A stretch of DNA of 64,000 nt from an uncultured virus (IMG/VR IMGVR_UViG_3300022833_000006) (IMGVR_UViG_3300022833_000006), one strand, 5' to 3'; positions 1 through 64,000 are shown, counted from the first letter of the stretch. The notes: generated from the sequence alone by a model not told the origin. Program-made: numbers and translations.

Positions 1-225
1 AAGAATACGAGTACAGTTTTCATACAGTTACAGTGTTGTAAAGTTAGGCGGGGTATAAACCCTTTTGTTAAAAAGGATGGGGTGATATGTTAGTTACTCC
101 TACATCTCTATCCCATAAATAATTTCATCAATATAAAAAATAAAAAATTTTATTACCTCTTTAACTATTAGTGCTATGTATATATAACAAATTATGTTAA
201 AGTTTACAAATATATTCTATTTTAC

Positions 226-256
226 TTGTTTATTAAAAATATTCTTCGTAACTTTG
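226..256 (+). promoter_or_regulatory. Bacteroidota primary-sigma-type promoter (-33 TTG, -7 TAACTTTG)
   Basis: TTG 226-228, 20-nt spacer, TAACTTTG 249-256, 18 nt upstream of ATG 275; matches the TAnnTTTG consensus. Confidence 0.7.
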
Positions 257-274
257 TAAAATAAAATAAAGAGA

Positions 275-508
275 ATGAAAAATAAATACCTTGATAAAGA
301 AGATATAGAAAGTTTAGGGTTTAAAGAATCTAAAACAGATATAAATTGGTATGATTATAAAAATGATAGATATTGGTTATATAAAGAAGATACTAAAGAT
401 TGGAAATGGATAATTAGTGATCAACAATCTGAAATATCATTTGCAGGTGCAATTAAAAACAAATCAGAACTTAAAGTATTACTAAAACAATTAAACATAA
501 ATGAATAA
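275..508 (+). CDS. hypothetical protein (77 aa)
   Basis: ORF downstream of a promoter with an A-rich leader; no recognised motif. Confidence 0.7.
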   Translation: MKNKYLDKEDIESLGFKESKTDINWYDYKNDRYWLYKEDTKDWKWIISDQQSEISFAGAIKNKSELKVLLKQLNINE

Positions 509-623
509 ACTAGATAGACATAAAGATGGTAATAGGTTAATACCATTAAAAGAAATAAGTAAACCACTAATAGGTAGGTTTAAAAAAGTAAATGGAAAAG
601 AGGTGTTTATAGAAAAAAAATAA
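501..623 (+). CDS. small hypothetical protein (40 aa, MNKLDRHKDG...)
   Basis: Read manually; ATG overlaps the end of the previous ORF, ends TAA. Confidence 0.45.
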   Translation: MNKLDRHKDGNRLIPLKEISKPLIGRFKKVNGKEVFIEKK

Positions 624-640
624 AAATAATTAAAAAAAAA

Positions 641-672
641 TTAGGAATATTCAAATATCCATCGTACCTTTG
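641..672 (+). promoter_or_regulatory. Bacteroidota-type promoter (TTAG-N20-TACCTTTG)
   Basis: TTAG 641-644, TACCTTTG 665-672; same architecture as the site at 25374-25405. Confidence 0.7.
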
Positions 673-707
673 TATTATATTAAAACAAAAACTATTAAAT
701 TAAACAA

Positions 708-1190
708 ATGAAAGATTTTTTAAAACAACCAAAAGCAATATTTATTGGTATTGCATTACTACTTAATCTAGGATCACTAGCTTTAGTATTTACAGGTAAG
801 ATAGACTTTACCACTTTTGTAACATCAATTAGTACAGTGTCAGCTGCTGTGTTTGGACTATATCAATTTTATATTAAGAAAGCTATTATTACAGAAGTGA
901 ATACTATAGTAAATCAAGCTAATGCTATTCAAGATGAAAACTTACATTTAAGAAAAGAAATAGACAGAATGAATCTTCAAACTAGTATTAAAAAACATAA
1001 TTCTGATTTAGTAACTAAAAATATTGGTGATACTTGTTGTGACTTACCAGATCAATGTGTAGAATCAGAAGCAGAAAGCTGCGTTAAAGAGATGGAAGTT
1101 ACGGGTAGTAAAGAATTATCTAAAGAGAAAAGTACAGACCCAGTAAGAAAACCTAAAAGAAAATACAACAAAAAGAAAAAAACAGACTAA
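708..1190 (+). CDS. membrane protein (2 N-terminal TM segments, coiled coil, basic tail)
   Basis: Hydrophobic stretches at about aa 10-29 and 33-55, then a heptad-like region and a Lys-rich C-terminus. Confidence 0.7.
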   Translation: MKDFLKQPKAIFIGIALLLNLGSLALVFTGKIDFTTFVTSISTVSAAVFGLYQFYIKKAIITEVNTIVNQANAIQDENLHLRKEIDRMNLQTSIKKHNSDLVTKNIGDTCCDLPDQCVESEAESCVKEMEVTGSKELSKEKSTDPVRKPKRKYNKKKKTD

Positions 1191-1456
1191 TGAACTACAC
1201 AGTTACATATTATAAAAGTGATGGTTGGGACACAACCGAAGACTTTAAAAATGTAACTTCCCGTGAGAAAGCCGAGGAAATCTTTGAAGACTACCTCGGC
1301 AGGGAATTGGGAAGTGAATTAAAAGAAGGTCTTATATCAGATCAAGAGTTTAGAAATATTGTTTGTAATGGAATTTACACGTATAGTGATAATGATTTAG
1401 AAGTAACAATATCTATAGAACTAACAGAAGACATATTTGGAAAAGAGAATGAGTAA
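1190..1456 (+). CDS. hypothetical acidic protein
   Basis: ORF coupled to the previous gene by a TAATG overlap. Confidence 0.65.
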   Translation: MNYTVTYYKSDGWDTTEDFKNVTSREKAEEIFEDYLGRELGSELKEGLISDQEFRNIVCNGIYTYSDNDLEVTISIELTEDIFGKENE

Positions 1457-2864
1457 AATATTAAGCAACGCAGAAGCAAGAGAAAAATTACTAATAGGTA
1501 CAAAAAAAATAGCAGATGCTGTTCTTAGTACATATGGACCAGATGGTCATAATGTAATTATTAGTCAACCAGATGGTAGTAGGTTTATTACTAAAGATGG
1601 TGTATCAGTAGCAAAAGAAATTAGTTCAGAAGATAGGTTTGAAAATGAAGCTATACAAATGTTAAAAGAAGCATGTTTGCTAACTAATACGCAAGCTGGT
1701 GATGGGACAACTACTTCAATGTTGTTTGCAAAAACTATTATAGAAGAAGGTTTTAAATCTTCTACTAACGGTATTACACTCAAAAGAGAATTAGAAAAAT
1801 GCTTACCTGATATTATAAATTATATAGACACTTACAAAAGAGAGTGTACAATAGATGATATATATGATATTGCAATGGTATCAACAAACGGTGATAAGAA
1901 TGTATCAAAACTAATACTAAGAGTTTTTAGTAGTAACATTGATGCTGATGTATTGTTTGATCAATCAAAAGATAAAACTACTACAACAGAATTTATTGAA
2001 GGGTATTCAACAGATGGTAATGTATTCAATTCTCAATATGACTATACAGAAGATACATTATCACATTCTAGAGTATACGCAGTAAATGGTAAGATTGATA
2101 ATGTAAGATCTATGAGTATTTTCTTACAAGAAATAAAAAATGTAAATGAAAACATAATTATTATAGCAGAAGAGTTTTCTAATGACATTCAAAAAATAAT
2201 ATACAATAACAGACAACATTGGAGTATTAAGCTTATTAAATCACCAGGTTATTCATCAGGTAGATTAGAAACGCTTGAAAACATTAGAGCTTACACAGGA
2301 GCTACTAAAGTGTTAAACACAGCACAATTTTACAAAGGTTTAGATTACGGATTTGTAAAAACTTTTAGTGGTAAGAATGGTAGGTTAATATTTCATAATG
2401 ATAATATAGAAAATAAAGAATTAACACAAAGAATTAAATTTTTAAAAGCTAAACTAGATAAGTCTACTGATGGTTACGAAATAGAACAGTTATCAGCACT
2501 ACTTAGTAAATTTAAATGTGGTATTAGTATAATTAACATAGGAGCAGGATCAGAAATAGAATATAGAGAATTACATGACAAACTAGAAGATGCAGTAAAT
2601 GCATGTAAGTCAGCTTTATTAGATGGTATAATATTAGGTGGTGGTATTACAGCAATGGAAATAGCTGATAAGATTGATAACAAAATATTAATTAAAGCAC
2701 TCAATGATCCTTGGTCTATATTAAATTGTTATGACAAAGAAGAGATAATTGAGAATAAAATATATGATCCATCACTAGTGCTTAAGTGTGCAATTACAAA
2801 CGCTATAGCAGTGGCAGGAACAATACTAACAACTAATACAATCATTATAAATGGGGATAGCTAG
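1449..2864 (+). CDS. groEL: GroEL-like chaperonin
   Basis: Motifs STYGPDGHNV, ITKDGVSVAKEI, AGDGTTTS, EDAVNA, GIILGGG, IYDP; start set at ATG 1449 (ORF track starts at 1437). Confidence 0.92.
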   Translation: MSKILSNAEAREKLLIGTKKIADAVLSTYGPDGHNVIISQPDGSRFITKDGVSVAKEISSEDRFENEAIQMLKEACLLTNTQAGDGTTTSMLFAKTIIEEGFKSSTNGITLKRELEKCLPDIINYIDTYKRECTIDDIYDIAMVSTNGDKNVSKLILRVFSSNIDADVLFDQSKDKTTTTEFIEGYSTDGNVFNSQYDYTEDTLSHSRVYAVNGKIDNVRSMSIFLQEIKNVNENIIIIAEEFSNDIQKIIYNNRQHWSIKLIKSPGYSSGRLETLENIRAYTGATKVLNTAQFYKGLDYGFVKTFSGKNGRLIFHNDNIENKELTQRIKFLKAKLDKSTDGYEIEQLSALLSKFKCGISIINIGAGSEIEYRELHDKLEDAVNACKSALLDGIILGGGITAMEIADKIDNKILIKALNDPWSILNCYDKEEIIENKIYDPSLVLKCAITNAIAVAGTILTTNTIIINGDS

Positions 2865-3153
2865 ACAACAACGTAGAGGTAAAGTAGATCAAAATGGTAA
2901 CAAGATACCTAAAAGACCTTTTAACAATAGTAAAAGAACTAAAGGTAGACAGACACAAGTTGATATGCAATTTCACACAAGTGAACTTACAAAGCGTATT
3001 ACATATGTAATGAAACTTGCTAATGAAATTAAAAAAGCAGGTTTAAAATTAACTCTTGACAACTTTGGTAAAACAGTTAGACAATTTGATAAAGAAAATA
3101 TGTTTGACGAATATGAGCAAGCTATAATGTTAAAGATTACAAACGATGAATAA
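2851..3153 (+). CDS. hypothetical basic protein
   Basis: Overlapping ORF in the operon; Arg/Lys-rich N-terminus. Confidence 0.65.
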   Translation: MGIARQQRRGKVDQNGNKIPKRPFNNSKRTKGRQTQVDMQFHTSELTKRITYVMKLANEIKKAGLKLTLDNFGKTVRQFDKENMFDEYEQAIMLKITNDE

Positions 3154-3406
3154 ATATAAAAAAGATCCTATTGATAAATTTAAAAATGGTAAAAATTTTA
3201 TTAAATCTGTCAGTGTAAAGAAATCTTTTACAGAAAAACAAAAAAGAGAAAATAAAACAATTAAAAAAATAGTTAAATTATATTTAGATAATTTTATTTA
3301 TGAAAAAAAAGAAGATTCAAGTAAATTAAATAGAATAATAGAATTAGAACATGAAAATGCTGATGTTATTATAAACATAAATATAAAATTAAAAGATAAT
3401 GAATAA
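3146..3406 (+). CDS. hypothetical protein
   Basis: Coupled ORF in the operon. Confidence 0.6.
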   Translation: MNKYKKDPIDKFKNGKNFIKSVSVKKSFTEKQKRENKTIKKIVKLYLDNFIYEKKEDSSKLNRIIELEHENADVIININIKLKDNE

Positions 3407-3689
3407 AAAAATTACTCTTAAAAACGTAAAAGCATTTGTAAAAGGTAATTTTTTATATTATCAAAATGAAGTTTTTAGTAGACCATTACACATAAAAGAA
3501 CAAGTAATATATAGACTTAATATTTGTAAAGATGATTGTCTAATAGAAAACGAATGTGTTTATTGCGGATGTCCACCAAAAAAGAAAAGTCATTTAAAAG
3601 AAAGTTGTAATGAAGGTAATAGATTTCCTGATTTGATGGATAAACAAAAATGGCAAGATTACAAAAAAGAAAATGGAATTAATATATAA
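3399..3689 (+). CDS. Cys-rich putative Zn-binding protein
   Basis: CxxxC...CxxCGC...C pattern. Confidence 0.65.
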   Translation: MNKKITLKNVKAFVKGNFLYYQNEVFSRPLHIKEQVIYRLNICKDDCLIENECVYCGCPPKKKSHLKESCNEGNRFPDLMDKQKWQDYKKENGINI

Positions 3690-3834
3690 ATATAAAACAT
3701 TTAAAGAGGTTGAAAAAATATTAACATTAACATTAGAAAAAAGTCAAAAATTAAACAAAATACTTAATTCAGATGTAATAATTTATAAAAATGGTAGACT
3801 TTGGAACTTAAAATTAATAATAAATAAAAAATAA
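3673..3834 (+). CDS. small hypothetical protein (MELIYKYK...)
   Basis: Read manually; fills the gap between coupled ORFs and ends in a TAATG overlap. Confidence 0.45.
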   Translation: MELIYKYKTFKEVEKILTLTLEKSQKLNKILNSDVIIYKNGRLWNLKLIINKK

Positions 3835-4010
3835 TGAATTACGATGATGAAGAAGTAGAATTTTGTAACGCTTGTAAAAGCTTATTTATAAAAGAAGATG
3901 AGTTAGGTAATGTATGGTGTGGTGATTGTGATAGCCTAGATCATACTTCAGTTTTACCAACTATATTTGATTATTTTGAAAAATATGGCTTTAAAGCTAT
4001 AGATGGATAG
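3834..4010 (+). CDS. small Zn-ribbon protein (58 aa)
   Basis: Read manually: MNYDDEEVEFCNACKSLFIK...VWCGDCDS; two CxxC pairs, resembling small Zn-finger genes upstream of terminase in crAss-like phages. Confidence 0.7.
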   Translation: MNYDDEEVEFCNACKSLFIKEDELGNVWCGDCDSLDHTSVLPTIFDYFEKYGFKAIDG

Positions 4011-4272
4011 CACAGTAATTAAAATATTAAATATACCAATATATGATAATGATGAATCAGAAGAACCAACATCTTATAAGTTAGTATATTTACCATCTAA
4101 AATAAACTCACACACAATAGAAGAAATACACGCTAAAGTAAGTGAAAACGGAAAGCTTTATAAAAATGTATCAACATTAAGAACTGATAAAGATCAAATG
4201 TATGATATAGTAGGTAATTATAAAAACGAAAACAAAAGACTGTTTACAGTTACAAAAAAAATAGGATATTAA
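4003..4272 (+). CDS. hypothetical protein
   Basis: Coupled ORF. Confidence 0.6.
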   Translation: MDSTVIKILNIPIYDNDESEEPTSYKLVYLPSKINSHTIEEIHAKVSENGKLYKNVSTLRTDKDQMYDIVGNYKNENKRLFTVTKKIGY

Positions 4273-4922
4273 TGGCTAAGGAAATAAATTTCAATATTAG
4301 ATTAACAGAAGAGCAAAAAAATGTTAAATCACAAATACTTCATAAACCTGTTAATTTTATATTAGGTAACGAAGGAACAGGTAAGACAATGCTCGGTGTA
4401 AATATAGCTTTAGATTTATTTTTTAGAAAAGATACTATATATAAGCAAATTATTATAACAAGACCTACTGTAACAACAGAGGATTTTGGATATCTTCCTG
4501 GAGATATTAATGATAAGCTTGGTCCTTTTTTGGCTCCTATATATGAAAATATAAAAAATGTATATTCTAACAATGATACAAAGAAAAACAAAATAGACAA
4601 GCACTTACAAAACAATGAAATAAGAATACTACCAATAGCCTTTACAAGAGGTGTAAGTTATGATAACGCAATAGTTTTAGTAGATGAGTTTCAAAACTGT
4701 ACTAAAGATCAAATTGAGATGATTATAGGTAGATTAGGTAAGACATCTAAACTTATTTTTACAGGTTCTAACAAACAAATAGATTTAAAAAGAAAAAGTG
4801 ATTCTTGTATAACTATTGTTGACAAAATAAAACATAGTAAATACGTTGGTGTTTATGATTTAACTATAAATCACAGACATGCAGCTGTAGAAAATGTTTT
4901 AAACATAATTAGAAATGAATAA
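4272..4922 (+). CDS. phoH: PhoH-like ATPase
   Basis: GNEGTGKT Walker A, ITRP, GYLPGD, AFTRGVSY, VDEFQN, GRLGK, QIDL and NHRH motifs. Confidence 0.93.
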   Translation: MAKEINFNIRLTEEQKNVKSQILHKPVNFILGNEGTGKTMLGVNIALDLFFRKDTIYKQIIITRPTVTTEDFGYLPGDINDKLGPFLAPIYENIKNVYSNNDTKKNKIDKHLQNNEIRILPIAFTRGVSYDNAIVLVDEFQNCTKDQIEMIIGRLGKTSKLIFTGSNKQIDLKRKSDSCITIVDKIKHSKYVGVYDLTINHRHAAVENVLNIIRNE

Positions 4923-5283
4923 TGGAAATTTTAAAATACCATGTAGCAAAAAAAGTTTTTTTAAAAGATGGTTATTAATAACTCAACCTTTTCATAAACT
5001 TAAACCTAGACAAGTATCTATACTTACTGAATTACTATATTATCATAATTTAATGAAAGATGACCATGATGACGAAGATGAATTATGGGAAGCCGTTTTT
5101 GATTACAGTATTAAATTAAAAATAAGAAACGATTTAAAGATAGAAGATCATATTATACAAAATAGTCTTACTATACTTAGAAAATCAGGAATTATAAATA
5201 AGAGAAGAATAAAAGAACAATTTATACCAAAAATTAAAAACGGTAAATACATATTAAATTTTGAATTTATAATAGATGAATAA
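4915..5283 (+). CDS. hypothetical protein, possible winged-helix DNA-binding protein
   Basis: HTH-like segment (KIRNDLKIEDHIIQNSLTILRKSGII); position in the pre-terminase cluster. Confidence 0.5.
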   Translation: MNNGNFKIPCSKKSFFKRWLLITQPFHKLKPRQVSILTELLYYHNLMKDDHDDEDELWEAVFDYSIKLKIRNDLKIEDHIIQNSLTILRKSGIINKRRIKEQFIPKIKNGKYILNFEFIIDE

Positions 5284-5494
5284 AATTATACACGCAATAG
5301 GTTTAATATCAAACAGAAGAGATATTGAAATAAAAGAAGTAGTAGATAGCGTGTATGAGTTTATGATATCTGAAATAGAAAAAAAAGATTTAAAAAACGA
5401 TGAAGAAACTAATTTTTTTCATCAACACCTTGGTAAGTTTTACTTTAATAAGAAGATTTACAACAAAATAAATAAATTAAATAAAAATGATTAA
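5276..5494 (+). CDS. HU/IHF-like small DNA-binding protein
   Basis: Two helices followed by NFFHQHLGKFY, similar to the HU 'l.gFGtF' motif; crAss synteny. Confidence 0.55.
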   Translation: MNKIIHAIGLISNRRDIEIKEVVDSVYEFMISEIEKKDLKNDEETNFFHQHLGKFYFNKKIYNKINKLNKND

Positions 5495-5840
5495 AACAGC
5501 AGACATTAAAGATTTGGAATTAAATTTTACACCACATAGAGGTAGTTATTTAATGACAACTAACAAGTACTTGGCAGCTAACGATTTAGATTTTTCAGAC
5601 AGTCAAGAACCTATTTTTGATGAATATCAATATGTAGCAGCAGTAGGAGATGGATGTCATTTTCATGTAGGAGACAAACTTTTATTAGATTTAGAACAAT
5701 TTTTAACACATAAAAAAGATCCTAGAAACACAAACGAAGTTATTAGTCAATTGGAATTTAAAAGTGTAGAAATTCAAGATATAATGTTTATTCTAGTAGA
5801 CGATAGCCGTAGATTTGTAAAAGGAAAAATAGAAGACTAA
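5487..5840 (+). CDS. GroES-like co-chaperonin
   Basis: FTPHRGSYLM...VAAVGDG..FHVGDKLLLD...MFILVDD parallels GroES PLxDRV...VLAVGxG..VKVGDxV. Confidence 0.6.
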   Translation: MIKTADIKDLELNFTPHRGSYLMTTNKYLAANDLDFSDSQEPIFDEYQYVAAVGDGCHFHVGDKLLLDLEQFLTHKKDPRNTNEVISQLEFKSVEIQDIMFILVDDSRRFVKGKIED

Positions 5841-6412
5841 TGACAAGTATACTTAGAACATTTGAAACTAATGAAAACTTTTGGTTAGTAAACCCATCGT
5901 TCCTTACTATTAAATTATATAGTAACTTACATAAATCAGATAAGTCTAAGGACAAATTAAATAGCTCACAAACAATGTGGGCTATTGCTTTTTTAATTGA
6001 TCCACATACGGACAATCCTTGGAAAAACTTAGCTACTGTAGATAAGCGTGATTTAATATATAATGATTTTTTTAAAATAAATTGGGATAAAAATGAAGAT
6101 TTAATAGATGAGTATTATAAAAGATGTCTTACTCTTGCTGAAAAAGATTTTTATGATATGCAAGAAAAAATGCACGAAAGAGCTTTGTTTATTAAAAACA
6201 CAAAGTATAGTCTTGATGAATTTGAAGAAGTAGATGGACGTAGTAAATTAGTTAAAGGTACAGCACCACAGTTAGATAAAATGGTTGTTGAAACTAAAAA
6301 AATATACGAACATTTAGATGCCATAGAACAGTTAATGAAAAAAGACCAAGCAGATGGAGGAAAAACAAAAGGAGGAATGCAAGAAAGTGCAGCAGAACAA
6401 GGATTACTTTAA
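5840..6412 (+). CDS. protein upstream of TerL, possible terminase small subunit
   Basis: Directly before terL; helical with a C-terminal G..KGG..ES tail. Confidence 0.5.
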   Translation: MTSILRTFETNENFWLVNPSFLTIKLYSNLHKSDKSKDKLNSSQTMWAIAFLIDPHTDNPWKNLATVDKRDLIYNDFFKINWDKNEDLIDEYYKRCLTLAEKDFYDMQEKMHERALFIKNTKYSLDEFEEVDGRSKLVKGTAPQLDKMVVETKKIYEHLDAIEQLMKKDQADGGKTKGGMQESAAEQGLL

Positions 6413-6425
6413 ATAAAGTATTATA

Positions 6426-8747
6426 ATGAATATAGTTAGATCACCATCAATACCTGTTATAAATAACAGAAACAATTTCCTTATTTCTAAGGTGCCTAAA
6501 TTGCATCCTAGTAGTATAAGTTATCTTAAATATTGGAAACTTCATAAGAAACGATGTATAGAAGGATTATGGGGTATAGATGACGCATCTGTAACTATGA
6601 ATGTGGATGAAGAAATAAATTACAATAAAGAATCAGATAGTTATCGTTATATGCCTGGTAATTTATATTTTTATGTAAACTTTGGTACAATACTTCATCA
6701 GGATGAAAACGGTCCACGTTCAGCACCTAAAATGAAAATGAGACCTTATCTTAGAGATATTGAATGGGGATTTTTTTATAACTGGTTAGAAGGTCGTGGT
6801 TTTTCAGGATTTTCAAATGATAAAGAATTTAGTTCTGATACTAGATTATTAACATTAGAAGAAGATAAATTACCTGACAATCTTAAAAATTTAAAATATA
6901 TAACACCTAGAGAAAACCTTAGAATGCTAAGAAATAAACCTCTAGGTATACCTTTGTATAATAATCAAGCACATAACTTATTTATGTTGGGTGCAAGGGG
7001 TTTTGGTAAAAGTTTTATGGTTGGTGTAGGTGTAGTTTTATATGAGCTATTATTTGATGGAGCAAAAGAATATACTAAACATTCATTAGAAAATCCTTAC
7101 AAAGTTGAAATATTTGTAGGAGCTGCTGTATCATCTAAATCTGCAGATATATTATCTAAAACAAAAGAGGCAATGGAACACTTGCCTGGTGACTATATAG
7201 ATTCAAATGGACGCTATTACCCATCACCATTAAATAAATCAATGGCAGGTGGATTAGGACCTAACAATATAAAAAATCCATGGAGACATGAGTACGATAA
7301 GAACGTTGGTGGTACTTGGATTAAATTAGGAACAGGTAGTAATATTAAACATGGTATATATACCACTGAAAACCCAGAAGCAGCAGCAGGAACAAGACCT
7401 GGTGTTATGGTCATAGAAGAAGTAGGGCTTATGACTAATGTACTTAAAACACATGGTTCTAACATAGCATGTCAAATGGAAGGTGATTGGAAGTTTGGAT
7501 CATCCGTTTACCTTGGTACAGGTGGTAACATGGAAAAAATTATTGAATCAGAAGTTATATTTAGAGATCCAAAACCATTTCAATTTTTAGAATTTGACGA
7601 TGTTTGGGAAGGAACTGGTAAGATAGGATGGTTTGTACCTGCAGTATATGGTATTAACAGTTTTAAAGATAAAAACGGTAATACAAATTTTGCAGAAGCT
7701 TATGATTACAAATTAGAAGAAAGAGCTAAAGCTAAAAAAGCTAAATCTACATCAGCTCTTGATTTAGAAATGATGAACTATCCTTTAGTTCCATCTGAAA
7801 TGTTTCTTAGTAAAAAAGGTAATAGATTTCCAATTGCAGATCTAAAAGAACAACTTAAAAATGTAGAACAAAATCCTAAAGAATATGCTAATAAGCATTG
7901 GTATGGTGATCTTGTATTTAATTCAAAAGGTGAATTAAGATTCTCACCAAAAGACATGAGAGAAGTTGTACATAAATATCCTATACTTGACAACTCAATA
8001 CACCCAGGTGTTATAGAATTTTTTGAAATGCCTAAACGTAATAAACAAGATGAGGTGTTTCCTAGTAGATATTACGTAGGAACAGATACATATGACGATG
8101 ATGATAGTACTACTAATTCATTAGGTTCATCAATAGTAATGGATGGATGGACTAAACGTATAGTAGCTGAATATACAGGTAGGCGTAACACAAGAGAGTT
8201 TTATGAAATAACTAGAAAGTTAACAATGTTTTATAATGCTTTAAATAATTATGAAAATAACAAAAAAGGTTTATTTTGGCATTACGAAAAAAAGAAATCA
8301 CTTAATAGACTTGCTGATACACCTGAATCACTTAAAGATGAAGCTAATACTACTATTAGAAAAACAGGTAACACTAGAAAAGGTACACCTGCAACAGTAG
8401 GAGTAAATAATTACGGTTTACAACTTATTGAAATGTGGTTAGATAATGACGAATTAGATGATAGAGAAGGTATCACACCTGTGCAATTATTACGTAGTCC
8501 AGGAATTATACGTGAACTTATAGCTTTTAATCCAGCAGATAACTTTGATAGAGTATCAGCATTAGGTATGTTATTAATATTAGTTGAAGATAGATATAAA
8601 ACTATTAAATATTCTTTAGCAAATTCAACTAAACCTAATGTTTCACATTTATCAGAAGATAACTTTTTTAATAAAAACTACGATTATAAAAATTTTAGTG
8701 CATATAACAGTAAGTTAACAAAAAAGAAGACACATTTCAATCTTTAA
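6426..8747 (+). CDS. terL: terminase large subunit
   Basis: Walker A ARGFGKS, Walker B VIEEVG, coupling motif GTGG, RNase H-fold GTDTYDDD and FDRVSA; precedes portal. Confidence 0.93.
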   Translation: MNIVRSPSIPVINNRNNFLISKVPKLHPSSISYLKYWKLHKKRCIEGLWGIDDASVTMNVDEEINYNKESDSYRYMPGNLYFYVNFGTILHQDENGPRSAPKMKMRPYLRDIEWGFFYNWLEGRGFSGFSNDKEFSSDTRLLTLEEDKLPDNLKNLKYITPRENLRMLRNKPLGIPLYNNQAHNLFMLGARGFGKSFMVGVGVVLYELLFDGAKEYTKHSLENPYKVEIFVGAAVSSKSADILSKTKEAMEHLPGDYIDSNGRYYPSPLNKSMAGGLGPNNIKNPWRHEYDKNVGGTWIKLGTGSNIKHGIYTTENPEAAAGTRPGVMVIEEVGLMTNVLKTHGSNIACQMEGDWKFGSSVYLGTGGNMEKIIESEVIFRDPKPFQFLEFDDVWEGTGKIGWFVPAVYGINSFKDKNGNTNFAEAYDYKLEERAKAKKAKSTSALDLEMMNYPLVPSEMFLSKKGNRFPIADLKEQLKNVEQNPKEYANKHWYGDLVFNSKGELRFSPKDMREVVHKYPILDNSIHPGVIEFFEMPKRNKQDEVFPSRYYVGTDTYDDDDSTTNSLGSSIVMDGWTKRIVAEYTGRRNTREFYEITRKLTMFYNALNNYENNKKGLFWHYEKKKSLNRLADTPESLKDEANTTIRKTGNTRKGTPATVGVNNYGLQLIEMWLDNDELDDREGITPVQLLRSPGIIRELIAFNPADNFDRVSALGMLLILVEDRYKTIKYSLANSTKPNVSHLSEDNFFNKNYDYKNFSAYNSKLTKKKTHFNL

Positions 8748-8817
8748 ATGCTATTAATTATATAGACACAAACATTAAATAATAAAGAATAAACTTTTTA
8801 TAAACAAATAAATAACA

Positions 8818-8825
8818 TAGATTTG
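8818..8825 (+). promoter_or_regulatory. possible -7 promoter element TAGATTTG upstream of portal
   Basis: TAnnTTTG match 7 nt before ATG 8833; no clear -33 element. Confidence 0.4.
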
Positions 8826-8832
8826 TACAGAT

Positions 8833-11214
8833 ATGGGAAAATTTACATTAAGATCAGCACCAAGACAAAGATTATCACGTTCTGCTAAAACTTCTAAATG
8901 GAGAAAAAGCAATGTAGATTACGGAGATAACTATTCATTTTACCATAATGACGTAGTTAGATCTACTTTACAAAACAAAGTAAGTAATTTACATTTATTT
9001 AATGGAATAGTAGATAGAAGAGATATACAAAAAGTTATAAATCCTTTTGGGTTAGATGCTTCTTATGTTCCTGATAATATACCACATCACCCTATTGCAG
9101 TTCCTAAAATAGAATTGTTAGTTGGTGAAGAAATAAATAGACGTACTGAGTTTAGTGCAATTATAACTAACCCAAATGCTATTTCTCAAAAAGAAGAAAG
9201 TAAAAAACAATTTCTTGTAAAAAGTTTAGCTTCATTGATTGAACAATCTGAAGACCCTGCTGAATTAGAAAAGCAGATGAAACAATTAAGTAAAGAAGTT
9301 AGATCTTGGCAAGATTCTAGAGAGTTGTTAATTAACAGGTTACTTACTCATTATTCAATTGAATTATCTTTTGATAAAAAATTTAACGGGGGTTTTAAAG
9401 ATGCATTGTTATTTGCAGAAGAAATTTATCAATGTGATATAGAAAACAATGAACCTACAATGGAAAAATTAAATCCATTAAAAGTTCATGCTGTACGTGG
9501 TGGTAATTCATCTAGAATAGAAGATTGTGATTTAATTATATTAGAAGATCATTGGTCTCCAGGAAAAATAGTAGATATATATCATGAAGAATTAAAACCT
9601 AAAGAAATTGATGATATAATGGGTTACAGCACAGGCAGCAGTAGCTCAAATGATAATTTTACAGACGATGAAAATAATCATTTATTTATAAGAGATACAG
9701 ACGTAAATGGTAATGTTATTGATGACTATATAGGATTAGCAGAAATAAACGGTCATAGTTTTAATCCTAATTATACAGATAATCAAGGTAACATTAGAGT
9801 GTTAAGAGTTTATTGGGCATCTCTTAAAAAATTACTTAAAGTAAAATTTTACGATGATAATGGTGACGTTCAATATAAAATGATGGACGAAAATTACATT
9901 ATAGATGAAAATGCAGGTGAAGAAGTAAAATTACTTTGGATTAAAGAATTTTGGGAAGGTACATTGTTAGGTAAAGATATTTACGTTAATATGAAACCTA
10001 AAAGAGTACAATATAATAAACTAAACAATCCTTCTTATTCTCACGCAGGTATAATTGGTGAAATATATAATACTAACCAAGGTAGAGCTGTTTCCATGAT
10101 GGATAGAGCAAAAAACTATCAATACATGTATGATATTATATGGGACAGAGTAAATAAAGGAATACAAAAGAATTACGGTAAAATACTTGAATTAGACTTA
10201 GCTTCTGTACCAGATAACTGGGAAATAGATAAGTGGATGCACTTTGCTGTTGTAAATGGTATTGCAGTTAAAGATAGTTTTAAAGAAAGTAACAAAGGTG
10301 GATCTACAGGTAAATTAGCTGGTAGTATGCAACAATCAAAAGGTTATTTTGACATGGAAACTGGTCAGTATTTACAGCAACAAATAATGATGCTAGAATA
10401 CATTAAAACTGAAATGGGTGAAGTAATGGGTATCTCTAGACAAAGAGAAGGTCAAGTAGCCAATAGAGAAACAGTTGGTGGTGTAGAAAGATCAGTAAAT
10501 CAATCAAGTCATATTACTGAATGGTGGTTTATGAAACATGAAGATGTTAAACGTAGAGTAATGCAATGTTTTATTGATACAGCTAAAATTGCACTTAAAG
10601 GTTCTAACAAAAAAGCTCAATATATATTAGATGATCAATCTATAGAAACTTTAAATTTAGATTTTAATGATATTGCTGAAGTAGACTTTGGTATAGCAAT
10701 TACTAGTTCTACTAAAACTCAAGAATTAAAACAAACTTTACAATCATTAGCACAATCATTTATGCAAAATGGTGGTTCTTTTGCAACGGTAATGGATATT
10801 TATTTATCACCATCACTTGCTGACATGAGAAGAAGAATAGAAAGTGCTGAAGAAGATGCTCAAGAAAAATCTCAAGAACAAGCTAAAGCTCAAAGTAAAC
10901 AACAAGAAGCTTTAATGCAACAACAAGCTGCTGATCAACAAGCTGATAGAGATCTTAAAAAGTATGAAATAGATACTAAAGCTGATGTTGATATGAAAAA
11001 AGCAATTATGCAATCTACACATCAAATGTTAGACAGAGATGTTAATGATGATGGTATAGAAGAAGTTGTTGATCCTTTAGAAATTCAAAAACATAAAGAT
11101 GATATAATGATAAAACTTAAACAAATGAGTAACGATATGTCTATGCATAATGATAATTTAACAATAGAAGAAAAGAAAATAGCAGCATCTAAATTAAAAA
11201 ACAATAGTAAATAA
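8833..11214 (+). CDS. portal protein
   Basis: 793 aa after TerL; PKIELLVGEE, GISRQREGQ and a Gln-rich coiled C-terminus typical of crAss/podoviral portals. Confidence 0.88.
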   Translation: MGKFTLRSAPRQRLSRSAKTSKWRKSNVDYGDNYSFYHNDVVRSTLQNKVSNLHLFNGIVDRRDIQKVINPFGLDASYVPDNIPHHPIAVPKIELLVGEEINRRTEFSAIITNPNAISQKEESKKQFLVKSLASLIEQSEDPAELEKQMKQLSKEVRSWQDSRELLINRLLTHYSIELSFDKKFNGGFKDALLFAEEIYQCDIENNEPTMEKLNPLKVHAVRGGNSSRIEDCDLIILEDHWSPGKIVDIYHEELKPKEIDDIMGYSTGSSSSNDNFTDDENNHLFIRDTDVNGNVIDDYIGLAEINGHSFNPNYTDNQGNIRVLRVYWASLKKLLKVKFYDDNGDVQYKMMDENYIIDENAGEEVKLLWIKEFWEGTLLGKDIYVNMKPKRVQYNKLNNPSYSHAGIIGEIYNTNQGRAVSMMDRAKNYQYMYDIIWDRVNKGIQKNYGKILELDLASVPDNWEIDKWMHFAVVNGIAVKDSFKESNKGGSTGKLAGSMQQSKGYFDMETGQYLQQQIMMLEYIKTEMGEVMGISRQREGQVANRETVGGVERSVNQSSHITEWWFMKHEDVKRRVMQCFIDTAKIALKGSNKKAQYILDDQSIETLNLDFNDIAEVDFGIAITSSTKTQELKQTLQSLAQSFMQNGGSFATVMDIYLSPSLADMRRRIESAEEDAQEKSQEQAKAQSKQQEALMQQQAADQQADRDLKKYEIDTKADVDMKKAIMQSTHQMLDRDVNDDGIEEVVDPLEIQKHKDDIMIKLKQMSNDMSMHNDNLTIEEKKIAASKLKNNSK

Positions 11215-11260
11215 ACGCTATTACACAAACTTAAATATAGTAAAGATATACCTTTATAAG

Positions 11261-11293
11261 TTTGGAACATACAACAAAATATTAATATATTTG
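11261..11293 (+). promoter_or_regulatory. Bacteroidota-type promoter (TTTG-N21-TATATTTG)
   Basis: TTTG 11261-11264, TATATTTG 11286-11293, immediately before ATG 11298. Confidence 0.6.
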
Positions 11294-11297
11294 CACA

Positions 11298-12395
11298 ATG
11301 GAAGACGATAACGATTTAAACATGGATATGCTTATTGAAGTAGATGGAGAATTAAATCCTTTTACTGATGAAGAAGTTATAGACGAAAAAAAACCAGTAA
11401 AACCTACTGAAGAAAACCAAGACGAGGATCTAATAGATTCAGAGAGCGTAGTTGAGGATAATGATATTGAAGATGATATTGATGAAGATAGTGAGGGAGA
11501 TGATACGTCTTCTTCAAATCCAAATCTATTCAAATCCCTTGCTACTCTTCTTAAAGAAAAAGCATTAATCTCATCTGAAGATTTTGAAGTCAGTGACGAA
11601 GATTCTTTTGTAGAACTTTTTAAAAAAGAAATTGAAAAAAATGAACTTTCAGATTTAAGTGAAATTCAAAAAAGTTATCTTAATCAAATTAGAGAAGGTA
11701 TTCCTCACGAAAAAGTAACTAAAGATTTACAACAATTAGATCAATTAAATACAGTTACTGATGAAGTGTTAGATTCAGACTCTGATCTTAGAAAAAGAGT
11801 TATATTTCAAGACTTTGTTAATAGAGGTTATAGTGAAGAAAAAGCAAACAAACATGTTCAAAGATCATTAGAACTAGATGTAGATGTTGAAGACGCTAAG
11901 GAAGCAATGCTTTCTATTAGAGAATTTACACAAGCTAGAATGGACAAAGAAAACTTGAAAATTAAAAGTGATTCTGATATTCAAGAAAAAACAAAAGAAG
12001 ATAATATTAAAAAAATTACAAAAGAAATAGAATCAATCAAAGAAATTATTCCTGGTTACGCTGTTTCTGATAATATTAAAACAAAGATTAAAGATAATAT
12101 GTTTAAAGTAATAGGTGACAATCCTATTACAAATCAACCAGAAAATTCTCTTATGAAATTTCAAAGAGAAAATCCACTTGATTTTGATAAAAAACTTTAT
12201 TATCTATATACTATTACTAATGGTTTTAAAAACTTTGATTCTATTAAACAGGATAGTCAAAGTAAAGCAATTCAAGATTTAGAAAGCGCTTTTAATTCCA
12301 CTACTAAAATGAATGACCCAGGTTCACCATCATATCTTCAAGACCCAGATAGCTATTTTATAGACTTGAAAGGTGATGAGATTGTTGTTGATTAA
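11298..12395 (+). CDS. acidic head assembly (scaffold-like) protein
   Basis: Very acidic N-terminus, helical; lies between portal and MCP as in crAss-like phages. Confidence 0.7.
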   Translation: MEDDNDLNMDMLIEVDGELNPFTDEEVIDEKKPVKPTEENQDEDLIDSESVVEDNDIEDDIDEDSEGDDTSSSNPNLFKSLATLLKEKALISSEDFEVSDEDSFVELFKKEIEKNELSDLSEIQKSYLNQIREGIPHEKVTKDLQQLDQLNTVTDEVLDSDSDLRKRVIFQDFVNRGYSEEKANKHVQRSLELDVDVEDAKEAMLSIREFTQARMDKENLKIKSDSDIQEKTKEDNIKKITKEIESIKEIIPGYAVSDNIKTKIKDNMFKVIGDNPITNQPENSLMKFQRENPLDFDKKLYYLYTITNGFKNFDSIKQDSQSKAIQDLESAFNSTTKMNDPGSPSYLQDPDSYFIDLKGDEIVVD

Positions 12396-12425
12396 TTATA
12401 AATAAAAACAAAAAAAATAAAAATT

Positions 12426-13937
12426 ATGAGTGTAGGTAAATTTGTGATGACTCATGCAAAATCGTTCACTGGTCTAACCACTAGGAATCACCTTGGAGCC
12501 ATTTGGCATCAGGCTCCTCAGATGGCTACTAAGATCACCACGCAATTATTGCAACAGTCAGGAATGAAAAACATTGATTCAATGTTGAGTATGTTTCCAG
12601 TTAAATATTTTGATACAGATGATGATTTCATCTGGAAATTAGCAGGTAGTTCTGAAAGAAACATTCCACTTGTGGAAGCTGTTTTTGAAGGATCTGTTGT
12701 TGATGCAAATACAACAGGCGTAGGTGCTGGTAGATTACCTTTTCAATTAGTATTTGAAGAGCCATATTTTACAGACATCATGCAAATTGCTGGGGAAAAC
12801 CCAGACACTTACCGTGTAATCCTTACAAGTGATGCTCGTCCTGATGGAACGAATCGTTTTGTATATGATGCAGAGGTATTTGGTGATGAAAGTTCTCTAT
12901 CTGGTATTCCAGGAACAGAATTAGTACCACAATCTAGATGGAGCATTGAAGGAGCTCCAGTTGAAGATGAGCTATCTATTAAAGGTGCTGGTATTCAGTT
13001 TAATACTCCTTATACTATGAGAAACTCTTTTTCATACATCCGTATGGAACATAAAGTTTCTGGTAAATTAATTGATACTAAGTTAACAGGTACAATGGGT
13101 GTATCAGCTACTATCCCCACGCGTGATAGTAAAACTGGTAAAATTCATGAATCTACTACTTGGATGCAAGAAGTGTATTGGCAATTTGAGCAAGCAATTG
13201 CTAAAATTAAATCCCGTACTCAATTCTTTGGTAAGACTAACCGTGATGATAACGGACGTTATCTAAACACTGGTAAATCTAGTATTACTATTAAAGCTGG
13301 TTCAGGTATTCGTGAGCAAATGGAAGTTTCTAATACAAGTTTTTATAACTTATTTAGTCTTCGTTTACTTACTGATATGTTATCTGAATTATCTGAAGGT
13401 AAACTTGATTTTGGTGAACGTAAGTTTGTAATCAAAACTGGTGAACGTGGTGCTATTCAATTTCATGAAGGTGTAACTAAAGAAGCAATGGGATGGACTT
13501 CCCTTGGGTTTGATAATACAAACGTAAATGTTCTTAAGTCTACAAGTTCTAAAATGCACGATAATTCACTTACTGGTGGATTTCAATTTACTGAATGGAA
13601 AGCTCCAAACGGTGTTACAGTAACTATTGATGTAGATCCTTTCTATGATGATAAAATACGTAACAAAACTCTTCACCCTAATGGTGGTGTAGCTGAATCT
13701 TATAGATATGACATTTTCTATATTGGATCTACACAAGAACCAAACATACAGAAATGTATGGTTAAAGGAGAAGATGAACTTCGTGGATACCAAGCTGGTA
13801 TTAGAGATCCGTTTACGGGTCGTAGAGGTGGTACTATGAGTAGAATGGAAGATTCTGCTACTATTACAGCAATGTGTACAATCGGTTCTTTGGTATTGGA
13901 TCCATCAAGAACTGCAAGTCTATTACCTAACGTATAA
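12426..13937 (+). CDS. major capsid protein (crAss-type, HK97 fold)
   Basis: 503 aa; GLTTRNHLG, GSGIREQME and HPNGGVAESYRY motifs; CGT-rich codon usage typical of highly expressed genes; synteny. Confidence 0.9.
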   Translation: MSVGKFVMTHAKSFTGLTTRNHLGAIWHQAPQMATKITTQLLQQSGMKNIDSMLSMFPVKYFDTDDDFIWKLAGSSERNIPLVEAVFEGSVVDANTTGVGAGRLPFQLVFEEPYFTDIMQIAGENPDTYRVILTSDARPDGTNRFVYDAEVFGDESSLSGIPGTELVPQSRWSIEGAPVEDELSIKGAGIQFNTPYTMRNSFSYIRMEHKVSGKLIDTKLTGTMGVSATIPTRDSKTGKIHESTTWMQEVYWQFEQAIAKIKSRTQFFGKTNRDDNGRYLNTGKSSITIKAGSGIREQMEVSNTSFYNLFSLRLLTDMLSELSEGKLDFGERKFVIKTGERGAIQFHEGVTKEAMGWTSLGFDNTNVNVLKSTSSKMHDNSLTGGFQFTEWKAPNGVTVTIDVDPFYDDKIRNKTLHPNGGVAESYRYDIFYIGSTQEPNIQKCMVKGEDELRGYQAGIRDPFTGRRGGTMSRMEDSATITAMCTIGSLVLDPSRTASLLPNV

Positions 13938-13953
13938 GGTAATATATATTTTG

Positions 13954-13990
13954 ATCAGACTACAGGAAACTAAATCCTGTAGTTTCTGAT
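13954..13990 (+). terminator. stem-loop after MCP (terminator or RNA stabiliser)
   Basis: ATCAGA-CTACAGGA / TCCTGTAG-TT-TCTGAT inverted repeat; weak U tract. Confidence 0.55.
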
Positions 13991-14022
13991 TAATTACAAA
14001 ACAAAACAAAGAAGAAGACAAA

Positions 14023-14883
14023 ATGAATAAAGAAGTAAATTTTAAATTGCCAAATAAAAAAGTAATTGTTCGTTACATACGAAGAAAAGCAGGAATGGCA
14101 AGTAACGTTGATGATAAACACGTTATATCAGGTGGGATGTTAAATGGATCAACACGTAAGTATTGTACACCATTAACAAAACAAAAAACTATTAAAAATG
14201 TTCTTACAAATAATGAAAAAGACTTTTTAGAAGATACAATGGGAATTGAACTTTCTGTTTATAAAAATACTGAATTTTGGGCAACCAGAAATGTATCTTT
14301 AAGAAAAGGAGATAACTATTTAGATTTACTTAACCCAGTTGACTATATTGATTATAAAATACTATTAGGTAACACTAAAGAAATAGTTGTAGGTTTAGAA
14401 AATATTAATAAAGATCTTAAATTCAAATTTGTTATTATAGAAGAAGGTGAAGAAAATGAAGTTAAAAGAAACAATTTTTCAACTAAAAAAGAAGCATTTA
14501 AATTATATTCTAAGATAGAAGATTCTCAAGAAACATTACGTAGTATAGTTAAACTTGTAGAAAACAAAGCAATATCTAAAACAGCAGATGTAAAGTGGTT
14601 ACAAGGGCAAGTTGAAGGTATTATAGAAAATAAACCTGAACAATTTGTATCACTAATGAAAGATACAAATTATGAAATTAAAATGTTATTATCTAATGCA
14701 GAAGATGCAGAAGTAGTAATAAAAAAGAATCGTAGATATTCTACAGCAGATGGTTTAGATTTATGTTTAGAAGGAGAAATAGCAACGTTTGAAAACGCAG
14801 TAAGATATCTTTCAAATCCATTAAATCAAGAATTAGTAGATATTATAGAAGCTAAAACTAAGAAAGCAATTAAAAGTAAATAA
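14023..14883 (+). CDS. crAss-like protein downstream of MCP
   Basis: Synteny; LDLLNPVDYIDYKIL motif. Confidence 0.65.
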   Translation: MNKEVNFKLPNKKVIVRYIRRKAGMASNVDDKHVISGGMLNGSTRKYCTPLTKQKTIKNVLTNNEKDFLEDTMGIELSVYKNTEFWATRNVSLRKGDNYLDLLNPVDYIDYKILLGNTKEIVVGLENINKDLKFKFVIIEEGEENEVKRNNFSTKKEAFKLYSKIEDSQETLRSIVKLVENKAISKTADVKWLQGQVEGIIENKPEQFVSLMKDTNYEIKMLLSNAEDAEVVIKKNRRYSTADGLDLCLEGEIATFENAVRYLSNPLNQELVDIIEAKTKKAIKSK

Positions 14884-14885
14884 TA

Positions 14886-15626
14886 ATGACTGCATTAGGA
14901 TTTAAAGAAAATTTTAATTTACTATATAATAACATTAATTCAATGGCTAGCCCAGGACTTGATGATTATGAAATATCATTATTATTAACATTAGCTCAAG
15001 AAGAGTTAGTTAAAAATTATAATGATCCAAAAAGTAATAGTAAATTAGAAGGATTTGAAGGTTCTGATAAAAGAAGAGTAGATTTAAAAGAGTTAATAAC
15101 TAACTACGTAACAGATACCCCTCTTGTAAATCAAAGTTATAAGCTTTCTAATAATTCAGTTATATATCAAATACCATCAAACGTATTTCTTATTAAACAA
15201 GAATCAGTAAAAATTGAAGACCCATGTTCTTTAGGTAAATCAACAGCTTTTAAACAAGTTGGTGTAATACCAAAAACACATGATGAGTATAATACTCAAA
15301 TAAATAATCCATTTAAAAGACCAAATGATAAAAAAGTTTGGAGATTAGATTACAATTCAAGTGAACCTGGCAGTAACATTATTGAATTAATATCTAGTGT
15401 CCCAATTTTAGAGTATCAAATGAGATATTTGAAATATCCTAAAGCTATTATTGTAAATAATATATCACCTAATTTAGCTATTAACGGTGATTTCTTACAA
15501 CAAACTTCTGAATTAAATATAGAAATTCATAGTGAAATTGTAAGAAGAGCTGTTGAGTTATCTAAATTATCTTATAAATACGATTCACTTGGAAATTTTG
15601 TAGATTTATATAAAAGAAAAGAATAA
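14886..15626 (+). CDS. ring / head-tail connector protein
   Basis: PGLDDYEISLLLTLAQEELVK, GFEGSDKRR, NPFKRP, YLKYP and HSEIV motifs; synteny. Confidence 0.7.
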   Translation: MTALGFKENFNLLYNNINSMASPGLDDYEISLLLTLAQEELVKNYNDPKSNSKLEGFEGSDKRRVDLKELITNYVTDTPLVNQSYKLSNNSVIYQIPSNVFLIKQESVKIEDPCSLGKSTAFKQVGVIPKTHDEYNTQINNPFKRPNDKKVWRLDYNSSEPGSNIIELISSVPILEYQMRYLKYPKAIIVNNISPNLAINGDFLQQTSELNIEIHSEIVRRAVELSKLSYKYDSLGNFVDLYKRKE

Positions 15627-15648
15627 TAATAATTTAAATTAAATTAAA

Positions 15649-16653
15649 ATGAGTGTAATAGGAGTAAATCAAGTAGGTCACCTTCTTATTGGTGAAACGT
15701 ATAATGGGGATCCTAACTTTAGCAACTTTAATGATGCTGATGATAAATCTTTACAAATAGTATCTAAAAATTCGGCGTCATTAGTAGCTGGTCCTTTTAA
15801 AATATTTCAAAAAGCTGACGGTATCCCTGGTGGATTTAAGTTTAGTGAAATAATTGACCCAGCTAACATTGAACATATAACAGCAGTTAAACATGTTGCT
15901 GCTGAAAATAGAATTTTAAAAGCAGCAGGTTTTTCAGGAACTGTTAGAGGTAATGTTACTTATCAAGTAATGATTCGTTTACTAAATGATGGTGGTACAT
16001 TATCACCAGAAAATTTTAGATTTATTAATGGGTTCTATGTAACCCCAGGTGATGCTACTGGCTTAGCTTTTTCAGATGTTTTAGCTGGTATAAAACTTAA
16101 TCTAGAAAAAACGTTAGCTAAAGAAGCTAATACATCTTTTTCAATTACTACTGATTCTAACAGTTTGTCTGTAGAAACAGGAACTAGAAGTTTTGCATTA
16201 GGTAAAAAAGATGGTCGCCCTGTAGAATTTGACCTTCAAGTAGCAGTTAGAGATAATGGTGGTGATAACACTGTATCAGATGCTCGTTATAATGACCTTA
16301 GTGTTGTAGTAACACAGGCAGGTGGTGCTGGTTCTGGAACAGGTAATCAAGTTGCTAATTTAGAATGGTGTAGAGCAGGTGAAGAAGGTGATAGATATCG
16401 TATGATAGGGTATCCTAATAACTTTGATACGCCTTACTTTGCAAATCCAAGTAAAACTTATCACATGATTAATATTGCATATTACCAAGCGCGTACTTCT
16501 GTAAATGTTGAAAGACAATACAGAGTAGCTCAAATTGCAGTAGACAATGCTGATCAAGATGCAGGTGGAGCAGGAACAGCATTTACAGCAGTTAATGCTT
16601 TAATAGCTGATTTAGAAACAGTAACAGGTAAAACAATAGCTGATTTATCTTAA
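15649..16653 (+). CDS. structural protein, probable auxiliary capsid protein
   Basis: 334 aa, Gly/Ala-rich, ANLEW..GEEGDRYRMIGYPNN motif; followed by a terminator. Confidence 0.6.
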   Translation: MSVIGVNQVGHLLIGETYNGDPNFSNFNDADDKSLQIVSKNSASLVAGPFKIFQKADGIPGGFKFSEIIDPANIEHITAVKHVAAENRILKAAGFSGTVRGNVTYQVMIRLLNDGGTLSPENFRFINGFYVTPGDATGLAFSDVLAGIKLNLEKTLAKEANTSFSITTDSNSLSVETGTRSFALGKKDGRPVEFDLQVAVRDNGGDNTVSDARYNDLSVVVTQAGGAGSGTGNQVANLEWCRAGEEGDRYRMIGYPNNFDTPYFANPSKTYHMINIAYYQARTSVNVERQYRVAQIAVDNADQDAGGAGTAFTAVNALIADLETVTGKTIADLS

Positions 16654-16667
16654 TATTTTTAACTTAT

Positions 16668-16693
16668 AGAGGGGAGAAATCCCCTCTTTATTT
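16668..16693 (+). terminator. rho-independent terminator
   Basis: AGAGGGGA-GAAA-TCCCCTCT followed by TTATTT. Confidence 0.75.
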
Positions 16694-16701
16694 AAGTACA
16701 T

Positions 16702-17229
16702 ATGCAAATTACACAATTTAATATAGTAAATAATACTTTAGTTTTAGAAATAACAGATGCATCAAGTGCATCTTTATTGCGTTTTTGGAATAATAAAACT
16801 TATAAAGATTTTAATTTAGCTATAGATTTTTCAAGTAAACTTACAGGAGCATCAACTGAAAATATAGTATTAACATTGTCAGATATAAATGAATCTGTAA
16901 TTGATGGTATTTATTTTATTGAAGTTGAAGACAGTGATGGTGTTTCAATTGCATATACATATAGTTTTGTAAAATACAAAGAATGTATTTTAGATAAAAT
17001 TATAAAAAATATAAAATGTAATGATTGTTTAGATTATTTTGATGAAGATACAACTAATGCTCATTCATTATTAATTGCAACAACTTACGCATTAGAATTA
17101 GGATTTATAGAAGTTGCATTAAGTAATTTAAATGCTTTAGATAAATATTGTAGTAATAAATGTAAATCTTGTAATTCATATAGTAACATTGTAGATAATT
17201 CATTATTTTCATTAAACGATCCTAATTAA
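16702..17229 (+). CDS. Cys-containing structural protein (possible tail hub)
   Basis: Position after the capsid genes; C-terminal Cys cluster. Confidence 0.5.
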   Translation: MQITQFNIVNNTLVLEITDASSASLLRFWNNKTYKDFNLAIDFSSKLTGASTENIVLTLSDINESVIDGIYFIEVEDSDGVSIAYTYSFVKYKECILDKIIKNIKCNDCLDYFDEDTTNAHSLLIATTYALELGFIEVALSNLNALDKYCSNKCKSCNSYSNIVDNSLFSLNDPN

Positions 17230-17233
17230 AAAT

Positions 17234-18181
17234 ATGTCAAATTTAAATAAACAAATAATAGCTTCTACGACTAATGCTTTGTATAAAAAAGCTAAAAAAA
17301 CTGGATATTTAAATTTAAAAAAAATAAATGTTCTTTATCTTTATGATTATTACATGTCATTTGTTAAAAACGTTGTTGAATATAATGATGAATATGTAAT
17401 TTTAAGGCAAGCTATATATCAATTAAAAGCTGAATTAGAAGGTATATGTGATTACAAATCTATATTACCTAATCTTATTGTTGTTCCAAATATAACTCCT
17501 GATAATACAGCACCACAAATGCTTCAACCTATTAGTGTAAATTTAGGTAATAATAATAATACTTATATTTTAGATATAAGTGAATTTACTGAAGACAATT
17601 ATTTTGATCAAAACAATGATTTATTAAAAGGTATTTATTTATATATATCTCAAGTTAATACAGGTACTTTTACATATAAAGAAATGCCTTTAACTAATGA
17701 TATTTATGTAAATCCTTCTGATTTATCTAAAATAATTTATACGCCTAATGATAGTATTTATACTGTTGTATTACCATACAGAATAGACGATGTAAATATT
17801 AATTCTTTATATAGTAATATATATAATTTTACAATAAATGTAAACAGAACGTTTATTACTAATGAAAAAGCAACAATAGGAGACGTTACTATATATGTAG
17901 ATAACAGAGAAATTACACCAATAACATTAACAATGTTAACTAATGAATATAATGATCCAGAAGGAGATATTTTAGATGCAATAAGAATAGATGAAATATC
18001 TAGTGCTAATTTAGGTACTTTTTATTATAATAATTTACCATTAGTTATAAATTTAGTTATTTCAAAAGACGACATTGTAAATGGTTTAATAGAACACAGA
18101 TCAATTAATCAAGATGGGATATCGTCAGATGTATTTAATTTTTCAATTAGAGATTCTGGAAGTTTAACATGGGTAGAATAA
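17234..18181 (+). CDS. virion protein with two cadherin/Ig-like repeats
   Basis: Repeats YFDQNND...YRIDD and YNDPEGD...FNFSIRDSGS; similar to 23428..24162. Confidence 0.6.
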   Translation: MSNLNKQIIASTTNALYKKAKKTGYLNLKKINVLYLYDYYMSFVKNVVEYNDEYVILRQAIYQLKAELEGICDYKSILPNLIVVPNITPDNTAPQMLQPISVNLGNNNNTYILDISEFTEDNYFDQNNDLLKGIYLYISQVNTGTFTYKEMPLTNDIYVNPSDLSKIIYTPNDSIYTVVLPYRIDDVNINSLYSNIYNFTINVNRTFITNEKATIGDVTIYVDNREITPITLTMLTNEYNDPEGDILDAIRIDEISSANLGTFYYNNLPLVINLVISKDDIVNGLIEHRSINQDGISSDVFNFSIRDSGSLTWVE

Positions 18182-18185
18182 AAAA

Positions 18186-18326
18186 ATGGCTATATTTAAT
18201 ATAACAAGTAAAAAAGGTAAGTTAATAAGTTTAACTATAGATGATATTAATCTTTCAATAGATAATACTTTTTTTCACATAAGTGAAGATTTAATTAGAG
18301 AAATAGATTATTTAAACAATATATAA
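18186..18326 (+). CDS. small hypothetical protein (46 aa, MAIFNITSKK...)
   Basis: Read manually; TAATG overlap with the tail fibre gene. Confidence 0.5.
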   Translation: MAIFNITSKKGKLISLTIDDINLSIDNTFFHISEDLIREIDYLNNI

Positions 18327-20401
18327 TGGCAATACCAGAAATAATTAACCCAGGAACACCTAACAATAAAGATGGTGATAAATTAAGAAACGCTTTTGTA
18401 AAAGTAATTAATATATTTAATGATATTTATTCAAAATTATTTACAAAAACATCTGAATTAATAAATGACGGAGAAGATGGGGTTAATCCTTTTATAAATT
18501 TAACACATATAAATATACAAAACGTCACCAATGCAGGTGCTTTAATGGATTCAGAAATTGAAAACTTAGATCAAGTAAAAGCATTTGATTCTGATGATTA
18601 TGCAACAGCAGCACAAGGAGATTTAGTTGATAATAGTGTGCAGGTTACAGGAGATCAATTAATTGAAGGCTTAAAAGAATTTAAAGCAGAAGTAAGTAGA
18701 TTTTATAACACTAATCAATCAATTGCGATTGAAATTAGAAACAGTTTATTAAGTATTCCAACAAGTTCAATACCCTCAATAATAGGAACAACAGACACTT
18801 TTGATGGAAATACAAACGGAGATTTAATTTTTCAAGCAAGGACAGGTATTGGAAAAATTCAATTTTTCTCTGATGGTATAAGAAAAATGGTAATGTTAAA
18901 TTCTGGAAATTTTGGAATAGGAACATCAAGTCCAACAGAAAAACTACAAGTAAGTGGAAACGTAAAAGCAACTAAGTTTATAGGAGATGGATCAGAGTTA
19001 ACAGGCTTAAGAAAACCATTTGAACCTTATGACAACGAAACATTATTATTCAATGATCAAGCAGAACAAGAAGAAGGTTATGCTTATTTTGTAACAAACT
19101 TAGATAATATATATCTTTATTTAGGTACTACAAATGGAGATGAAGATGATTATAAAATATATAGTGGAGATAATTATGCAACAGCAGCACAAGGTTTATT
19201 AGCTAATACGTCTATGCAGTTAATATCAACTATTGATGGTGATTTTAATAATCATGTAGAAACAGGCTTTTATAAAGTACAATCAGCTACATTCAGCAAT
19301 TTTCCAGCTAATTCAAATATAGGAAACGGAGGTTCTTTAATAGTACATAAAGTTATTGCTGGAACATCTAATGTATCTACTCAAACTATAATTGATCTAA
19401 ATGGAAAACTTTTTACTAGAGCCGTAGTTGTTGATTTTATGTTTGGTAACAGTGAAACCGATTGGATAGAATACGCAAATAAAGAAGAAGTTGATAATTC
19501 TGTAAAAAAAACAGGAGAAACGAATCAAAGTATTGAGGGAGATTTAGAAGTAGAAAAAAGTATTTCAGTTGGAGATGGTAGTTACGCTTTTTCAAAATCC
19601 GCTAGTCCTAGTATTGCAGATAGCGTATTTACAATAGCAGGGCAGCCAACAGTCCGACAATTTGTTCAATATTTAGATACTACTAATACTTTGCTATGGG
19701 GTGTAAGGTTTCATGAAGGGGGAAGTAATTACAGAAACGTTATTAGTATTAAAACGAATGACGATACAGTCGATACTTTAAGAAATTTAAGAGTAGGTGA
19801 GAAATTACTAGTTAACACTTCTACTGCACATTCAAGTGCACAAGTACAAATAGACAGTACAACAACAGGTAGTCTTGCAGTTCCTAGAATGACAAAAGTT
19901 CAAAGAGTTGCTATTTCAACCCCAGCAACAGGTTTACAAGTTTATCAAACAGATGAACGTATAGGTTTATTTACATATAACGGTACAGACTGGGTTAACT
20001 ATATAAGACCTCCATTTGAACCATATGACAACGAAACATTATTATTCAATGATCAATCAGAGCAAGAAGAAAGTTACGCATATTATGTAACTGGACTAGA
20101 TAGTATATATTTATACTTAGGAACAACTAACGGAGATGTAACTGACTATCAAGTATTTATTGCCAATAATACTTTTAAAGCTACTTTTACAATAGATTTA
20201 ATAGATCTTCAAGAAGTAGACTTTTACGCTTCAAGAGATTTAAAAATAAATACTATTACAAACTTAGTAGCAAGTCCAACAATTACATTAAAAGTAAATG
20301 ACTCTACTTACACCCTTGAAGATTTAATATCACAAGGAGATAAAGTAACAGTAGAAAGCGATATTGCAAGTGTAATAAACTTAAACGCAATTTATGAATA
20401 A
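18326..20401 (+). CDS. mosaic tail fibre protein
   Basis: N-terminal GTPNNKDGDKLRNAF anchor motif, GNFGIGTSSPTEKLQVSGN and IDSTTTG..VPRMT...GLQVYQTD fibre motifs; internal repeats. Confidence 0.8.
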   Translation: MAIPEIINPGTPNNKDGDKLRNAFVKVINIFNDIYSKLFTKTSELINDGEDGVNPFINLTHINIQNVTNAGALMDSEIENLDQVKAFDSDDYATAAQGDLVDNSVQVTGDQLIEGLKEFKAEVSRFYNTNQSIAIEIRNSLLSIPTSSIPSIIGTTDTFDGNTNGDLIFQARTGIGKIQFFSDGIRKMVMLNSGNFGIGTSSPTEKLQVSGNVKATKFIGDGSELTGLRKPFEPYDNETLLFNDQAEQEEGYAYFVTNLDNIYLYLGTTNGDEDDYKIYSGDNYATAAQGLLANTSMQLISTIDGDFNNHVETGFYKVQSATFSNFPANSNIGNGGSLIVHKVIAGTSNVSTQTIIDLNGKLFTRAVVVDFMFGNSETDWIEYANKEEVDNSVKKTGETNQSIEGDLEVEKSISVGDGSYAFSKSASPSIADSVFTIAGQPTVRQFVQYLDTTNTLLWGVRFHEGGSNYRNVISIKTNDDTVDTLRNLRVGEKLLVNTSTAHSSAQVQIDSTTTGSLAVPRMTKVQRVAISTPATGLQVYQTDERIGLFTYNGTDWVNYIRPPFEPYDNETLLFNDQSEQEESYAYYVTGLDSIYLYLGTTNGDVTDYQVFIANNTFKATFTIDLIDLQEVDFYASRDLKINTITNLVASPTITLKVNDSTYTLEDLISQGDKVTVESDIASVINLNAIYE
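19010..20149 (+). repeat. 144-bp direct repeat pair in the tail fibre gene (19010-19153 and 20006-20149)
   Basis: Both copies encode R.PFEPYDNETLLFNDQ.EQEE.YAY.VT.LD.IYLYLGTTNGD..DY; 33-bp identical core TATGACAACGAAACATTATTATTCAATGATCAA. Confidence 0.9.
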
Positions 20402-20531
20402 TATATATATAAAAGCAAGATTAACATATGCACAAGGATTAACTGAATCATTTAAAAATTCAGTTCTAATTGATGGTGGAGTGTTTGAAGCACAACAATG
20501 TTTAATTAATGATTTAAAAAAGATATTATGA
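20394..20531 (+). CDS. small hypothetical protein (45 aa, MNNIYIKARL...)
   Basis: Read manually; ends TGA in an ATGA overlap with the next gene. Confidence 0.5.
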   Translation: MNNIYIKARLTYAQGLTESFKNSVLIDGGVFEAQQCLINDLKKIL

Positions 20532-22195
20532 GCCTATTTGAAAAAGCAAGTATTATAGTAACTCCTAATGCTACAAAAGAAGATATTATATATGGCATAA
20601 AAGGAACACACTTAGATTTTGTAAGAGCTACTAATGCAACTAGAGTTAACGCAAACAAGATGGTTGAGCTTTCTAAACCTGATGTACCTCGTTTAGATTA
20701 TACAGATAGCCCTATACTAGAACCAAAAAGAACTAATCTTCTTACTCATAGTGAAGGGGATTTAAGTACAAATTCTATTGACCTTAATGTAACAGATGCA
20801 GTTACTTCTATTGATGGGTTTTCCAATTCAATACAATTTAATAATACAGATGCTTCTTATGCTTATAGAGCAGTTTCTTTAGACGCTACTAAAATTCATA
20901 CTTTTAGTGTATTTGTAGAAATGGAAGATGGAAGTGCTCCAATATGCGATATCCAAGCGGCACTAGGAAATTTTGTTTTTAATATTACTAGTTCATCAGC
21001 AACGGGAACTTATGTAGTTACTTTAATAAGAGGTAATATTTACAGAGTATCAGTAACGCAAATACCTACGGGAAACAACGTTAGTATGGGGATAATTCGT
21101 TACAATACTCAAATTTTAAAAGCTTTTAAAATTACTGGTTTTCAAATGGAAGAAGGCAATACATTAACTTCTTACATACCCACAACAACAACCACAGTAA
21201 CAAGAGAAGTAAGTGTAGGTTGTCCTAGTATATTAATAGAACCAGAAGCTACTAATTTAGAAGAGACATCTAATAGTGGTAGTTATGGAAACCCTCCAGG
21301 TTCTGAAATATTAGCTATTTCACCAGACGGAACAAATAATGCTATACGACCTGTACCAGATGCCGACAGTGATAGATACGAATACCAGATCGAAAAAAAT
21401 GTTTATTCAAGTGGAGATAAACTTACATATAGTTGGTATAGAAAAAGGTTTAGTACACCTGCTGAAAATTCTACTATAATAGGAGATTTAAACATTCGTA
21501 CATTAGTCAATTGTGCTCAAATTGGTAACACTATTAAAATTCAGACTAACATAAATGGGTATGATAGATTTTCAGCTACAATAGAAATTACAGATGGTTC
21601 TTTACAGACTATATTAAGAATTTATTTTTATGATGCTATAGGAATAGGAAATTCATCAGTAGCATATTGGGGACATCAATTAGAAGTTGGATCATATGCA
21701 ACTTCATTAATATTAACAACAAACGCAGCAGTTACAAGAAATGAAGAAGCAGTTGGAAAAATAGGAGTTACAACTTTATTTAATAGCGAAGAAGGCGTAT
21801 TGTATTGTGAGATAGCAGCTTTTTCTAATAACTCAACGGGGCAGTATATAGCAATAAGTGATGTTGGAAATACACAAATAAGAGTAGGGTATTTAAGTGG
21901 AAAGATATATATACAAGTAAGAATTTCAAACGTTGTTATCTACACCCATTCTGAAACAGTAACATTAACAAACTTTAATAAAGTTGCTTTTTCTTGGACT
22001 AACTCAACGCAAAAAGTCTTCGTAAATGGAGCTTTAGTAGATTCAGAAAGTGAAGATACAACTATATCAACAGGAACGTTAAATTCATTAGACTTGGGTA
22101 TAGGAAGTATTCCTCCTTTTTATGGAAAACTAAAAGGTCTACAAGTTTACAAAACAGCATTAACAGATGCAGAATTAATAAAACTAACAACTTAA
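20528..22195 (+). CDS. fibre/spike protein with a duplicated module and C-terminal LamG/concanavalin-like domain
   Basis: FVRATNATRVN, PRLDY, two (L/I)EP..TNL ... (M/L)E.G...TS.I.T modules; KVFVNG and VYKTALTDAEL LamG-like end. Confidence 0.75.
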   Translation: MSLFEKASIIVTPNATKEDIIYGIKGTHLDFVRATNATRVNANKMVELSKPDVPRLDYTDSPILEPKRTNLLTHSEGDLSTNSIDLNVTDAVTSIDGFSNSIQFNNTDASYAYRAVSLDATKIHTFSVFVEMEDGSAPICDIQAALGNFVFNITSSSATGTYVVTLIRGNIYRVSVTQIPTGNNVSMGIIRYNTQILKAFKITGFQMEEGNTLTSYIPTTTTTVTREVSVGCPSILIEPEATNLEETSNSGSYGNPPGSEILAISPDGTNNAIRPVPDADSDRYEYQIEKNVYSSGDKLTYSWYRKRFSTPAENSTIIGDLNIRTLVNCAQIGNTIKIQTNINGYDRFSATIEITDGSLQTILRIYFYDAIGIGNSSVAYWGHQLEVGSYATSLILTTNAAVTRNEEAVGKIGVTTLFNSEEGVLYCEIAAFSNNSTGQYIAISDVGNTQIRVGYLSGKIYIQVRISNVVIYTHSETVTLTNFNKVAFSWTNSTQKVFVNGALVDSESEDTTISTGTLNSLDLGIGSIPPFYGKLKGLQVYKTALTDAELIKLTT

Positions 22196-22205
22196 AATAA
22201 CTACA

Positions 22206-22925
22206 ATGAAAATAAGACACGAAGGAACAGAAAAAGTAACTTACACTCAATGGGGTGAGAGACTATCAGGTTTTATGCTTGATGCAAATAGAGTTACAAG
22301 TAACAACCACCCAGAGAACAAAGATGGTTTTCCTAGAATAGATATTGACATAACTAAAATCATAGATGGTTTTGATGCTAAAGTAAGATACTACCAAGTA
22401 ACAAACCCTAATGACGACTTGACACAAGAGCAAATAGATGCAATACTTGCACAAGAGCTAGTTAAAGCTAATGCTCCAAACGTATCTATTAATACACAAT
22501 CAGTATTTAGAAACGAACAAAGCGTAATTCTAAACGAGCAAAACATAATTCTAAACGAGCAAAACGCTATTATAAACGAAGAGAGTAGGATTACAAATGA
22601 AGAAAATCCAGATGATGAACCTATTGAATTAATACCTTTTATTCAAGTTATAGAACCTATTGCTATTCTTGATCTATTGTCGTTAGATCAAATGGTATTA
22701 CCAGAAGTAGCTTTAAAAGCTAGATTGATATTTAGTTACCCTTATAAAGCAAGTTTAGAAAGCACACAAGCTATGCTAACAGCAGCAAGCGTACACCCAG
22801 CAGTAGAAAATCTTACTGGTTTAGATTTAGTAAGGGGTCTAATGCAAGTAATGACAATGGCAGATATATTGGAAAACGATGTATTTGGATTAACTGAAAA
22901 TCAATGGATTCAATCCGTAATATAA
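22206..22925 (+). CDS. hypothetical tail-associated protein with a short heptad repeat
   Basis: ORF in the fibre module; NEQxxIL repeats. Confidence 0.6.
   Translation: MKIRHEGTEKVTYTQWGERLSGFMLDANRVTSNNHPENKDGFPRIDIDITKIIDGFDAKVRYYQVTNPNDDLTQEQIDAILAQELVKANAPNVSINTQSVFRNEQSVILNEQNIILNEQNAIINEESRITNEENPDDEPIELIPFIQVIEPIAILDLLSLDQMVLPEVALKARLIFSYPYKASLESTQAMLTAASVHPAVENLTGLDLVRGLMQVMTMADILENDVFGLTENQWIQSVI
22512..22580 (+). repeat. 21-bp tandem repeat (about 3.3 copies) encoding NEQ(S/N)xI(L/I)
   Basis: AACGAACAAAGCGTAATTCTA AACGAGCAAAACATAATTCTA AACGAGCAAAACGCTATTATA AACGAA. Confidence 0.85.
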
Positions 22926-22929
22926 TATT

Positions 22930-23424
22930 ATGAAACTAAAATCTACATCAAACTATTTTGAACAGTCCAAAGCAAACCTTTCTTTAGGTAAGGAAGATAT
23001 GATGTGGCTTTTAAACAACAGAGGGTTTACCGAAGATCAACAAGATTACTTTGTTCTAGCTTACGAATATTTTTGTTTGTTTCCAGATAAATATGATGGA
23101 GCTACACAAAGTCAAGACTTGATAGATGTGCTATCAAGGCAAGAAAGTTTTGATGGATTAGAGTTATCGGCTATGCTACACGATTGGATTTATATATTTC
23201 TAAAAGCTAGATACTCGGTTAAAACTATGAAGGTCGCAGATAAAATAATGGAGTTTATAATGCACAGGTTTAGCAAAAGTGGATTTGAAATAAGTTGGAG
23301 ATTATTTAGATTAGCAATAATTAGAAGACCATTTGCTATCTTTAATCAAATTAAGGTGTGGTTTAATAAAAAACCTAAAGTTTTAGAAATTAAAAAAATA
23401 TATTTAATATTTATAAATAATTAA
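22930..23424 (+). CDS. DUF1353-like protein
   Basis: YDGAT...SAMLHDWIY...ADK pattern resembles the DUF1353 DGAS/HDxLY motif. Confidence 0.5.
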   Translation: MKLKSTSNYFEQSKANLSLGKEDMMWLLNNRGFTEDQQDYFVLAYEYFCLFPDKYDGATQSQDLIDVLSRQESFDGLELSAMLHDWIYIFLKARYSVKTMKVADKIMEFIMHRFSKSGFEISWRLFRLAIIRRPFAIFNQIKVWFNKKPKVLEIKKIYLIFINN

Positions 23425-23427
23425 TAA

Positions 23428-24162
23428 ATGGCATTATTTACAATAACAGTTAATAAAAGTGTTAATTTACCACCTAATCAAATAGGTAACAATACAAATT
23501 CTGTAATAAATTATGAAAATTTAGAATACACATTTTTATTGTCTAATTTTACTACAGATACAATTCCTGTATATTCTGACCCAGAAGGAGATGATGTTTA
23601 CAAACTTAAAATAACATCATTACCAGGGATTGGTAAATTATTATATAATGATATTGACGTAGAAGTGAATGATGAAATTATAGCTTCTAATATATCTTTG
23701 TTAGTTTATGAAATAGATCAATCAGTTACAACAGGTTACAGTTTTAATTTTACTTTTAATTTATCTGATACAGGTTCTGAAAATTATTTTACAGGTTCAA
23801 ATGCTTCTTATAAAGCAGATGTAACAGCAATAATGAATCAAGCACCTAGTTCTGTTGGTAATAAAACATTTACTATAAGTGATAACGAAATAGTAGTTTT
23901 TACTGTAGAAAATTTTACAACTGAAACTACTCCTACATATGCTGACCCAGAAGGAGACCCTGCAAATAAACTTAAAATAACAAGCTTACCATCTACTGGT
24001 ATTATTAATCTAAATTCAATACCTGTAAATATTAATCAAATAATTTTGTTTAATGAAATAAAAGATGGAGAATTAACATACACTCCAGATGATTCAGCTC
24101 CTTATAATATGACTTTTAATTTTAAAATAGCAGATTTAGGTTCTGGTATTTTTGTAGGTTAA
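23428..24162 (+). CDS. virion protein with two cadherin/Ig-like repeats
   Basis: Two copies of NFTT.T.P.Y.DPEGD...KLKITSLP..G...F.F...D.GS. Confidence 0.7.
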   Translation: MALFTITVNKSVNLPPNQIGNNTNSVINYENLEYTFLLSNFTTDTIPVYSDPEGDDVYKLKITSLPGIGKLLYNDIDVEVNDEIIASNISLLVYEIDQSVTTGYSFNFTFNLSDTGSENYFTGSNASYKADVTAIMNQAPSSVGNKTFTISDNEIVVFTVENFTTETTPTYADPEGDPANKLKITSLPSTGIINLNSIPVNINQIILFNEIKDGELTYTPDDSAPYNMTFNFKIADLGSGIFVG

Positions 24163-24196
24163 ATAAAATAAATAATAATATAGTAAATTGACAAAA

Positions 24197-24490
24197 ATGA
24201 CATACACTGACGTATTGAACTATTTACCTATTATAACTATAGTAGGTATAGTTTGGAGATTTTATAGTTTTGCACAAAGTTCAGCTACAAAAGAAGAAGC
24301 TCTTAAAAACAGAATATCTAATATTGAAAAAGAAAATCTTAGAAATGATAAGGAATTAATTTTAATAAAAAATAAAATGGAAAATGCAAATGAGCAAATC
24401 TTAGAAAAATTAGATACACAATCTGAAAGACAAGATAGAAAAATGGAAGAGCTTAAAAACTTAATATTAGAAATTTTTAGAGATAAATAA
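24197..24490 (+). CDS. membrane-anchored coiled-coil protein (holin or lysis-associated)
   Basis: Single N-terminal TM plus coiled coil directly before the endolysin; ATG 24197 preferred to TTG 24188. Confidence 0.55.
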   Translation: MTYTDVLNYLPIITIVGIVWRFYSFAQSSATKEEALKNRISNIEKENLRNDKELILIKNKMENANEQILEKLDTQSERQDRKMEELKNLILEIFRDK

Positions 24491-24491
24491 T

Positions 24492-24851
24492 ATGAAATTA
24501 AAATATTTTACAATAAACGAATTTGATTCTCCTGATTTAGTAAATTCAGGTTCTAAAATGGAATCTTCATTTTTATTGTCTTTAGACAAAGCAAGAGATA
24601 TAGCTGAGATTTCATTTAGAATAACTTCTGGTTACAGAACAGTTACTCACAATGAAAAAGTAGGAGGAGTAAACGGAAGCTCTCATACTAAAGGATTAGC
24701 TGCTGACATTTCATGCAGTAGTTCAGCTAATAGATTTATAATAGTTAATGCATTATTAATAGCAGGTTTTACTAGAATAGGAATAGCTAATAATTTTATA
24801 CATGTAGATAGCGATCTTGAAAAAGTTCAAGATGTAATTTGGACATATTAA
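24492..24851 (+). CDS. endolysin, peptidase M15 family
   Basis: ITSGYRT..HN..VGG...SSH..GLAADI and FIHVD Zn-binding motifs. Confidence 0.88.
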   Translation: MKLKYFTINEFDSPDLVNSGSKMESSFLLSLDKARDIAEISFRITSGYRTVTHNEKVGGVNGSSHTKGLAADISCSSSANRFIIVNALLIAGFTRIGIANNFIHVDSDLEKVQDVIWTY

Positions 24852-24852
24852 T

Positions 24853-25362
24853 ATGAAACAGAGAATGAGTGATTTAAATCCTCCAAAAAAAGGATCGTAT
24901 AAAGAAAGAAATGGAACTACTCGCGTAGGTGATTTTCTTAGAACTATAGGTGGTGTAGCTCCTGAGATATTAGATATAGCAGGTAAAGTTACAGGTATAG
25001 GTGCGTTAGAAGTATTAGCTGATAAAATAAAAGGAACTAATACTATATCACCTGTTAACAAAGAATTTGCATTAAAAGAACTTGAATACGATGTATTAGA
25101 AGCTAAAGAAATAACAAAACGTTGGGAATCTGATATGACTTCAGATAGTTGGTTATCAAAAAACGTTAGACCTACTATTGTATTGTTTTTAACTATAATA
25201 ATGTCTATATATATAATTGTAGATAGTTCAGTTAATGGTTTTGAAGTAAAAAAACATTGGGTTGATTTATTAAGTTCTTTGTTATTACTAGTATATGGAG
25301 CATATTTTGGATCAAGAGGTTTAGAGAAGATACAAAAGATAAGAAAAAATAATATAAAATAA
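24853..25362 (+). CDS. holin (3TM / GTA-holin-like)
   Basis: RWESDM.SDSWLSKNVRP, two TM helices, YFGSRGLEK; adjacent to the endolysin. Confidence 0.75.
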   Translation: MKQRMSDLNPPKKGSYKERNGTTRVGDFLRTIGGVAPEILDIAGKVTGIGALEVLADKIKGTNTISPVNKEFALKELEYDVLEAKEITKRWESDMTSDSWLSKNVRPTIVLFLTIIMSIYIIVDSSVNGFEVKKHWVDLLSSLLLLVYGAYFGSRGLEKIQKIRKNNIK

Positions 25363-25373
25363 TAACTTAAACA

Positions 25374-25405
25374 TTAGGAATTGTCAATTATTATAACTAC
25401 CTTTG
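25374..25405 (+). promoter_or_regulatory. Bacteroidota-type promoter (TTAG-N20-TACCTTTG)
   Basis: TTAG 25374-25377 and TACCTTTG 25398-25405 upstream of ATG 25427. Confidence 0.7.
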
Positions 25406-25426
25406 TACTGAACTTAAATATAAAAT

Positions 25427-26362
25427 ATGAATTTACAAGAAATTAAACAATTTTTAATTGATAAACCTGGATATCTTAAAAAATCAGGAATAGTATTAGC
25501 AGAAAGATTATTTAGTGGTTATATTAAAGATGTAGATATAGCAACTTGTTATCAAGCATTGAGTGAAGTTAAATTAGAACTCAAAGAAGCTAGTTACAAA
25601 CCACAAGAACAAGGAGGTCGAGTTCTTATATATGATATAGAAACCTCTCCTAACATTGGATGGTTTTGGAGAGCTGGATATAAATTAAATATTTCTCCTG
25701 AAAATATAACTAAAGAAAGAGCAATTATTTGTGTTAGTTATAAATGGTTAGGAGAAGAAGAAGTTTACAATTTAGTATGGGACAAAAATCAATGTGATAA
25801 ATTCCTTATTGAAAACTTTATTGTAGTAATGAATGAAGCTGACATGATGGTTGCTCACAATGGCGACAGGTTTGATTTAAAATGGATTAAGACACGTGCA
25901 TTGTATCACGGCATCAAAGGAATGCTAATTGATTATAAGTCATTAGACACTCTTAAATTAGCTAAGAAGAAATTTAACTTTAACAGTAATAGACTTGACT
26001 ATATAGCTAAATATTTAGGGTTTGAAGGAAAAATTAAAACTAACATTGCTCTTTGGACTGATATAGTATTTAAAAAAGACGCTCAAGCTCTTAAAGACAT
26101 GGTTACTTATTGTGACGAAGATGTTAGACAACTTGAAAACGTATATTGCAAATTGGTAGGTTGGGAAAAACCTAAGTTTCATGCAGGCGTAATGCAAGGT
26201 AAAGAAAGATTTAGTTCTCCAATTAACGGAGGTTATAATCTAGAAAAAATTAAAGAAACTGTAACAACAGCTGGAACAGTTAAACACATAATGAAAGATT
26301 TAGATACTGATAGAATGTTTGAAATGAACGATTCTAATTATCAGAAATATTTAAACAGATAA
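25427..26362 (+). CDS. DEDD / RNase H-fold 3'-5' exonuclease-like protein
   Basis: YDIETSP (ExoI), AHNGDRFD (ExoII), DTLK..NRLDY, YCDEDV (ExoIII). Confidence 0.82.
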   Translation: MNLQEIKQFLIDKPGYLKKSGIVLAERLFSGYIKDVDIATCYQALSEVKLELKEASYKPQEQGGRVLIYDIETSPNIGWFWRAGYKLNISPENITKERAIICVSYKWLGEEEVYNLVWDKNQCDKFLIENFIVVMNEADMMVAHNGDRFDLKWIKTRALYHGIKGMLIDYKSLDTLKLAKKKFNFNSNRLDYIAKYLGFEGKIKTNIALWTDIVFKKDAQALKDMVTYCDEDVRQLENVYCKLVGWEKPKFHAGVMQGKERFSSPINGGYNLEKIKETVTTAGTVKHIMKDLDTDRMFEMNDSNYQKYLNR

Positions 26363-26383
26363 ATATATATTTAAGTTGAGTGT

Positions 26384-26419
26384 AAAACCCTTCTCCAAAA
26401 ACAGGGGGAGGGTTTTTTT
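26384..26419 (+). terminator. rho-independent terminator
   Basis: AAAACCCTTCTCC-loop-GGGGGAGGGTTTT followed by a T run. Confidence 0.8.
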
Positions 26420-26439
26420 ATTTAAAATAAAAAGAAACT

Positions 26440-27123
26440 ATGGCATTAATTGAAGAAATTGTTTACGATGTTCGTGAAGGAATTAAAGAATACTCAGATG
26501 ATAGTGAGTTTTCAAATGAATACATATTGTATTTGTATAATATTAAAAGAGCTAAGTATTTAAAACAACGTTTAGATAGATTTGGTCGTAAGTTTGATAA
26601 TAGAGTATTACAATCTTTATGTCTTGAATTACATGAAGTAAGTTCAGATATGTGTGGATTAGATGGTTGTGATAAAATAATGACTACTAAAAGACCTATA
26701 CCTAAGCTTTTACAATTAAGTGATAAAGATGCAATTGAAAGAGTTTCTCCTTCTGATCAATTAAGTAAAAAATTTAATAACATACCAAGAGAAAAAGCTC
26801 CTTATTATTTAAAAAGTAACTTTGCAAATAAAATAAAATCTTATTTACATGATGATGGTCATATATATTTAATATCATCTAAACCTATTTTTACTGATTG
26901 TATTAGTATTAGTGGTGTTTTTGAAAATCCATTAGAATTAAAAGAATATAAAAATTGTTGTAGTTGTGATGATTCAATTCCATGTTTTGATGAAATGAAA
27001 ACTGATTATCCTTTAAGTCCAGATTTACTTGATATAATAAGAATGGAAATAATTAACGAATTACTTGGAAGAAAAGATCCAAGACTACAAGACAGATCAA
27101 ACAACTCAGACGATGACCAATAA
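26440..27123 (+). CDS. ring / tail tubular protein
   Basis: EIVYDV, RAKYLKQ, Cys cluster, GVFENP and DYPL motifs; crAss synteny. Confidence 0.65.
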   Translation: MALIEEIVYDVREGIKEYSDDSEFSNEYILYLYNIKRAKYLKQRLDRFGRKFDNRVLQSLCLELHEVSSDMCGLDGCDKIMTTKRPIPKLLQLSDKDAIERVSPSDQLSKKFNNIPREKAPYYLKSNFANKIKSYLHDDGHIYLISSKPIFTDCISISGVFENPLELKEYKNCCSCDDSIPCFDEMKTDYPLSPDLLDIIRMEIINELLGRKDPRLQDRSNNSDDDQ

Positions 27124-27613
27124 AATAATATCTCATTACGGAATAAATGATTACTATAAATATTATAAAGAAAAATATCCTAACAGAGATATAACAAAAA
27201 AAGAATTTAAAAATATATATAGTTTATTTAATATAGAATTAGTAAAAGAAGTAATTGAAAAAGGTCAAATTAAATTACCTAAGAGATTTGGTCAAATAGA
27301 AATTATTAAAAAAGAAAGAAAAGTTTATATAAATAAAGAAGGTGTAGTTATTAATAATAAACCTATCAATTGGAAAGCTACTAAAGATTTATGGAAAGAA
27401 AATAAAGAAGCTAAAATTAACAAAATATTAATAAGACATAATAATAAACATACTGGTGGTTTTGTATTTAGAATATTTTATAATAAAAATATAGGTAAAT
27501 ATAAAAACAAAACTGTTTATTTTTTTAAACCAGTAAGAGATTTCTCAAGAAGTATAACTAAAAGAATTAATGATTATTCTAAGAGCAAATATGACGCTCA
27601 AATAAAACAATAA
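27113..27613 (+). CDS. IHF/HU-like basic protein of the crAss tail module
   Basis: IKLPKRFGQIEIIK, PINWKAT..LW, HTGG, FKPVR motifs; ATG 27113 preferred to TTG 27065. Confidence 0.65.
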   Translation: MTNKIISHYGINDYYKYYKEKYPNRDITKKEFKNIYSLFNIELVKEVIEKGQIKLPKRFGQIEIIKKERKVYINKEGVVINNKPINWKATKDLWKENKEAKINKILIRHNNKHTGGFVFRIFYNKNIGKYKNKTVYFFKPVRDFSRSITKRINDYSKSKYDAQIKQ

Positions 27614-27615
27614 CT

Positions 27616-28368
27616 ATGTACAACGGAAAAACTAGATCATTTCAAACTGTCTTATGGAAAGTAATGAATCATTCATTTATGTCTGATTTATCAGAAGAAC
27701 AAGCTGCAGATTATGCTTATGAATTGATTAGAAGAATTAAAATGGGTTTTATATTAAATCAAACTACTGAGATAATTGAAATATCTAATTATAAAGCTAA
27801 AATACCATCTGATTTACTTACAATGAGAGGTATGAGATATAAAACAAATTTTGATGATTCAATGTATCAACCAGTAAGATATAATGGTGATATATTTTCT
27901 AGTGGTTTTCATTGTAATGAATACAATCAAGATGTAAGTTGTGATGTTCTTTATACTATGAATGATAATTATATAGACATTAACACTCCAAATGGGTTTT
28001 TAGAAATATCTTATTATGGTATATTATTAGATGAAGATGGATATCCTAAACTTCCAGATGATCAATCTTTTATAGACGCTTTGTATTACTATATGATGAA
28101 AGAACATCTATTTGGTTTAATGGCAATAGGAAAGGTTACAGATCGTTTTTACAGCAAAGTGGAACAAGAATATGCTTGGGCTATTGGACAGGCTACAAGT
28201 AGTCTTAAATTAGCAGGTATGGATCATTGGGATACTACTATGAAAGGTATTAATAGAATGATACATGATTCAAGTATGAACGCTCAAGGTTTTAAAGGTC
28301 TCCATCAACAAGAAAAAATAAAGAAAAGACATAACGATAACACTACTAATAATTTAAATCACATATAA
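27616..28368 (+). CDS. ring / tail tubular protein
   Basis: YYGILLDEDGYPKLPD and QEYAWAIGQA motifs; precedes the muzzle gene. Confidence 0.7.
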   Translation: MYNGKTRSFQTVLWKVMNHSFMSDLSEEQAADYAYELIRRIKMGFILNQTTEIIEISNYKAKIPSDLLTMRGMRYKTNFDDSMYQPVRYNGDIFSSGFHCNEYNQDVSCDVLYTMNDNYIDINTPNGFLEISYYGILLDEDGYPKLPDDQSFIDALYYYMMKEHLFGLMAIGKVTDRFYSKVEQEYAWAIGQATSSLKLAGMDHWDTTMKGINRMIHDSSMNAQGFKGLHQQEKIKKRHNDNTTNNLNHI

Positions 28369-28372
28369 TAAT

Positions 28373-31300
28373 ATGCCAATTAAAAGCGCAAAATATACGT
28401 ATGGTGGTATTAACCAAGATACAAGTAAATCAAAACATCAACCTCAGTTTTATTATGAAGCACAACATATTAGAATTATATCTGAAGATTCTCAGACTAC
28501 AGGTGCTGTTACAAATGAAAAAGGAACTGAGTTAGCTTTTATTATTCCTAATAATATATCTGTAGATACTACTACAAAATTAATATCTTATGGATCTAGT
28601 GTTTTAACATACGAAAATACTGAAATTAGTGATATGAATATTACTAATTATCCTGATATATTAGGTCATGTAAACACTAAAGATAGTGTAATATTAATTA
28701 CAGGTTCTGGTACAACTAATGTAGTATGGGAAGTTAAAGATATTTATAATGATAATACTGCTTATAATATAGAATTATTATATATTAGAAATTTAAATTT
28801 ATCTATAAATAATCCTATACAACTTATATATAATTATGAAAATGAAAAAAATGAAAAAATATATTGGGTAGATGGCAAAAATCAATTGAGATTTTTAAAT
28901 TTACGTCATTCAATAGAAAATGGTGATAAAGAAAATTTAATTGACTTAAATGCAGATTTAATTAATTCAGTTAGTAACATAACTTTATCTCAACCAAAAA
29001 TAACAAGATTTAGCCAAGGTGGTATACATACATCTGGGTTAGTACAATACGGTTATAATTTATATAAAACAAATTTAAATCAAAGTGTAATTAGTCCACT
29101 TACTAGTTTAACACCTTTAAGTTCCAACATAACAAGTGAAGGAGGTAATGTAAACGATGTAGTAAGCTCTATACCTATAATAGAATTAAATAATTTAGAT
29201 CTTTCATATACTAATATTAGAGTATACGCTTTAAAATATAATTCAATTAATGAAACACCTAAAGTTTCTATTATTTCTGATAGGTCTATACCTGATAATG
29301 GTAGTTTAACTATATATGATGATGGTAATACTATTTCTGATATATCTTTAGAGCAATTTGCATTTTTAGGATCTGAAGTTACTGTACCTAAACATATAGA
29401 ATCAAAAGATAATCAATTATTTAAATTTAACATTAGAGAAGATTTTTATCAATTAGAAAATTTTGATGCAAGAGCTTATAGTTTTAATAGTTTAAATGCA
29501 GCTAGTGTATGGAGTAATACAGGAAATATTATAAATAATAAACCTGCTACTCCATTTACAAACATACCATTAAATTATGTATTGTCTAAAACTCATGATT
29601 CAATTAATCCAGATTATAATATATACAAGTATCAAAAAGATGGAAGTACATTAGGTGGTGAAGGTAAATATTTAAAATATGAATTATCTACAACAGATGT
29701 ATACAATAAAGATAGTCAATACTTTAAATCTAATGAAATATATAGAATATCTGTAGAGTTTTATAATAGTAGAGGTCAAAAAGCATTACCTAAATGGATT
29801 GGTGATTTTATAGCTCCTGACAATAATCTTAATGGTTTGTATAATACATTAACTGTAGAACTTAAAAGTGAATTTTATGATTTAATAAATTTATTACCAA
29901 AAAACGAAAAACCTATTGGTTATAAAATATTAAGAGCTGATAGAAAAGTTTCTGATCGTACTATACTATGTCAAGGAATTATTAACCCAATGATAGGTAA
30001 TAAAATTGGAGCTGATAAGAAAAATTATGGACAAGTAAAAAATACAGGTTATCAATACGATCAACAAGTTGTTAAATACCCAAGTCTTATAAGAACTTTT
30101 GAATTCAATTACCCAATGCTTCAATGTGCTAACAACGCACCTTTAGCTAATAACTCTTTAGGTTTAGATTCGAATCAATTAACAGGTAACTCAGATAGCG
30201 AAGGATATAAAGCTTCGTCAAGTAGTGAATTTAGAGGTCAGTTATTTCAATTTAATAACATGATGCAAATGTATACACCTGATGTATTGTTTGATTCATT
30301 AATACCAGATTCTACTCATGAACTTAGAATTAAAGGTATGATTGAACAATCAAATCAACAAACTCAAGCTAGTGAAATAAATTATGTAACTCAAGTAATA
30401 GGGCATTCAGGTAAAATTAGTGGTGCTCTATCTCCATATGCACCAAATGCAAACACTGTAACAATCTCAGGAGATGCAAGAGTACCTTTGACTGCTGGTA
30501 TATTTGCACCACCTGGAGCAAGTGGAGTAGCTAATTTACATCAATTCTATAGAGAATTTAAAGGTGCATATGAACCTAACGTTTCTATTTCTCAATACTA
30601 TAACTATTCTGTATATGGTTCTCCAGAAGTTCAAGTTTTAGGTCAAGGTGTAAGAACTTATAATAATGATTCTGATTTTAGATATAGTAATAATTATACT
30701 ACTATACTTCAAGATTTAAGTCAAAAATTAGATAAGGACAAACCAGCAGGTAGAGGTTATAATTCAAATTCAATAAATTCTATTACTTTTGTATTAGGTG
30801 ATGAAAATTTTTCTCTTCCTAGTTATTTAAGACCTACTATTGAAAAACTACATGAACAAGGTGGCTTTTCAACTACTAATGGTTTAATAGTTTCTGAATT
30901 TGTTAAACCTGATTCTTATAAATATATAGGAAATATATATGGTGGTAACAATTATGAATCTAAACTTCGTACAAGTTATATAGGAGTAGGTGATTATAAA
31001 GACATTAGTGTTAACATTAATGTAATTGATTCACCTGGGGATACTTTTGTAAGTGATTATACATTTACAAAAAGTTCTAAAATTAATACTACAATAGCAT
31101 CAGCTGGAGTTAATCAACTTACTGAAATAATTTCTTTTAAAGTGGAAACTACTGTAGATCTTAAAAATAGAAATGATAATTCTATACAAGATTGGGATTC
31201 TACATTCCAACCTACTTATGAAAGTTTTCAAAAATATAATAAAATATATTCACAAAAACAAAGTATTTTAAAACGTAGAAATGTAGACGCTAACTTTAAA

Positions 31301-32350
31301 GAAATAAATGATTTTGGTACAACAATTGTAGCAAGTAAAAAAAAGATAGCAGGTGAATTTATAGACAGTTGGACAGATAATCTTGTTAACGAAACAATAG
31401 ATCTTGATGGTAAATATGGTTCAATTAATGGAACTATAAATTTTAAAGATCAAATATATACATTTCAAGACAAGGCAGTGTGTGCAATATCTATTAATCC
31501 TAGAGTACAAACTCAAGCTTCAGACGGTTTAAGTTTAGAATTAGGTACAGGTAGAGTATTGCAAGATTACAAATATATTACTACTAAATCGGGATCTATT
31601 AATAAATGGGGAATAGTAGCAGGTGCTAGAGGTATTTATTATTATGATACTCTTAATAAATCTTTGTTTAGAGTTCAAGATAATATGGAAATGAGTTTGT
31701 CTGACTCTAAAGGTTTAAGATCTTGGTTTCATAATAATCATGATTATACAGGTTTTAAAATTGACAATCCTTTAATAGATCAAGGTGTTTTATTAGGATA
31801 TGATACTTATAATAAAGACGTTTATATAACACTTTCAGGTAAAGTAAATAAAACTAGAGTTTTTAATGAAAAAATTGATCAGTTTGTTGACACTAAATTT
31901 TATGTACCTAGAATATATATAGATTCATCTCATAAATTCTTTGGAACAGTTAATGGTATATATGTATATGAACACGGAAAAGGTCTTTACAATAATTATT
32001 ACGGTTATATAATTCGTAGCATTATAACATTATTAGTAAACCCAGAACCAGATTTAGATTGTATATTTAACAATATAGTATATAAATCAGAAGTTACTAT
32101 AGATGGTATAGATCAACAATATCAAACTCTTACTTACAGTAGAGCTTATAATGAACATCAAGAAACTAGTACTGTTCCTTATCAATATAGTGTTAACATA
32201 GCTAGAAAATTTAGAGATTGGAAAGCTTTAGTACCAAGAGTTGGTAGAGATAGAATTAGAAATCCGTGGATGTATTTAGAACTAGGATTTGAAAGTAATG
32301 ACAATAAAAAATTAGTATTGCATGACATTAACGTTTTGTATACTATATAA
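28373..32350 (+). CDS. tail stabilisation / muzzle protein (P22 gp10-like)
   Basis: 1325 aa, beta-rich; GINQD, KIYWVDGKNQLR, GEFIDSW, DGKYGSIN, RKFRDW, RIRNPW. Confidence 0.8.
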   Translation: MPIKSAKYTYGGINQDTSKSKHQPQFYYEAQHIRIISEDSQTTGAVTNEKGTELAFIIPNNISVDTTTKLISYGSSVLTYENTEISDMNITNYPDILGHVNTKDSVILITGSGTTNVVWEVKDIYNDNTAYNIELLYIRNLNLSINNPIQLIYNYENEKNEKIYWVDGKNQLRFLNLRHSIENGDKENLIDLNADLINSVSNITLSQPKITRFSQGGIHTSGLVQYGYNLYKTNLNQSVISPLTSLTPLSSNITSEGGNVNDVVSSIPIIELNNLDLSYTNIRVYALKYNSINETPKVSIISDRSIPDNGSLTIYDDGNTISDISLEQFAFLGSEVTVPKHIESKDNQLFKFNIREDFYQLENFDARAYSFNSLNAASVWSNTGNIINNKPATPFTNIPLNYVLSKTHDSINPDYNIYKYQKDGSTLGGEGKYLKYELSTTDVYNKDSQYFKSNEIYRISVEFYNSRGQKALPKWIGDFIAPDNNLNGLYNTLTVELKSEFYDLINLLPKNEKPIGYKILRADRKVSDRTILCQGIINPMIGNKIGADKKNYGQVKNTGYQYDQQVVKYPSLIRTFEFNYPMLQCANNAPLANNSLGLDSNQLTGNSDSEGYKASSSSEFRGQLFQFNNMMQMYTPDVLFDSLIPDSTHELRIKGMIEQSNQQTQASEINYVTQVIGHSGKISGALSPYAPNANTVTISGDARVPLTAGIFAPPGASGVANLHQFYREFKGAYEPNVSISQYYNYSVYGSPEVQVLGQGVRTYNNDSDFRYSNNYTTILQDLSQKLDKDKPAGRGYNSNSINSITFVLGDENFSLPSYLRPTIEKLHEQGGFSTTNGLIVSEFVKPDSYKYIGNIYGGNNYESKLRTSYIGVGDYKDISVNINVIDSPGDTFVSDYTFTKSSKINTTIASAGVNQLTEIISFKVETTVDLKNRNDNSIQDWDSTFQPTYESFQKYNKIYSQKQSILKRRNVDANFKEINDFGTTIVASKKKIAGEFIDSWTDNLVNETIDLDGKYGSINGTINFKDQIYTFQDKAVCAISINPRVQTQASDGLSLELGTGRVLQDYKYITTKSGSINKWGIVAGARGIYYYDTLNKSLFRVQDNMEMSLSDSKGLRSWFHNNHDYTGFKIDNPLIDQGVLLGYDTYNKDVYITLSGKVNKTRVFNEKIDQFVDTKFYVPRIYIDSSHKFFGTVNGIYVYEHGKGLYNNYYGYIIRSIITLLVNPEPDLDCIFNNIVYKSEVTIDGIDQQYQTLTYSRAYNEHQETSTVPYQYSVNIARKFRDWKALVPRVGRDRIRNPWMYLELGFESNDNKKLVLHDINVLYTI

Positions 32351-32374
32351 TAGTATAAAATAAATCAATTAAAA

Positions 32375-32406
32375 TTAGTTTAAGAAAAATAAAAATAATA
32401 TATTTG
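32375..32406 (+). promoter_or_regulatory. Bacteroidota-type promoter (TTAG-N20-TATATTTG)
   Basis: TTAG 32375-32378 and TATATTTG 32399-32406 before ATG 32412. Confidence 0.6.
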
Positions 32407-32411
32407 TAATT

Positions 32412-33431
32412 ATGCCAGATAAAACAAAAGATTTATATGATGATGTTTTAAATAACATTGTTAAAGAGAAAGGTGGTACAAGAGAAACCTATGAAAATCT
32501 TTTGTATCAAATTAGTAATTTAGAATCAGGAGGAGACCCTACTATTAAACAACGTAGTGGTGGTCCAGGTCGAGGTAAATATCAATTTGAAACTGGTGTT
32601 GGTTACAGTAAAATGTATGGTGAAGATGGTAAACATCAAACTGGTCATTTCAAAGGAACAAGTAATAGAATATATTACTCAGCTGTTCGTACTAAAAATT
32701 ATTTAAAAACTTTAGGTAAAAAAATACCTCAATATATAACTGATATTATAGACAATGAAACAGGTGACGCAAGCATTCTTACTGAAAAACAACAAGATAT
32801 ACTTGCATTAGGTGACCTTAGAATGGGTCCTGTTAATTTAAAAGATTATGCAGAAGGTACTATAAAAGGTAAAGATATATACTTAGATAATTGGTGGGCG
32901 GGTAAAGATAAAGATCATAGAAAAAAATTAAATGATCGTTGGGATAATGCTTATGATGAAGATTTTACACCTAGAGAAGATTTAGGTATGTCTGGTAATT
33001 CAAAATCTAACGAGTTTAGACAACAACCTTTAGAAAGACGAGTTGATCAAACTCCTATTTATAATAAAAAATCAGATAAAGGATTTTCTAAAGGAGATTT
33101 TGATAATTTTTTATCTAAAAGAAGAGAAGAAAATCAAAAAAAATTTCAAGCTCAATCTCAAATACAGCCAATAGATGGTCAGCCAATACAAAGTGAACCT
33201 ATGCAAGCTGAAACATCTTCTGCTGTTAATACAATGACTAATGAAAATGCAGATGGTGGAATGTTAAATCATTTTAAAGGTGGTGGTACACATGAACAAA
33301 ATCCAATGGGTGGAATAGATCAAGGAATGGGTTCTAATGGTAAACGTAACACAGTTGAAGAAGATGAAACTTCTTTTGATTTTCCAGAAGGTAAGTTTAT
33401 ATTTAGTAATAGAGTAAAAATATACAAATAA
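32412..33431 (+). CDS. cargo protein with an N-terminal lysozyme/transglycosylase-like domain
   Basis: ISNLESGGD...GRGKYQF lysozyme-superfamily pattern; C-terminal GGTHEQNPMGG..VEEDET..FIFSNR. Confidence 0.6.
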   Translation: MPDKTKDLYDDVLNNIVKEKGGTRETYENLLYQISNLESGGDPTIKQRSGGPGRGKYQFETGVGYSKMYGEDGKHQTGHFKGTSNRIYYSAVRTKNYLKTLGKKIPQYITDIIDNETGDASILTEKQQDILALGDLRMGPVNLKDYAEGTIKGKDIYLDNWWAGKDKDHRKKLNDRWDNAYDEDFTPREDLGMSGNSKSNEFRQQPLERRVDQTPIYNKKSDKGFSKGDFDNFLSKRREENQKKFQAQSQIQPIDGQPIQSEPMQAETSSAVNTMTNENADGGMLNHFKGGGTHEQNPMGGIDQGMGSNGKRNTVEEDETSFDFPEGKFIFSNRVKIYK

Positions 33432-35113
33432 TGAAAAAATACAACGAAGACTTATGTAAGAAATTTAATTTACCTAAGTATATAAAAGGAAAAAGTTTTG
33501 CTGATGCAAGTAAAGCTATAAGTGCAAAATTTGAAGGACTTAACGATAAAGCTGCAAAAGATACTGAACAAGCTCTTATGCAGCGTCTTGCTAATATGCA
33601 AGAATATATTAAAGAACAAGAAGCACCTGCTGAACAATATCAAAATCCAATGCAACAAAATCAAGCTTTTCTTGGTGGTATGTTTGGTGGAGAAGAAGGA
33701 GCATCAATGTCAGAAGCTTCAGGTCAAGCAAACAGTAAAGCTGGTCCAGGTGCTTATTTAGCAGGAGCAGAAACTATTTTTGAATCAGCAGATGGTATGT
33801 TTGGTAATACTGATGTTGATACATCTGGCGCAGTAGGTAACATGCAAAAAAAAGATGCAACAATGCCTGCAATAGCTGCAACTGCAAAAGGAGTAAGTGC
33901 AGGTGCTCAAATAGCAGGTCCATGGGGAGCTGCCATAGGAGGAGTTGTAGGAGGAACAGGTTCTTTAATAGGAACTAGTCGTAAAAATAAAGACATATCA
34001 AAAGCTAATCAAAACTTTGACATTGCTAGTGTTAACAAAGATTTAAACAGTTTTAAAAAAGGTGGTTATGTTAATCAAAATAAATATGCAAAAGGTAGTT
34101 TGTTAGATATTAATCCTAAAAAACCTGGTTACACTAATTCAGAAGGTAAATTTTTTGAATACATAGATCCAGATAATCCAAATGAAAATAACGGTGCTAA
34201 TGGATTTGGTTCAATGACAAAAGTTATGGGTATTCCTGGTGAAGTACCTGCTTATAAATCTTTAGCTGAACCTAATCAAATAGCTCTAAATAGTTCAGTA
34301 AAAAAATTAACAACTCAAGAAGCTGCAGATCAATCTAAGCAATCAAAAGTAGGTATTATAGGTAATAATAATGCTAATAAAACTGATTTATCTACTGACA
34401 AAAATAATAATGATAAAAAAAATAGTAATTATTTAGAAAACGCAATGAGATTAGCTCCAGTAGCAATGAATGCTTTTCAACTTGCCACTATGGAAGATCC
34501 TGAAGTAGAAGTTAGACAAAAAAACAATAGAAAATTTGATCCTGCATTAATAGATGAAAATAGAGCTCAAAGAGATATTTTAGCTAACCAAAGTAATACA
34601 AATAGAGCTTTGCAAAATGCTGCTAATGGTTCTAAAGGATTTGTAGCTGCTAACATGCTTGGTTCCGATCTTAATACATCTAAAGCTATAGGTCAAGCAT
34701 CTGTAAACGCACAAGCTCAGAATAATTCACAAACTCAATTTGGTCAACAATTTGATAATGCAAATGAAAATTTTAATATTCAACAAAATAATCTTGAGCA
34801 AGAATTAACCGATAGAAACAAAGGAACTTACGATACTAACAGAGCTGCATTACTTACTCAAATGGGTAATGATTTAGGTAACTTAGGAAAAGAACAATTG
34901 TTTAAAAAATATCCTGAAATGATGGGTATGACTTATGATGCAAATGGTAATTATAATATTGAAATGAAAGATGGTACAACTTTTAAATTAGGTAAAGACG
35001 GAAAACCATTAAAAGAAGACGGTAAATCTGAAGAAACTAATGATAGTTCAATGGGAGGTTATCAATCTTCTTACAGTTCACATATGAATAGCTTAATGCC
35101 AAAAAAGAAATAA
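33431..35113 (+). CDS. ejected cargo protein with a glycine-zipper membrane segment
   Basis: GAQIAGPWGAAIGGVVGGTGSLIG hydrophobic Gly zipper; Gln/Asn-rich coiled region. Confidence 0.65.
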   Translation: MKKYNEDLCKKFNLPKYIKGKSFADASKAISAKFEGLNDKAAKDTEQALMQRLANMQEYIKEQEAPAEQYQNPMQQNQAFLGGMFGGEEGASMSEASGQANSKAGPGAYLAGAETIFESADGMFGNTDVDTSGAVGNMQKKDATMPAIAATAKGVSAGAQIAGPWGAAIGGVVGGTGSLIGTSRKNKDISKANQNFDIASVNKDLNSFKKGGYVNQNKYAKGSLLDINPKKPGYTNSEGKFFEYIDPDNPNENNGANGFGSMTKVMGIPGEVPAYKSLAEPNQIALNSSVKKLTTQEAADQSKQSKVGIIGNNNANKTDLSTDKNNNDKKNSNYLENAMRLAPVAMNAFQLATMEDPEVEVRQKNNRKFDPALIDENRAQRDILANQSNTNRALQNAANGSKGFVAANMLGSDLNTSKAIGQASVNAQAQNNSQTQFGQQFDNANENFNIQQNNLEQELTDRNKGTYDTNRAALLTQMGNDLGNLGKEQLFKKYPEMMGMTYDANGNYNIEMKDGTTFKLGKDGKPLKEDGKSEETNDSSMGGYQSSYSSHMNSLMPKKK

Positions 35114-35114
35114 A

Positions 35115-37235
35115 ATGAACAGATATTCAAGAGTAACACCTAGTCAATTTAATCCATTATCTCTTTCTGAAATAATGGCTCCAGCTTTAGCCAAACAACA
35201 AATTCATGATACATCAATGCAAAGACTTGATGAATTAGGTCTTTTTGATATAGAAAGGTTAAAACAAGATGAAAATTTTACAAGTGACTATATTAATAAC
35301 TATACAGATGAAGTAAATGCACAAGCTGATGCTATAATGGCAGGTGGTGTAAATAGTCAAAGTATGCGTGATGTTATGAAATTAAAACGCAAAAGAGATA
35401 GTTTTCTTAAAAATGAAGGTAGAGATATTATAAAAAATTATCAAGGCTTTCAAGAAAATAAAAAAGTTTTAGATGCTAAATTAGCTAGAAATGAAATAAC
35501 AGGAAATCGTTATGATGAAATATTAGAAGTAGCGGAAAGAGAATATAAAGGTCATAAAAATGGACCTTATGAATCTTACATGGGTGCTAAGGATGTAAAC
35601 ATAGGTGAAAAAATAACTAAATACGCTAAAGACCTTGATAGAAATAAAGTAGCAGCTAATTACGGACTAATTGAATCTGAAGTAGATGGTGTATTAACTT
35701 ACGCCAGTGGTAGTTTTGAATCTAGAAATAATTTAGATTTTAATGAAGGTAAAGGAATAACTATGGATAATCTTTTAGAACAACATATTGCAAGTATGGT
35801 TAGTCAAGATAATGAAATTCAAGCAGATATTGCTCATCAAAAAAGATACAATCCAGAATCTGATATAGAAAGTAAAGTACAAGGAATGATTTCACAAGCA
35901 AACACTAGTTTTGGTGGAATTAGTGAAACTATGAAAACTGGTTATATGACAAACCCTAGTTATAAAAGTGGTACAAGTAAAAAACCAGATACTCCAATGG
36001 GTATTATATTAAACAATAGAGAATATTCTCCACATCAATTATCAGAACAAGGATATGAAGCTGTTTCAAGTAGATTTAAAGAACTTGATAATAAAAAATT
36101 AGATTTAAATAGAGAAGAATATAAAGAATATAAACAACTTGAAATTTTTAAAAATAAAATTGATGAAACATTAAAAGACGATCCAATATATAAAGATTTT
36201 AAAGCTGCTGAAGAACTAGGAGGACTAGAAGGTAAAAAAGGTACTGGAGCAAGTAGAATTATTGGTAAAATAAGTACAGGTGAAAGATATTCTTATGATA
36301 AATTAGATAATGGTAATTATCAAATGTCTAAAACTTTTACTACAGGTAGTGGAGCTGATCAAACAAATACTGTAGGTGAAGAAATTACACCAGCTCAATA
36401 TAAATTAATTGAAAGTTATGAAAGTAATAGAGATTATGTAGATGAAAAAACTAAAGCTGTTACTTTACAATTTACAGGATATCAGTTAGTTCCATCAACT
36501 CCAAAACAAAATACTAGTTTAGACTTACTAAATGAAACCATGGAAAATGTATTTAAAGCAAATCCTGTAAATATAAATACAATGGTTAATATTGAAAGCG
36601 TATTTGCAGATAATGAAATGCTAAATTCATTAACACCACAACATCAAGACGTAATATCTCAAGCTATATATAATTCGCCTCCTAAAAGTATGAAATTAGT
36701 TTCAGTTATACCAGAAGGTTTTAGTCAAAAACCTGAATATGTACTTAGAATAACTCCAGATAAAAATTTTAAAAATGACCTTGATGGAACTGGTATGTTT
36801 GGAGATATAAATATAGGAGAAGGAAAACCTATAGATTTAAGAGTTTCTTTTAATGAAGTTGATAATGGTATAGTAAATACTGTAAACGGTTATTTAGAAG
36901 ATTATATAGCTGCTAGTGGTGAAGGTATAATTAATCCAATGACAGGTGAAGTATCTAATATAGGTAAACAAATGCAAATGGACATGCAAAATAATAGACA
37001 ATTAAGTCTTTTAAACGGTACAAAATTTTCAGAAATGAGAAGTGTAAGAAATCCTAATATAAAACTTGATGTAACTAATCCTGATTATAATGACATTTCA
37101 CCTTTTGTATTACAAAAATTAGCTGTTGAATTTAGAAAAAAAGGTATGTTTTTAAAAACTAAACCAACTGATGATGAGATAAATAACGCATTAAAAGATT
37201 ACTTTAAAGAAAATAATAGATTCTATGCAAAATAA
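35115..37235 (+). CDS. ejected cargo protein
   Basis: 706 aa, N-terminal MNRY...FNPLSLSE; position in the cargo module. Confidence 0.6.
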   Translation: MNRYSRVTPSQFNPLSLSEIMAPALAKQQIHDTSMQRLDELGLFDIERLKQDENFTSDYINNYTDEVNAQADAIMAGGVNSQSMRDVMKLKRKRDSFLKNEGRDIIKNYQGFQENKKVLDAKLARNEITGNRYDEILEVAEREYKGHKNGPYESYMGAKDVNIGEKITKYAKDLDRNKVAANYGLIESEVDGVLTYASGSFESRNNLDFNEGKGITMDNLLEQHIASMVSQDNEIQADIAHQKRYNPESDIESKVQGMISQANTSFGGISETMKTGYMTNPSYKSGTSKKPDTPMGIILNNREYSPHQLSEQGYEAVSSRFKELDNKKLDLNREEYKEYKQLEIFKNKIDETLKDDPIYKDFKAAEELGGLEGKKGTGASRIIGKISTGERYSYDKLDNGNYQMSKTFTTGSGADQTNTVGEEITPAQYKLIESYESNRDYVDEKTKAVTLQFTGYQLVPSTPKQNTSLDLLNETMENVFKANPVNINTMVNIESVFADNEMLNSLTPQHQDVISQAIYNSPPKSMKLVSVIPEGFSQKPEYVLRITPDKNFKNDLDGTGMFGDINIGEGKPIDLRVSFNEVDNGIVNTVNGYLEDYIAASGEGIINPMTGEVSNIGKQMQMDMQNNRQLSLLNGTKFSEMRSVRNPNIKLDVTNPDYNDISPFVLQKLAVEFRKKGMFLKTKPTDDEINNALKDYFKENNRFYAK

Positions 37236-40200
37236 TTCAGACATATTTGATCCTACCAAAAAGGATAATCTTAATAAAATGGAAAATTCAAATAGTGATA
37301 TATTTGATCCAAATGTAAAAACCGAAACTTTATCTGATAATTTATTTAATAACTTAGAAGAAAGAGAACATGAAATTGATTTTACTAATCAAGATTATTT
37401 AACAGGTAAGGAAGATCCTCTTCGTCAAGACTTAGATGAAATAAGAGCATATCGTCAATCTAATTTTGACAAAACTATGACAGGTGTTGGTAGAGTTGGA
37501 GTTAAAGTACTTGCTGAAGTTGCTAAAATGCCAGGTATGATTGGTGGTTTAGTTGCCGCAATTGCAACACCTTTTGGTGATGACCCTGCTGTTGAAACTA
37601 TATTTGACAATGCTTGGATAAGAACTATAGAAGACGCTAATCAATATATAAATAATGAAGCTTTACCTGTTTATGTTAAAAATTCTGTAAAGAATGGTAG
37701 TTTAATGGATAATTTAACTTCTATAGATTTTTGGGCTACAGAAGGTGCTGATGGAGTTGGTTATATTGCAAGTATGTTTGTTCCAGGAGCAGCTCTTAAG
37801 TCACTAGGTCTTGGTAAAATCATGATGAATAGTGTTACTAAAGGAGCTAATAGCATGTATAAATCAGCAGAAGCTGCTCAGAATGCTTTAAAAACTATTA
37901 AAGCAACTGATAAAGGTATGGATGTGTTTAACGCAACTGTAGCTAATACTTTTTTTGAAGCAGGTGCTGAATCAGGAGGCGCAATGAGAGCTTTTGAAAA
38001 TAAAAAAGAAAACTTTATAAATAAACAATTAGAAAAAGGATTAACTGAAGAAGAAGCTGAAAAACTTTTTACTGAAAATAAAGCTGACCTTGGTAGAAAT
38101 ATATTTTGGTCTAACGTAGCTATACTAGTAGGACCTAATGCAATTAGTAATAAAATATTATTTGGAGCAAAAGGTGGTTCTAAAGTAGCTTCTCAATATT
38201 TAGATGATGCTGGTAAGTTTATAAAAGATCCTAAATCTTTACTTACAAAAGGAAGAATAGAAGAATATGCTGGTGAATTTGGTAAAGGTTTTGCAAGAGA
38301 AGGTTTTTGGGAAGAAGCTATGCAAAGTTCTGTTGAACATAAGTTTATGGACAAAGCAGAAGGAAAAGAAACTGGCTTACTAGATTCTTATTTACACACT
38401 TTAACATCTGTAGAAGGTCAAAAAGCTATTGCATTAGGTGGTATACTTGGTGGTCCAATGAATGTATATAGTCAAATATCTAATAATAAAGCTACTAAAA
38501 AAAGAAAAGCTGAATTAGCTCCACATATGGAGTCTATGATAAATTTGTATACAATGGGTACAGATAAATTATATACAGTTGATGAAAACGGTAAAAGAGA
38601 AATTAATGATAAATATGTTACTGAATATGGTAATGAAGTAAAAAAATTAGAAGCTCTTGATAAGGTTTTTGATGAAATGAATGCAATAAAAGAAGCTAAT
38701 GATGGTGTATTACCAGCTCCACAAAAAGCACGTCTTAAAGTGGCTCAAAATGATTTTACATCGTCTTTTTTAATGCCTTTTATAACTAATGGTGAAATGG
38801 GTGTTGAAATACTTGAAAAAGCTCTTAGTCAAAATGAAGATATTATAGATAAAGTAAATGCTTCTAATGAAGTAACAGGTGAAAATCAAACAAAAAAATC
38901 TGTTGTAACTAATATTGTAGAACAAGCTAAATCTATGCAGAAAGATTATGAAAAATCTTCTGAATATCTTAAATATTTTAATCCAATAAAAGGTGAAGAC
39001 ACTGAAAAAGTTTCAGCTTTTTATAATCAAATGAATGCATTTGAAACTTTTACAAAACAACGTAAAAGATTTCTTGAATCTAACAAAATTGAAGTAGAAA
39101 ATGAAGTAACATTACAAGAACTTGAATTATTAAAAGAATATGCATTACAAACTGAACAATCAACTAAAGGTTATAATAAATTTAAAGATGACGTAGGGTT
39201 ATCTTTAACTTTAGAAGAATTTAATGCAAAAAATTTAGGATATGGTACAAGTGAAGAATTTCTTAATTTTGCTAATAAAAAAAATAAAGGTAATAATATT
39301 TATGGTAATAAATTAAGAGAACAATCTGATATTAGTAATTCTATAATTCAACAAAATGCAATCTTAGATATGCTTTATGATCCTACACAACTTCAAAATT
39401 TATTTGATCTTAAAGTAGAACAAGACATAGAAGCTGAAAAAACTATTAAAGAAGAAACTGTTAAAAAACAAGAAGAAGAAGTAACAAAAAAAGAAGACTC
39501 TGAAAAAGAAATAATTAAAAAAGATAATAAAGAAAAGAAAACTCAAGAAAGAAAAAAAGTTAGATCTAAAAAAGTTAATTTAGTTAAACAAGTTGATAAT
39601 AATAATGCTTTATTTGATATTTTAACAACTAAACTTTCAAAAACAAGTGAAGATCTTATATTAGAACCATTAACTCAAGAATTAATTGATATTATAGTTA
39701 TGTCTAATCCTGAGTTAAAAGATTTAAATATTTCTAATCAAATTAAATATAATAAAGCTAATGAATCAACTTTAGTAGTAGAAATACTTAATGAAAATTA
39801 TAAAAGTATTGTTGAATTAGAAGTAAGTAGGAAAGAAGTTCCTAAAGAAAGTAATCCTAATCCTAAAACTAATCCTACAGTTACTACAAATGATCAACAA
39901 GAAGAAGTTGATAACGTAGAAGAAGAAAACTCTAATCTTAAAGAGATTAATGAAGAAGAAAAGATTCTTTTAAAAGAAGCTTTAGATATTAAAGATTATA
40001 GAGATGAAAAATTTAAAGAAACTTCTATAATAGATGATACTGATTTTATAGTATTGTACGATGTTAAAGCTGGTGAGGAGTCAAACAGCTTTTCAAAAAA
40101 AGTAAGTACTATAAAAGATAAAACTTACACTGGCTTAGTTTCTAAAATTAAAGCTAAATATCAGGCTGACAGAGACGCTTTAAATAAAACTAATGAAGGA

Positions 40201-42066
40201 GAAAGAAGTGCTGGTGTAAAAGAATTAATATCTGTTTATTCTGGAGGTAAGTTGTTTTTTCCTATAAATGCTAGTGGACTTGAAGTATCAGAATCATTTA
40301 GTGCAAATAAAGTTACATTAGAACAAGCTAAAGCAGCAATACCTGGTTTAAATGGGAAAATAAGAAATTGGTTTCAAAGAGGTGTAAATTATCTACAAAC
40401 TAAAAAAAATAAGTCAAGTAGTTCTTCACAACAACCTGGTAATGAATTTACTAATAGTGATAATATTTCAACAGGAGGTACTATTAATGAAGGTACATCT
40501 AATGATATAAATAGATTACCTGAAAACACTGTTAATAGAAGTAGTGAAAGTCATGCTAAATTAGTAGATTCTAAAGGTAACTTATCTGCAGACCCATTGT
40601 TTTTTCAATATTCAGAAGAACAACGTGATAAAAAAGGAGAAGAAGTTACTTTTGAATTAGGTAACGGTCAAACTAATGATAGAGCAAATGAAGCTTTATT
40701 TTTATTTAGAGATGTGTTAGATAATAACGGCACATTAACAGAAGAAGAAATTGATTCTTTAGTTCAGTTTTTACCAATTAAAGTTAACGTTGCAAACGGT
40801 GGATTTAGTCATTTATCATTTGCAAACGAAGAACTTGGTATTGAAGTATTTGCTGCTGCAGCTACTATAAAAAGAAATGTTATTATGCAAATGCTAGAAG
40901 GTAAAAAACCTAAAAGTATTATAATGTTTCAAAAACCTGGTAGAATACAAATGGATAGGGTTGATGGTAAACCAGCTGCAAATAAAATATTTGATGAAAA
41001 TGGTAAATCTAATTTATTTGGAGTAGAATCTATTGACAAAGTAGAAGTTTTGTTTTCTGATTCAATAGGTGTTCTTAAAAATAGCAGTAATAAAACAACA
41101 GAAAGTTTTGGAACTGTTAAAAATGCTGGTCAAATATATATATCAGTACCAATGGCTAATGGTCGTAAAATGCCTTTAAAGCTTAACCAAAGACGTATAA
41201 ACAATATAGAAGCTGAATTACTATATAAGATTGTAGAAGTAATGATAGGCTCTTCTATTAAATTAACATATAAAGATAGTTTGGATATGTTAATAAAAAA
41301 TAGTATCTTTACAGAACTTGAATTAGAATATATAAATACTGAATTAAAAGCTTTAGATAAAAACACTAAAAATACAACTATTATTGATTTAGTCAATAAT
41401 TTAGTATATGAAGGTCAAAGTGATAAAAATGCATTTAGTATAGAAGGTAGTAGTTTAAGAATGCAAGATGAATTAATATCTTCAGAAAATTTTAAAGATG
41501 CTAAACCTAGAATAATTGAATGGCTTACTACTGAAAAAAATAGACAAATAAATAAAAAAGCTTCTAACACAGTTGCTTACAAAAAACATTTATTTAATAG
41601 CATATTAAGTACTGATTCTAAATTAGGACAAGCTATGTTTCAAGATTCTACTGCAATTTATATAGATCCTAATTTGGGAATAGATCCATTACAAGTTAAA
41701 GCTAATAAAAAGAAAAAAGCAAAGAGTGATTTAAAAGAAAAGATTGAAAAAACACCTATTAAAATTTTAAAAGAAAATAAAAAGTCTAAAAAAGAAACAT
41801 TAGAAGATGATGCTAATCAAATTAGTGCTGAAGAAAAAATATTTTTAGATAATTTAGAAAATCAAATTACAATGGCTGAAAATGATAAAGAAGCAAAAGA
41901 AACAAAAGATAAAGCTGAAAAACTTGAAGATGTAATTAAACCTGTAGTTAAGGTAAAAAGTAATTCTAGAAATAAATCTAAATTTGTAAATATAGTAAGT
42001 AAAGTTAATAAAATTAATAAAGAAGACGAACAAAAAGATGACCTTGATCCAGGTTGTAATAAATAA
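37225..42066 (+). CDS. large ejected virion protein
   Basis: 1613 aa; hydrophobic Gly/Ala-rich helices in the N-terminal third, EGFWEEAMQ motif, long coiled coils; precedes the vRNAP. Confidence 0.7.
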   Translation: MQNNSDIFDPTKKDNLNKMENSNSDIFDPNVKTETLSDNLFNNLEEREHEIDFTNQDYLTGKEDPLRQDLDEIRAYRQSNFDKTMTGVGRVGVKVLAEVAKMPGMIGGLVAAIATPFGDDPAVETIFDNAWIRTIEDANQYINNEALPVYVKNSVKNGSLMDNLTSIDFWATEGADGVGYIASMFVPGAALKSLGLGKIMMNSVTKGANSMYKSAEAAQNALKTIKATDKGMDVFNATVANTFFEAGAESGGAMRAFENKKENFINKQLEKGLTEEEAEKLFTENKADLGRNIFWSNVAILVGPNAISNKILFGAKGGSKVASQYLDDAGKFIKDPKSLLTKGRIEEYAGEFGKGFAREGFWEEAMQSSVEHKFMDKAEGKETGLLDSYLHTLTSVEGQKAIALGGILGGPMNVYSQISNNKATKKRKAELAPHMESMINLYTMGTDKLYTVDENGKREINDKYVTEYGNEVKKLEALDKVFDEMNAIKEANDGVLPAPQKARLKVAQNDFTSSFLMPFITNGEMGVEILEKALSQNEDIIDKVNASNEVTGENQTKKSVVTNIVEQAKSMQKDYEKSSEYLKYFNPIKGEDTEKVSAFYNQMNAFETFTKQRKRFLESNKIEVENEVTLQELELLKEYALQTEQSTKGYNKFKDDVGLSLTLEEFNAKNLGYGTSEEFLNFANKKNKGNNIYGNKLREQSDISNSIIQQNAILDMLYDPTQLQNLFDLKVEQDIEAEKTIKEETVKKQEEEVTKKEDSEKEIIKKDNKEKKTQERKKVRSKKVNLVKQVDNNNALFDILTTKLSKTSEDLILEPLTQELIDIIVMSNPELKDLNISNQIKYNKANESTLVVEILNENYKSIVELEVSRKEVPKESNPNPKTNPTVTTNDQQEEVDNVEEENSNLKEINEEEKILLKEALDIKDYRDEKFKETSIIDDTDFIVLYDVKAGEESNSFSKKVSTIKDKTYTGLVSKIKAKYQADRDALNKTNEGERSAGVKELISVYSGGKLFFPINASGLEVSESFSANKVTLEQAKAAIPGLNGKIRNWFQRGVNYLQTKKNKSSSSSQQPGNEFTNSDNISTGGTINEGTSNDINRLPENTVNRSSESHAKLVDSKGNLSADPLFFQYSEEQRDKKGEEVTFELGNGQTNDRANEALFLFRDVLDNNGTLTEEEIDSLVQFLPIKVNVANGGFSHLSFANEELGIEVFAAAATIKRNVIMQMLEGKKPKSIIMFQKPGRIQMDRVDGKPAANKIFDENGKSNLFGVESIDKVEVLFSDSIGVLKNSSNKTTESFGTVKNAGQIYISVPMANGRKMPLKLNQRRINNIEAELLYKIVEVMIGSSIKLTYKDSLDMLIKNSIFTELELEYINTELKALDKNTKNTTIIDLVNNLVYEGQSDKNAFSIEGSSLRMQDELISSENFKDAKPRIIEWLTTEKNRQINKKASNTVAYKKHLFNSILSTDSKLGQAMFQDSTAIYIDPNLGIDPLQVKANKKKKAKSDLKEKIEKTPIKILKENKKSKKETLEDDANQISAEEKIFLDNLENQITMAENDKEAKETKDKAEKLEDVIKPVVKVKSNSRNKSKFVNIVSKVNKINKEDEQKDDLDPGCNK

Positions 42067-42069
42067 TAT

Positions 42070-45000
42070 ATGAACTGCACAATAAGTAAAACATACAATA
42101 AATTAGTTAAAGTATTTAAAAACCCTACTGTTGCTAAAGAAAAATATAATAAATTAAGTTCGCTTAATTTTTTAAAAGTTTTTGGTGATTGGAAAAATAT
42201 TGACAGTAATAACTTTGATCCAGAAGGTAAAAGACTTAACGATCAAGGTGAACCATTGTTATATACTGAAATTAGAAATGGTAAGTCTATACATTATTTT
42301 TTAGATAAAGAAAATAATCATATTGATATAACACCTAGAAATTTTGAATATCTTAATGTAGATAATAGAAGTACTAAAATAAAAGAAGTTGTAAATATTA
42401 TTGCAGCTGAAATATTTAATGAAAATATTAAAAACAATTTTAATGATTTAGAATCTATTAAAAATATTAATATAGAAAAATATATAAATAATTTTATACA
42501 ATCTACTTTAAGTTCTGCAAAAGATTTAAAAACAGGTCTTGAAAATCTTCTTACTTTTTCAGATAAACAACTTCTTGAAGATTTTGACACTAACAAAGAC
42601 GAAATAAATTCTGAAATAATTTTAAATGATGAAAGAATAAGAATATCAGAAGGTTTAGAACATGGTAAAGCTGATCTTAAAAATGAAATAATTTCTTATT
42701 TTATATCTAAAGGTTTGACTATTAATGATAAAACTAATGAAATAGAAGAAGAAAAAGAAAAGGATGATAATTCTGATAGGGGTGAAGCAGTTAATTCTGT
42801 AGAAAAAAACAGTAAAAATAAAGCAGGAGCTAATGTAAAACTTCTTTTGTCTTTTTTACGTGCTTATGAAATAGATCCCAATTATAATATAACACAAGGT
42901 AATAGCATGTTTATTCCCATGCTTACAGATGTATTTGAACAAAGTAAATTTATAGAAGGTAATGCAGTACATGAAGATTTATTAAGATTATTGGCAAATG
43001 TTGTACCTAATATGGTAGGTGGTAAAATAGAAGACGTTTTTGTAAAGATGATAAGTCTTATTAAAAATGAAATTAAAATAAAACCTCATTATGAAGATCT
43101 TATTAATTTACTTGAAAGTGAAGAATATAATCAAAATAAAAAAAGTGAATTTGTAGTAGCAATGACTCATTTCAAAAACCAACACATGGTTTATGAAAAT
43201 AATATAATTAAAGGTGTTTTTAAAGCATTTGACGCTGCTAAACAATCTAGTGTAGAATCTAAAATTCTTAAAAACTGGCAAGAAAAAATTAATAAAGTTT
43301 TTATTAAAAATGGTAAAATAGATACAGCACTTTTACAATCTTTAAGTAATGAATTTAAAGATTCATTTAAAAGATTTAATGATATTTTTTCTGGGGAAGA
43401 TTTATCAATTATGACTGATGATGATTTTTCACTTGCTTACAGTAGAAGTGTTTTAAATAAGAAAAAAGGTTTAATTTCTATATTTAATAAATTAGGAATT
43501 AATAATATAGATGATTTTGTAATGCATTCAATGCTTATTGAAAATGCAAATACTGACACTTTTAAAAGTGATGTTAAAATACAAATTACTGATCTTTATG
43601 GTGCTTTAAATTTAGCATTAAAAGACTTTACTAAAAATCAAAATAACGAAGATTATTCTTTTATTGAAAACAATAAATCTAGATTATTTAATGACTTAGC
43701 TGTTTATACTGCTAAAACTCAAAATGATGTAAAAGATTCTACTGTTTACAGTATGAATAAAATGTTTTGGGTTTATGGTAATGCTTCTTTTTTATCAAAT
43801 ACAATTAATTTATTTAAAGAAAATAAAGATTTATTAAGAAATCTTAAAAAAAATGCAATAAACGGTCATACATTATTTGCTGACTATTTACTTGCTGAAG
43901 ACTTACGTGCAGATGGTACATATGTTTATTCAGAAAAAAATAGAGAAATTGAATCTAATAAAAGATTAGAAGAGTTTTCTGCTACTAGATTTTTACAATA
44001 TCAAGAAGAATTTAAAAGTAAAGATGCTGTTGATAATAAATCTGTATCGGTAATAGATCAAATAATAAGTAGATTTGGTGGTGTAATGGGTGCTAGTGTA
44101 ACTAATCTTAATACAAATGAATTAACTCAATCTGTAAAGCCTATTTATTCTACTATATTACCTGCTGATAAAAACACTGCTTATGAAATTAAAATAGGCT
44201 TGTTTATGAATGAAACATTAGCTGAAATGAAAAGTTTTGAAGATATGGATTTTTCTAAAAAAACTAAAGACATTTTTTACAATTATTTTACAGATGAATA
44301 CAATAGAATGGTTGAAGCTTATGATGATTTAAAAAACAAAGAATATAGTAAATTAAAAATACATTATCACACAGATAAAGGAGGTAATATAGGTTCTTAC
44401 AAGGATAATAATGGTAAAGATATATTTTTAAAAACATTTGAAGAATATGAAAATAGCAAAGAAACTTCTAAAAAATTATTAGGTCAAGCTTTTGTTTCTC
44501 AAATATCACCTGAAATTAACTATAATACTTTACAATCTAAATTAGTTGGTTCTAATATATTTAATAAAGATGGTTCACCTAGTTATTTAGAAAAAGATTC
44601 ATTAAATGAAGATCATAAAGATGTTATAACTAATATTTTAAATAAAATGATGACAAATAGAGTTGGTGATAATGTAACCGATTTAATGTCTAAAGGTATA
44701 ATTAAAAAAACTGGTGAAAACGCTTATACTTTTGCTGCTATTGATAATCAAATAAGAAGAAGTTATGGTGCAGAAAAAGGTGTGTTTACAAGAGCTTCTT
44801 TGTATCAAATGGTATCTGATTATGCTATCAATACTATTATAGCAAATGTAGAGTATACTAAATTATTTACTGGAGATCCTGCTTATTATAAAAATATGGT
44901 AGATTTCTTTAAGCGTGTACCTGCAACTTATACAGATGGTACATATTTAAGATTAGGTTTAACAGAAGGTGATGAAACTTTTAATATGTCAGTAGTTGAA

Positions 45001-48000
45001 AATCAAATAGTTGATTCTAAATTTTACGATAATTTAGATGATTCATTAAAACTAGCTGGTATAGAAAAAGAATCAGAAAGAAAATCTATAATAGGTGCTT
45101 ACAAAGAAGGGGTAAATCAAACAGATGCACAAGCATGGATTACACCTATGAGATGGAAATTTATTCTTGAAAGAACAGGTAAATGGACAGATGCTCATAA
45201 TGTAGTTTATGATAAAATGATTGAAAAAAATAAAGAACCTTTTACATCTTCTGAACTTAAGTTATCAGCACAACCATTAAAAGGTGTTTATTACGGTGTA
45301 GTAAATGGAGCTCCTACTTATATGAAATATTCACAAGCGGTTCTTACACCAATGCTTGTTAAAGGTTCTAAATTAGAGTCTTTTTATAATCAAATGATTG
45401 AGCAAAAAATTGATGAAGCTGTTACTCTTGATGGTGTAAAAGTAGGAGCCGATATACCAACTGATATATCTGGTGATAAAATAAATTTTAATATTCAAGT
45501 TTTAAATAATTTTGAATGGAAACTTCAACAAGATCTTCCAGTTAAATTAATGAAACAAACATTACTTGGTTCTCAAATACAAAAAAACATATACTCAACA
45601 GTAAAAAAAGATGAAGTGTATGATGTTGATGGTGTTGACTATCAAGGTTTTGGTATTATAGATCATATAAATAGTATTTTATCAGATCTTTCTAACAATG
45701 GTATAAACAAACTTTCTAAATTATTAGAAAAAGGTGCTGATAATAAAATAAATTCTGATAAAATGTATGATATCATACAGGGTGAAATTAATGACAACCC
45801 TGAAGATTATACAGATAACATGAAAGATGCTGTAAATAAGAAAATGTTAATTGAAGCAATGCCTTCAATGAGGGATAAAATGTATTCTATATTATTTTCT
45901 AAAATAAGAAAAGCAGCAAGTAATATTAAAACAAACGGTGGATCATTTATACAAATGTCTAACTATGGTTTAGATATTGTTACAGCTGATGAACAAGGTG
46001 TAACTTGGTTAGCTGAAAAGAATGAATTAAAACCACCTACATTATATGAAGATATAGTAACAAATGAAGATGGGACTAAAATAACTACAATAAAACAAAG
46101 ACCAGGTCAAATATTTATTTCACATTCTGATATAGCTAAGGCTATTCCTAACTATAGACAGTTAGCTAAAGAAGGAAAATTAAAAGACATGCTTGGTAAA
46201 GATGTTTTAAAAGCAATTGGATATCGTATACCAAACCAAGGGATGAGTTCTAACGACGCTTTAGAAATAGTTGGTATATTACCTCCTCATATGAATGATA
46301 CCATTGTAGCTTATACTGAAATCACTACTAAGACAGGTAGTGACTTTGATATTGACAAAATGTTTGTAATGTTACCTGAACTTAAAACTTTATATACTAA
46401 AAAAACTTATAAAGCTGCTAAAGAATATTTAAAAACATTAGTAAAAGATAATGTATCTGATACTACGGATGTATTTAATATTACTGATTTTTATGATGCA
46501 CTTGTAGAAAATACTGGTATTGATTTATCACAAGAAGAAATGGTAAAATTGTTTTCTGCTACTGATGAAACTCTTTTAAATAATGATTATTTTAATATAA
46601 TAGTAGATCATTTAGTTAAAGGTGAATCAGAAGGAGCAAAAGCATTAAGTGAAAGTATAAACGAAGGTGGTGTTAGAAAAATAATTAAAAGTGAATCTAA
46701 TAGAGATTCTACAAAAGGTCTTAACAATATGTTATTTGACTCGTATTGGTCTATATTAACTAATAAATCTACATATTCAGAAATTATTAAACCTATTGAT
46801 TTTGATTATTTACAAAATCACATTAAATCTTTAAATAGCGATAAACAAGTTAATGAAAATTTTAAGTTTTATGATGGTATATACCAAGTAGAACTTAAAA
46901 ATACTTACATGTTAGGTAAATCAGGTGTTGGTATATCAGCAAACATGGCTGTTGATCATAATATATCTAAAAACATGGTTAATCTTAGATTTAATGGTTA
47001 TAATTTAGGAGTAGGTTTTATAAATGAAAATAATGAAACTGTATTTGATAATAATCCAGATACAGGAAATTCTAATTCTGTAAAACTTACTGTAAATCAA
47101 GCTAAAATAGCTGCTGCAAGAATAAAAGAAAAAACAGGCAAAAGTGTTAATTATGAAACATTAATGTCATTTAAAATAGGAGATACTATATCTGCTTTTA
47201 TGAATGCTTTTGTTGATAATGCTAAAGATCCTTACATAGAATTAGGTAATTATAATACATACACATCTGGTGTAGCATTTATGCTTACTAGAGCGGGTGT
47301 ACATCCTTATTGGACTGATGCTTTTATGGGTCAACCAATATTAAAAGAGCTTACTAAATTTACAAAAGATTTTGAATCTATATCTGTTAAAAAAGATGAT
47401 AAATATAAATCAATGTCTTCTTATGATGCAATGTTATATGATGCAGTTGCTAATTTAATTAATACAAATAATAAAAAACTAATAATTGCAGAAATAGAAA
47501 AACTTAAAAATCAAAAAAGAATAGTATATTCTTATGAAGATCTTGCTAATAATTATAATGAAAAAGATGATAAAAGAAAAAATGTAGAATTATTAATGAC
47601 ATTTAAAGAATATCAAGACCAATCTAAAAAACTAGATGCTTCTGTTAACCTTTCTAGATTTGATACATTAGGATCAGGTAGAAATTTTTCAGATATGTTA
47701 GTTTATCAAAATAATTTATTAAAGTTATTTAACAAACAAGAAACTAAAGGTGAAATTAATGGTCATATGGATAAATACATTAGAGATGGTGTATTAACTT
47801 CATTAGGTAGTCAATTAAAAAATTCTGTATTTTTTGCATCTGATGTTTTAAATGCTAATCCAAGTATATTTCTTAGTGCTAATAAAGAATTTTTAAATGT
47901 TATAGACAATATTTCAATGACAACAGCAGGTTCTTATGGTGGTTCAATGGGTAGATCTAGTGATAAGAAAATGATATCTAAATTAAGTAAAGAACTTTAC

Positions 48001-50046
48001 ACTTCTTTAATGTCTAAATATGAAGTATTAGAAGTTGAAGGAAATCCTGTTGAGTTTGTTAAAAATGTAAAAGAAAGATTAGTTGCATATAAAGATAATA
48101 AAAATGAAAATTCAGACAATGCTTTTGTTAATTCTTTAACTTTTTATAATGAATCTTTTGGTATTGACATTGGTAGACTTGAAGTAAATCAAAAAAATGA
48201 TATATCAAATGCTTTTTATGATATTTATAAACAAGATTTTAAATTAGCTAAAGATATTATTAAAGCATCATTTTTAATGAATGGATTTAATCAATCATTA
48301 ATTGATTTTAATGAAATGATTCCCCATGAATTCTTTTTAAATTATCATAAAATAAATAATACTAAGTTTCAATCAGTTCAAGCATTTATTAAAGAAAAAA
48401 TGAATGAAATGGGAAACTCTAGTTATGCTCAAAGTTTTCATAAAGAATATGCTCAGAATAATTATGATGATAATAAACTTGTAAGACAAATTAATAGTGA
48501 TTTAATTCAAAAAATTGGAAATAATACTAATAATTTAGTTTTTATTAAAGAATTAGGTGCACAAAAATCTTATCAAGTATCCAGTAGAGAAGATGAATTT
48601 GGGGTAGTTGATAAATCTACAATATCTTACACTCCTTATATTAAAACAGAAACTAATTCTAAAAATTTAGATGCAAATACAACCTTTTTATATGAATATA
48701 AAGGTAATATGAAATTTAACAAAGAATATAGACCTGTCTATGAGCAAATAGAATTAAAAGGTTATAAAAATAAATCTTCTAAAGTAAATTATAAAGAATA
48801 CGGTAAAGAAAATAGTAGTTTTGAAATTAATAATTTTGGAGTTAATCCAATTAAAGATAATGCAAATAAACAGCTTGCAATCTTTGAATTTGTTGATATG
48901 AGTAAAACTTCTCATTTTTTAGAAACTCAAGAATATAAAAATACAAATCAATTAAAAGATCTTATATTTAATAATGAGATAAAAGAATCTGAAGAAACAG
49001 TAGAAAGTCAAGAAAATAATGTATCTTTACAAAATGTAAATGTAGAAACTATTAAAATTTATTCACAGTTAGGAAATAAAACTGCTACTGATAATGTAGT
49101 TCTTAAATCTGTATATCAAAAAGCAGGTGTAGCTTATGCTAAATCTATTGATGGTGTGTTTAGTATGAGAGTTAATAATTCTAATACTCATTTTGGCAAT
49201 CCATTTAGTTCTGTACCTACTGAAATAGCTAAAGGTTTAATAGCTACTAAATCTACTAAAGAAAGTGTTAAAGCTTATATCAGTTGGATTTTTGATAATG
49301 GTGATGTTAACAATGCTTTTGCTGAAAAATATTTAAATAATCTTGATGGTACTATATATAATAAATTAAATGAAAGAAAAGAATGGATTCAAGAACAACT
49401 TAAATCAGGTGTTTTAAAAGATAAAGCTATTGTTTATTATAAAGAACTTGGAGAACCTTCTCATGCTACAGCATTGGATTATTTAATTAATAATAAAACT
49501 GATGAAAATATTGTATCTTTACAAGAATCTAATGATAAATTAATTCCTAATAAAACTATAAATGTGTACTATGGTCAAGCTGAATCTGAAAAATCTACAA
49601 AGATATTATCTAATTTAGCATCTCGTAAATTTACATATGAAAGTGTAGATGGTATATTTAGAGAATATGGAAGTGTAGAACATGCTTATCAAACTAATAA
49701 AAATGGAAATTTTAATAAAACTATTTACGATAATTATGTAAAAATAGGAGGTTATGGTAAAAAAATAACAACTAAATTAACAGAAAAAGGTAAAAAAGGT
49801 AATTTAGAAATAATGAAAGATTTAGTTGTAGAAAGCTTTTTACAAAATAAAAATTCTGAAGCAGCTATAAAACTTTTAGAATATAATAAATTTACTCATA
49901 ATACTAATCAATTAATAGATAAAGCTTTTTTAAAAGGTTTATATCTTGCACAAAAAGAATTATTAAACGTTAATAATGAACAAAAAGAAGGAGAACAATT
50001 AGATTTATTTGGTGAAAATGATGTACCAAATGAACCACAATGTTAA
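42070..50046 (+). CDS. virion-packaged DNA-dependent RNA polymerase (phi14:2 gp66-like) with C-terminal accessory domains
   Basis: Catalytic TGSDFDIDK (DFDID at about 46342), YRIPNQG, NQTDAQ, YMKYS, FVDNAKDP. Confidence 0.9.
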   Translation: MNCTISKTYNKLVKVFKNPTVAKEKYNKLSSLNFLKVFGDWKNIDSNNFDPEGKRLNDQGEPLLYTEIRNGKSIHYFLDKENNHIDITPRNFEYLNVDNRSTKIKEVVNIIAAEIFNENIKNNFNDLESIKNINIEKYINNFIQSTLSSAKDLKTGLENLLTFSDKQLLEDFDTNKDEINSEIILNDERIRISEGLEHGKADLKNEIISYFISKGLTINDKTNEIEEEKEKDDNSDRGEAVNSVEKNSKNKAGANVKLLLSFLRAYEIDPNYNITQGNSMFIPMLTDVFEQSKFIEGNAVHEDLLRLLANVVPNMVGGKIEDVFVKMISLIKNEIKIKPHYEDLINLLESEEYNQNKKSEFVVAMTHFKNQHMVYENNIIKGVFKAFDAAKQSSVESKILKNWQEKINKVFIKNGKIDTALLQSLSNEFKDSFKRFNDIFSGEDLSIMTDDDFSLAYSRSVLNKKKGLISIFNKLGINNIDDFVMHSMLIENANTDTFKSDVKIQITDLYGALNLALKDFTKNQNNEDYSFIENNKSRLFNDLAVYTAKTQNDVKDSTVYSMNKMFWVYGNASFLSNTINLFKENKDLLRNLKKNAINGHTLFADYLLAEDLRADGTYVYSEKNREIESNKRLEEFSATRFLQYQEEFKSKDAVDNKSVSVIDQIISRFGGVMGASVTNLNTNELTQSVKPIYSTILPADKNTAYEIKIGLFMNETLAEMKSFEDMDFSKKTKDIFYNYFTDEYNRMVEAYDDLKNKEYSKLKIHYHTDKGGNIGSYKDNNGKDIFLKTFEEYENSKETSKKLLGQAFVSQISPEINYNTLQSKLVGSNIFNKDGSPSYLEKDSLNEDHKDVITNILNKMMTNRVGDNVTDLMSKGIIKKTGENAYTFAAIDNQIRRSYGAEKGVFTRASLYQMVSDYAINTIIANVEYTKLFTGDPAYYKNMVDFFKRVPATYTDGTYLRLGLTEGDETFNMSVVENQIVDSKFYDNLDDSLKLAGIEKESERKSIIGAYKEGVNQTDAQAWITPMRWKFILERTGKWTDAHNVVYDKMIEKNKEPFTSSELKLSAQPLKGVYYGVVNGAPTYMKYSQAVLTPMLVKGSKLESFYNQMIEQKIDEAVTLDGVKVGADIPTDISGDKINFNIQVLNNFEWKLQQDLPVKLMKQTLLGSQIQKNIYSTVKKDEVYDVDGVDYQGFGIIDHINSILSDLSNNGINKLSKLLEKGADNKINSDKMYDIIQGEINDNPEDYTDNMKDAVNKKMLIEAMPSMRDKMYSILFSKIRKAASNIKTNGGSFIQMSNYGLDIVTADEQGVTWLAEKNELKPPTLYEDIVTNEDGTKITTIKQRPGQIFISHSDIAKAIPNYRQLAKEGKLKDMLGKDVLKAIGYRIPNQGMSSNDALEIVGILPPHMNDTIVAYTEITTKTGSDFDIDKMFVMLPELKTLYTKKTYKAAKEYLKTLVKDNVSDTTDVFNITDFYDALVENTGIDLSQEEMVKLFSATDETLLNNDYFNIIVDHLVKGESEGAKALSESINEGGVRKIIKSESNRDSTKGLNNMLFDSYWSILTNKSTYSEIIKPIDFDYLQNHIKSLNSDKQVNENFKFYDGIYQVELKNTYMLGKSGVGISANMAVDHNISKNMVNLRFNGYNLGVGFINENNETVFDNNPDTGNSNSVKLTVNQAKIAAARIKEKTGKSVNYETLMSFKIGDTISAFMNAFVDNAKDPYIELGNYNTYTSGVAFMLTRAGVHPYWTDAFMGQPILKELTKFTKDFESISVKKDDKYKSMSSYDAMLYDAVANLINTNNKKLIIAEIEKLKNQKRIVYSYEDLANNYNEKDDKRKNVELLMTFKEYQDQSKKLDASVNLSRFDTLGSGRNFSDMLVYQNNLLKLFNKQETKGEINGHMDKYIRDGVLTSLGSQLKNSVFFASDVLNANPSIFLSANKEFLNVIDNISMTTAGSYGGSMGRSSDKKMISKLSKELYTSLMSKYEVLEVEGNPVEFVKNVKERLVAYKDNKNENSDNAFVNSLTFYNESFGIDIGRLEVNQKNDISNAFYDIYKQDFKLAKDIIKASFLMNGFNQSLIDFNEMIPHEFFLNYHKINNTKFQSVQAFIKEKMNEMGNSSYAQSFHKEYAQNNYDDNKLVRQINSDLIQKIGNNTNNLVFIKELGAQKSYQVSSREDEFGVVDKSTISYTPYIKTETNSKNLDANTTFLYEYKGNMKFNKEYRPVYEQIELKGYKNKSSKVNYKEYGKENSSFEINNFGVNPIKDNANKQLAIFEFVDMSKTSHFLETQEYKNTNQLKDLIFNNEIKESEETVESQENNVSLQNVNVETIKIYSQLGNKTATDNVVLKSVYQKAGVAYAKSIDGVFSMRVNNSNTHFGNPFSSVPTEIAKGLIATKSTKESVKAYISWIFDNGDVNNAFAEKYLNNLDGTIYNKLNERKEWIQEQLKSGVLKDKAIVYYKELGEPSHATALDYLINNKTDENIVSLQESNDKLIPNKTINVYYGQAESEKSTKILSNLASRKFTYESVDGIFREYGSVEHAYQTNKNGNFNKTIYDNYVKIGGYGKKITTKLTEKGKKGNLEIMKDLVVESFLQNKNSEAAIKLLEYNKFTHNTNQLIDKAFLKGLYLAQKELLNVNNEQKEGEQLDLFGENDVPNEPQC

Positions 50047-50057
50047 AAAAATAAATT

Positions 50058-53000
50058 ATGGCGTGTAAATTAGACGTAGATGTAACTGTACAAAATCTTG
50101 TACAAAGAGAAGTAAAAAATATAAGTAAAATTACTAACGGTGTAGCAACTGTTACTCAAAAATTTGATAAAAGTGATTTAGATTCTATTAAAAGAATTAA
50201 TGATAAAGTAAACGAAAAAATGATTAGTTACGTAAGAAACGACGTAACTGATCTTCCTGGTACTGTTAATATAACAATATCAGATAAACTTTATAATCGT
50301 TACATGATTGCTATTGACAAGTTTAGGAACAGTAATAATGTTAATTATAAATTGTCAGCTGTAGAAATTCTTAATACTGATAAAGCTATACAAGTATTTG
50401 CTAAAGGTAAAAAGAATGGTTGGGATATTAATGAGACTTTAACAAAACTTCAAATACCTAAAGCGCAAAAACAACTTATATTAGATAAAAATATTACTGA
50501 TAGAGAAGAAATTATTACATCTTTATTAGCTGATAATAGTTTTGCTGTTGAAATTAAAATTGCTAAAAAAACTCAAACTAGAAATAACTCTAAAGATGTA
50601 GAATTTGAAGCTAATAATAGTTTATATAAATATTATAGTGATAGAAATATATATTATCAATTTAAAAGTGTTGATGATGGAGGGGGAAAAGTTGAAATAA
50701 CAAAAAAAGAATTTGATAAAATATATAATGAAGTACTTCCTAACACATCATATCATTCTACTTTAACAGTTCCAGGTGGTAGTAATTATACAGAAAATGC
50801 TATAAAAACTCCTAATATTATAAACAAATCAATAGCTCATATTAATGAGTTTAGTAATGGAATTGCTAATATGATTGGATGGTTTAGAAGTGATGAACAA
50901 CAATCTAAAAATAGAAATAAACTAACAGAGATGGGTAAAGATGCTCTTAGAGATGAGGGTATGTCTGAATATGAAATATCTGAGTTAGAAAAAGTTGAAA
51001 AATCTGGAGTACGTAGAATATTAGAATTACAATCTGACTTATTTCAAAAAAATAGAGATAAAAAAGATTTAATTATTAATGATGCTAGTTTAGACACAAA
51101 ATTAATTTCTGAAAACTTTGATACGGTTGAAGAATACGAAGAATATTTAGAATCTTCTAGTAAAAACAATAATTCAAATAATAATAATCAATTTTTACAA
51201 TTATTAAACAAAGAAGGTAATTGGGTTAATTTCTTTGTAAAATCTATTGTACAAGATAGTGTTAAAAAAGGTTATACAAAAGTATTATTTCCTACAGGTG
51301 AAACTGCTGCTAAAGTACAAAAGCATAAAACCTTGATGCAAGAATTAATAAAATATGATGATTTAATTAATAATGCAGATAAATATTATAATAAAGGTAA
51401 TGAAAGATTACCAGGAGGATATACTGCAGAAATTAATAATGATTATATTTTATATAGTAAAACAAAAGAAGGTTTTATTAAAAAAGCAAAAGAAAAAAGA
51501 CAAGAATTAGAAACTGAAAGTTTAGAAAAAAATAAACCTGTTGAAGCTTTTTATACTAATAAACTAACTAGTGTTCTTAATAAATTATACAAAGGACGTG
51601 TTCAAGAAATTACTGATGAATTTGGAAATACTTGGAATGAAGTTACTACAAAATTAGAAGATGCAAATCAATCATTTACTTTAAAGTTAGAACGTCAACA
51701 ATCTGAAAAAAAGGAATACAAATCTTTTGCGTTTGACAAAACAAAAGTTTCAATAGCTCCTGCTAACATATCAGAAGAAGAAACAAATAAAAACAAATCA
51801 GATGTATTAAATCAATTGTTTGATGGTACATTTAAACCTACAACATTAAATGATTTTCTTAGAAATTTATATTCTAATCCTAATATAAATATGAATGAAG
51901 AAGGTTTAGCTTTAATGAAAGCTTTATTACCTAGTAGATCTAAAATTAAATTTGTAACATCTGCAGTTTTAACAGATGAAGTTTTTGGTAGATATGATAG
52001 TTTAACTCGTACTATATTAATAAATAAAGACATTATAGGAGACTCTAATCTTTATTATGCTATAGAGTCTATATTACATGAAGGAACGCATGACATAACA
52101 GCTGTAGCTCTTAATCAACCTAAAACTGATAAACAAATTGCTTTTAGAAATAGTATACAAAAAGCTTACGATTATTATACTAAAGCTGTTGAATATAAAG
52201 ATTTAAAAGGTGATAATTATGGTTTTACTGATATAAATGAATTTGCATCAGAAATAATGACTAACACTGCTTTTAGAAGTAAATTAAAAGCTGTTGAAAG
52301 TCAAGAATCTGTATGGAAACAATTTATAAATGCAATTAAACAATTTTTAGGATTAAATATTGAAAAATACGACTCTATTAAAGTTGATCAAATTATAAAT
52401 TCTATTATAGACATTGCATCAGAAGAATATACTGATAATAATCAGTCATCTCTTAACATGACTTTTGAAAAAAGAACAAGTAGTAAAAAAGAAACTAGAA
52501 CTAAAGAAGAAATTGAATTAAATTTAATAGATAATTTAACAAATGTAAAAAGTCTTATTACTAGAATTTATGCAACTCTTGAAGATGTTAAAATTAAATC
52601 AGCAGATGCTAAAGGTGGTAAATATAAAGAAAAATATAGAGAAATTCAAGAAAGACTTAAAGAATTACAAGATAAATCTAAAGAAAAAGCAATACTTGAA
52701 TATCTTGAATTTTCAGTAACTGAATTAATAGGTTTAGAAAAAGGTTTAGAAAATAAAGAAAATCCTGATTTTAATTATTTAAGTAGATTTAAAGCTTATA
52801 TGGCTGTATTTTCTAATAATGATGCTATTGCTAACGTACTTATAAATTTAAAAAAGTATGATAAAATTACACAAGAAGATTATAATAAAATAGATAAAAC
52901 TTTAACTTTTGTAGTAGGAAAATATAAAAAAGTTAGTAAAGCATTAGATAATAAAATGAGAGATGCTTTAACTGAACCATTAGCTATAAAATTTGATAGA

Positions 53001-55580
53001 GTAAATACTGAATATCAAGATCAATATAAAATTGATTATAGAAATGAAATGCCTTATGGTATAACTAAAGATGAATATGTTTTCAATAAAATGAATGAAA
53101 ACATGGAAGTTATAGAAGCTGAAAAAAGAAGTAGAATAAGAAAAGGTCTTGACATTATTAATATGGATATCAGCAGTCTTGATTTACAACTTTCAAGTGA
53201 AAAACTAATAGACCATCCTTTAATTAGCATATTAAGCGAAAAAATAGACACTGTAGAAGCAAAAACAAGAAAAGCTTCTATTATTCAACGTAATAAAATA
53301 GCAGTAAGAGAAAGAAAAGCTAATTTTCAAGGTTCTTCTAATAAAAAACGTTATGATTTTATGCTTGATATTACTAAAGATAATCAATATTTTATAACTA
53401 AATACAAAGGTGAATTTAATGATATACTTGAAAATTTTCAAAATAAATTAAGTAAGTTAGAATACGGAGAAAAAGAACATAAAAAAGTTTCAAAAGAAAA
53501 GAAAGATTGGATTAAAGCTAACTTTAAAAAAGGAATACCTATTTCTAAATGGTTAAATCCTAAATATAAAAGTTTAACAGGTGTTCAAAAAGAATATTAT
53601 GATTCTTATGTTCAACAGTTAAAAGAAAATAATAAAAAAACAGTAGGTATAAATAGTTTATTTAATCAACCAATAGAAAAAGGTCCTATATTTATTAAAA
53701 TGGGAGGTATAACCCAATCAACTAGTGATAAAATATTAAGTGGTCAAGCTTTAAACGCAATTAAAACTAACGTTGGTGACGTATTTAAATCAAGAAAAGA
53801 TGAAGATACATATGGTAATGTAATTAATGAAGAAGAAGATACAATGTACGAACGTACTCGTACTGATCTTAATAATAAACCTATTCATTCTATTCCAGTT
53901 TACTATAGAAATAAATTAGAAGCAAAAGATCAATCATATGATTTGGGTACTATGCTTGCTATGGACACTATGATGTCCGAAAATTATCATAACAAAAAAG
54001 AAATAGAAGCAGAAGCTGATGTGTTGTTACATGTAATAAGTGGTTCACAAGTTATTAAAAGAAATTCTACTACAAAAGCATTTGTTGCAATGTTTAAAAA
54101 AGATGGTACTATATCAGAAGAAGATCTTGTAAAAATGCCTGGTAAAGATTCTAATTTATACAAAAAAGTTCAATCAATGATTGAAAACAGAATTTATGGT
54201 ATAAGTGATGTATATGCAGGTAAATTTATGGGAGTTAGTATAAATCAAGTTTCAAATTCTATAGCTGGTTATACAGCTGATTTACAACTTGCTTTAAATG
54301 CAATGACTGCTGTACCTAACGTTGTACAAGCTAAACTTCAAAATATGATTGAAGCAGCTGGTGCTGATATATTTACTTTAAAAGATTTAGTAAAAGCACA
54401 AGGTATATATATGAAAGAATTACCTAAAATATTAAACGATGTAGGTAGTACTATTAATACTAGTAAAATTAATATATTAAATGAACTTTTTGATACAATG
54501 GGTGATTTTAACATTATTAAAAATGCTTTTGAAAATAAAAGTAAATTAAGATCATTAGCTCATTCTGGAACAATGCATTCTTTAAATGCAATGGGGGAAC
54601 ATGAAGCTCAATCAACATTAATGATTGCTATAATGACTGCTACTAAAGTTAAAAACAAAGATGGTAAATTTATAAACAAAAATGGTAAAGTAGTTACTAA
54701 AAAAGAAGCAATGTCTTTGTATGAAGCTTATGAAATGAAAACTGATAAAGACGGTGTATCAAGTGTTGAAATAAACAAACATGCTGAATTTAGTTCCCAT
54801 AGTTCTAAGCCAATAAGAGAAGTTGGTGAAATACATCATCAACAATTAATAAGAAAATTAATTATTAAATTACACGGTCAATATGATTCTAAATTGCAAG
54901 CACATATAGAAAGAGCATGGTGGGGTAAACTATTTATGATGTTTAGAAAATGGATGATAAGTTCTTATAAACGTAGGTACGCAGGTGTTATGCATTCTAC
55001 AATTGAATCAAAAGATTTAACAGATGAACAAAAAATTTATGATTATGAAATGAAAAGATTTGATGAAGGTACTTACACTAGCTTTATTAGATTTATGAGA
55101 CATTCTGTCTTTCCAGCTGTATCTAGTTTTAAATTACAATTAGCTACTGAAAACTGGAAAGAAATGTCTGATATGGAAAGATCTAACGTTAGAAAAACAG
55201 TAACTGAACTTATGATAACAGGTATAATGGCAGCAGCAGCAATGTTAACATATGCAGCAGCTGAAGAAGATGATGATGATCTATTATTTACATTAGCTTA
55301 CATATTTAGAAGACAACAATCAGAATTTATGCAATTTTACGATATACGTGAAAATCTTAGAGTGTTTAGATCACCTGCAGTTTCACTTAACACTTTAGAA
55401 AAAACTTATTCTTTTATGACTCAAATAATGCCTTGGAGTATTGATGAAGAATATGAAAATGGTAAAAATAGAGGTGAATTAAAATCTTGGATTAAATTTA
55501 AAAAGTTAATACCAATGATTGCACAAACAGAACGTGACCCAAAAGAACTTTATAATTTTCTTGAAAATTCTGCTAAATAA
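50058..55580 (+). CDS. large polyvalent virion protein with a zincin metallopeptidase domain
   Basis: ILHEGTH (HExxH) plus downstream NEFASE; N-terminal domain with VPGG..Y.E, GWFRSD and ELQSDLFQK; C-terminal HGQY, MMFRKW and a hydrophobic helix. Confidence 0.75.
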   Translation: MACKLDVDVTVQNLVQREVKNISKITNGVATVTQKFDKSDLDSIKRINDKVNEKMISYVRNDVTDLPGTVNITISDKLYNRYMIAIDKFRNSNNVNYKLSAVEILNTDKAIQVFAKGKKNGWDINETLTKLQIPKAQKQLILDKNITDREEIITSLLADNSFAVEIKIAKKTQTRNNSKDVEFEANNSLYKYYSDRNIYYQFKSVDDGGGKVEITKKEFDKIYNEVLPNTSYHSTLTVPGGSNYTENAIKTPNIINKSIAHINEFSNGIANMIGWFRSDEQQSKNRNKLTEMGKDALRDEGMSEYEISELEKVEKSGVRRILELQSDLFQKNRDKKDLIINDASLDTKLISENFDTVEEYEEYLESSSKNNNSNNNNQFLQLLNKEGNWVNFFVKSIVQDSVKKGYTKVLFPTGETAAKVQKHKTLMQELIKYDDLINNADKYYNKGNERLPGGYTAEINNDYILYSKTKEGFIKKAKEKRQELETESLEKNKPVEAFYTNKLTSVLNKLYKGRVQEITDEFGNTWNEVTTKLEDANQSFTLKLERQQSEKKEYKSFAFDKTKVSIAPANISEEETNKNKSDVLNQLFDGTFKPTTLNDFLRNLYSNPNINMNEEGLALMKALLPSRSKIKFVTSAVLTDEVFGRYDSLTRTILINKDIIGDSNLYYAIESILHEGTHDITAVALNQPKTDKQIAFRNSIQKAYDYYTKAVEYKDLKGDNYGFTDINEFASEIMTNTAFRSKLKAVESQESVWKQFINAIKQFLGLNIEKYDSIKVDQIINSIIDIASEEYTDNNQSSLNMTFEKRTSSKKETRTKEEIELNLIDNLTNVKSLITRIYATLEDVKIKSADAKGGKYKEKYREIQERLKELQDKSKEKAILEYLEFSVTELIGLEKGLENKENPDFNYLSRFKAYMAVFSNNDAIANVLINLKKYDKITQEDYNKIDKTLTFVVGKYKKVSKALDNKMRDALTEPLAIKFDRVNTEYQDQYKIDYRNEMPYGITKDEYVFNKMNENMEVIEAEKRSRIRKGLDIINMDISSLDLQLSSEKLIDHPLISILSEKIDTVEAKTRKASIIQRNKIAVRERKANFQGSSNKKRYDFMLDITKDNQYFITKYKGEFNDILENFQNKLSKLEYGEKEHKKVSKEKKDWIKANFKKGIPISKWLNPKYKSLTGVQKEYYDSYVQQLKENNKKTVGINSLFNQPIEKGPIFIKMGGITQSTSDKILSGQALNAIKTNVGDVFKSRKDEDTYGNVINEEEDTMYERTRTDLNNKPIHSIPVYYRNKLEAKDQSYDLGTMLAMDTMMSENYHNKKEIEAEADVLLHVISGSQVIKRNSTTKAFVAMFKKDGTISEEDLVKMPGKDSNLYKKVQSMIENRIYGISDVYAGKFMGVSINQVSNSIAGYTADLQLALNAMTAVPNVVQAKLQNMIEAAGADIFTLKDLVKAQGIYMKELPKILNDVGSTINTSKINILNELFDTMGDFNIIKNAFENKSKLRSLAHSGTMHSLNAMGEHEAQSTLMIAIMTATKVKNKDGKFINKNGKVVTKKEAMSLYEAYEMKTDKDGVSSVEINKHAEFSSHSSKPIREVGEIHHQQLIRKLIIKLHGQYDSKLQAHIERAWWGKLFMMFRKWMISSYKRRYAGVMHSTIESKDLTDEQKIYDYEMKRFDEGTYTSFIRFMRHSVFPAVSSFKLQLATENWKEMSDMERSNVRKTVTELMITGIMAAAAMLTYAAAEEDDDDLLFTLAYIFRRQQSEFMQFYDIRENLRVFRSPAVSLNTLEKTYSFMTQIMPWSIDEEYENGKNRGELKSWIKFKKLIPMIAQTERDPKELYNFLENSAK

Positions 55581-55596
55581 CCATATTAAAAAGTCT

Positions 55597-55637
55597 AAAA
55601 AAAACCTTTATCGCTTAAATGCAGTAAAGGTTTTTTT
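55597..55637. terminator. bidirectional rho-independent terminator between the convergent arms
   Basis: AAAAAAAACCTTTA-loop-TAAAGGTTTTTTT between + and - strand stop codons. Confidence 0.85.
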
Positions 55638-55638
55638 A

Positions 55639-56262
55639 TTATATATAGAATTCAAATTTTATTAATATCATATCACTACCGTTTGTACTAACGTATGGCA
55701 TTTTTTTAACATTTTTTAAATTAAATTCTTTTTTAAATATTTCAAAATCACAATCTTTATAACTATTTATGTCTACAACAATTATATTTTTATTATAATA
55801 TAATTTTATGTCTTCTAATATTTTATTAATTTCATTTTTTTTAGAATAAGAATTTAATAAAGATTGAAAATTACTTATAGAAACATTTTGGCAATTATCA
55901 AAAGGATTTGATATTACATTAAGTTTACCTGATCTATTATGATATGTTTTAATTTGACAATTATTAAGTGATGAAACTTTTACAACAGGTGTTTTAATTT
56001 GGTATTTTTTAAAATTATCAAGAACTTTTTTTCTTTTATAAACTAAATACCATTCAGGTATTATGTCTTCATTTATAAGAGTTTGATAATGTTCTTTATC
56101 TGTTATGTTATATAATGTTATTATAAAAATTAATAAAAAAATAAATAATATTGTTAAAAAAGGTATTGTTATAAGCATTGTTAAAAATAAAAACAGTGTT
56201 AAAAATAATCCAATTTTAAAATTATGATCATCATTTTGCATTATTTGATTTATATTTTTCAT
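55639..56262 (-). CDS. membrane-anchored hypothetical protein (paralog of 57540..58082)
   Basis: Long N-terminal hydrophobic segment; C-terminal NCQ/VDINS/NGSDM domain. Confidence 0.65.
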   Translation of the reverse strand: MKNINQIMQNDDHNFKIGLFLTLFLFLTMLITIPFLTILFIFLLIFIITLYNITDKEHYQTLINEDIIPEWYLVYKRKKVLDNFKKYQIKTPVVKVSSLNNCQIKTYHNRSGKLNVISNPFDNCQNVSISNFQSLLNSYSKKNEINKILEDIKLYYNKNIIVVDINSYKDCDFEIFKKEFNLKNVKKMPYVSTNGSDMILIKFEFYI

Positions 56263-56263
56263 A

Positions 56264-56536
56264 TTATGAATATTTTTTAAATAATTCTTTTTCTTTTTTA
56301 TTAATTTCTTTTTGAATATTGTGTTTACCGTATATTTTTACAAGTAAATTACATCGTATTAAAACATGAGCAAGTTCTTCATAAATTTTATCATCACTTA
56401 CTCCATTGCCTTTATTAACACGTTGTAAAAGAACTGTATTAAGTTCAGAAAGTTCTTCAGCAGCTTTAGTATGATTAAACTTAGGTTTATTTTTTTTAAT
56501 TAATAAATCTCTAAGTACTTTACTAATTTTTATCAT
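56264..56536 (-). CDS. MazG-like NTP pyrophosphohydrolase fold protein
   Basis: KAAEELSEL...IYEELAHV (ExxE...ExxD-like, with H in place of D). Confidence 0.6.
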   Translation of the reverse strand: MIKISKVLRDLLIKKNKPKFNHTKAAEELSELNTVLLQRVNKGNGVSDDKIYEELAHVLIRCNLLVKIYGKHNIQKEINKKEKELFKKYS

Positions 56537-57497
56537 TGTAAATTTTTTCTTTAATTATTTTTATAAGTTTTTTATATTGAGTATCTGTGCTTGTTGATCG
56601 TTTTCCATAATTAGGATTTGCTGTAATATAAACTTTAGCAATATCCATTAATGAAAGTACAGGTTTATTATACAAAAGATATTCTTCTGCTTTACCTGTG
56701 TCATAAAACCATAATCTATTTTTAGGTAGTTGAGTTTCATAACTTACTTGATATGTTTTAGCAATTATACAATCAGCACCATTAGATTGTGGAGCTACAC
56801 CATATAAAGTTAAATCATTAGAATTTGAATAAATTTTAAAACTGTCTTCTGTAGTAAACAATAATTTAGGTTTATTATCTTCAATATATTTAAAAGCAGC
56901 TTTTTTAGTTGAAAAATATTTAACATTATTTAAATCACCTTTCCATTTAAACATAGATGTAACTATACCTTTATTAATCCAACAACATTTATCATCTTTA
57001 TATATATCAACTCCATCTTCAGTTTTAAACAATGATTTTTTAATATGAGAAATATTACTTAACCCTTGTGTATAGTAATCAAAAAATATTATAATATCTA
57101 AATTATTGTTTGTTTTAAATTTTTCTATTTTTCCATTAGCTATATGACCTTTAATGTCATCTCCAACAGTAAATATTTCACCATCAGATAACCTTTTAAT
57201 TGATTGTATATCATATAAATGTAAAGTTCTTAAATCAATTACTTTTGTATAAAAAAATTTATTTTCTTTATGTTTAACGCATATTATCTCATAACTTTTT
57301 ATTTTTTCTTGTTTAATTTCAGAATTTATTAATTCCCAATATAATGGATTATTTTCAATAGATGATTTACCAAAATACAAAAGATAAAAAAAACCTTCTG
57401 GAAAGTAAACTAAATTATCTCTTTTATTACTTATTATTGAACCTATTTCAAGCTTTCCACAACCTGGATACCATTGTTTTAATTTATATCTTTTCAT
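56523..57497 (-). CDS. hypothetical protein with an internal duplication
   Basis: LFKTEDGVDIY...YIEDNKP and LFTTEDSFKIY...YLLYNKP. Confidence 0.65.
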   Translation of the reverse strand: MKRYKLKQWYPGCGKLEIGSIISNKRDNLVYFPEGFFYLLYFGKSSIENNPLYWELINSEIKQEKIKSYEIICVKHKENKFFYTKVIDLRTLHLYDIQSIKRLSDGEIFTVGDDIKGHIANGKIEKFKTNNNLDIIIFFDYYTQGLSNISHIKKSLFKTEDGVDIYKDDKCCWINKGIVTSMFKWKGDLNNVKYFSTKKAAFKYIEDNKPKLLFTTEDSFKIYSNSNDLTLYGVAPQSNGADCIIAKTYQVSYETQLPKNRLWFYDTGKAEEYLLYNKPVLSLMDIAKVYITANPNYGKRSTSTDTQYKKLIKIIKEKIYNDKN

Positions 57498-57539
57498 TAT
57501 TTTATTTTTTTATTATTAATATTTAAAAACTATTAAAAA

Positions 57540-58082
57540 TTATAAATTATAATCTCTATCAAAACTACCAAACATTACTCTATTAATAAGAGGAGCATTA
57601 TCATCATTTACTGAAAATTTATTTAGAGATTTCATATTCATAGAAAACATTATTAAAGTCATGTCTGAAGCATTACTGTTTTTATATTTAAGTTTAAAGT
57701 TAACAATATAATTTTTGCTAAATAATTCTACTATTCTGTCATAATATCTAGAATTAATATCTACTAATATCATTTTTTTACTTAAATAAGAACAACAAGT
57801 ATCAAGAAATTTACTAACAAAAATGTCATCACAATTTAATAAGATTTGACTATTAAATATACTTCCCCATTGACAATTTTTAGTAGGTGATTTAATTATT
57901 CTAATTACACCACCTCTAGTTTCTATTTCTTTATAAATAGAATCTCCTCTATTGGAAGTTAATTTATTTAGTTTCATACTAAGTATTTCTATTTTTTGAC
58001 AATCTTTTTCATGTGAAGATTTTTTAATTAAAATGCAATCTTTTGCAAAAATTCTAATTAACCATTTTATAAATTTTTCCAT
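57540..58082 (-). CDS. hypothetical protein (paralog of 55639..56262)
   Basis: Shared NCQ, VDINS and N(A/G)SDM.LI.F motifs. Confidence 0.65.
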   Translation of the reverse strand: MEKFIKWLIRIFAKDCILIKKSSHEKDCQKIEILSMKLNKLTSNRGDSIYKEIETRGGVIRIIKSPTKNCQWGSIFNSQILLNCDDIFVSKFLDTCCSYLSKKMILVDINSRYYDRIVELFSKNYIVNFKLKYKNSNASDMTLIMFSMNMKSLNKFSVNDDNAPLINRVMFGSFDRDYNL

Positions 58083-58564
58083 AATTCTTCTATTGTTTTA
58101 GGTATGTAATTTATGTTTTCAGCACATACATTAATATATCTTTTATCTTTTAAAGTATTTTTATGAACATGACCATGAATGTTATAATTAATTCTATGTT
58201 CAAGTTCCTGTGGGTGTACAGGGCAATGAGTAAGCCATATGTTGCCATATTTTTTATGACGTAATTTAACCATGCCGTGAATAGAGTTTACATAATTTAC
58301 AAGAGTTGATTTCACATGATTTCCCATATCATGATTACCTAATACAATACGTTTTATTCCATTTAACCTATTTAATATTTCATAATTAGCTTTTTCCATT
58401 GTTATGTCACCAAGTATCCATGTTGTATCATGTTTTCTTACTGTTTTATTCCACTCTTCTATTATATGCTCATCATGATAAAATTCATCATGAAAACCTC
58501 TCATTGTAGCCATACTTTTATGACCAAAATGTGGATCAGATATATATCTTATTACACTTGACAT
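58067..58564 (-). CDS. calcineurin-like metallophosphoesterase
   Basis: SDPHFGH, LGD, GNHD, THCP and HGHVH motifs; start set at ATG 58564. Confidence 0.88.
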   Translation of the reverse strand: MSSVIRYISDPHFGHKSMATMRGFHDEFYHDEHIIEEWNKTVRKHDTTWILGDITMEKANYEILNRLNGIKRIVLGNHDMGNHVKSTLVNYVNSIHGMVKLRHKKYGNIWLTHCPVHPQELEHRINYNIHGHVHKNTLKDKRYINVCAENINYIPKTIEELWKNL

Positions 58565-58878
58565 GCCATTCCAAAAATTATACCAATAAAAATACATATT
58601 ACACCAGTTATTAAATACACAAAAAAATTAATAGTAACTAAATCTGTGCCTGAAGTTATTTGAGCATTATAATATTGATTTTTTTTTGTTTTATAATACA
58701 AAGTATTACCTTCTTCATAAGCAATAATTGTATCACCTATAGTTTCTATTTGATTAATTCTTTCTGCAACATTTTTTCTTTGTTGTTCATTAAAATGACC
58801 TGATGTAAATGGTGCTGTTGAATCATTACATGATGATAGTGTTAATCCTAAAATTAAGATTATTATAAATTTTTTCAT
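58552..58878 (-). CDS. putative lipoprotein with a C-terminal TM helix
   Basis: MKKFIIILILGLTLSSC lipobox; hydrophobic C-terminus. Confidence 0.65.
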   Translation of the reverse strand: MKKFIIILILGLTLSSCNDSTAPFTSGHFNEQQRKNVAERINQIETIGDTIIAYEEGNTLYYKTKKNQYYNAQITSGTDLVTINFFVYLITGVICIFIGIIFGMACQV

Positions 58879-58889
58879 AGTTTGTTTTT

Positions 58890-58915
58890 AAAACCCACCT
58901 ATTTCTAGATGGGTT
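58890..58915 (-). terminator. stem-loop / terminator on the - strand
   Basis: Minus strand AACCCATCTA-GAAA-TAGGTGGGTT followed by a short T run. Confidence 0.6.
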
Positions 58916-58922
58916 GTTTTGT

Positions 58923-59240
58923 TTAATTTTCGTATTCACAAAGATAAGCTAATTTAGCATAATTTATCATATCTTCATATGAATCAAGTAAACTTTCGTT
59001 AGTTGGATCTTTGTTATCTTTTTTAAGATTGTTAATTCTTGATAATTTAAGTATAATCATTAACATTGCATATCCTTCTGGAGTACCAACATTAATATTT
59101 AACGTATTAACTACTGATGATACTTGTTTAAAGTTAGATAATACATCTTCATCTGCATAATCTTTACCTTTAGAGCTCATAATACTTAATGTTTTAGCAT
59201 CAAGTTCTCTTATTAATTTAATTTGTGTTCCTTTTATCAT
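58923..59240 (-). CDS. DUF1599 / Nmad1-like nucleotide-modification-associated protein
   Basis: KGKDYA..D.LSNF...KLSRI...ESLLDSYEDMINYA pattern. Confidence 0.6.
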   Translation of the reverse strand: MIKGTQIKLIRELDAKTLSIMSSKGKDYADEDVLSNFKQVSSVVNTLNINVGTPEGYAMLMIILKLSRINNLKKDNKDPTNESLLDSYEDMINYAKLAYLCEYEN

Positions 59241-59530
59241 TAATATAATATATAACCTATGATAACACCAATAACACTACCACATGCAGCACCACTAGCA
59301 TACCAAATTCTGTTTAGCAAACTTCCGAATGCCACTTTTTTTACATTAAAAGACCATAATAAAGATATTAAAAATCCTATAATAAATATTCCTATTAGAA
59401 TTATAAAATCTTGTTTTTTAACAAATGCTGCTATTTGATATGTATTTAAACATACTAGTATAACTTGCAAAAAGCCAGTTAAAAATAATTCTGCATTAGG
59501 GTATTTTTTTATTAAATCTTTAATTTTCAT
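59240..59530 (-). CDS. small membrane protein (3 TM)
   Basis: Three hydrophobic helices. Confidence 0.7.
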   Translation of the reverse strand: MKIKDLIKKYPNAELFLTGFLQVILVCLNTYQIAAFVKKQDFIILIGIFIIGFLISLLWSFNVKKVAFGSLLNRIWYASGAACGSVIGVIIGYILY

Positions 59531-60707
59531 TTTTTAAGTATTTTATGCATTCATTTACATTTTCATGATTAATAATATTATAAGATTTAAAATTTCCTAT
59601 AAATTTAGCTAACCATTTTTCTTCTTGTGTGTTTTTTGTAACTATTATAAAAGCTTTACCTTTAGTGTCACCTATACGTCTATGTCTACCCATTTTTTGT
59701 ACAGCACCTAATGATTTACTATAATAAGACATCATAATAAGGTTTTCCATACCTTGAATAGTAGCACCTTGTTCTAGCATTTTAAAACTAGCAATTACAT
59801 TTTCCTTACCTGTTTCAAACTGATTTCTAATAAAGTTATTTTTCTTTTCATTATTACGTGAAGAAATAACATTATTAGTAACAGTTAATAAACTATCAAT
59901 AGAATTACCAAAAATTAATACATTATTAAGATGAGGTAATAATTTATTAATTAATACAGTTTTACTAGGTAAATTATATAGTAATCTACTTCTACCTCCA
60001 ATAGCTAATCTAGCAAATAAATCTTTTTTTTCAGGACCAGCAAACATGCTTTGTCCTAATTTTTTATTTCAGTATTTGTAAGATTCTTCTTCTGTTTGAT
60101 AAAAAGGTTTAGCTTTATTACCGCTCTTAACAGACTTCTTTACAATGTCTAATTCATTGTAAATGATATGTATGTCCACTTCTCTATTAATATCGTTTAT
60201 ACGAGCTTTATCTAAGCTATACGTGTAACATACAGGTGCATATTTATCTAAATATTGACCTTTAGTAACAATTATACCTCCATCTTCGTATTCAACTGTT
60301 CTATCAATAGTAGCAGATAAACCTAAAACTGCTTTTGCTTTGTTAAATTTATGAAACTGCACATAAGAAGAAGTAAGTTGCATGTGAATTTCGTCACAAC
60401 CTACTAATCCAAATGATTTATTTCTTCATTTGTAAACTGTTTGATAACAATAAAACTTAAGATTATAAGTATTCATTGTTTCTTTATTAAATTTTTCATC
60501 AAAAGCTTTAATAGAATTTAGTAAATCTATTTTTCTTGCTGTTGTTTCTGCTAAAAACAAATGAATATCATCATTAACATTCATCGTATGTAATGCATGT
60601 AAAAATACAAACATTTTACCTAATGATGTTGCAAGACAAACAGTTCCTTTTTTATTAACAATTCATTTTATTAAAGCTTCTTTTTGGATTTTATCTCTTT
60701 TATCCAT
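59520..60707 (-). CDS. superfamily 2 DExH helicase-like protein (395 aa if 3 in-frame TGA are read as Trp)
   Basis: Three ORF-track fragments plus an upstream 14-codon start share one frame, separated only by TGA at 60663-65, 60426-28 and 60069-71; motifs ATSLGK, DEIH, LSAT, EQGATI, QKMGRHRR. Confidence 0.85.
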
Positions 60708-60743
60708 GTTTATGCTTATTAATTTTAATATGAAAATTTATAA

Positions 60744-60917
60744 TTAATTTCAGTAACTGTTTAAGCCTACTGTTTTTAAAGCTATAAATTGATCTACATC
60801 GTGAATATAATACAAAACTTTTTCTGATTCTGATTTTTGATTCGTTACCCATTTGTAAAAATCTATCCATAATAAATTGTGTTGTTTTAGTTTTTCAACT
60901 ATTTCCTTTTTTTCCAT
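60744..60917 (-). CDS. small hypothetical protein (MEKKEIVEKL...)
   Basis: Read manually; ends TAC TGA AAT TAA, so 55 aa, or 57 aa if TGA=Trp. Confidence 0.55.
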
Positions 60918-60964
60918 AATCTAATTACCACCATCCCACCCAGCCTTTAAGCTAATTTAATTTA

Positions 60965-62599
60965 TTAACTATGACATGAATCACAGTCATTTATTTCTCT
61001 TGCAAAACTTTGTGCTGCGCTTTGACTAAATTGATAATACAAGGTCTTTACTCCTGATTCCCAAGCATACATATAGAGTTTATTTATCTCTTTTGCTGGT
61101 ACTGAAGGGTGTATCATTAAATTTAATGATTGTGATTGATCAATATATTTTTGTCTTTGTGCTGCTTGTAACACAAGTTCTCTTGGTGAAATTTCAATAA
61201 ACGATTTAAATACTTCCTTTGTAGGAAAATCTAAATGTTGAACACTACCATCATTATCAAGAATACTATTCCATGTTTCTGGTGTATCAAGATTGTACTG
61301 TTGGAGTTGCGCTCTCAACATTTCGTTCTTGTATACAGTTTTAGCTTTAGCTAAATCTTTTATAAAATAATTAGATTTTATTGGTTCAATACCCATACTA
61401 ACCTGTCCTAATATATATGATGAGCTTTTAGTTGGTGCAATTGCCATTACCGTTGTATTAGCATATCCTTCTCGTATAGATTTTTTTCCTAAAAAATCAT
61501 GACACCATTTACTTGCTTTTTGTGATCTTTCATTTATTTCTTTAAATATTACATTATTCCAATATTTAGCCTTTATACTATCAACTTCTAATAATTCACT
61601 TTGCAGAAATGAATGCCAACCTAGTACGCCAAGCCCGATGGCTCTATGGTTTTTAGCAAATCTCCAAGCTCTCTTCATACCAGGAAGGTGCTCAGATTTT
61701 ATGATAAAGTCATCTATTACTGCATTAAGGAATTGAATATAAGTTTCTACAGCATCAGTCTTCTCAATTTCTTTCCAATGAAGTAAATTGATACTACCTA
61801 AACAACAAACAAAACTGTTGTAACTGTCCTGTGGTAGCTGTATTTCCGAACAAAGATTACTAGCTTTAATATCTAGTCCTAATTCTTTGTATGGACTATT
61901 GTTATTGGAATTGTCTTTAAACATAATATATGGAAAACCAAAATCTTTACGTTTCTGTATAATTTTAGCCCATATTTTTCTTTTATCAGTATCACTTTCT
62001 TTCATAGAATTCATCCACGCATCCGTGACCGTGACTCCAAATTGAAGATTCTGAATTGGATTTCCTTCGTCACCAATTCTAAGGAACTCCATTATGTCTT
62101 CATGCTCTACTGGTAGGTATAAAGCACAAGCTCCTCTTCTTGATTCACCTTGTTTACATTTATCTATAATTGTATCATAGATTTTTGCATAGTGAACAGG
62201 TCCATCCGCATTCCCACCACCTGAGATTGACGAACCGCGTTTTCTAATGTTACCTAAGTACATGGATGTTCCACCACCGTATTTAGACATCATACCTATT
62301 TCTCTTGCTCCATTTAGAATACTATCCATCGTATCATCAATGTCAGATCCGTAACAACTTATAGGTAAAGTTTTTTCATATCCAAAATTACACCATACAG
62401 GAGTTGACAAACTATAATAACCTAAAGCCATATAGTTTTCAAATTTTTCAGCTCAGCCTTTTACTCCTAGTATTCTTTCTGCGTGATTTGCTATGTCTTT
62501 AATTCTTTGCTCTGGAGATACCCCTTCTCTTAAGTATCCACGAGAAAGAAATTTTCTTGACTCTTCGTTAAGCCAATAATATCTATCTGTTTTATTCAT
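60965..62599 (-). CDS. nrdA: class I ribonucleotide reductase alpha subunit (544 aa with one TGA=Trp; no ATP cone evident)
   Basis: PISC, GGG, RRGA, SNLCSEI, CCLGS, APT.SSS, IDQSQS, KTLYY and C-terminal CxxC; upstream frame open to ATG 62599 across TGA 62453-55. Confidence 0.92.
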
Positions 62600-62652
62600 T
62601 TAATTTTTATATAACATTAATGACTATATTAACATAACCATTAATAGTTTTG

Positions 62653-63627
62653 TTAGAACAAGTCGTCCTCTGTTATACTTTCTGATTTTTTGTTATAATC
62701 AATACTTTTTTTATAAAAGAAATCACTTTCTTTGGTTGATTTAATTTCAACGTCAAACCACATTGTACTTTCTAACTTTTGAGTTTGGACCTCAAAAGCT
62801 TTACTCATTCCAATGCTTTCTAAACTGTTATTAAACCTGTTTTTAATAAATTCAGTAATTGTTTCCTTTGATAAGAAATCTAGTTCACCTTTTTCAAAAA
62901 TCCAATCCAAAACTTTACACTCGGCTTCAAGAGCCTTAACGCATGCAGATTTAATTATTTCTTCAAATTCTTTATCAAACCATTCAGGGTTTTCTTTTTT
63001 AATAATATTAATTAATTCAATACCAAAATTACCATGTACATCTTCTTCCTTGCTGGTTGCTTCTACTATATTTGACACTCCTTTAAATAAATTTAATTCT
63101 TTATTAAATGACATCATTATCAGAAACTGGCTAAATAAAGAAACGTGTTCTATAAATAGACTAAATAAAAGGATAGATTTTGTATACATCTTATCACTTT
63201 TACTTCTAGTTCCATCAAGGTATTTACTAAGATAAGAAATCCTATCTTTAATAGCTGGTACATCGGTAATTGTTTCAAATTCACTTTCTAAGCCAAGAAC
63301 TTCAAGTAAGTGTTTATAAGCATCAAAGTGCCTAGCTTCACTCTCACTAAATGTAGCTCCTACTGATTGAATTTCATATTTTGGTAGACGTTTATACAGA
63401 TCACCCCAAAACGCTTTCACGTTAACTTCTATCTGAGCAATTGCAAGCATGGATCGCTTGATTGCTTCACGTTGACTGTCTGTAACTTTAGTCATAAAAT
63501 CAGAAATGTCTTCTGTAATATTAAACTCAGTATGAATTCAGTATGAATGCCTTATTGCATTTTTATATTTAAGTAATTCGGGATACTCATAAGGTAACAC
63601 GTTTTTTCTTTTTTTAAATATATTCAT
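62653..63627 (-). CDS. nrdB: ribonucleotide reductase beta subunit (324 aa with one TGA=Trp)
   Basis: QIE, ESEARH..AY, EHVSLFSQF, KEEDVH di-iron ligands, DFF and C-terminal DLF; N-terminus PYEYP...AIRHSY[TGA]IHTEFN from ATG 63627. Confidence 0.93.
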
Positions 63628-63839
63628 TAAATTAGATTTTTAATAAAGTTATTTCTTCTTGTTACTGCTTCTTGTAGAGTTTTTCCTATACCTACATAAA
63701 AGCTTGTTGCTTTAGAATTATCTTTTACATTGACTCTAATTTCAAAATTACCAGTGTTTGTTCTTTTAGTAATTCCTTTAAATCCAGTGTTTGTTTTAAT
63801 TTTATTCATTTTTCTATCTTTTACCGTTTTGTTAAGCAT
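63627..63839 (-). CDS. standalone AP2-like DNA-binding domain protein
   Basis: NTGFKGIT.R..TG.F..RV......YVG...T..EA...R matches the AP2 pattern. Confidence 0.55.
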   Translation of the reverse strand: MLNKTVKDRKMNKIKTNTGFKGITKRTNTGNFEIRVNVKDNSKATSFYVGIGKTLQEAVTRRNNFIKNLI

Positions 63840-63999
63840 CTTTTACAAATACTCCATTTTGCATTTTACCAGTTCTTTTACTTATAATATTATAAGCACC
63901 TTCAAGGCAATCTGTTAAATTTACATTTTGTAATTCTGCTTGTAAAATGATTGTTACCAAAATATCACCAAGGGCGTCATTGATTTCTTCTTTATCATT
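63832..63999 (-). CDS. MazG-like family protein (partial, start outside the window)
   Basis: Read manually: ...EEINDALGDILVTIILQAE..NVNLTDCLEGAYNIISKRTGKMQNGVFVKDA*. Confidence 0.75.
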   Translation of the reverse strand, partial: NDKEEINDALGDILVTIILQAELQNVNLTDCLEGAYNIISKRTGKMQNGVFVKDA

Positions 64000-64000
64000 T

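What the first reader, a model, noticed from the sequence alone, without database searches (positions are those of the whole stretch)
59520..63627. TGA read as Trp, apparently only in helicase, nrdA and nrdB: module-restricted stop-codon recoding
Seen: five in-frame TGA codons split three genes, with no frameshift and no internal TAA or TAG. They are nrdB codon 30 (63538-40, AIRHSY*IHTEFN), nrdA codon 49 (62453-55, LGVKG*AEKF) and helicase codons 15, 94 and 213 (60663-65 EALIK*IVNK, 60426-28 QTVYK*RNK, 60069-71 SYKY*NKK). The same genes also use TGG (about 11 in nrdA, 4 in nrdB, 1 in the helicase). The long + strand ORFs, with many Trp, show no internal TGA, and genes end almost exclusively in TAA. 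Established: the nrdB site is the conserved R2 N-terminal Trp (W48-equivalent of E. coli R2). TGA-to-Trp recoding is known in some crAss-like phages, but has been described mainly in late structural and lysis genes. Inference: here the pattern is inverted. Full-length RNR and helicase would need opal suppression, which could act as a translational gate on dNTP supply and replication, for example via a phage suppressor tRNA, RF2 inhibition or host state.
Basis: partly seen in the sequence, partly recalled or inferred. Interest (0 to 1): 0.9.

Follow-up and report, generated by a model that had tools for sequence, protein, structure and literature searches.

The report
Early phage replication genes need TGA-as-tryptophan
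A salt-lake relative of the crAss-like phage phi14:2 writes some tryptophans as the stop codon TGA, but only near the start of certain early DNA-replication genes and never in its particle genes, which is the reverse of the published pattern for such phages.

Summary
The five in-frame TGAs are real, lie at the stated coordinates and are identical in other assemblies. They most likely encode Trp: standard-code relatives have TGG at nrdB 30 and helicase 15, 94 and 213. The "only helicase, nrdA, nrdB" part is an effect of the window edge. A near-identical record adds 26 kb, giving 16 TGAs in 9 of 46 minus-arm genes, including DNA polymerase, DnaB, RusA and MazG. The 40 plus-arm genes (capsid, tail, virion RNA polymerase) have 0 TGA against 123 TGG. 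No gene ends in TGA.

New points:
- TGAs sit near gene starts (median relative position 0.11, against 0.60 for TGG in the same genes).
- All 16 are followed by a purine.
- The same sites are TGA in four related lineages, although synonymous sites are saturated.

By synteny with phi14:2, this arm is the early class. I found no suppressor tRNA, release factor or TrpRS, even in a complete relative. An odd tRNA-like gene with an insert of about 80 nt occurs only in the recoded lineages, but shows no UCA anticodon.

Best reading: costly, competitive UGA-to-Trp decoding that throttles or gates early replication proteins. The decoder is unknown. This scan noted similar 5' placement on other DNA. I rate it a new variant of a known kind.

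The parts
59520..60707 (-). SNF2/ResIII-type helicase, 395 aa if TGA = Trp. It has 3 TGA (codons 15, 94, 213) and 1 TGG (codon 365).
   Evidence: ResIII 6-136, Helicase_C 261-346; phrog_16 DNA helicase. The helicase motifs that I read in the translation lie on both sides of TGA 94, so they are joined only by read-through. Standard-code relatives G008 and phi14:2 have TGG at 15, 94 and 213.
60663..60665 (-). Helicase in-frame TGA, codon 15
   Evidence: TGA also in G007; TGG in G008, phi14:2, L094, L095 and L097.
60426..60428 (-). Helicase in-frame TGA, codon 94
   Evidence: TGA also in G007; TGG in G008, phi14:2, L094 and L097.
60069..60071 (-). Helicase in-frame TGA, codon 213. Specific to this lineage.
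   Evidence: TGG in G007, G008, phi14:2 and L094.
60965..62599 (-). Ribonucleotide reductase large subunit (nrdA), 544 aa. It has 1 TGA (codon 49) and 11 TGG.
   Evidence: Ribonuc_red_lgC E = 5.5e-96; lgN 10-74 spans the TGA.
62453..62455 (-). nrdA in-frame TGA, codon 49
   Evidence: TGA also in G007. The codon is TTT (Phe) in 71 of the 73 loci where the site aligned (80 loci had a hit), and in G008. The site is aromatic but not a conserved Trp.
62653..63627 (-). Ribonucleotide reductase small subunit (nrdB), 324 aa. It has 1 TGA (codon 30) and 4 TGG.
   Evidence: Ribonuc_red_sm 7-281; 6sf4, E = 8.9e-134.
63538..63540 (-). nrdB in-frame TGA, codon 30, at a conserved Trp
   Evidence: TGG in 62 of the 64 loci where the site aligned; the other 2 are this phage. 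TGA in G003 and G007; TGG in G008 and phi14:2. W in solved NrdB 6sf4.
63832..64000 (-). 3' part of a MazG-like pyrophosphohydrolase gene (100 aa). It starts beyond the window end, and its TGA (codon 13) lies outside the window.
   Evidence: MazG, E = 6.3e-10. TGG in 5 relatives and in G008.
55639..59530 (-). Eight distal genes of the same minus (early) arm with no TGA (16 TGG). They include a DUF1599-like gene and a 176-aa gene that I read as a metallophosphatase by position against phi14:2 g063.
275..55580 (+). Plus arm of 40 genes: chaperonin-like, PhoH, large terminase, portal, major head protein, tail proteins, and giant virion proteins of 1613, 2658 and 1840 aa. It has 0 TGA, 123 TGG and no TGA stop.
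   Evidence: Matches the middle and late classes of phi14:2.

Best explanation
This is genuine UGA-to-tryptophan decoding in a clade of environmental Crassvirales related to Cellulophaga phage phi14:2. TGA is not used as a stop anywhere in the 90 kb seen. As a sense codon it is allowed only at a small set of sites: the 5' part of nine genes of the early, replication-module arm. These are DNA polymerase, DnaB-like and SNF2-type helicases, RNR large and small subunits, MazG, RusA and two unknowns.

I infer that UGA decoding in the infected cell is possible but inefficient. It probably competes with release factor 2, so each TGA costs yield. Selection therefore removes TGA from the abundantly made virion genes and from the distal parts of genes, where failure wastes most or gives long truncated proteins. 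TGA is left, or used, near the start of replication genes. There it acts as a throttle or gate that ties production of the replisome and dNTP-supply proteins to the cell's capacity to suppress UGA.

Shown: the TGA = Trp reading, the arm restriction, the 5' placement, the context bias, the conservation, and the absence of known code-change genes. Inferred: inefficiency, competition with RF2, and the gating role. Unknown: what decodes UGA.
For: TGA = Trp:
- Standard-code relatives have TGG at helicase 15, 94 and 213, nrdB 30, MazG 13, unknown-191 117, RusA 18 and 32, and DNA polymerase 83.
- Pfam domains span the TGAs. The DNA polymerase matches phrog_1252 over residues 6-641.

Arm restriction:
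- Plus arm 0 TGA and 123 TGG; minus arm 16 TGA and 103 TGG; p = 6.8e-6.
- The complete relative G007 has no TGA in any plus-strand gene listed over 400 aa. Its 5 plus-strand TGAs are in 3 small ORFs (77-197 aa) lying among the minus-arm genes.

No TGA stops:
- No TGA lies within 20 codons of an ORF end in the 86 genes. The one such case is in an ORF over the tmRNA, which I dropped as spurious. Standard-code G008 has 8 such ORFs among 115.
- Relatives end 26 of 415 ORFs in TGA.

5' placement:
- Median relative position is 0.11 for TGA and 0.60 for the 25 TGG in the same genes (MWU p = 2.9e-5; KS against uniform p = 1.9e-6).
- In the 5 genes that have both kinds (leaving nrdA out), all TGA precede all TGG (joint p = 5.6e-5). 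In nrdA the TGA is the 2nd of 12 Trp codons.

Not synonymous with TGG:
- Between this phage and G007, G-ending Lys/Glu/Gln codons keep G in only 33% of cases.
- TGG stays TGG at 52 of 52 sites in the minus arm and 87 of 87 in the plus arm, and TGA stays TGA at 8 of 10 (state association p = 1.3e-8).
- Against G003: TGG-TGG 47, TGA-TGA 11, and 2 switches.

Survivorship:
- TGAs shared across the deepest split all lie at relative position 0.26 or less (0 of 11 beyond 0.45). Of the lineage-restricted ones, 4 of 9 lie beyond 0.45 (p = 0.026; sites classified by hand).

Context:
- A purine follows 16 of 16 TGAs, against 66% after TGG (p = 0.0036).
- AAA precedes 6 of 16 TGAs, against 21 of 213 TGG (p = 0.005).

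Early class:
- The arm is syntenic with the phi14:2 replicative module. Passages of the Drobysheva et al. preprint describe that module as the early class, transcribed by the injected virion RNA polymerase.

No known machinery:
- No tRNA by ARAGORN in the window, in the 90-kb join or in complete G007.
- No group I intron and no tRNA at Rfam gathering score.
- No UCA stem-loop outside coding sequence.
- No RF-1 domain and no class Ib synthetase in G002, G003, G007 or G009.
Against: - Nothing shows that these proteins are made. No RNA run holds the phage, and there is no proteome.
- The decoder is unidentified, so 'inefficient, competitive decoding' is inferred only from codon statistics.
- TGA retention (8 of 10 and 11 of 12) equals the neutral expectation under the AT bias (79% and 89% of A-ending codons stay A). 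The data therefore show site-specific tolerance, not positive selection for a gate.
- A position-independent loss of yield would not by itself explain the 5' bias. The argument needs truncation cost, or read-through efficiency, to depend on position.
- The numbers are small (16 sites), and the four lineages share ancestry, so shared sites are not independent.
- Genes were called with a simple longest-ORF rule and ATG starts. Two TGAs at codons 4 and 5 depend on the chosen start.
- The early class is assigned by synteny to a phage with 73% identical major head protein, not measured.
- An estimated 10 kb of this phage was not seen (CheckV rates the 66.7-kb record 66% complete).
- Six of the 16 sites are not Trp in the outgroups (nrdA 49, unknown-191 17, DnaB 17 and 76, unknown-195 4, DNA polymerase 34), and one (DNA polymerase 5) did not align in any outgroup.
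Confidence: 0.55

Rival explanations
1. The host itself reads UGA as Trp. It is either a code-4 organism or one with weak or absent RF2. The phage needs no machinery, and the TGAs are drift under AT pressure with no regulatory meaning.
For: No suppressor tRNA, RF or TrpRS in a complete genome of the clade. The TGAs are in the earliest genes, which must be translated by the unmodified host. No TGA stops. Genome GC is 25-29%. TGA retention equals the neutral expectation.
Against: If TGA and TGG were equivalent, about 80% of Trp codons should be TGA, as for A-ending Lys/Glu/Gln codons. Instead 16 of 242 are TGA, and TGG is kept at 139 of 139 shared sites against G007. The strong 5' placement and the context bias are unexplained. 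The nearest cultured relative infects Cellulophaga baltica and is annotated intact in the standard code. An abstract seen in the listing names four bacterial phyla with UGA = Trp, and Bacteroidota is not among them. A 'leaky' host version merges with the best explanation.
Confidence: 0.2
2. The phage brings its own non-canonical decoder or RF2 antagonist, made from the head of the early transcription unit. The tRNA-like gene with a 76-88-nt insert in its anticodon loop is the candidate. The 5' TGAs would then be a timer that delays replication proteins until that factor has built up.
For: The tRNA-like gene scores 40.6 and 46.6 bits against Rfam tRNA. Four of its 7 acceptor-stem pairs show compensatory changes. 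It is present in 4 of 4 recoded lineages. By motif search it is absent from G004, G005, G006, G008 and phi14:2 bases 1-50,000. It lies upstream of every TGA-bearing gene in the direction of early transcription. In this phage, L112 and L113 it sits just after a tmRNA gene; in phi14:2 the region that holds the tmRNA is reported as very highly transcribed from the earliest time point.
Against: No UCA or CCA anticodon can be built from any junction that I tried by eye. The anticodon-side sequence differs among the four lineages. The 1-72 pair and the discriminator base do not look like bacterial tRNA-Trp (recalled identity rules). Co-occurrence is a single evolutionary event. The motif search is strict and could miss diverged copies. 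No candidate RF2 antagonist was identified.
Confidence: 0.15
3. The TGAs are true stops. The genes are pseudogenes, or they yield N-terminally shortened proteins by restarting after the stop, or the TGAs are sequencing errors.
For: Under table 11 the genes fall into pieces. Most TGAs are near the 5' end, so a restart would keep most of each protein.
Against: The sequence is identical in independent assemblies and in 4 runs. The same TGAs are kept in lineages with 55-96% protein identity, with no frameshift and no TAA or TAG. The residues before the TGAs are conserved: nrdB aligns to 6sf4 from residue 2, and the polymerase matches its PHROG family from residue 6. In the translations I read, helicase motifs lie on both sides of TGA 94 and a polymerase exonuclease-type motif lies before TGA 34. 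Helicase 213 and unknown-191 117 are mid-gene.
Confidence: 0.04
4. TGA encodes another residue: glycine as in code 25 hosts, selenocysteine, or cysteine.
For: Code 25 bacteria and their TGA-rich phages exist (passages). Six sites are not Trp in the outgroups.
Against: Nine sites align with TGG in standard-code relatives, including an invariant nrdB Trp. At no TGA site does an outgroup have a Gly codon, and only one has a Cys codon (TGT at polymerase 83 in the distant L097). No excess RNA structure lies downstream of the TGAs, which argues against SECIS-like elements (p = 0.49).
Confidence: 0.03

Closest known systems
TGA-to-Trp ('code 4') recoded phages of standard-code hosts: the Agate and Jade clades and some crAss-like groups (Borges et al. 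preprint 10.1101/2021.08.26.457843; Yutin et al. 2021, PMC7886860; passages read)
   Same: In-frame TGA at Trp positions. TGA given up as a stop. Block-wise use of the codon within one genome. The likely host phylum uses the standard code. A suppressor tRNA is often not detectable: per Borges et al., only 35% of code-4 genomes had one.
   Different: There, structural and lysis genes are always the recoded part, and early genes are standard or dual-coded. Here the virion arm is TGA-free and only early replication genes carry TGA. The density is very low (16 of 242 Trp codons). The strict 5' placement and purine context are not mentioned in the passages I read. No suppressor tRNA, RF1 or TrpRS was found.
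Dual-coded and single-coded blocks of the Mgcod study (preprint 10.1101/2022.06.29.495998; passages)
   Same: One block reads the same under either code, and the other needs the alternative code.
   Different: The roles are swapped. Here the late block is the dual-coded one, and the early block needs TGA = Trp.
Cellulophaga phage phi14:2 (NC_021806; Crassvirales, Steigviridae, Akihdevirus)
   Same: Major head protein 73% identical. About 100 kb. The same gene order in the replicative arm: polymerase, DnaB, thymidylate synthase, Sak4-like, primase, amidoligase cluster, UDG, RusA, exonuclease, pyrophosphatase, RNR beta, RNR alpha, SNF2 helicase. A tmRNA gene near the head of the arm.
   Different: phi14:2 is annotated intact in the standard code and has TGG at the shared Trp sites. 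No tRNA-like gene with an insert was found in its first 50 kb.
Natural leaky UGA read-through by tRNA-Trp, with context effects in E. coli
   Same: UGA is the leakiest stop. A purine after a stop codon is recalled to favour suppression, which would match 16 of 16 purines here.
   Different: Natural read-through of a few percent could not give useful yields through three TGAs in one gene. Nothing was measured here.
Earlier notes of this scan on other DNA (e1-5887027, e1-6044310)
   Same: One note describes TGA codons placed in the first ~80 codons of replication genes of a crAss-like phage and ten relatives. Another describes sparse UGA-for-Trp on the early strand of a freshwater crAss-like phage without a suppressor tRNA.
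   Different: These are unchecked AI notes on other genomes. The first phage is said to carry its own suppressor tRNA, and none was found here.

Membership tests
Stop-codon-recoded (TGA = Trp) phages as described by Borges et al. and Yutin et al. | In-frame TGA at positions where relatives have Trp | tested here: met
   TGG in standard-code relatives at 9 of 16 sites. nrdB 30 is TGG in 62 of the 64 loci where the site aligned.
Stop-codon-recoded (TGA = Trp) phages as described by Borges et al. and Yutin et al. | TGA no longer used to end genes | tested here: met
   No TGA-stop signature in the 86 genes. The one near-end TGA is in an ORF over the tmRNA that I dropped as spurious. Standard-code G008 has 8 such ORFs among 115, and other relatives have 26 of 415.
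Stop-codon-recoded (TGA = Trp) phages as described by Borges et al. and Yutin et al. | Recoded codons concentrated in late structural and lysis genes, with early genes compatible with the standard code | tested here: not met
   0 TGA in 40 plus-arm genes, and 16 TGA in 9 early-arm genes. The pattern is inverted.
Stop-codon-recoded (TGA = Trp) phages as described by Borges et al. and Yutin et al. | Phage-encoded suppressor tRNA(UCA), sometimes with RF1 or TrpRS | tested here: not met
   None found in the 90 kb of this phage or in complete G007. This feature is not universal in the family: 35% of code-4 genomes per Borges et al..
Organism-wide genetic code 4 | TGA is the main Trp codon in an AT-rich genome (80-90% according to the Mgcod preprint) | tested here: not met
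   16 TGA against 226 TGG. TGG is conserved at 139 of 139 shared sites against G007, while synonymous A/G sites are saturated.
Crassvirales, Akihdevirus-like (phi14:2 group) | Homologous head, portal and terminase genes, giant virion RNA polymerase module, two divergent arms | tested here: met
   Major head protein 73% identical to phi14:2. Terminase, portal and head PHROGs match. There are proteins of 1613, 2658 and 1840 aa next to the arm junction. The replicative arm is syntenic. No formal phylogeny was made.
Class I ribonucleotide reductase (NrdA and NrdB) | Large-subunit barrel and small-subunit ferritin-like domains over their full length | tested here: met
   PF02867 E = 5.5e-96 and PF00268 E = 1.5e-56, in both cases only when TGA is read through. 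NrdB matches 6sf4 at E = 8.9e-134.
Bacterial tRNA (for the tRNA-like gene outside the window) | Cloverleaf with a 7-nt anticodon loop and a readable anticodon | tested here: inconclusive
   The acceptor, D and T arms match, and the acceptor stem covaries. In place of the anticodon loop there is a 76-88-nt insert, and no anticodon is shared among the four lineages.

The most novel reading that the evidence does not exclude
The TGAs in the first ~100 codons are a dedicated translation lock on the replisome and dNTP-supply genes of an early operon. The lock is opened by a kind of code-switch machinery not yet described. That could be the clade-specific tRNA-like RNA with a large anticodon-loop insert, or an RF2 antagonist made from the immediate-early region. 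Phage genome replication would then be timed or host-gated at the level of stop-codon suppression, with no canonical suppressor tRNA.
Probability: 0.2. Interest if true: 0.9.

Novelty: new variant of a known kind. Interest (0 to 1): 0.72.

Why it matters
Stop-codon recoding in phages is currently explained as a way to hold back late and lysis genes until a phage suppressor tRNA appears. That model requires early genes to be readable in the host's code. Here a conserved clade does the opposite. The first genes transcribed after injection need UGA read as Trp, the virion genes avoid TGA entirely, and no known code-change gene is present.

If this holds, the late-gene model is incomplete. UGA suppression must be available at the very start of infection, from the host or from an unknown phage factor. 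The 5' placement of the TGAs also gives a concrete, testable rule for how costly codons are tolerated or used as gates.

There is a practical consequence too. Standard gene callers will split the polymerase, helicases and RNR of these environmental Crassvirales, and may score them as broken.

Tried and rejected
- Whole genome of the window: not held.
- Bridging the unseen part of the genome: exact patterns from the window start and from the start of G002 found nothing in viral or metagenome contigs. A protein near that end gave no longer contig.
- The two ~100-kb metagenome relatives (L112, L113) could only be read as loci of about 20 kb. Their records are not held, and my region format was wrong.
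- A weak tRNA-like hit at L083:303-368 (17 bits) has anticodon-loop letters that give ACU, not UCA. I set it aside.
- ARAGORN with introns allowed and relaxed thresholds gave 11 calls. None has a TCA anticodon, and most lie inside genes.
- Scan for 5-bp stems with a YUUCARN loop: all hits lie inside or antisense to coding sequence.
- Group I intron or split suppressor tRNA, a lead from earlier scan notes: no hit at Rfam gathering score in this phage or in G007.
- Anticodon of the tRNA-like gene: I tried every split of the loop by eye. The results were CAA or GAA, CUU, AAA, and UAU or AUA in the four lineages, never UCA or CCA. RNAalifold gave no consistent anticodon arm.
- tmRNA as part of the recoding: rejected. 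Standard-code phi14:2 and G005 have one, and none was detected in recoded G007 by ARAGORN genome-wide, by Rfam at gathering score genome-wide, or by Rfam at E up to 1 over 65-73 kb.
- RNA structure downstream of the TGAs: no difference from TGG sites.
- RNA evidence: no RNA holder was listed for the stretch, so expression and splicing could not be examined.
- Two small G007 ORFs upstream of the tRNA-like gene have TGA 4-17 codons before their end and might use it as a stop. They have no homologues, so this is undecided.
- megablast of the region against GenBank phages: no match.
- Earlier notes on this genome, or matching the tRNA-like sequence: none.

Full report
**1. The observation**

Under table 11 the three genes fall into fragments. 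There is no frameshift and no internal TAA or TAG. Pfam domains run across the TGAs: ResIII 6-136, Ribonuc_red_lgN 10-74 and Ribonuc_red_sm 7-281. In the whole window, 52 non-overlapping ORFs of 70 aa or more hold these five TGAs and no others. All of them end in TAA except two that end in TAG. The window is 27% GC and has no tRNA by ARAGORN.

**2. Not an artefact**

An IMG/VR record (handle G002, 66,723 bases) matches window 23726-64000 with 4 mismatches in 40,275 bases, none at a TGA. Contigs from three public runs labelled salt lake metagenome carry window 55600-64000 with no differing letter. These runs may include the source sample. Pieces from a fourth run carry 0-1 differing letters.

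**3. The window edge hid most of it**

G002 continues 26,448 bases beyond the window end. In a working join of 90,448 bases, the minus arm runs from 55639 to the end. It holds 46 ORFs with 16 in-frame TGAs in nine genes:

| Gene | TGAs |
|---|---|
| SNF2-type helicase | 3 |
| nrdA | 1 |
| nrdB | 1 |
| MazG-like | 1 |
| Unknown, 191 aa | 2 |
| RusA-like resolvase | 2 |
| DnaB-like helicase | 2 |
| Unknown, 195 aa (at the position of the phi14:2 replisome organiser) | 1 |
| DNA polymerase | 3 |

Other genes of the same arm have none. These include thymidylate synthase (11 TGG), a primase-like gene (7 TGG), UDG (6 TGG), a Sak4-like ATPase, and the amidoligase/amidotransferase cluster.

The plus arm has 40 ORFs: chaperonin-like, PhoH, terminase, portal, major head protein, tail proteins, and three giant proteins. 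It has 0 TGA against 123 TGG. The contrast with the minus arm (16 against 103) gives Fisher p = 6.8e-6. So the 'only three genes' claim fails, while the 'module-restricted' claim holds in a wider form.

**4. What TGA means**

I compared the TGA sites with relatives that use the standard code. G008 is a complete 101.6-kb genome whose TGAs lie at ORF ends, as stops do. Cellulophaga phage phi14:2 is cultured and annotated intact.

- These relatives have TGG at helicase 15, 94 and 213, nrdB 30, MazG 13, unknown-191 117, RusA 18 and 32, and polymerase 83.
- nrdB 30 is TGG in 62 of the 64 loci where the site aligned. The other two are this phage.
- The closest solved NrdB (6sf4 and 5olk, E about 1e-133) has the same 13-residue motif with W at that site.
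- Six sites have other residues in the outgroups, mostly Phe, Tyr, Leu or Lys, and one site did not align. These seven are consistent with Trp but not proven.
- Gly, Sec or Cys readings have no support. No TGA site aligns with a Gly codon, and a Cys codon appears once, in one distant relative.
- I did not test the equivalence with E. coli R2 W48.

**5. TGA is not a stop here**

A real TGA stop read through under table 4 would appear as a TGA a few codons before the next TAA or TAG.

- G008 shows 8 such ORFs among 115.
- This phage shows none among 86 genes. The single case lies in an ORF over the tmRNA gene, which I dropped as spurious.
- G007 shows 2 small ORFs that remain undecided.
- More distant relatives end 26 of 415 ORFs in TGA.

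**6. New regularities**

*(a) Position.* The 16 TGAs have a median relative position of 0.11. The 25 TGG codons in the same nine genes have a median of 0.60 (MWU p = 2.9e-5; KS against uniform p = 1.9e-6). In the five genes with both codon kinds, leaving nrdA out, every TGA precedes every TGG (joint p = 5.6e-5). In nrdA the TGA is the second of 12 Trp codons.

*(b) Context.* All 16 TGAs are followed by A (12) or G (4), against 66% purine after TGG (p = 0.0036). AAA precedes 6 of 16 TGAs, against 21 of 213 TGG (p = 0.005). There is no excess RNA structure downstream.

*(c) Conservation.* Three further lineages carry the same pattern:

- G003, with its longer twin L112.
- L113.
- G007, a complete genome of 100,482 bases with terminal repeats, whose major head protein is 90% identical.

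All of the following are TGA in G007 as well: helicase 15 and 94, nrdA 49, nrdB 30, MazG 13, unknown-191 17, RusA 18 and 32, unknown-195 4, and polymerase 83. G007 has no TGA in any listed plus-strand gene over 400 aa. Its 5 plus-strand TGAs are in three small ORFs (77-197 aa) that lie among the minus-arm genes. I take these to be antisense artefacts.

**7. TGA and TGG are not interchangeable**

Between this phage and G007, orthologues average 60% identity. G-ending Lys/Glu/Gln codons keep their G in 33% of cases, close to the background, so these synonymous sites are saturated. Even so:

- TGG stays TGG at 52 of 52 shared Trp sites in the minus arm and 87 of 87 in the plus arm.
- TGA stays TGA at 8 of 10 (association p = 1.3e-8).

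Against G003 the counts are TGG-TGG 47, TGA-TGA 11, and one switch each way.

TGG is therefore strongly protected almost everywhere, including downstream in the same genes that carry TGA upstream. TGA retention (80-92%) is no higher than the share of A-ending codons that stay A (79-89%). The data therefore show site-specific tolerance rather than proven selection for TGA.

TGAs shared across the deepest split all lie at relative position 0.26 or less (0 of 11 beyond 0.45). Among lineage-restricted TGAs, 4 of 9 lie beyond 0.45 (p = 0.026). I classified these sites by hand. This looks like survivorship: TGAs arise anywhere but last only near gene starts.

**8. Which genes these are in time**

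The closest cultured relative is phi14:2 (major head protein 73% identical; Crassvirales, Steigviridae, Akihdevirus; host Cellulophaga baltica). Its replicative arm is syntenic with the minus arm here. Passages of the Drobysheva et al. preprint state three things:

- The early class of phi14:2 is the entire replicative module, transcribed by the injected virion RNA polymerase.
- The expression and capsid modules are middle and late, transcribed by the host polymerase.
- Non-coding regions near the head of the early arm are transcribed at very high levels from the first time point.

By homology, the TGA-bearing genes here are early genes.

That is the reverse of the published picture. Passages of Borges et al. 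(preprint), Yutin et al. 2021 and the Mgcod preprint place recoded codons in late structural and lysis genes. They describe early and replication genes as standard or dual-coded, with replication genes 'variably' recoded in some clades where the late genes are recoded too.

My searches and passages turned up no report of an early-only pattern or of 5' placement. Supplements of the preprints were not available to me and could hold such cases.

Two unchecked notes of this scan on other DNA describe similar things: e1-5887027 (5' placement in replication genes) and e1-6044310 (sparse early-strand UGA without a suppressor).

**9. Who reads UGA**

I found nothing known.

- ARAGORN finds no tRNA in the window, in the 90-kb join or in complete G007.
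- Rfam at gathering score finds only a tmRNA in this phage and nothing in G007. It finds no group I intron.
- No UCA stem-loop lies outside coding sequence.
- There is no RF-1 domain and no TrpRS-class synthetase in G002, G003, G007 or G009.

One unusual gene stands out, just downstream of the tmRNA and outside the window (L083:3217-3368). It is a tRNA-like sequence scoring 40.6 bits, and 46.6 bits in G007. It has conserved D and T arms and an acceptor stem with compensatory changes in 4 of 7 pairs. Where the anticodon loop should be, there is a 76-88-nt insert.

This gene is present in all four recoded lineages. A strict motif search did not find it in G004, G005, G006, G008 or the first 50 kb of phi14:2. 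It lies upstream of every TGA-bearing gene. However, no junction that I tried gives UCA or CCA, and the anticodon side is not conserved. I rate it only a weak candidate.

**10. Reading**

Most likely, UGA is decoded as Trp in the infected cell but at a cost, probably in competition with RF2. That would explain the following together:

- The loss of TGA stops.
- The near-total protection of TGG.
- The exclusion of TGA from abundantly made virion genes.
- The purine context.
- The survival of TGA only near the start of early genes, where failed decoding is cheapest.

Whether the phage exploits this as a gate on replication and dNTP supply, or merely tolerates it under AT pressure, cannot be settled from sequence. 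The main rival is a host that reads UGA as Trp. Its strong form is hard to square with TGG being kept at 139 of 139 shared sites. Pseudogenes, errors and other residues are effectively excluded.

**11. Verdict**

This is a real feature and a new variant of phage stop-codon recoding.

Noticed in passing
outside the window: L083:2595-3041 (+), about 23.4 kb beyond the window end, on the minus strand in window orientation: Phage-encoded tmRNA (Rfam RF00023, 58.1 bits, gathering score 47; ARAGORN tag ending in LAMAA). Also in L112, L113, G005 and phi14:2 (4031-4500, not annotated there). Not detected in G007.
   Followed up: partly
outside the window: L083:3217-3368 (+); L184:8082-8225 (-); L112:6296-6448; L113:2543-2694: tRNA-like gene with conserved acceptor, D and T arms, and a 76-88-nt insert in place of the anticodon loop. 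The acceptor stem covaries. No anticodon is shared among lineages. Found only in the TGA-bearing lineages. ARAGORN at default settings misses it.
   Followed up: partly
outside the window: L083:503-552 (+); L112:2986-3037; L184:12525-12578 (-): A short twister-P1-like ribozyme motif (43-49 bits, below the gathering score of 67.2, E about 1e-7 to 1e-8). It recurs at the same place, near the head of the early arm, in three lineages. In this phage it follows a hairpin with a T-run that I read by eye.
   Followed up: no
window 1449-2864 (+) and 4272-4922 (+): A GroEL-like chaperonin gene (phrog_5725, E = 1.4e-79) and a PhoH-like gene sit at the start of the plus arm, ahead of the terminase.
   Followed up: no
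window 25427-26362 (+): A gene matching 'DNA polymerase exonuclease subunit' (phrog_403, E = 5.6e-56) lies among the virion genes. It has 7 TGG and no TGA. TGA use therefore follows the arm, not the replication function.
   Followed up: no
outside the window: L083:13564-19188, L084:1322-2836 and L001:1326-3446: A cluster of amidoligase, COOH-NH2 ligase, class I and class II glutamine amidotransferase and gamma-glutamyl cyclotransferase genes in the early arm, as in phi14:2 g037-g041. It has no TGA, and its function is unknown.
   Followed up: no
G007 (L184): 65508-66131 (-) and 61964-62158 (-) in record coordinates: G007 carries a GIY-YIG-type endonuclease-like ORF with TGA at codon 4, next to the polymerase. 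Its DnaB-like gene appears split: a 64-aa N-terminal ORF keeps the TGA that matches codon 17 here.
   Followed up: no
window 60708-60964: A 257-base gap between nrdA and the helicase holds only two overlapping ORFs of 55-56 aa. I did not examine it.
   Followed up: no
L193 (phi14:2) 9636-12081: The phi14:2 DNA polymerase is annotated as a two-piece join, which suggests an intervening sequence. The polymerase of this phage is a single frame apart from its three TGAs.
   Followed up: no
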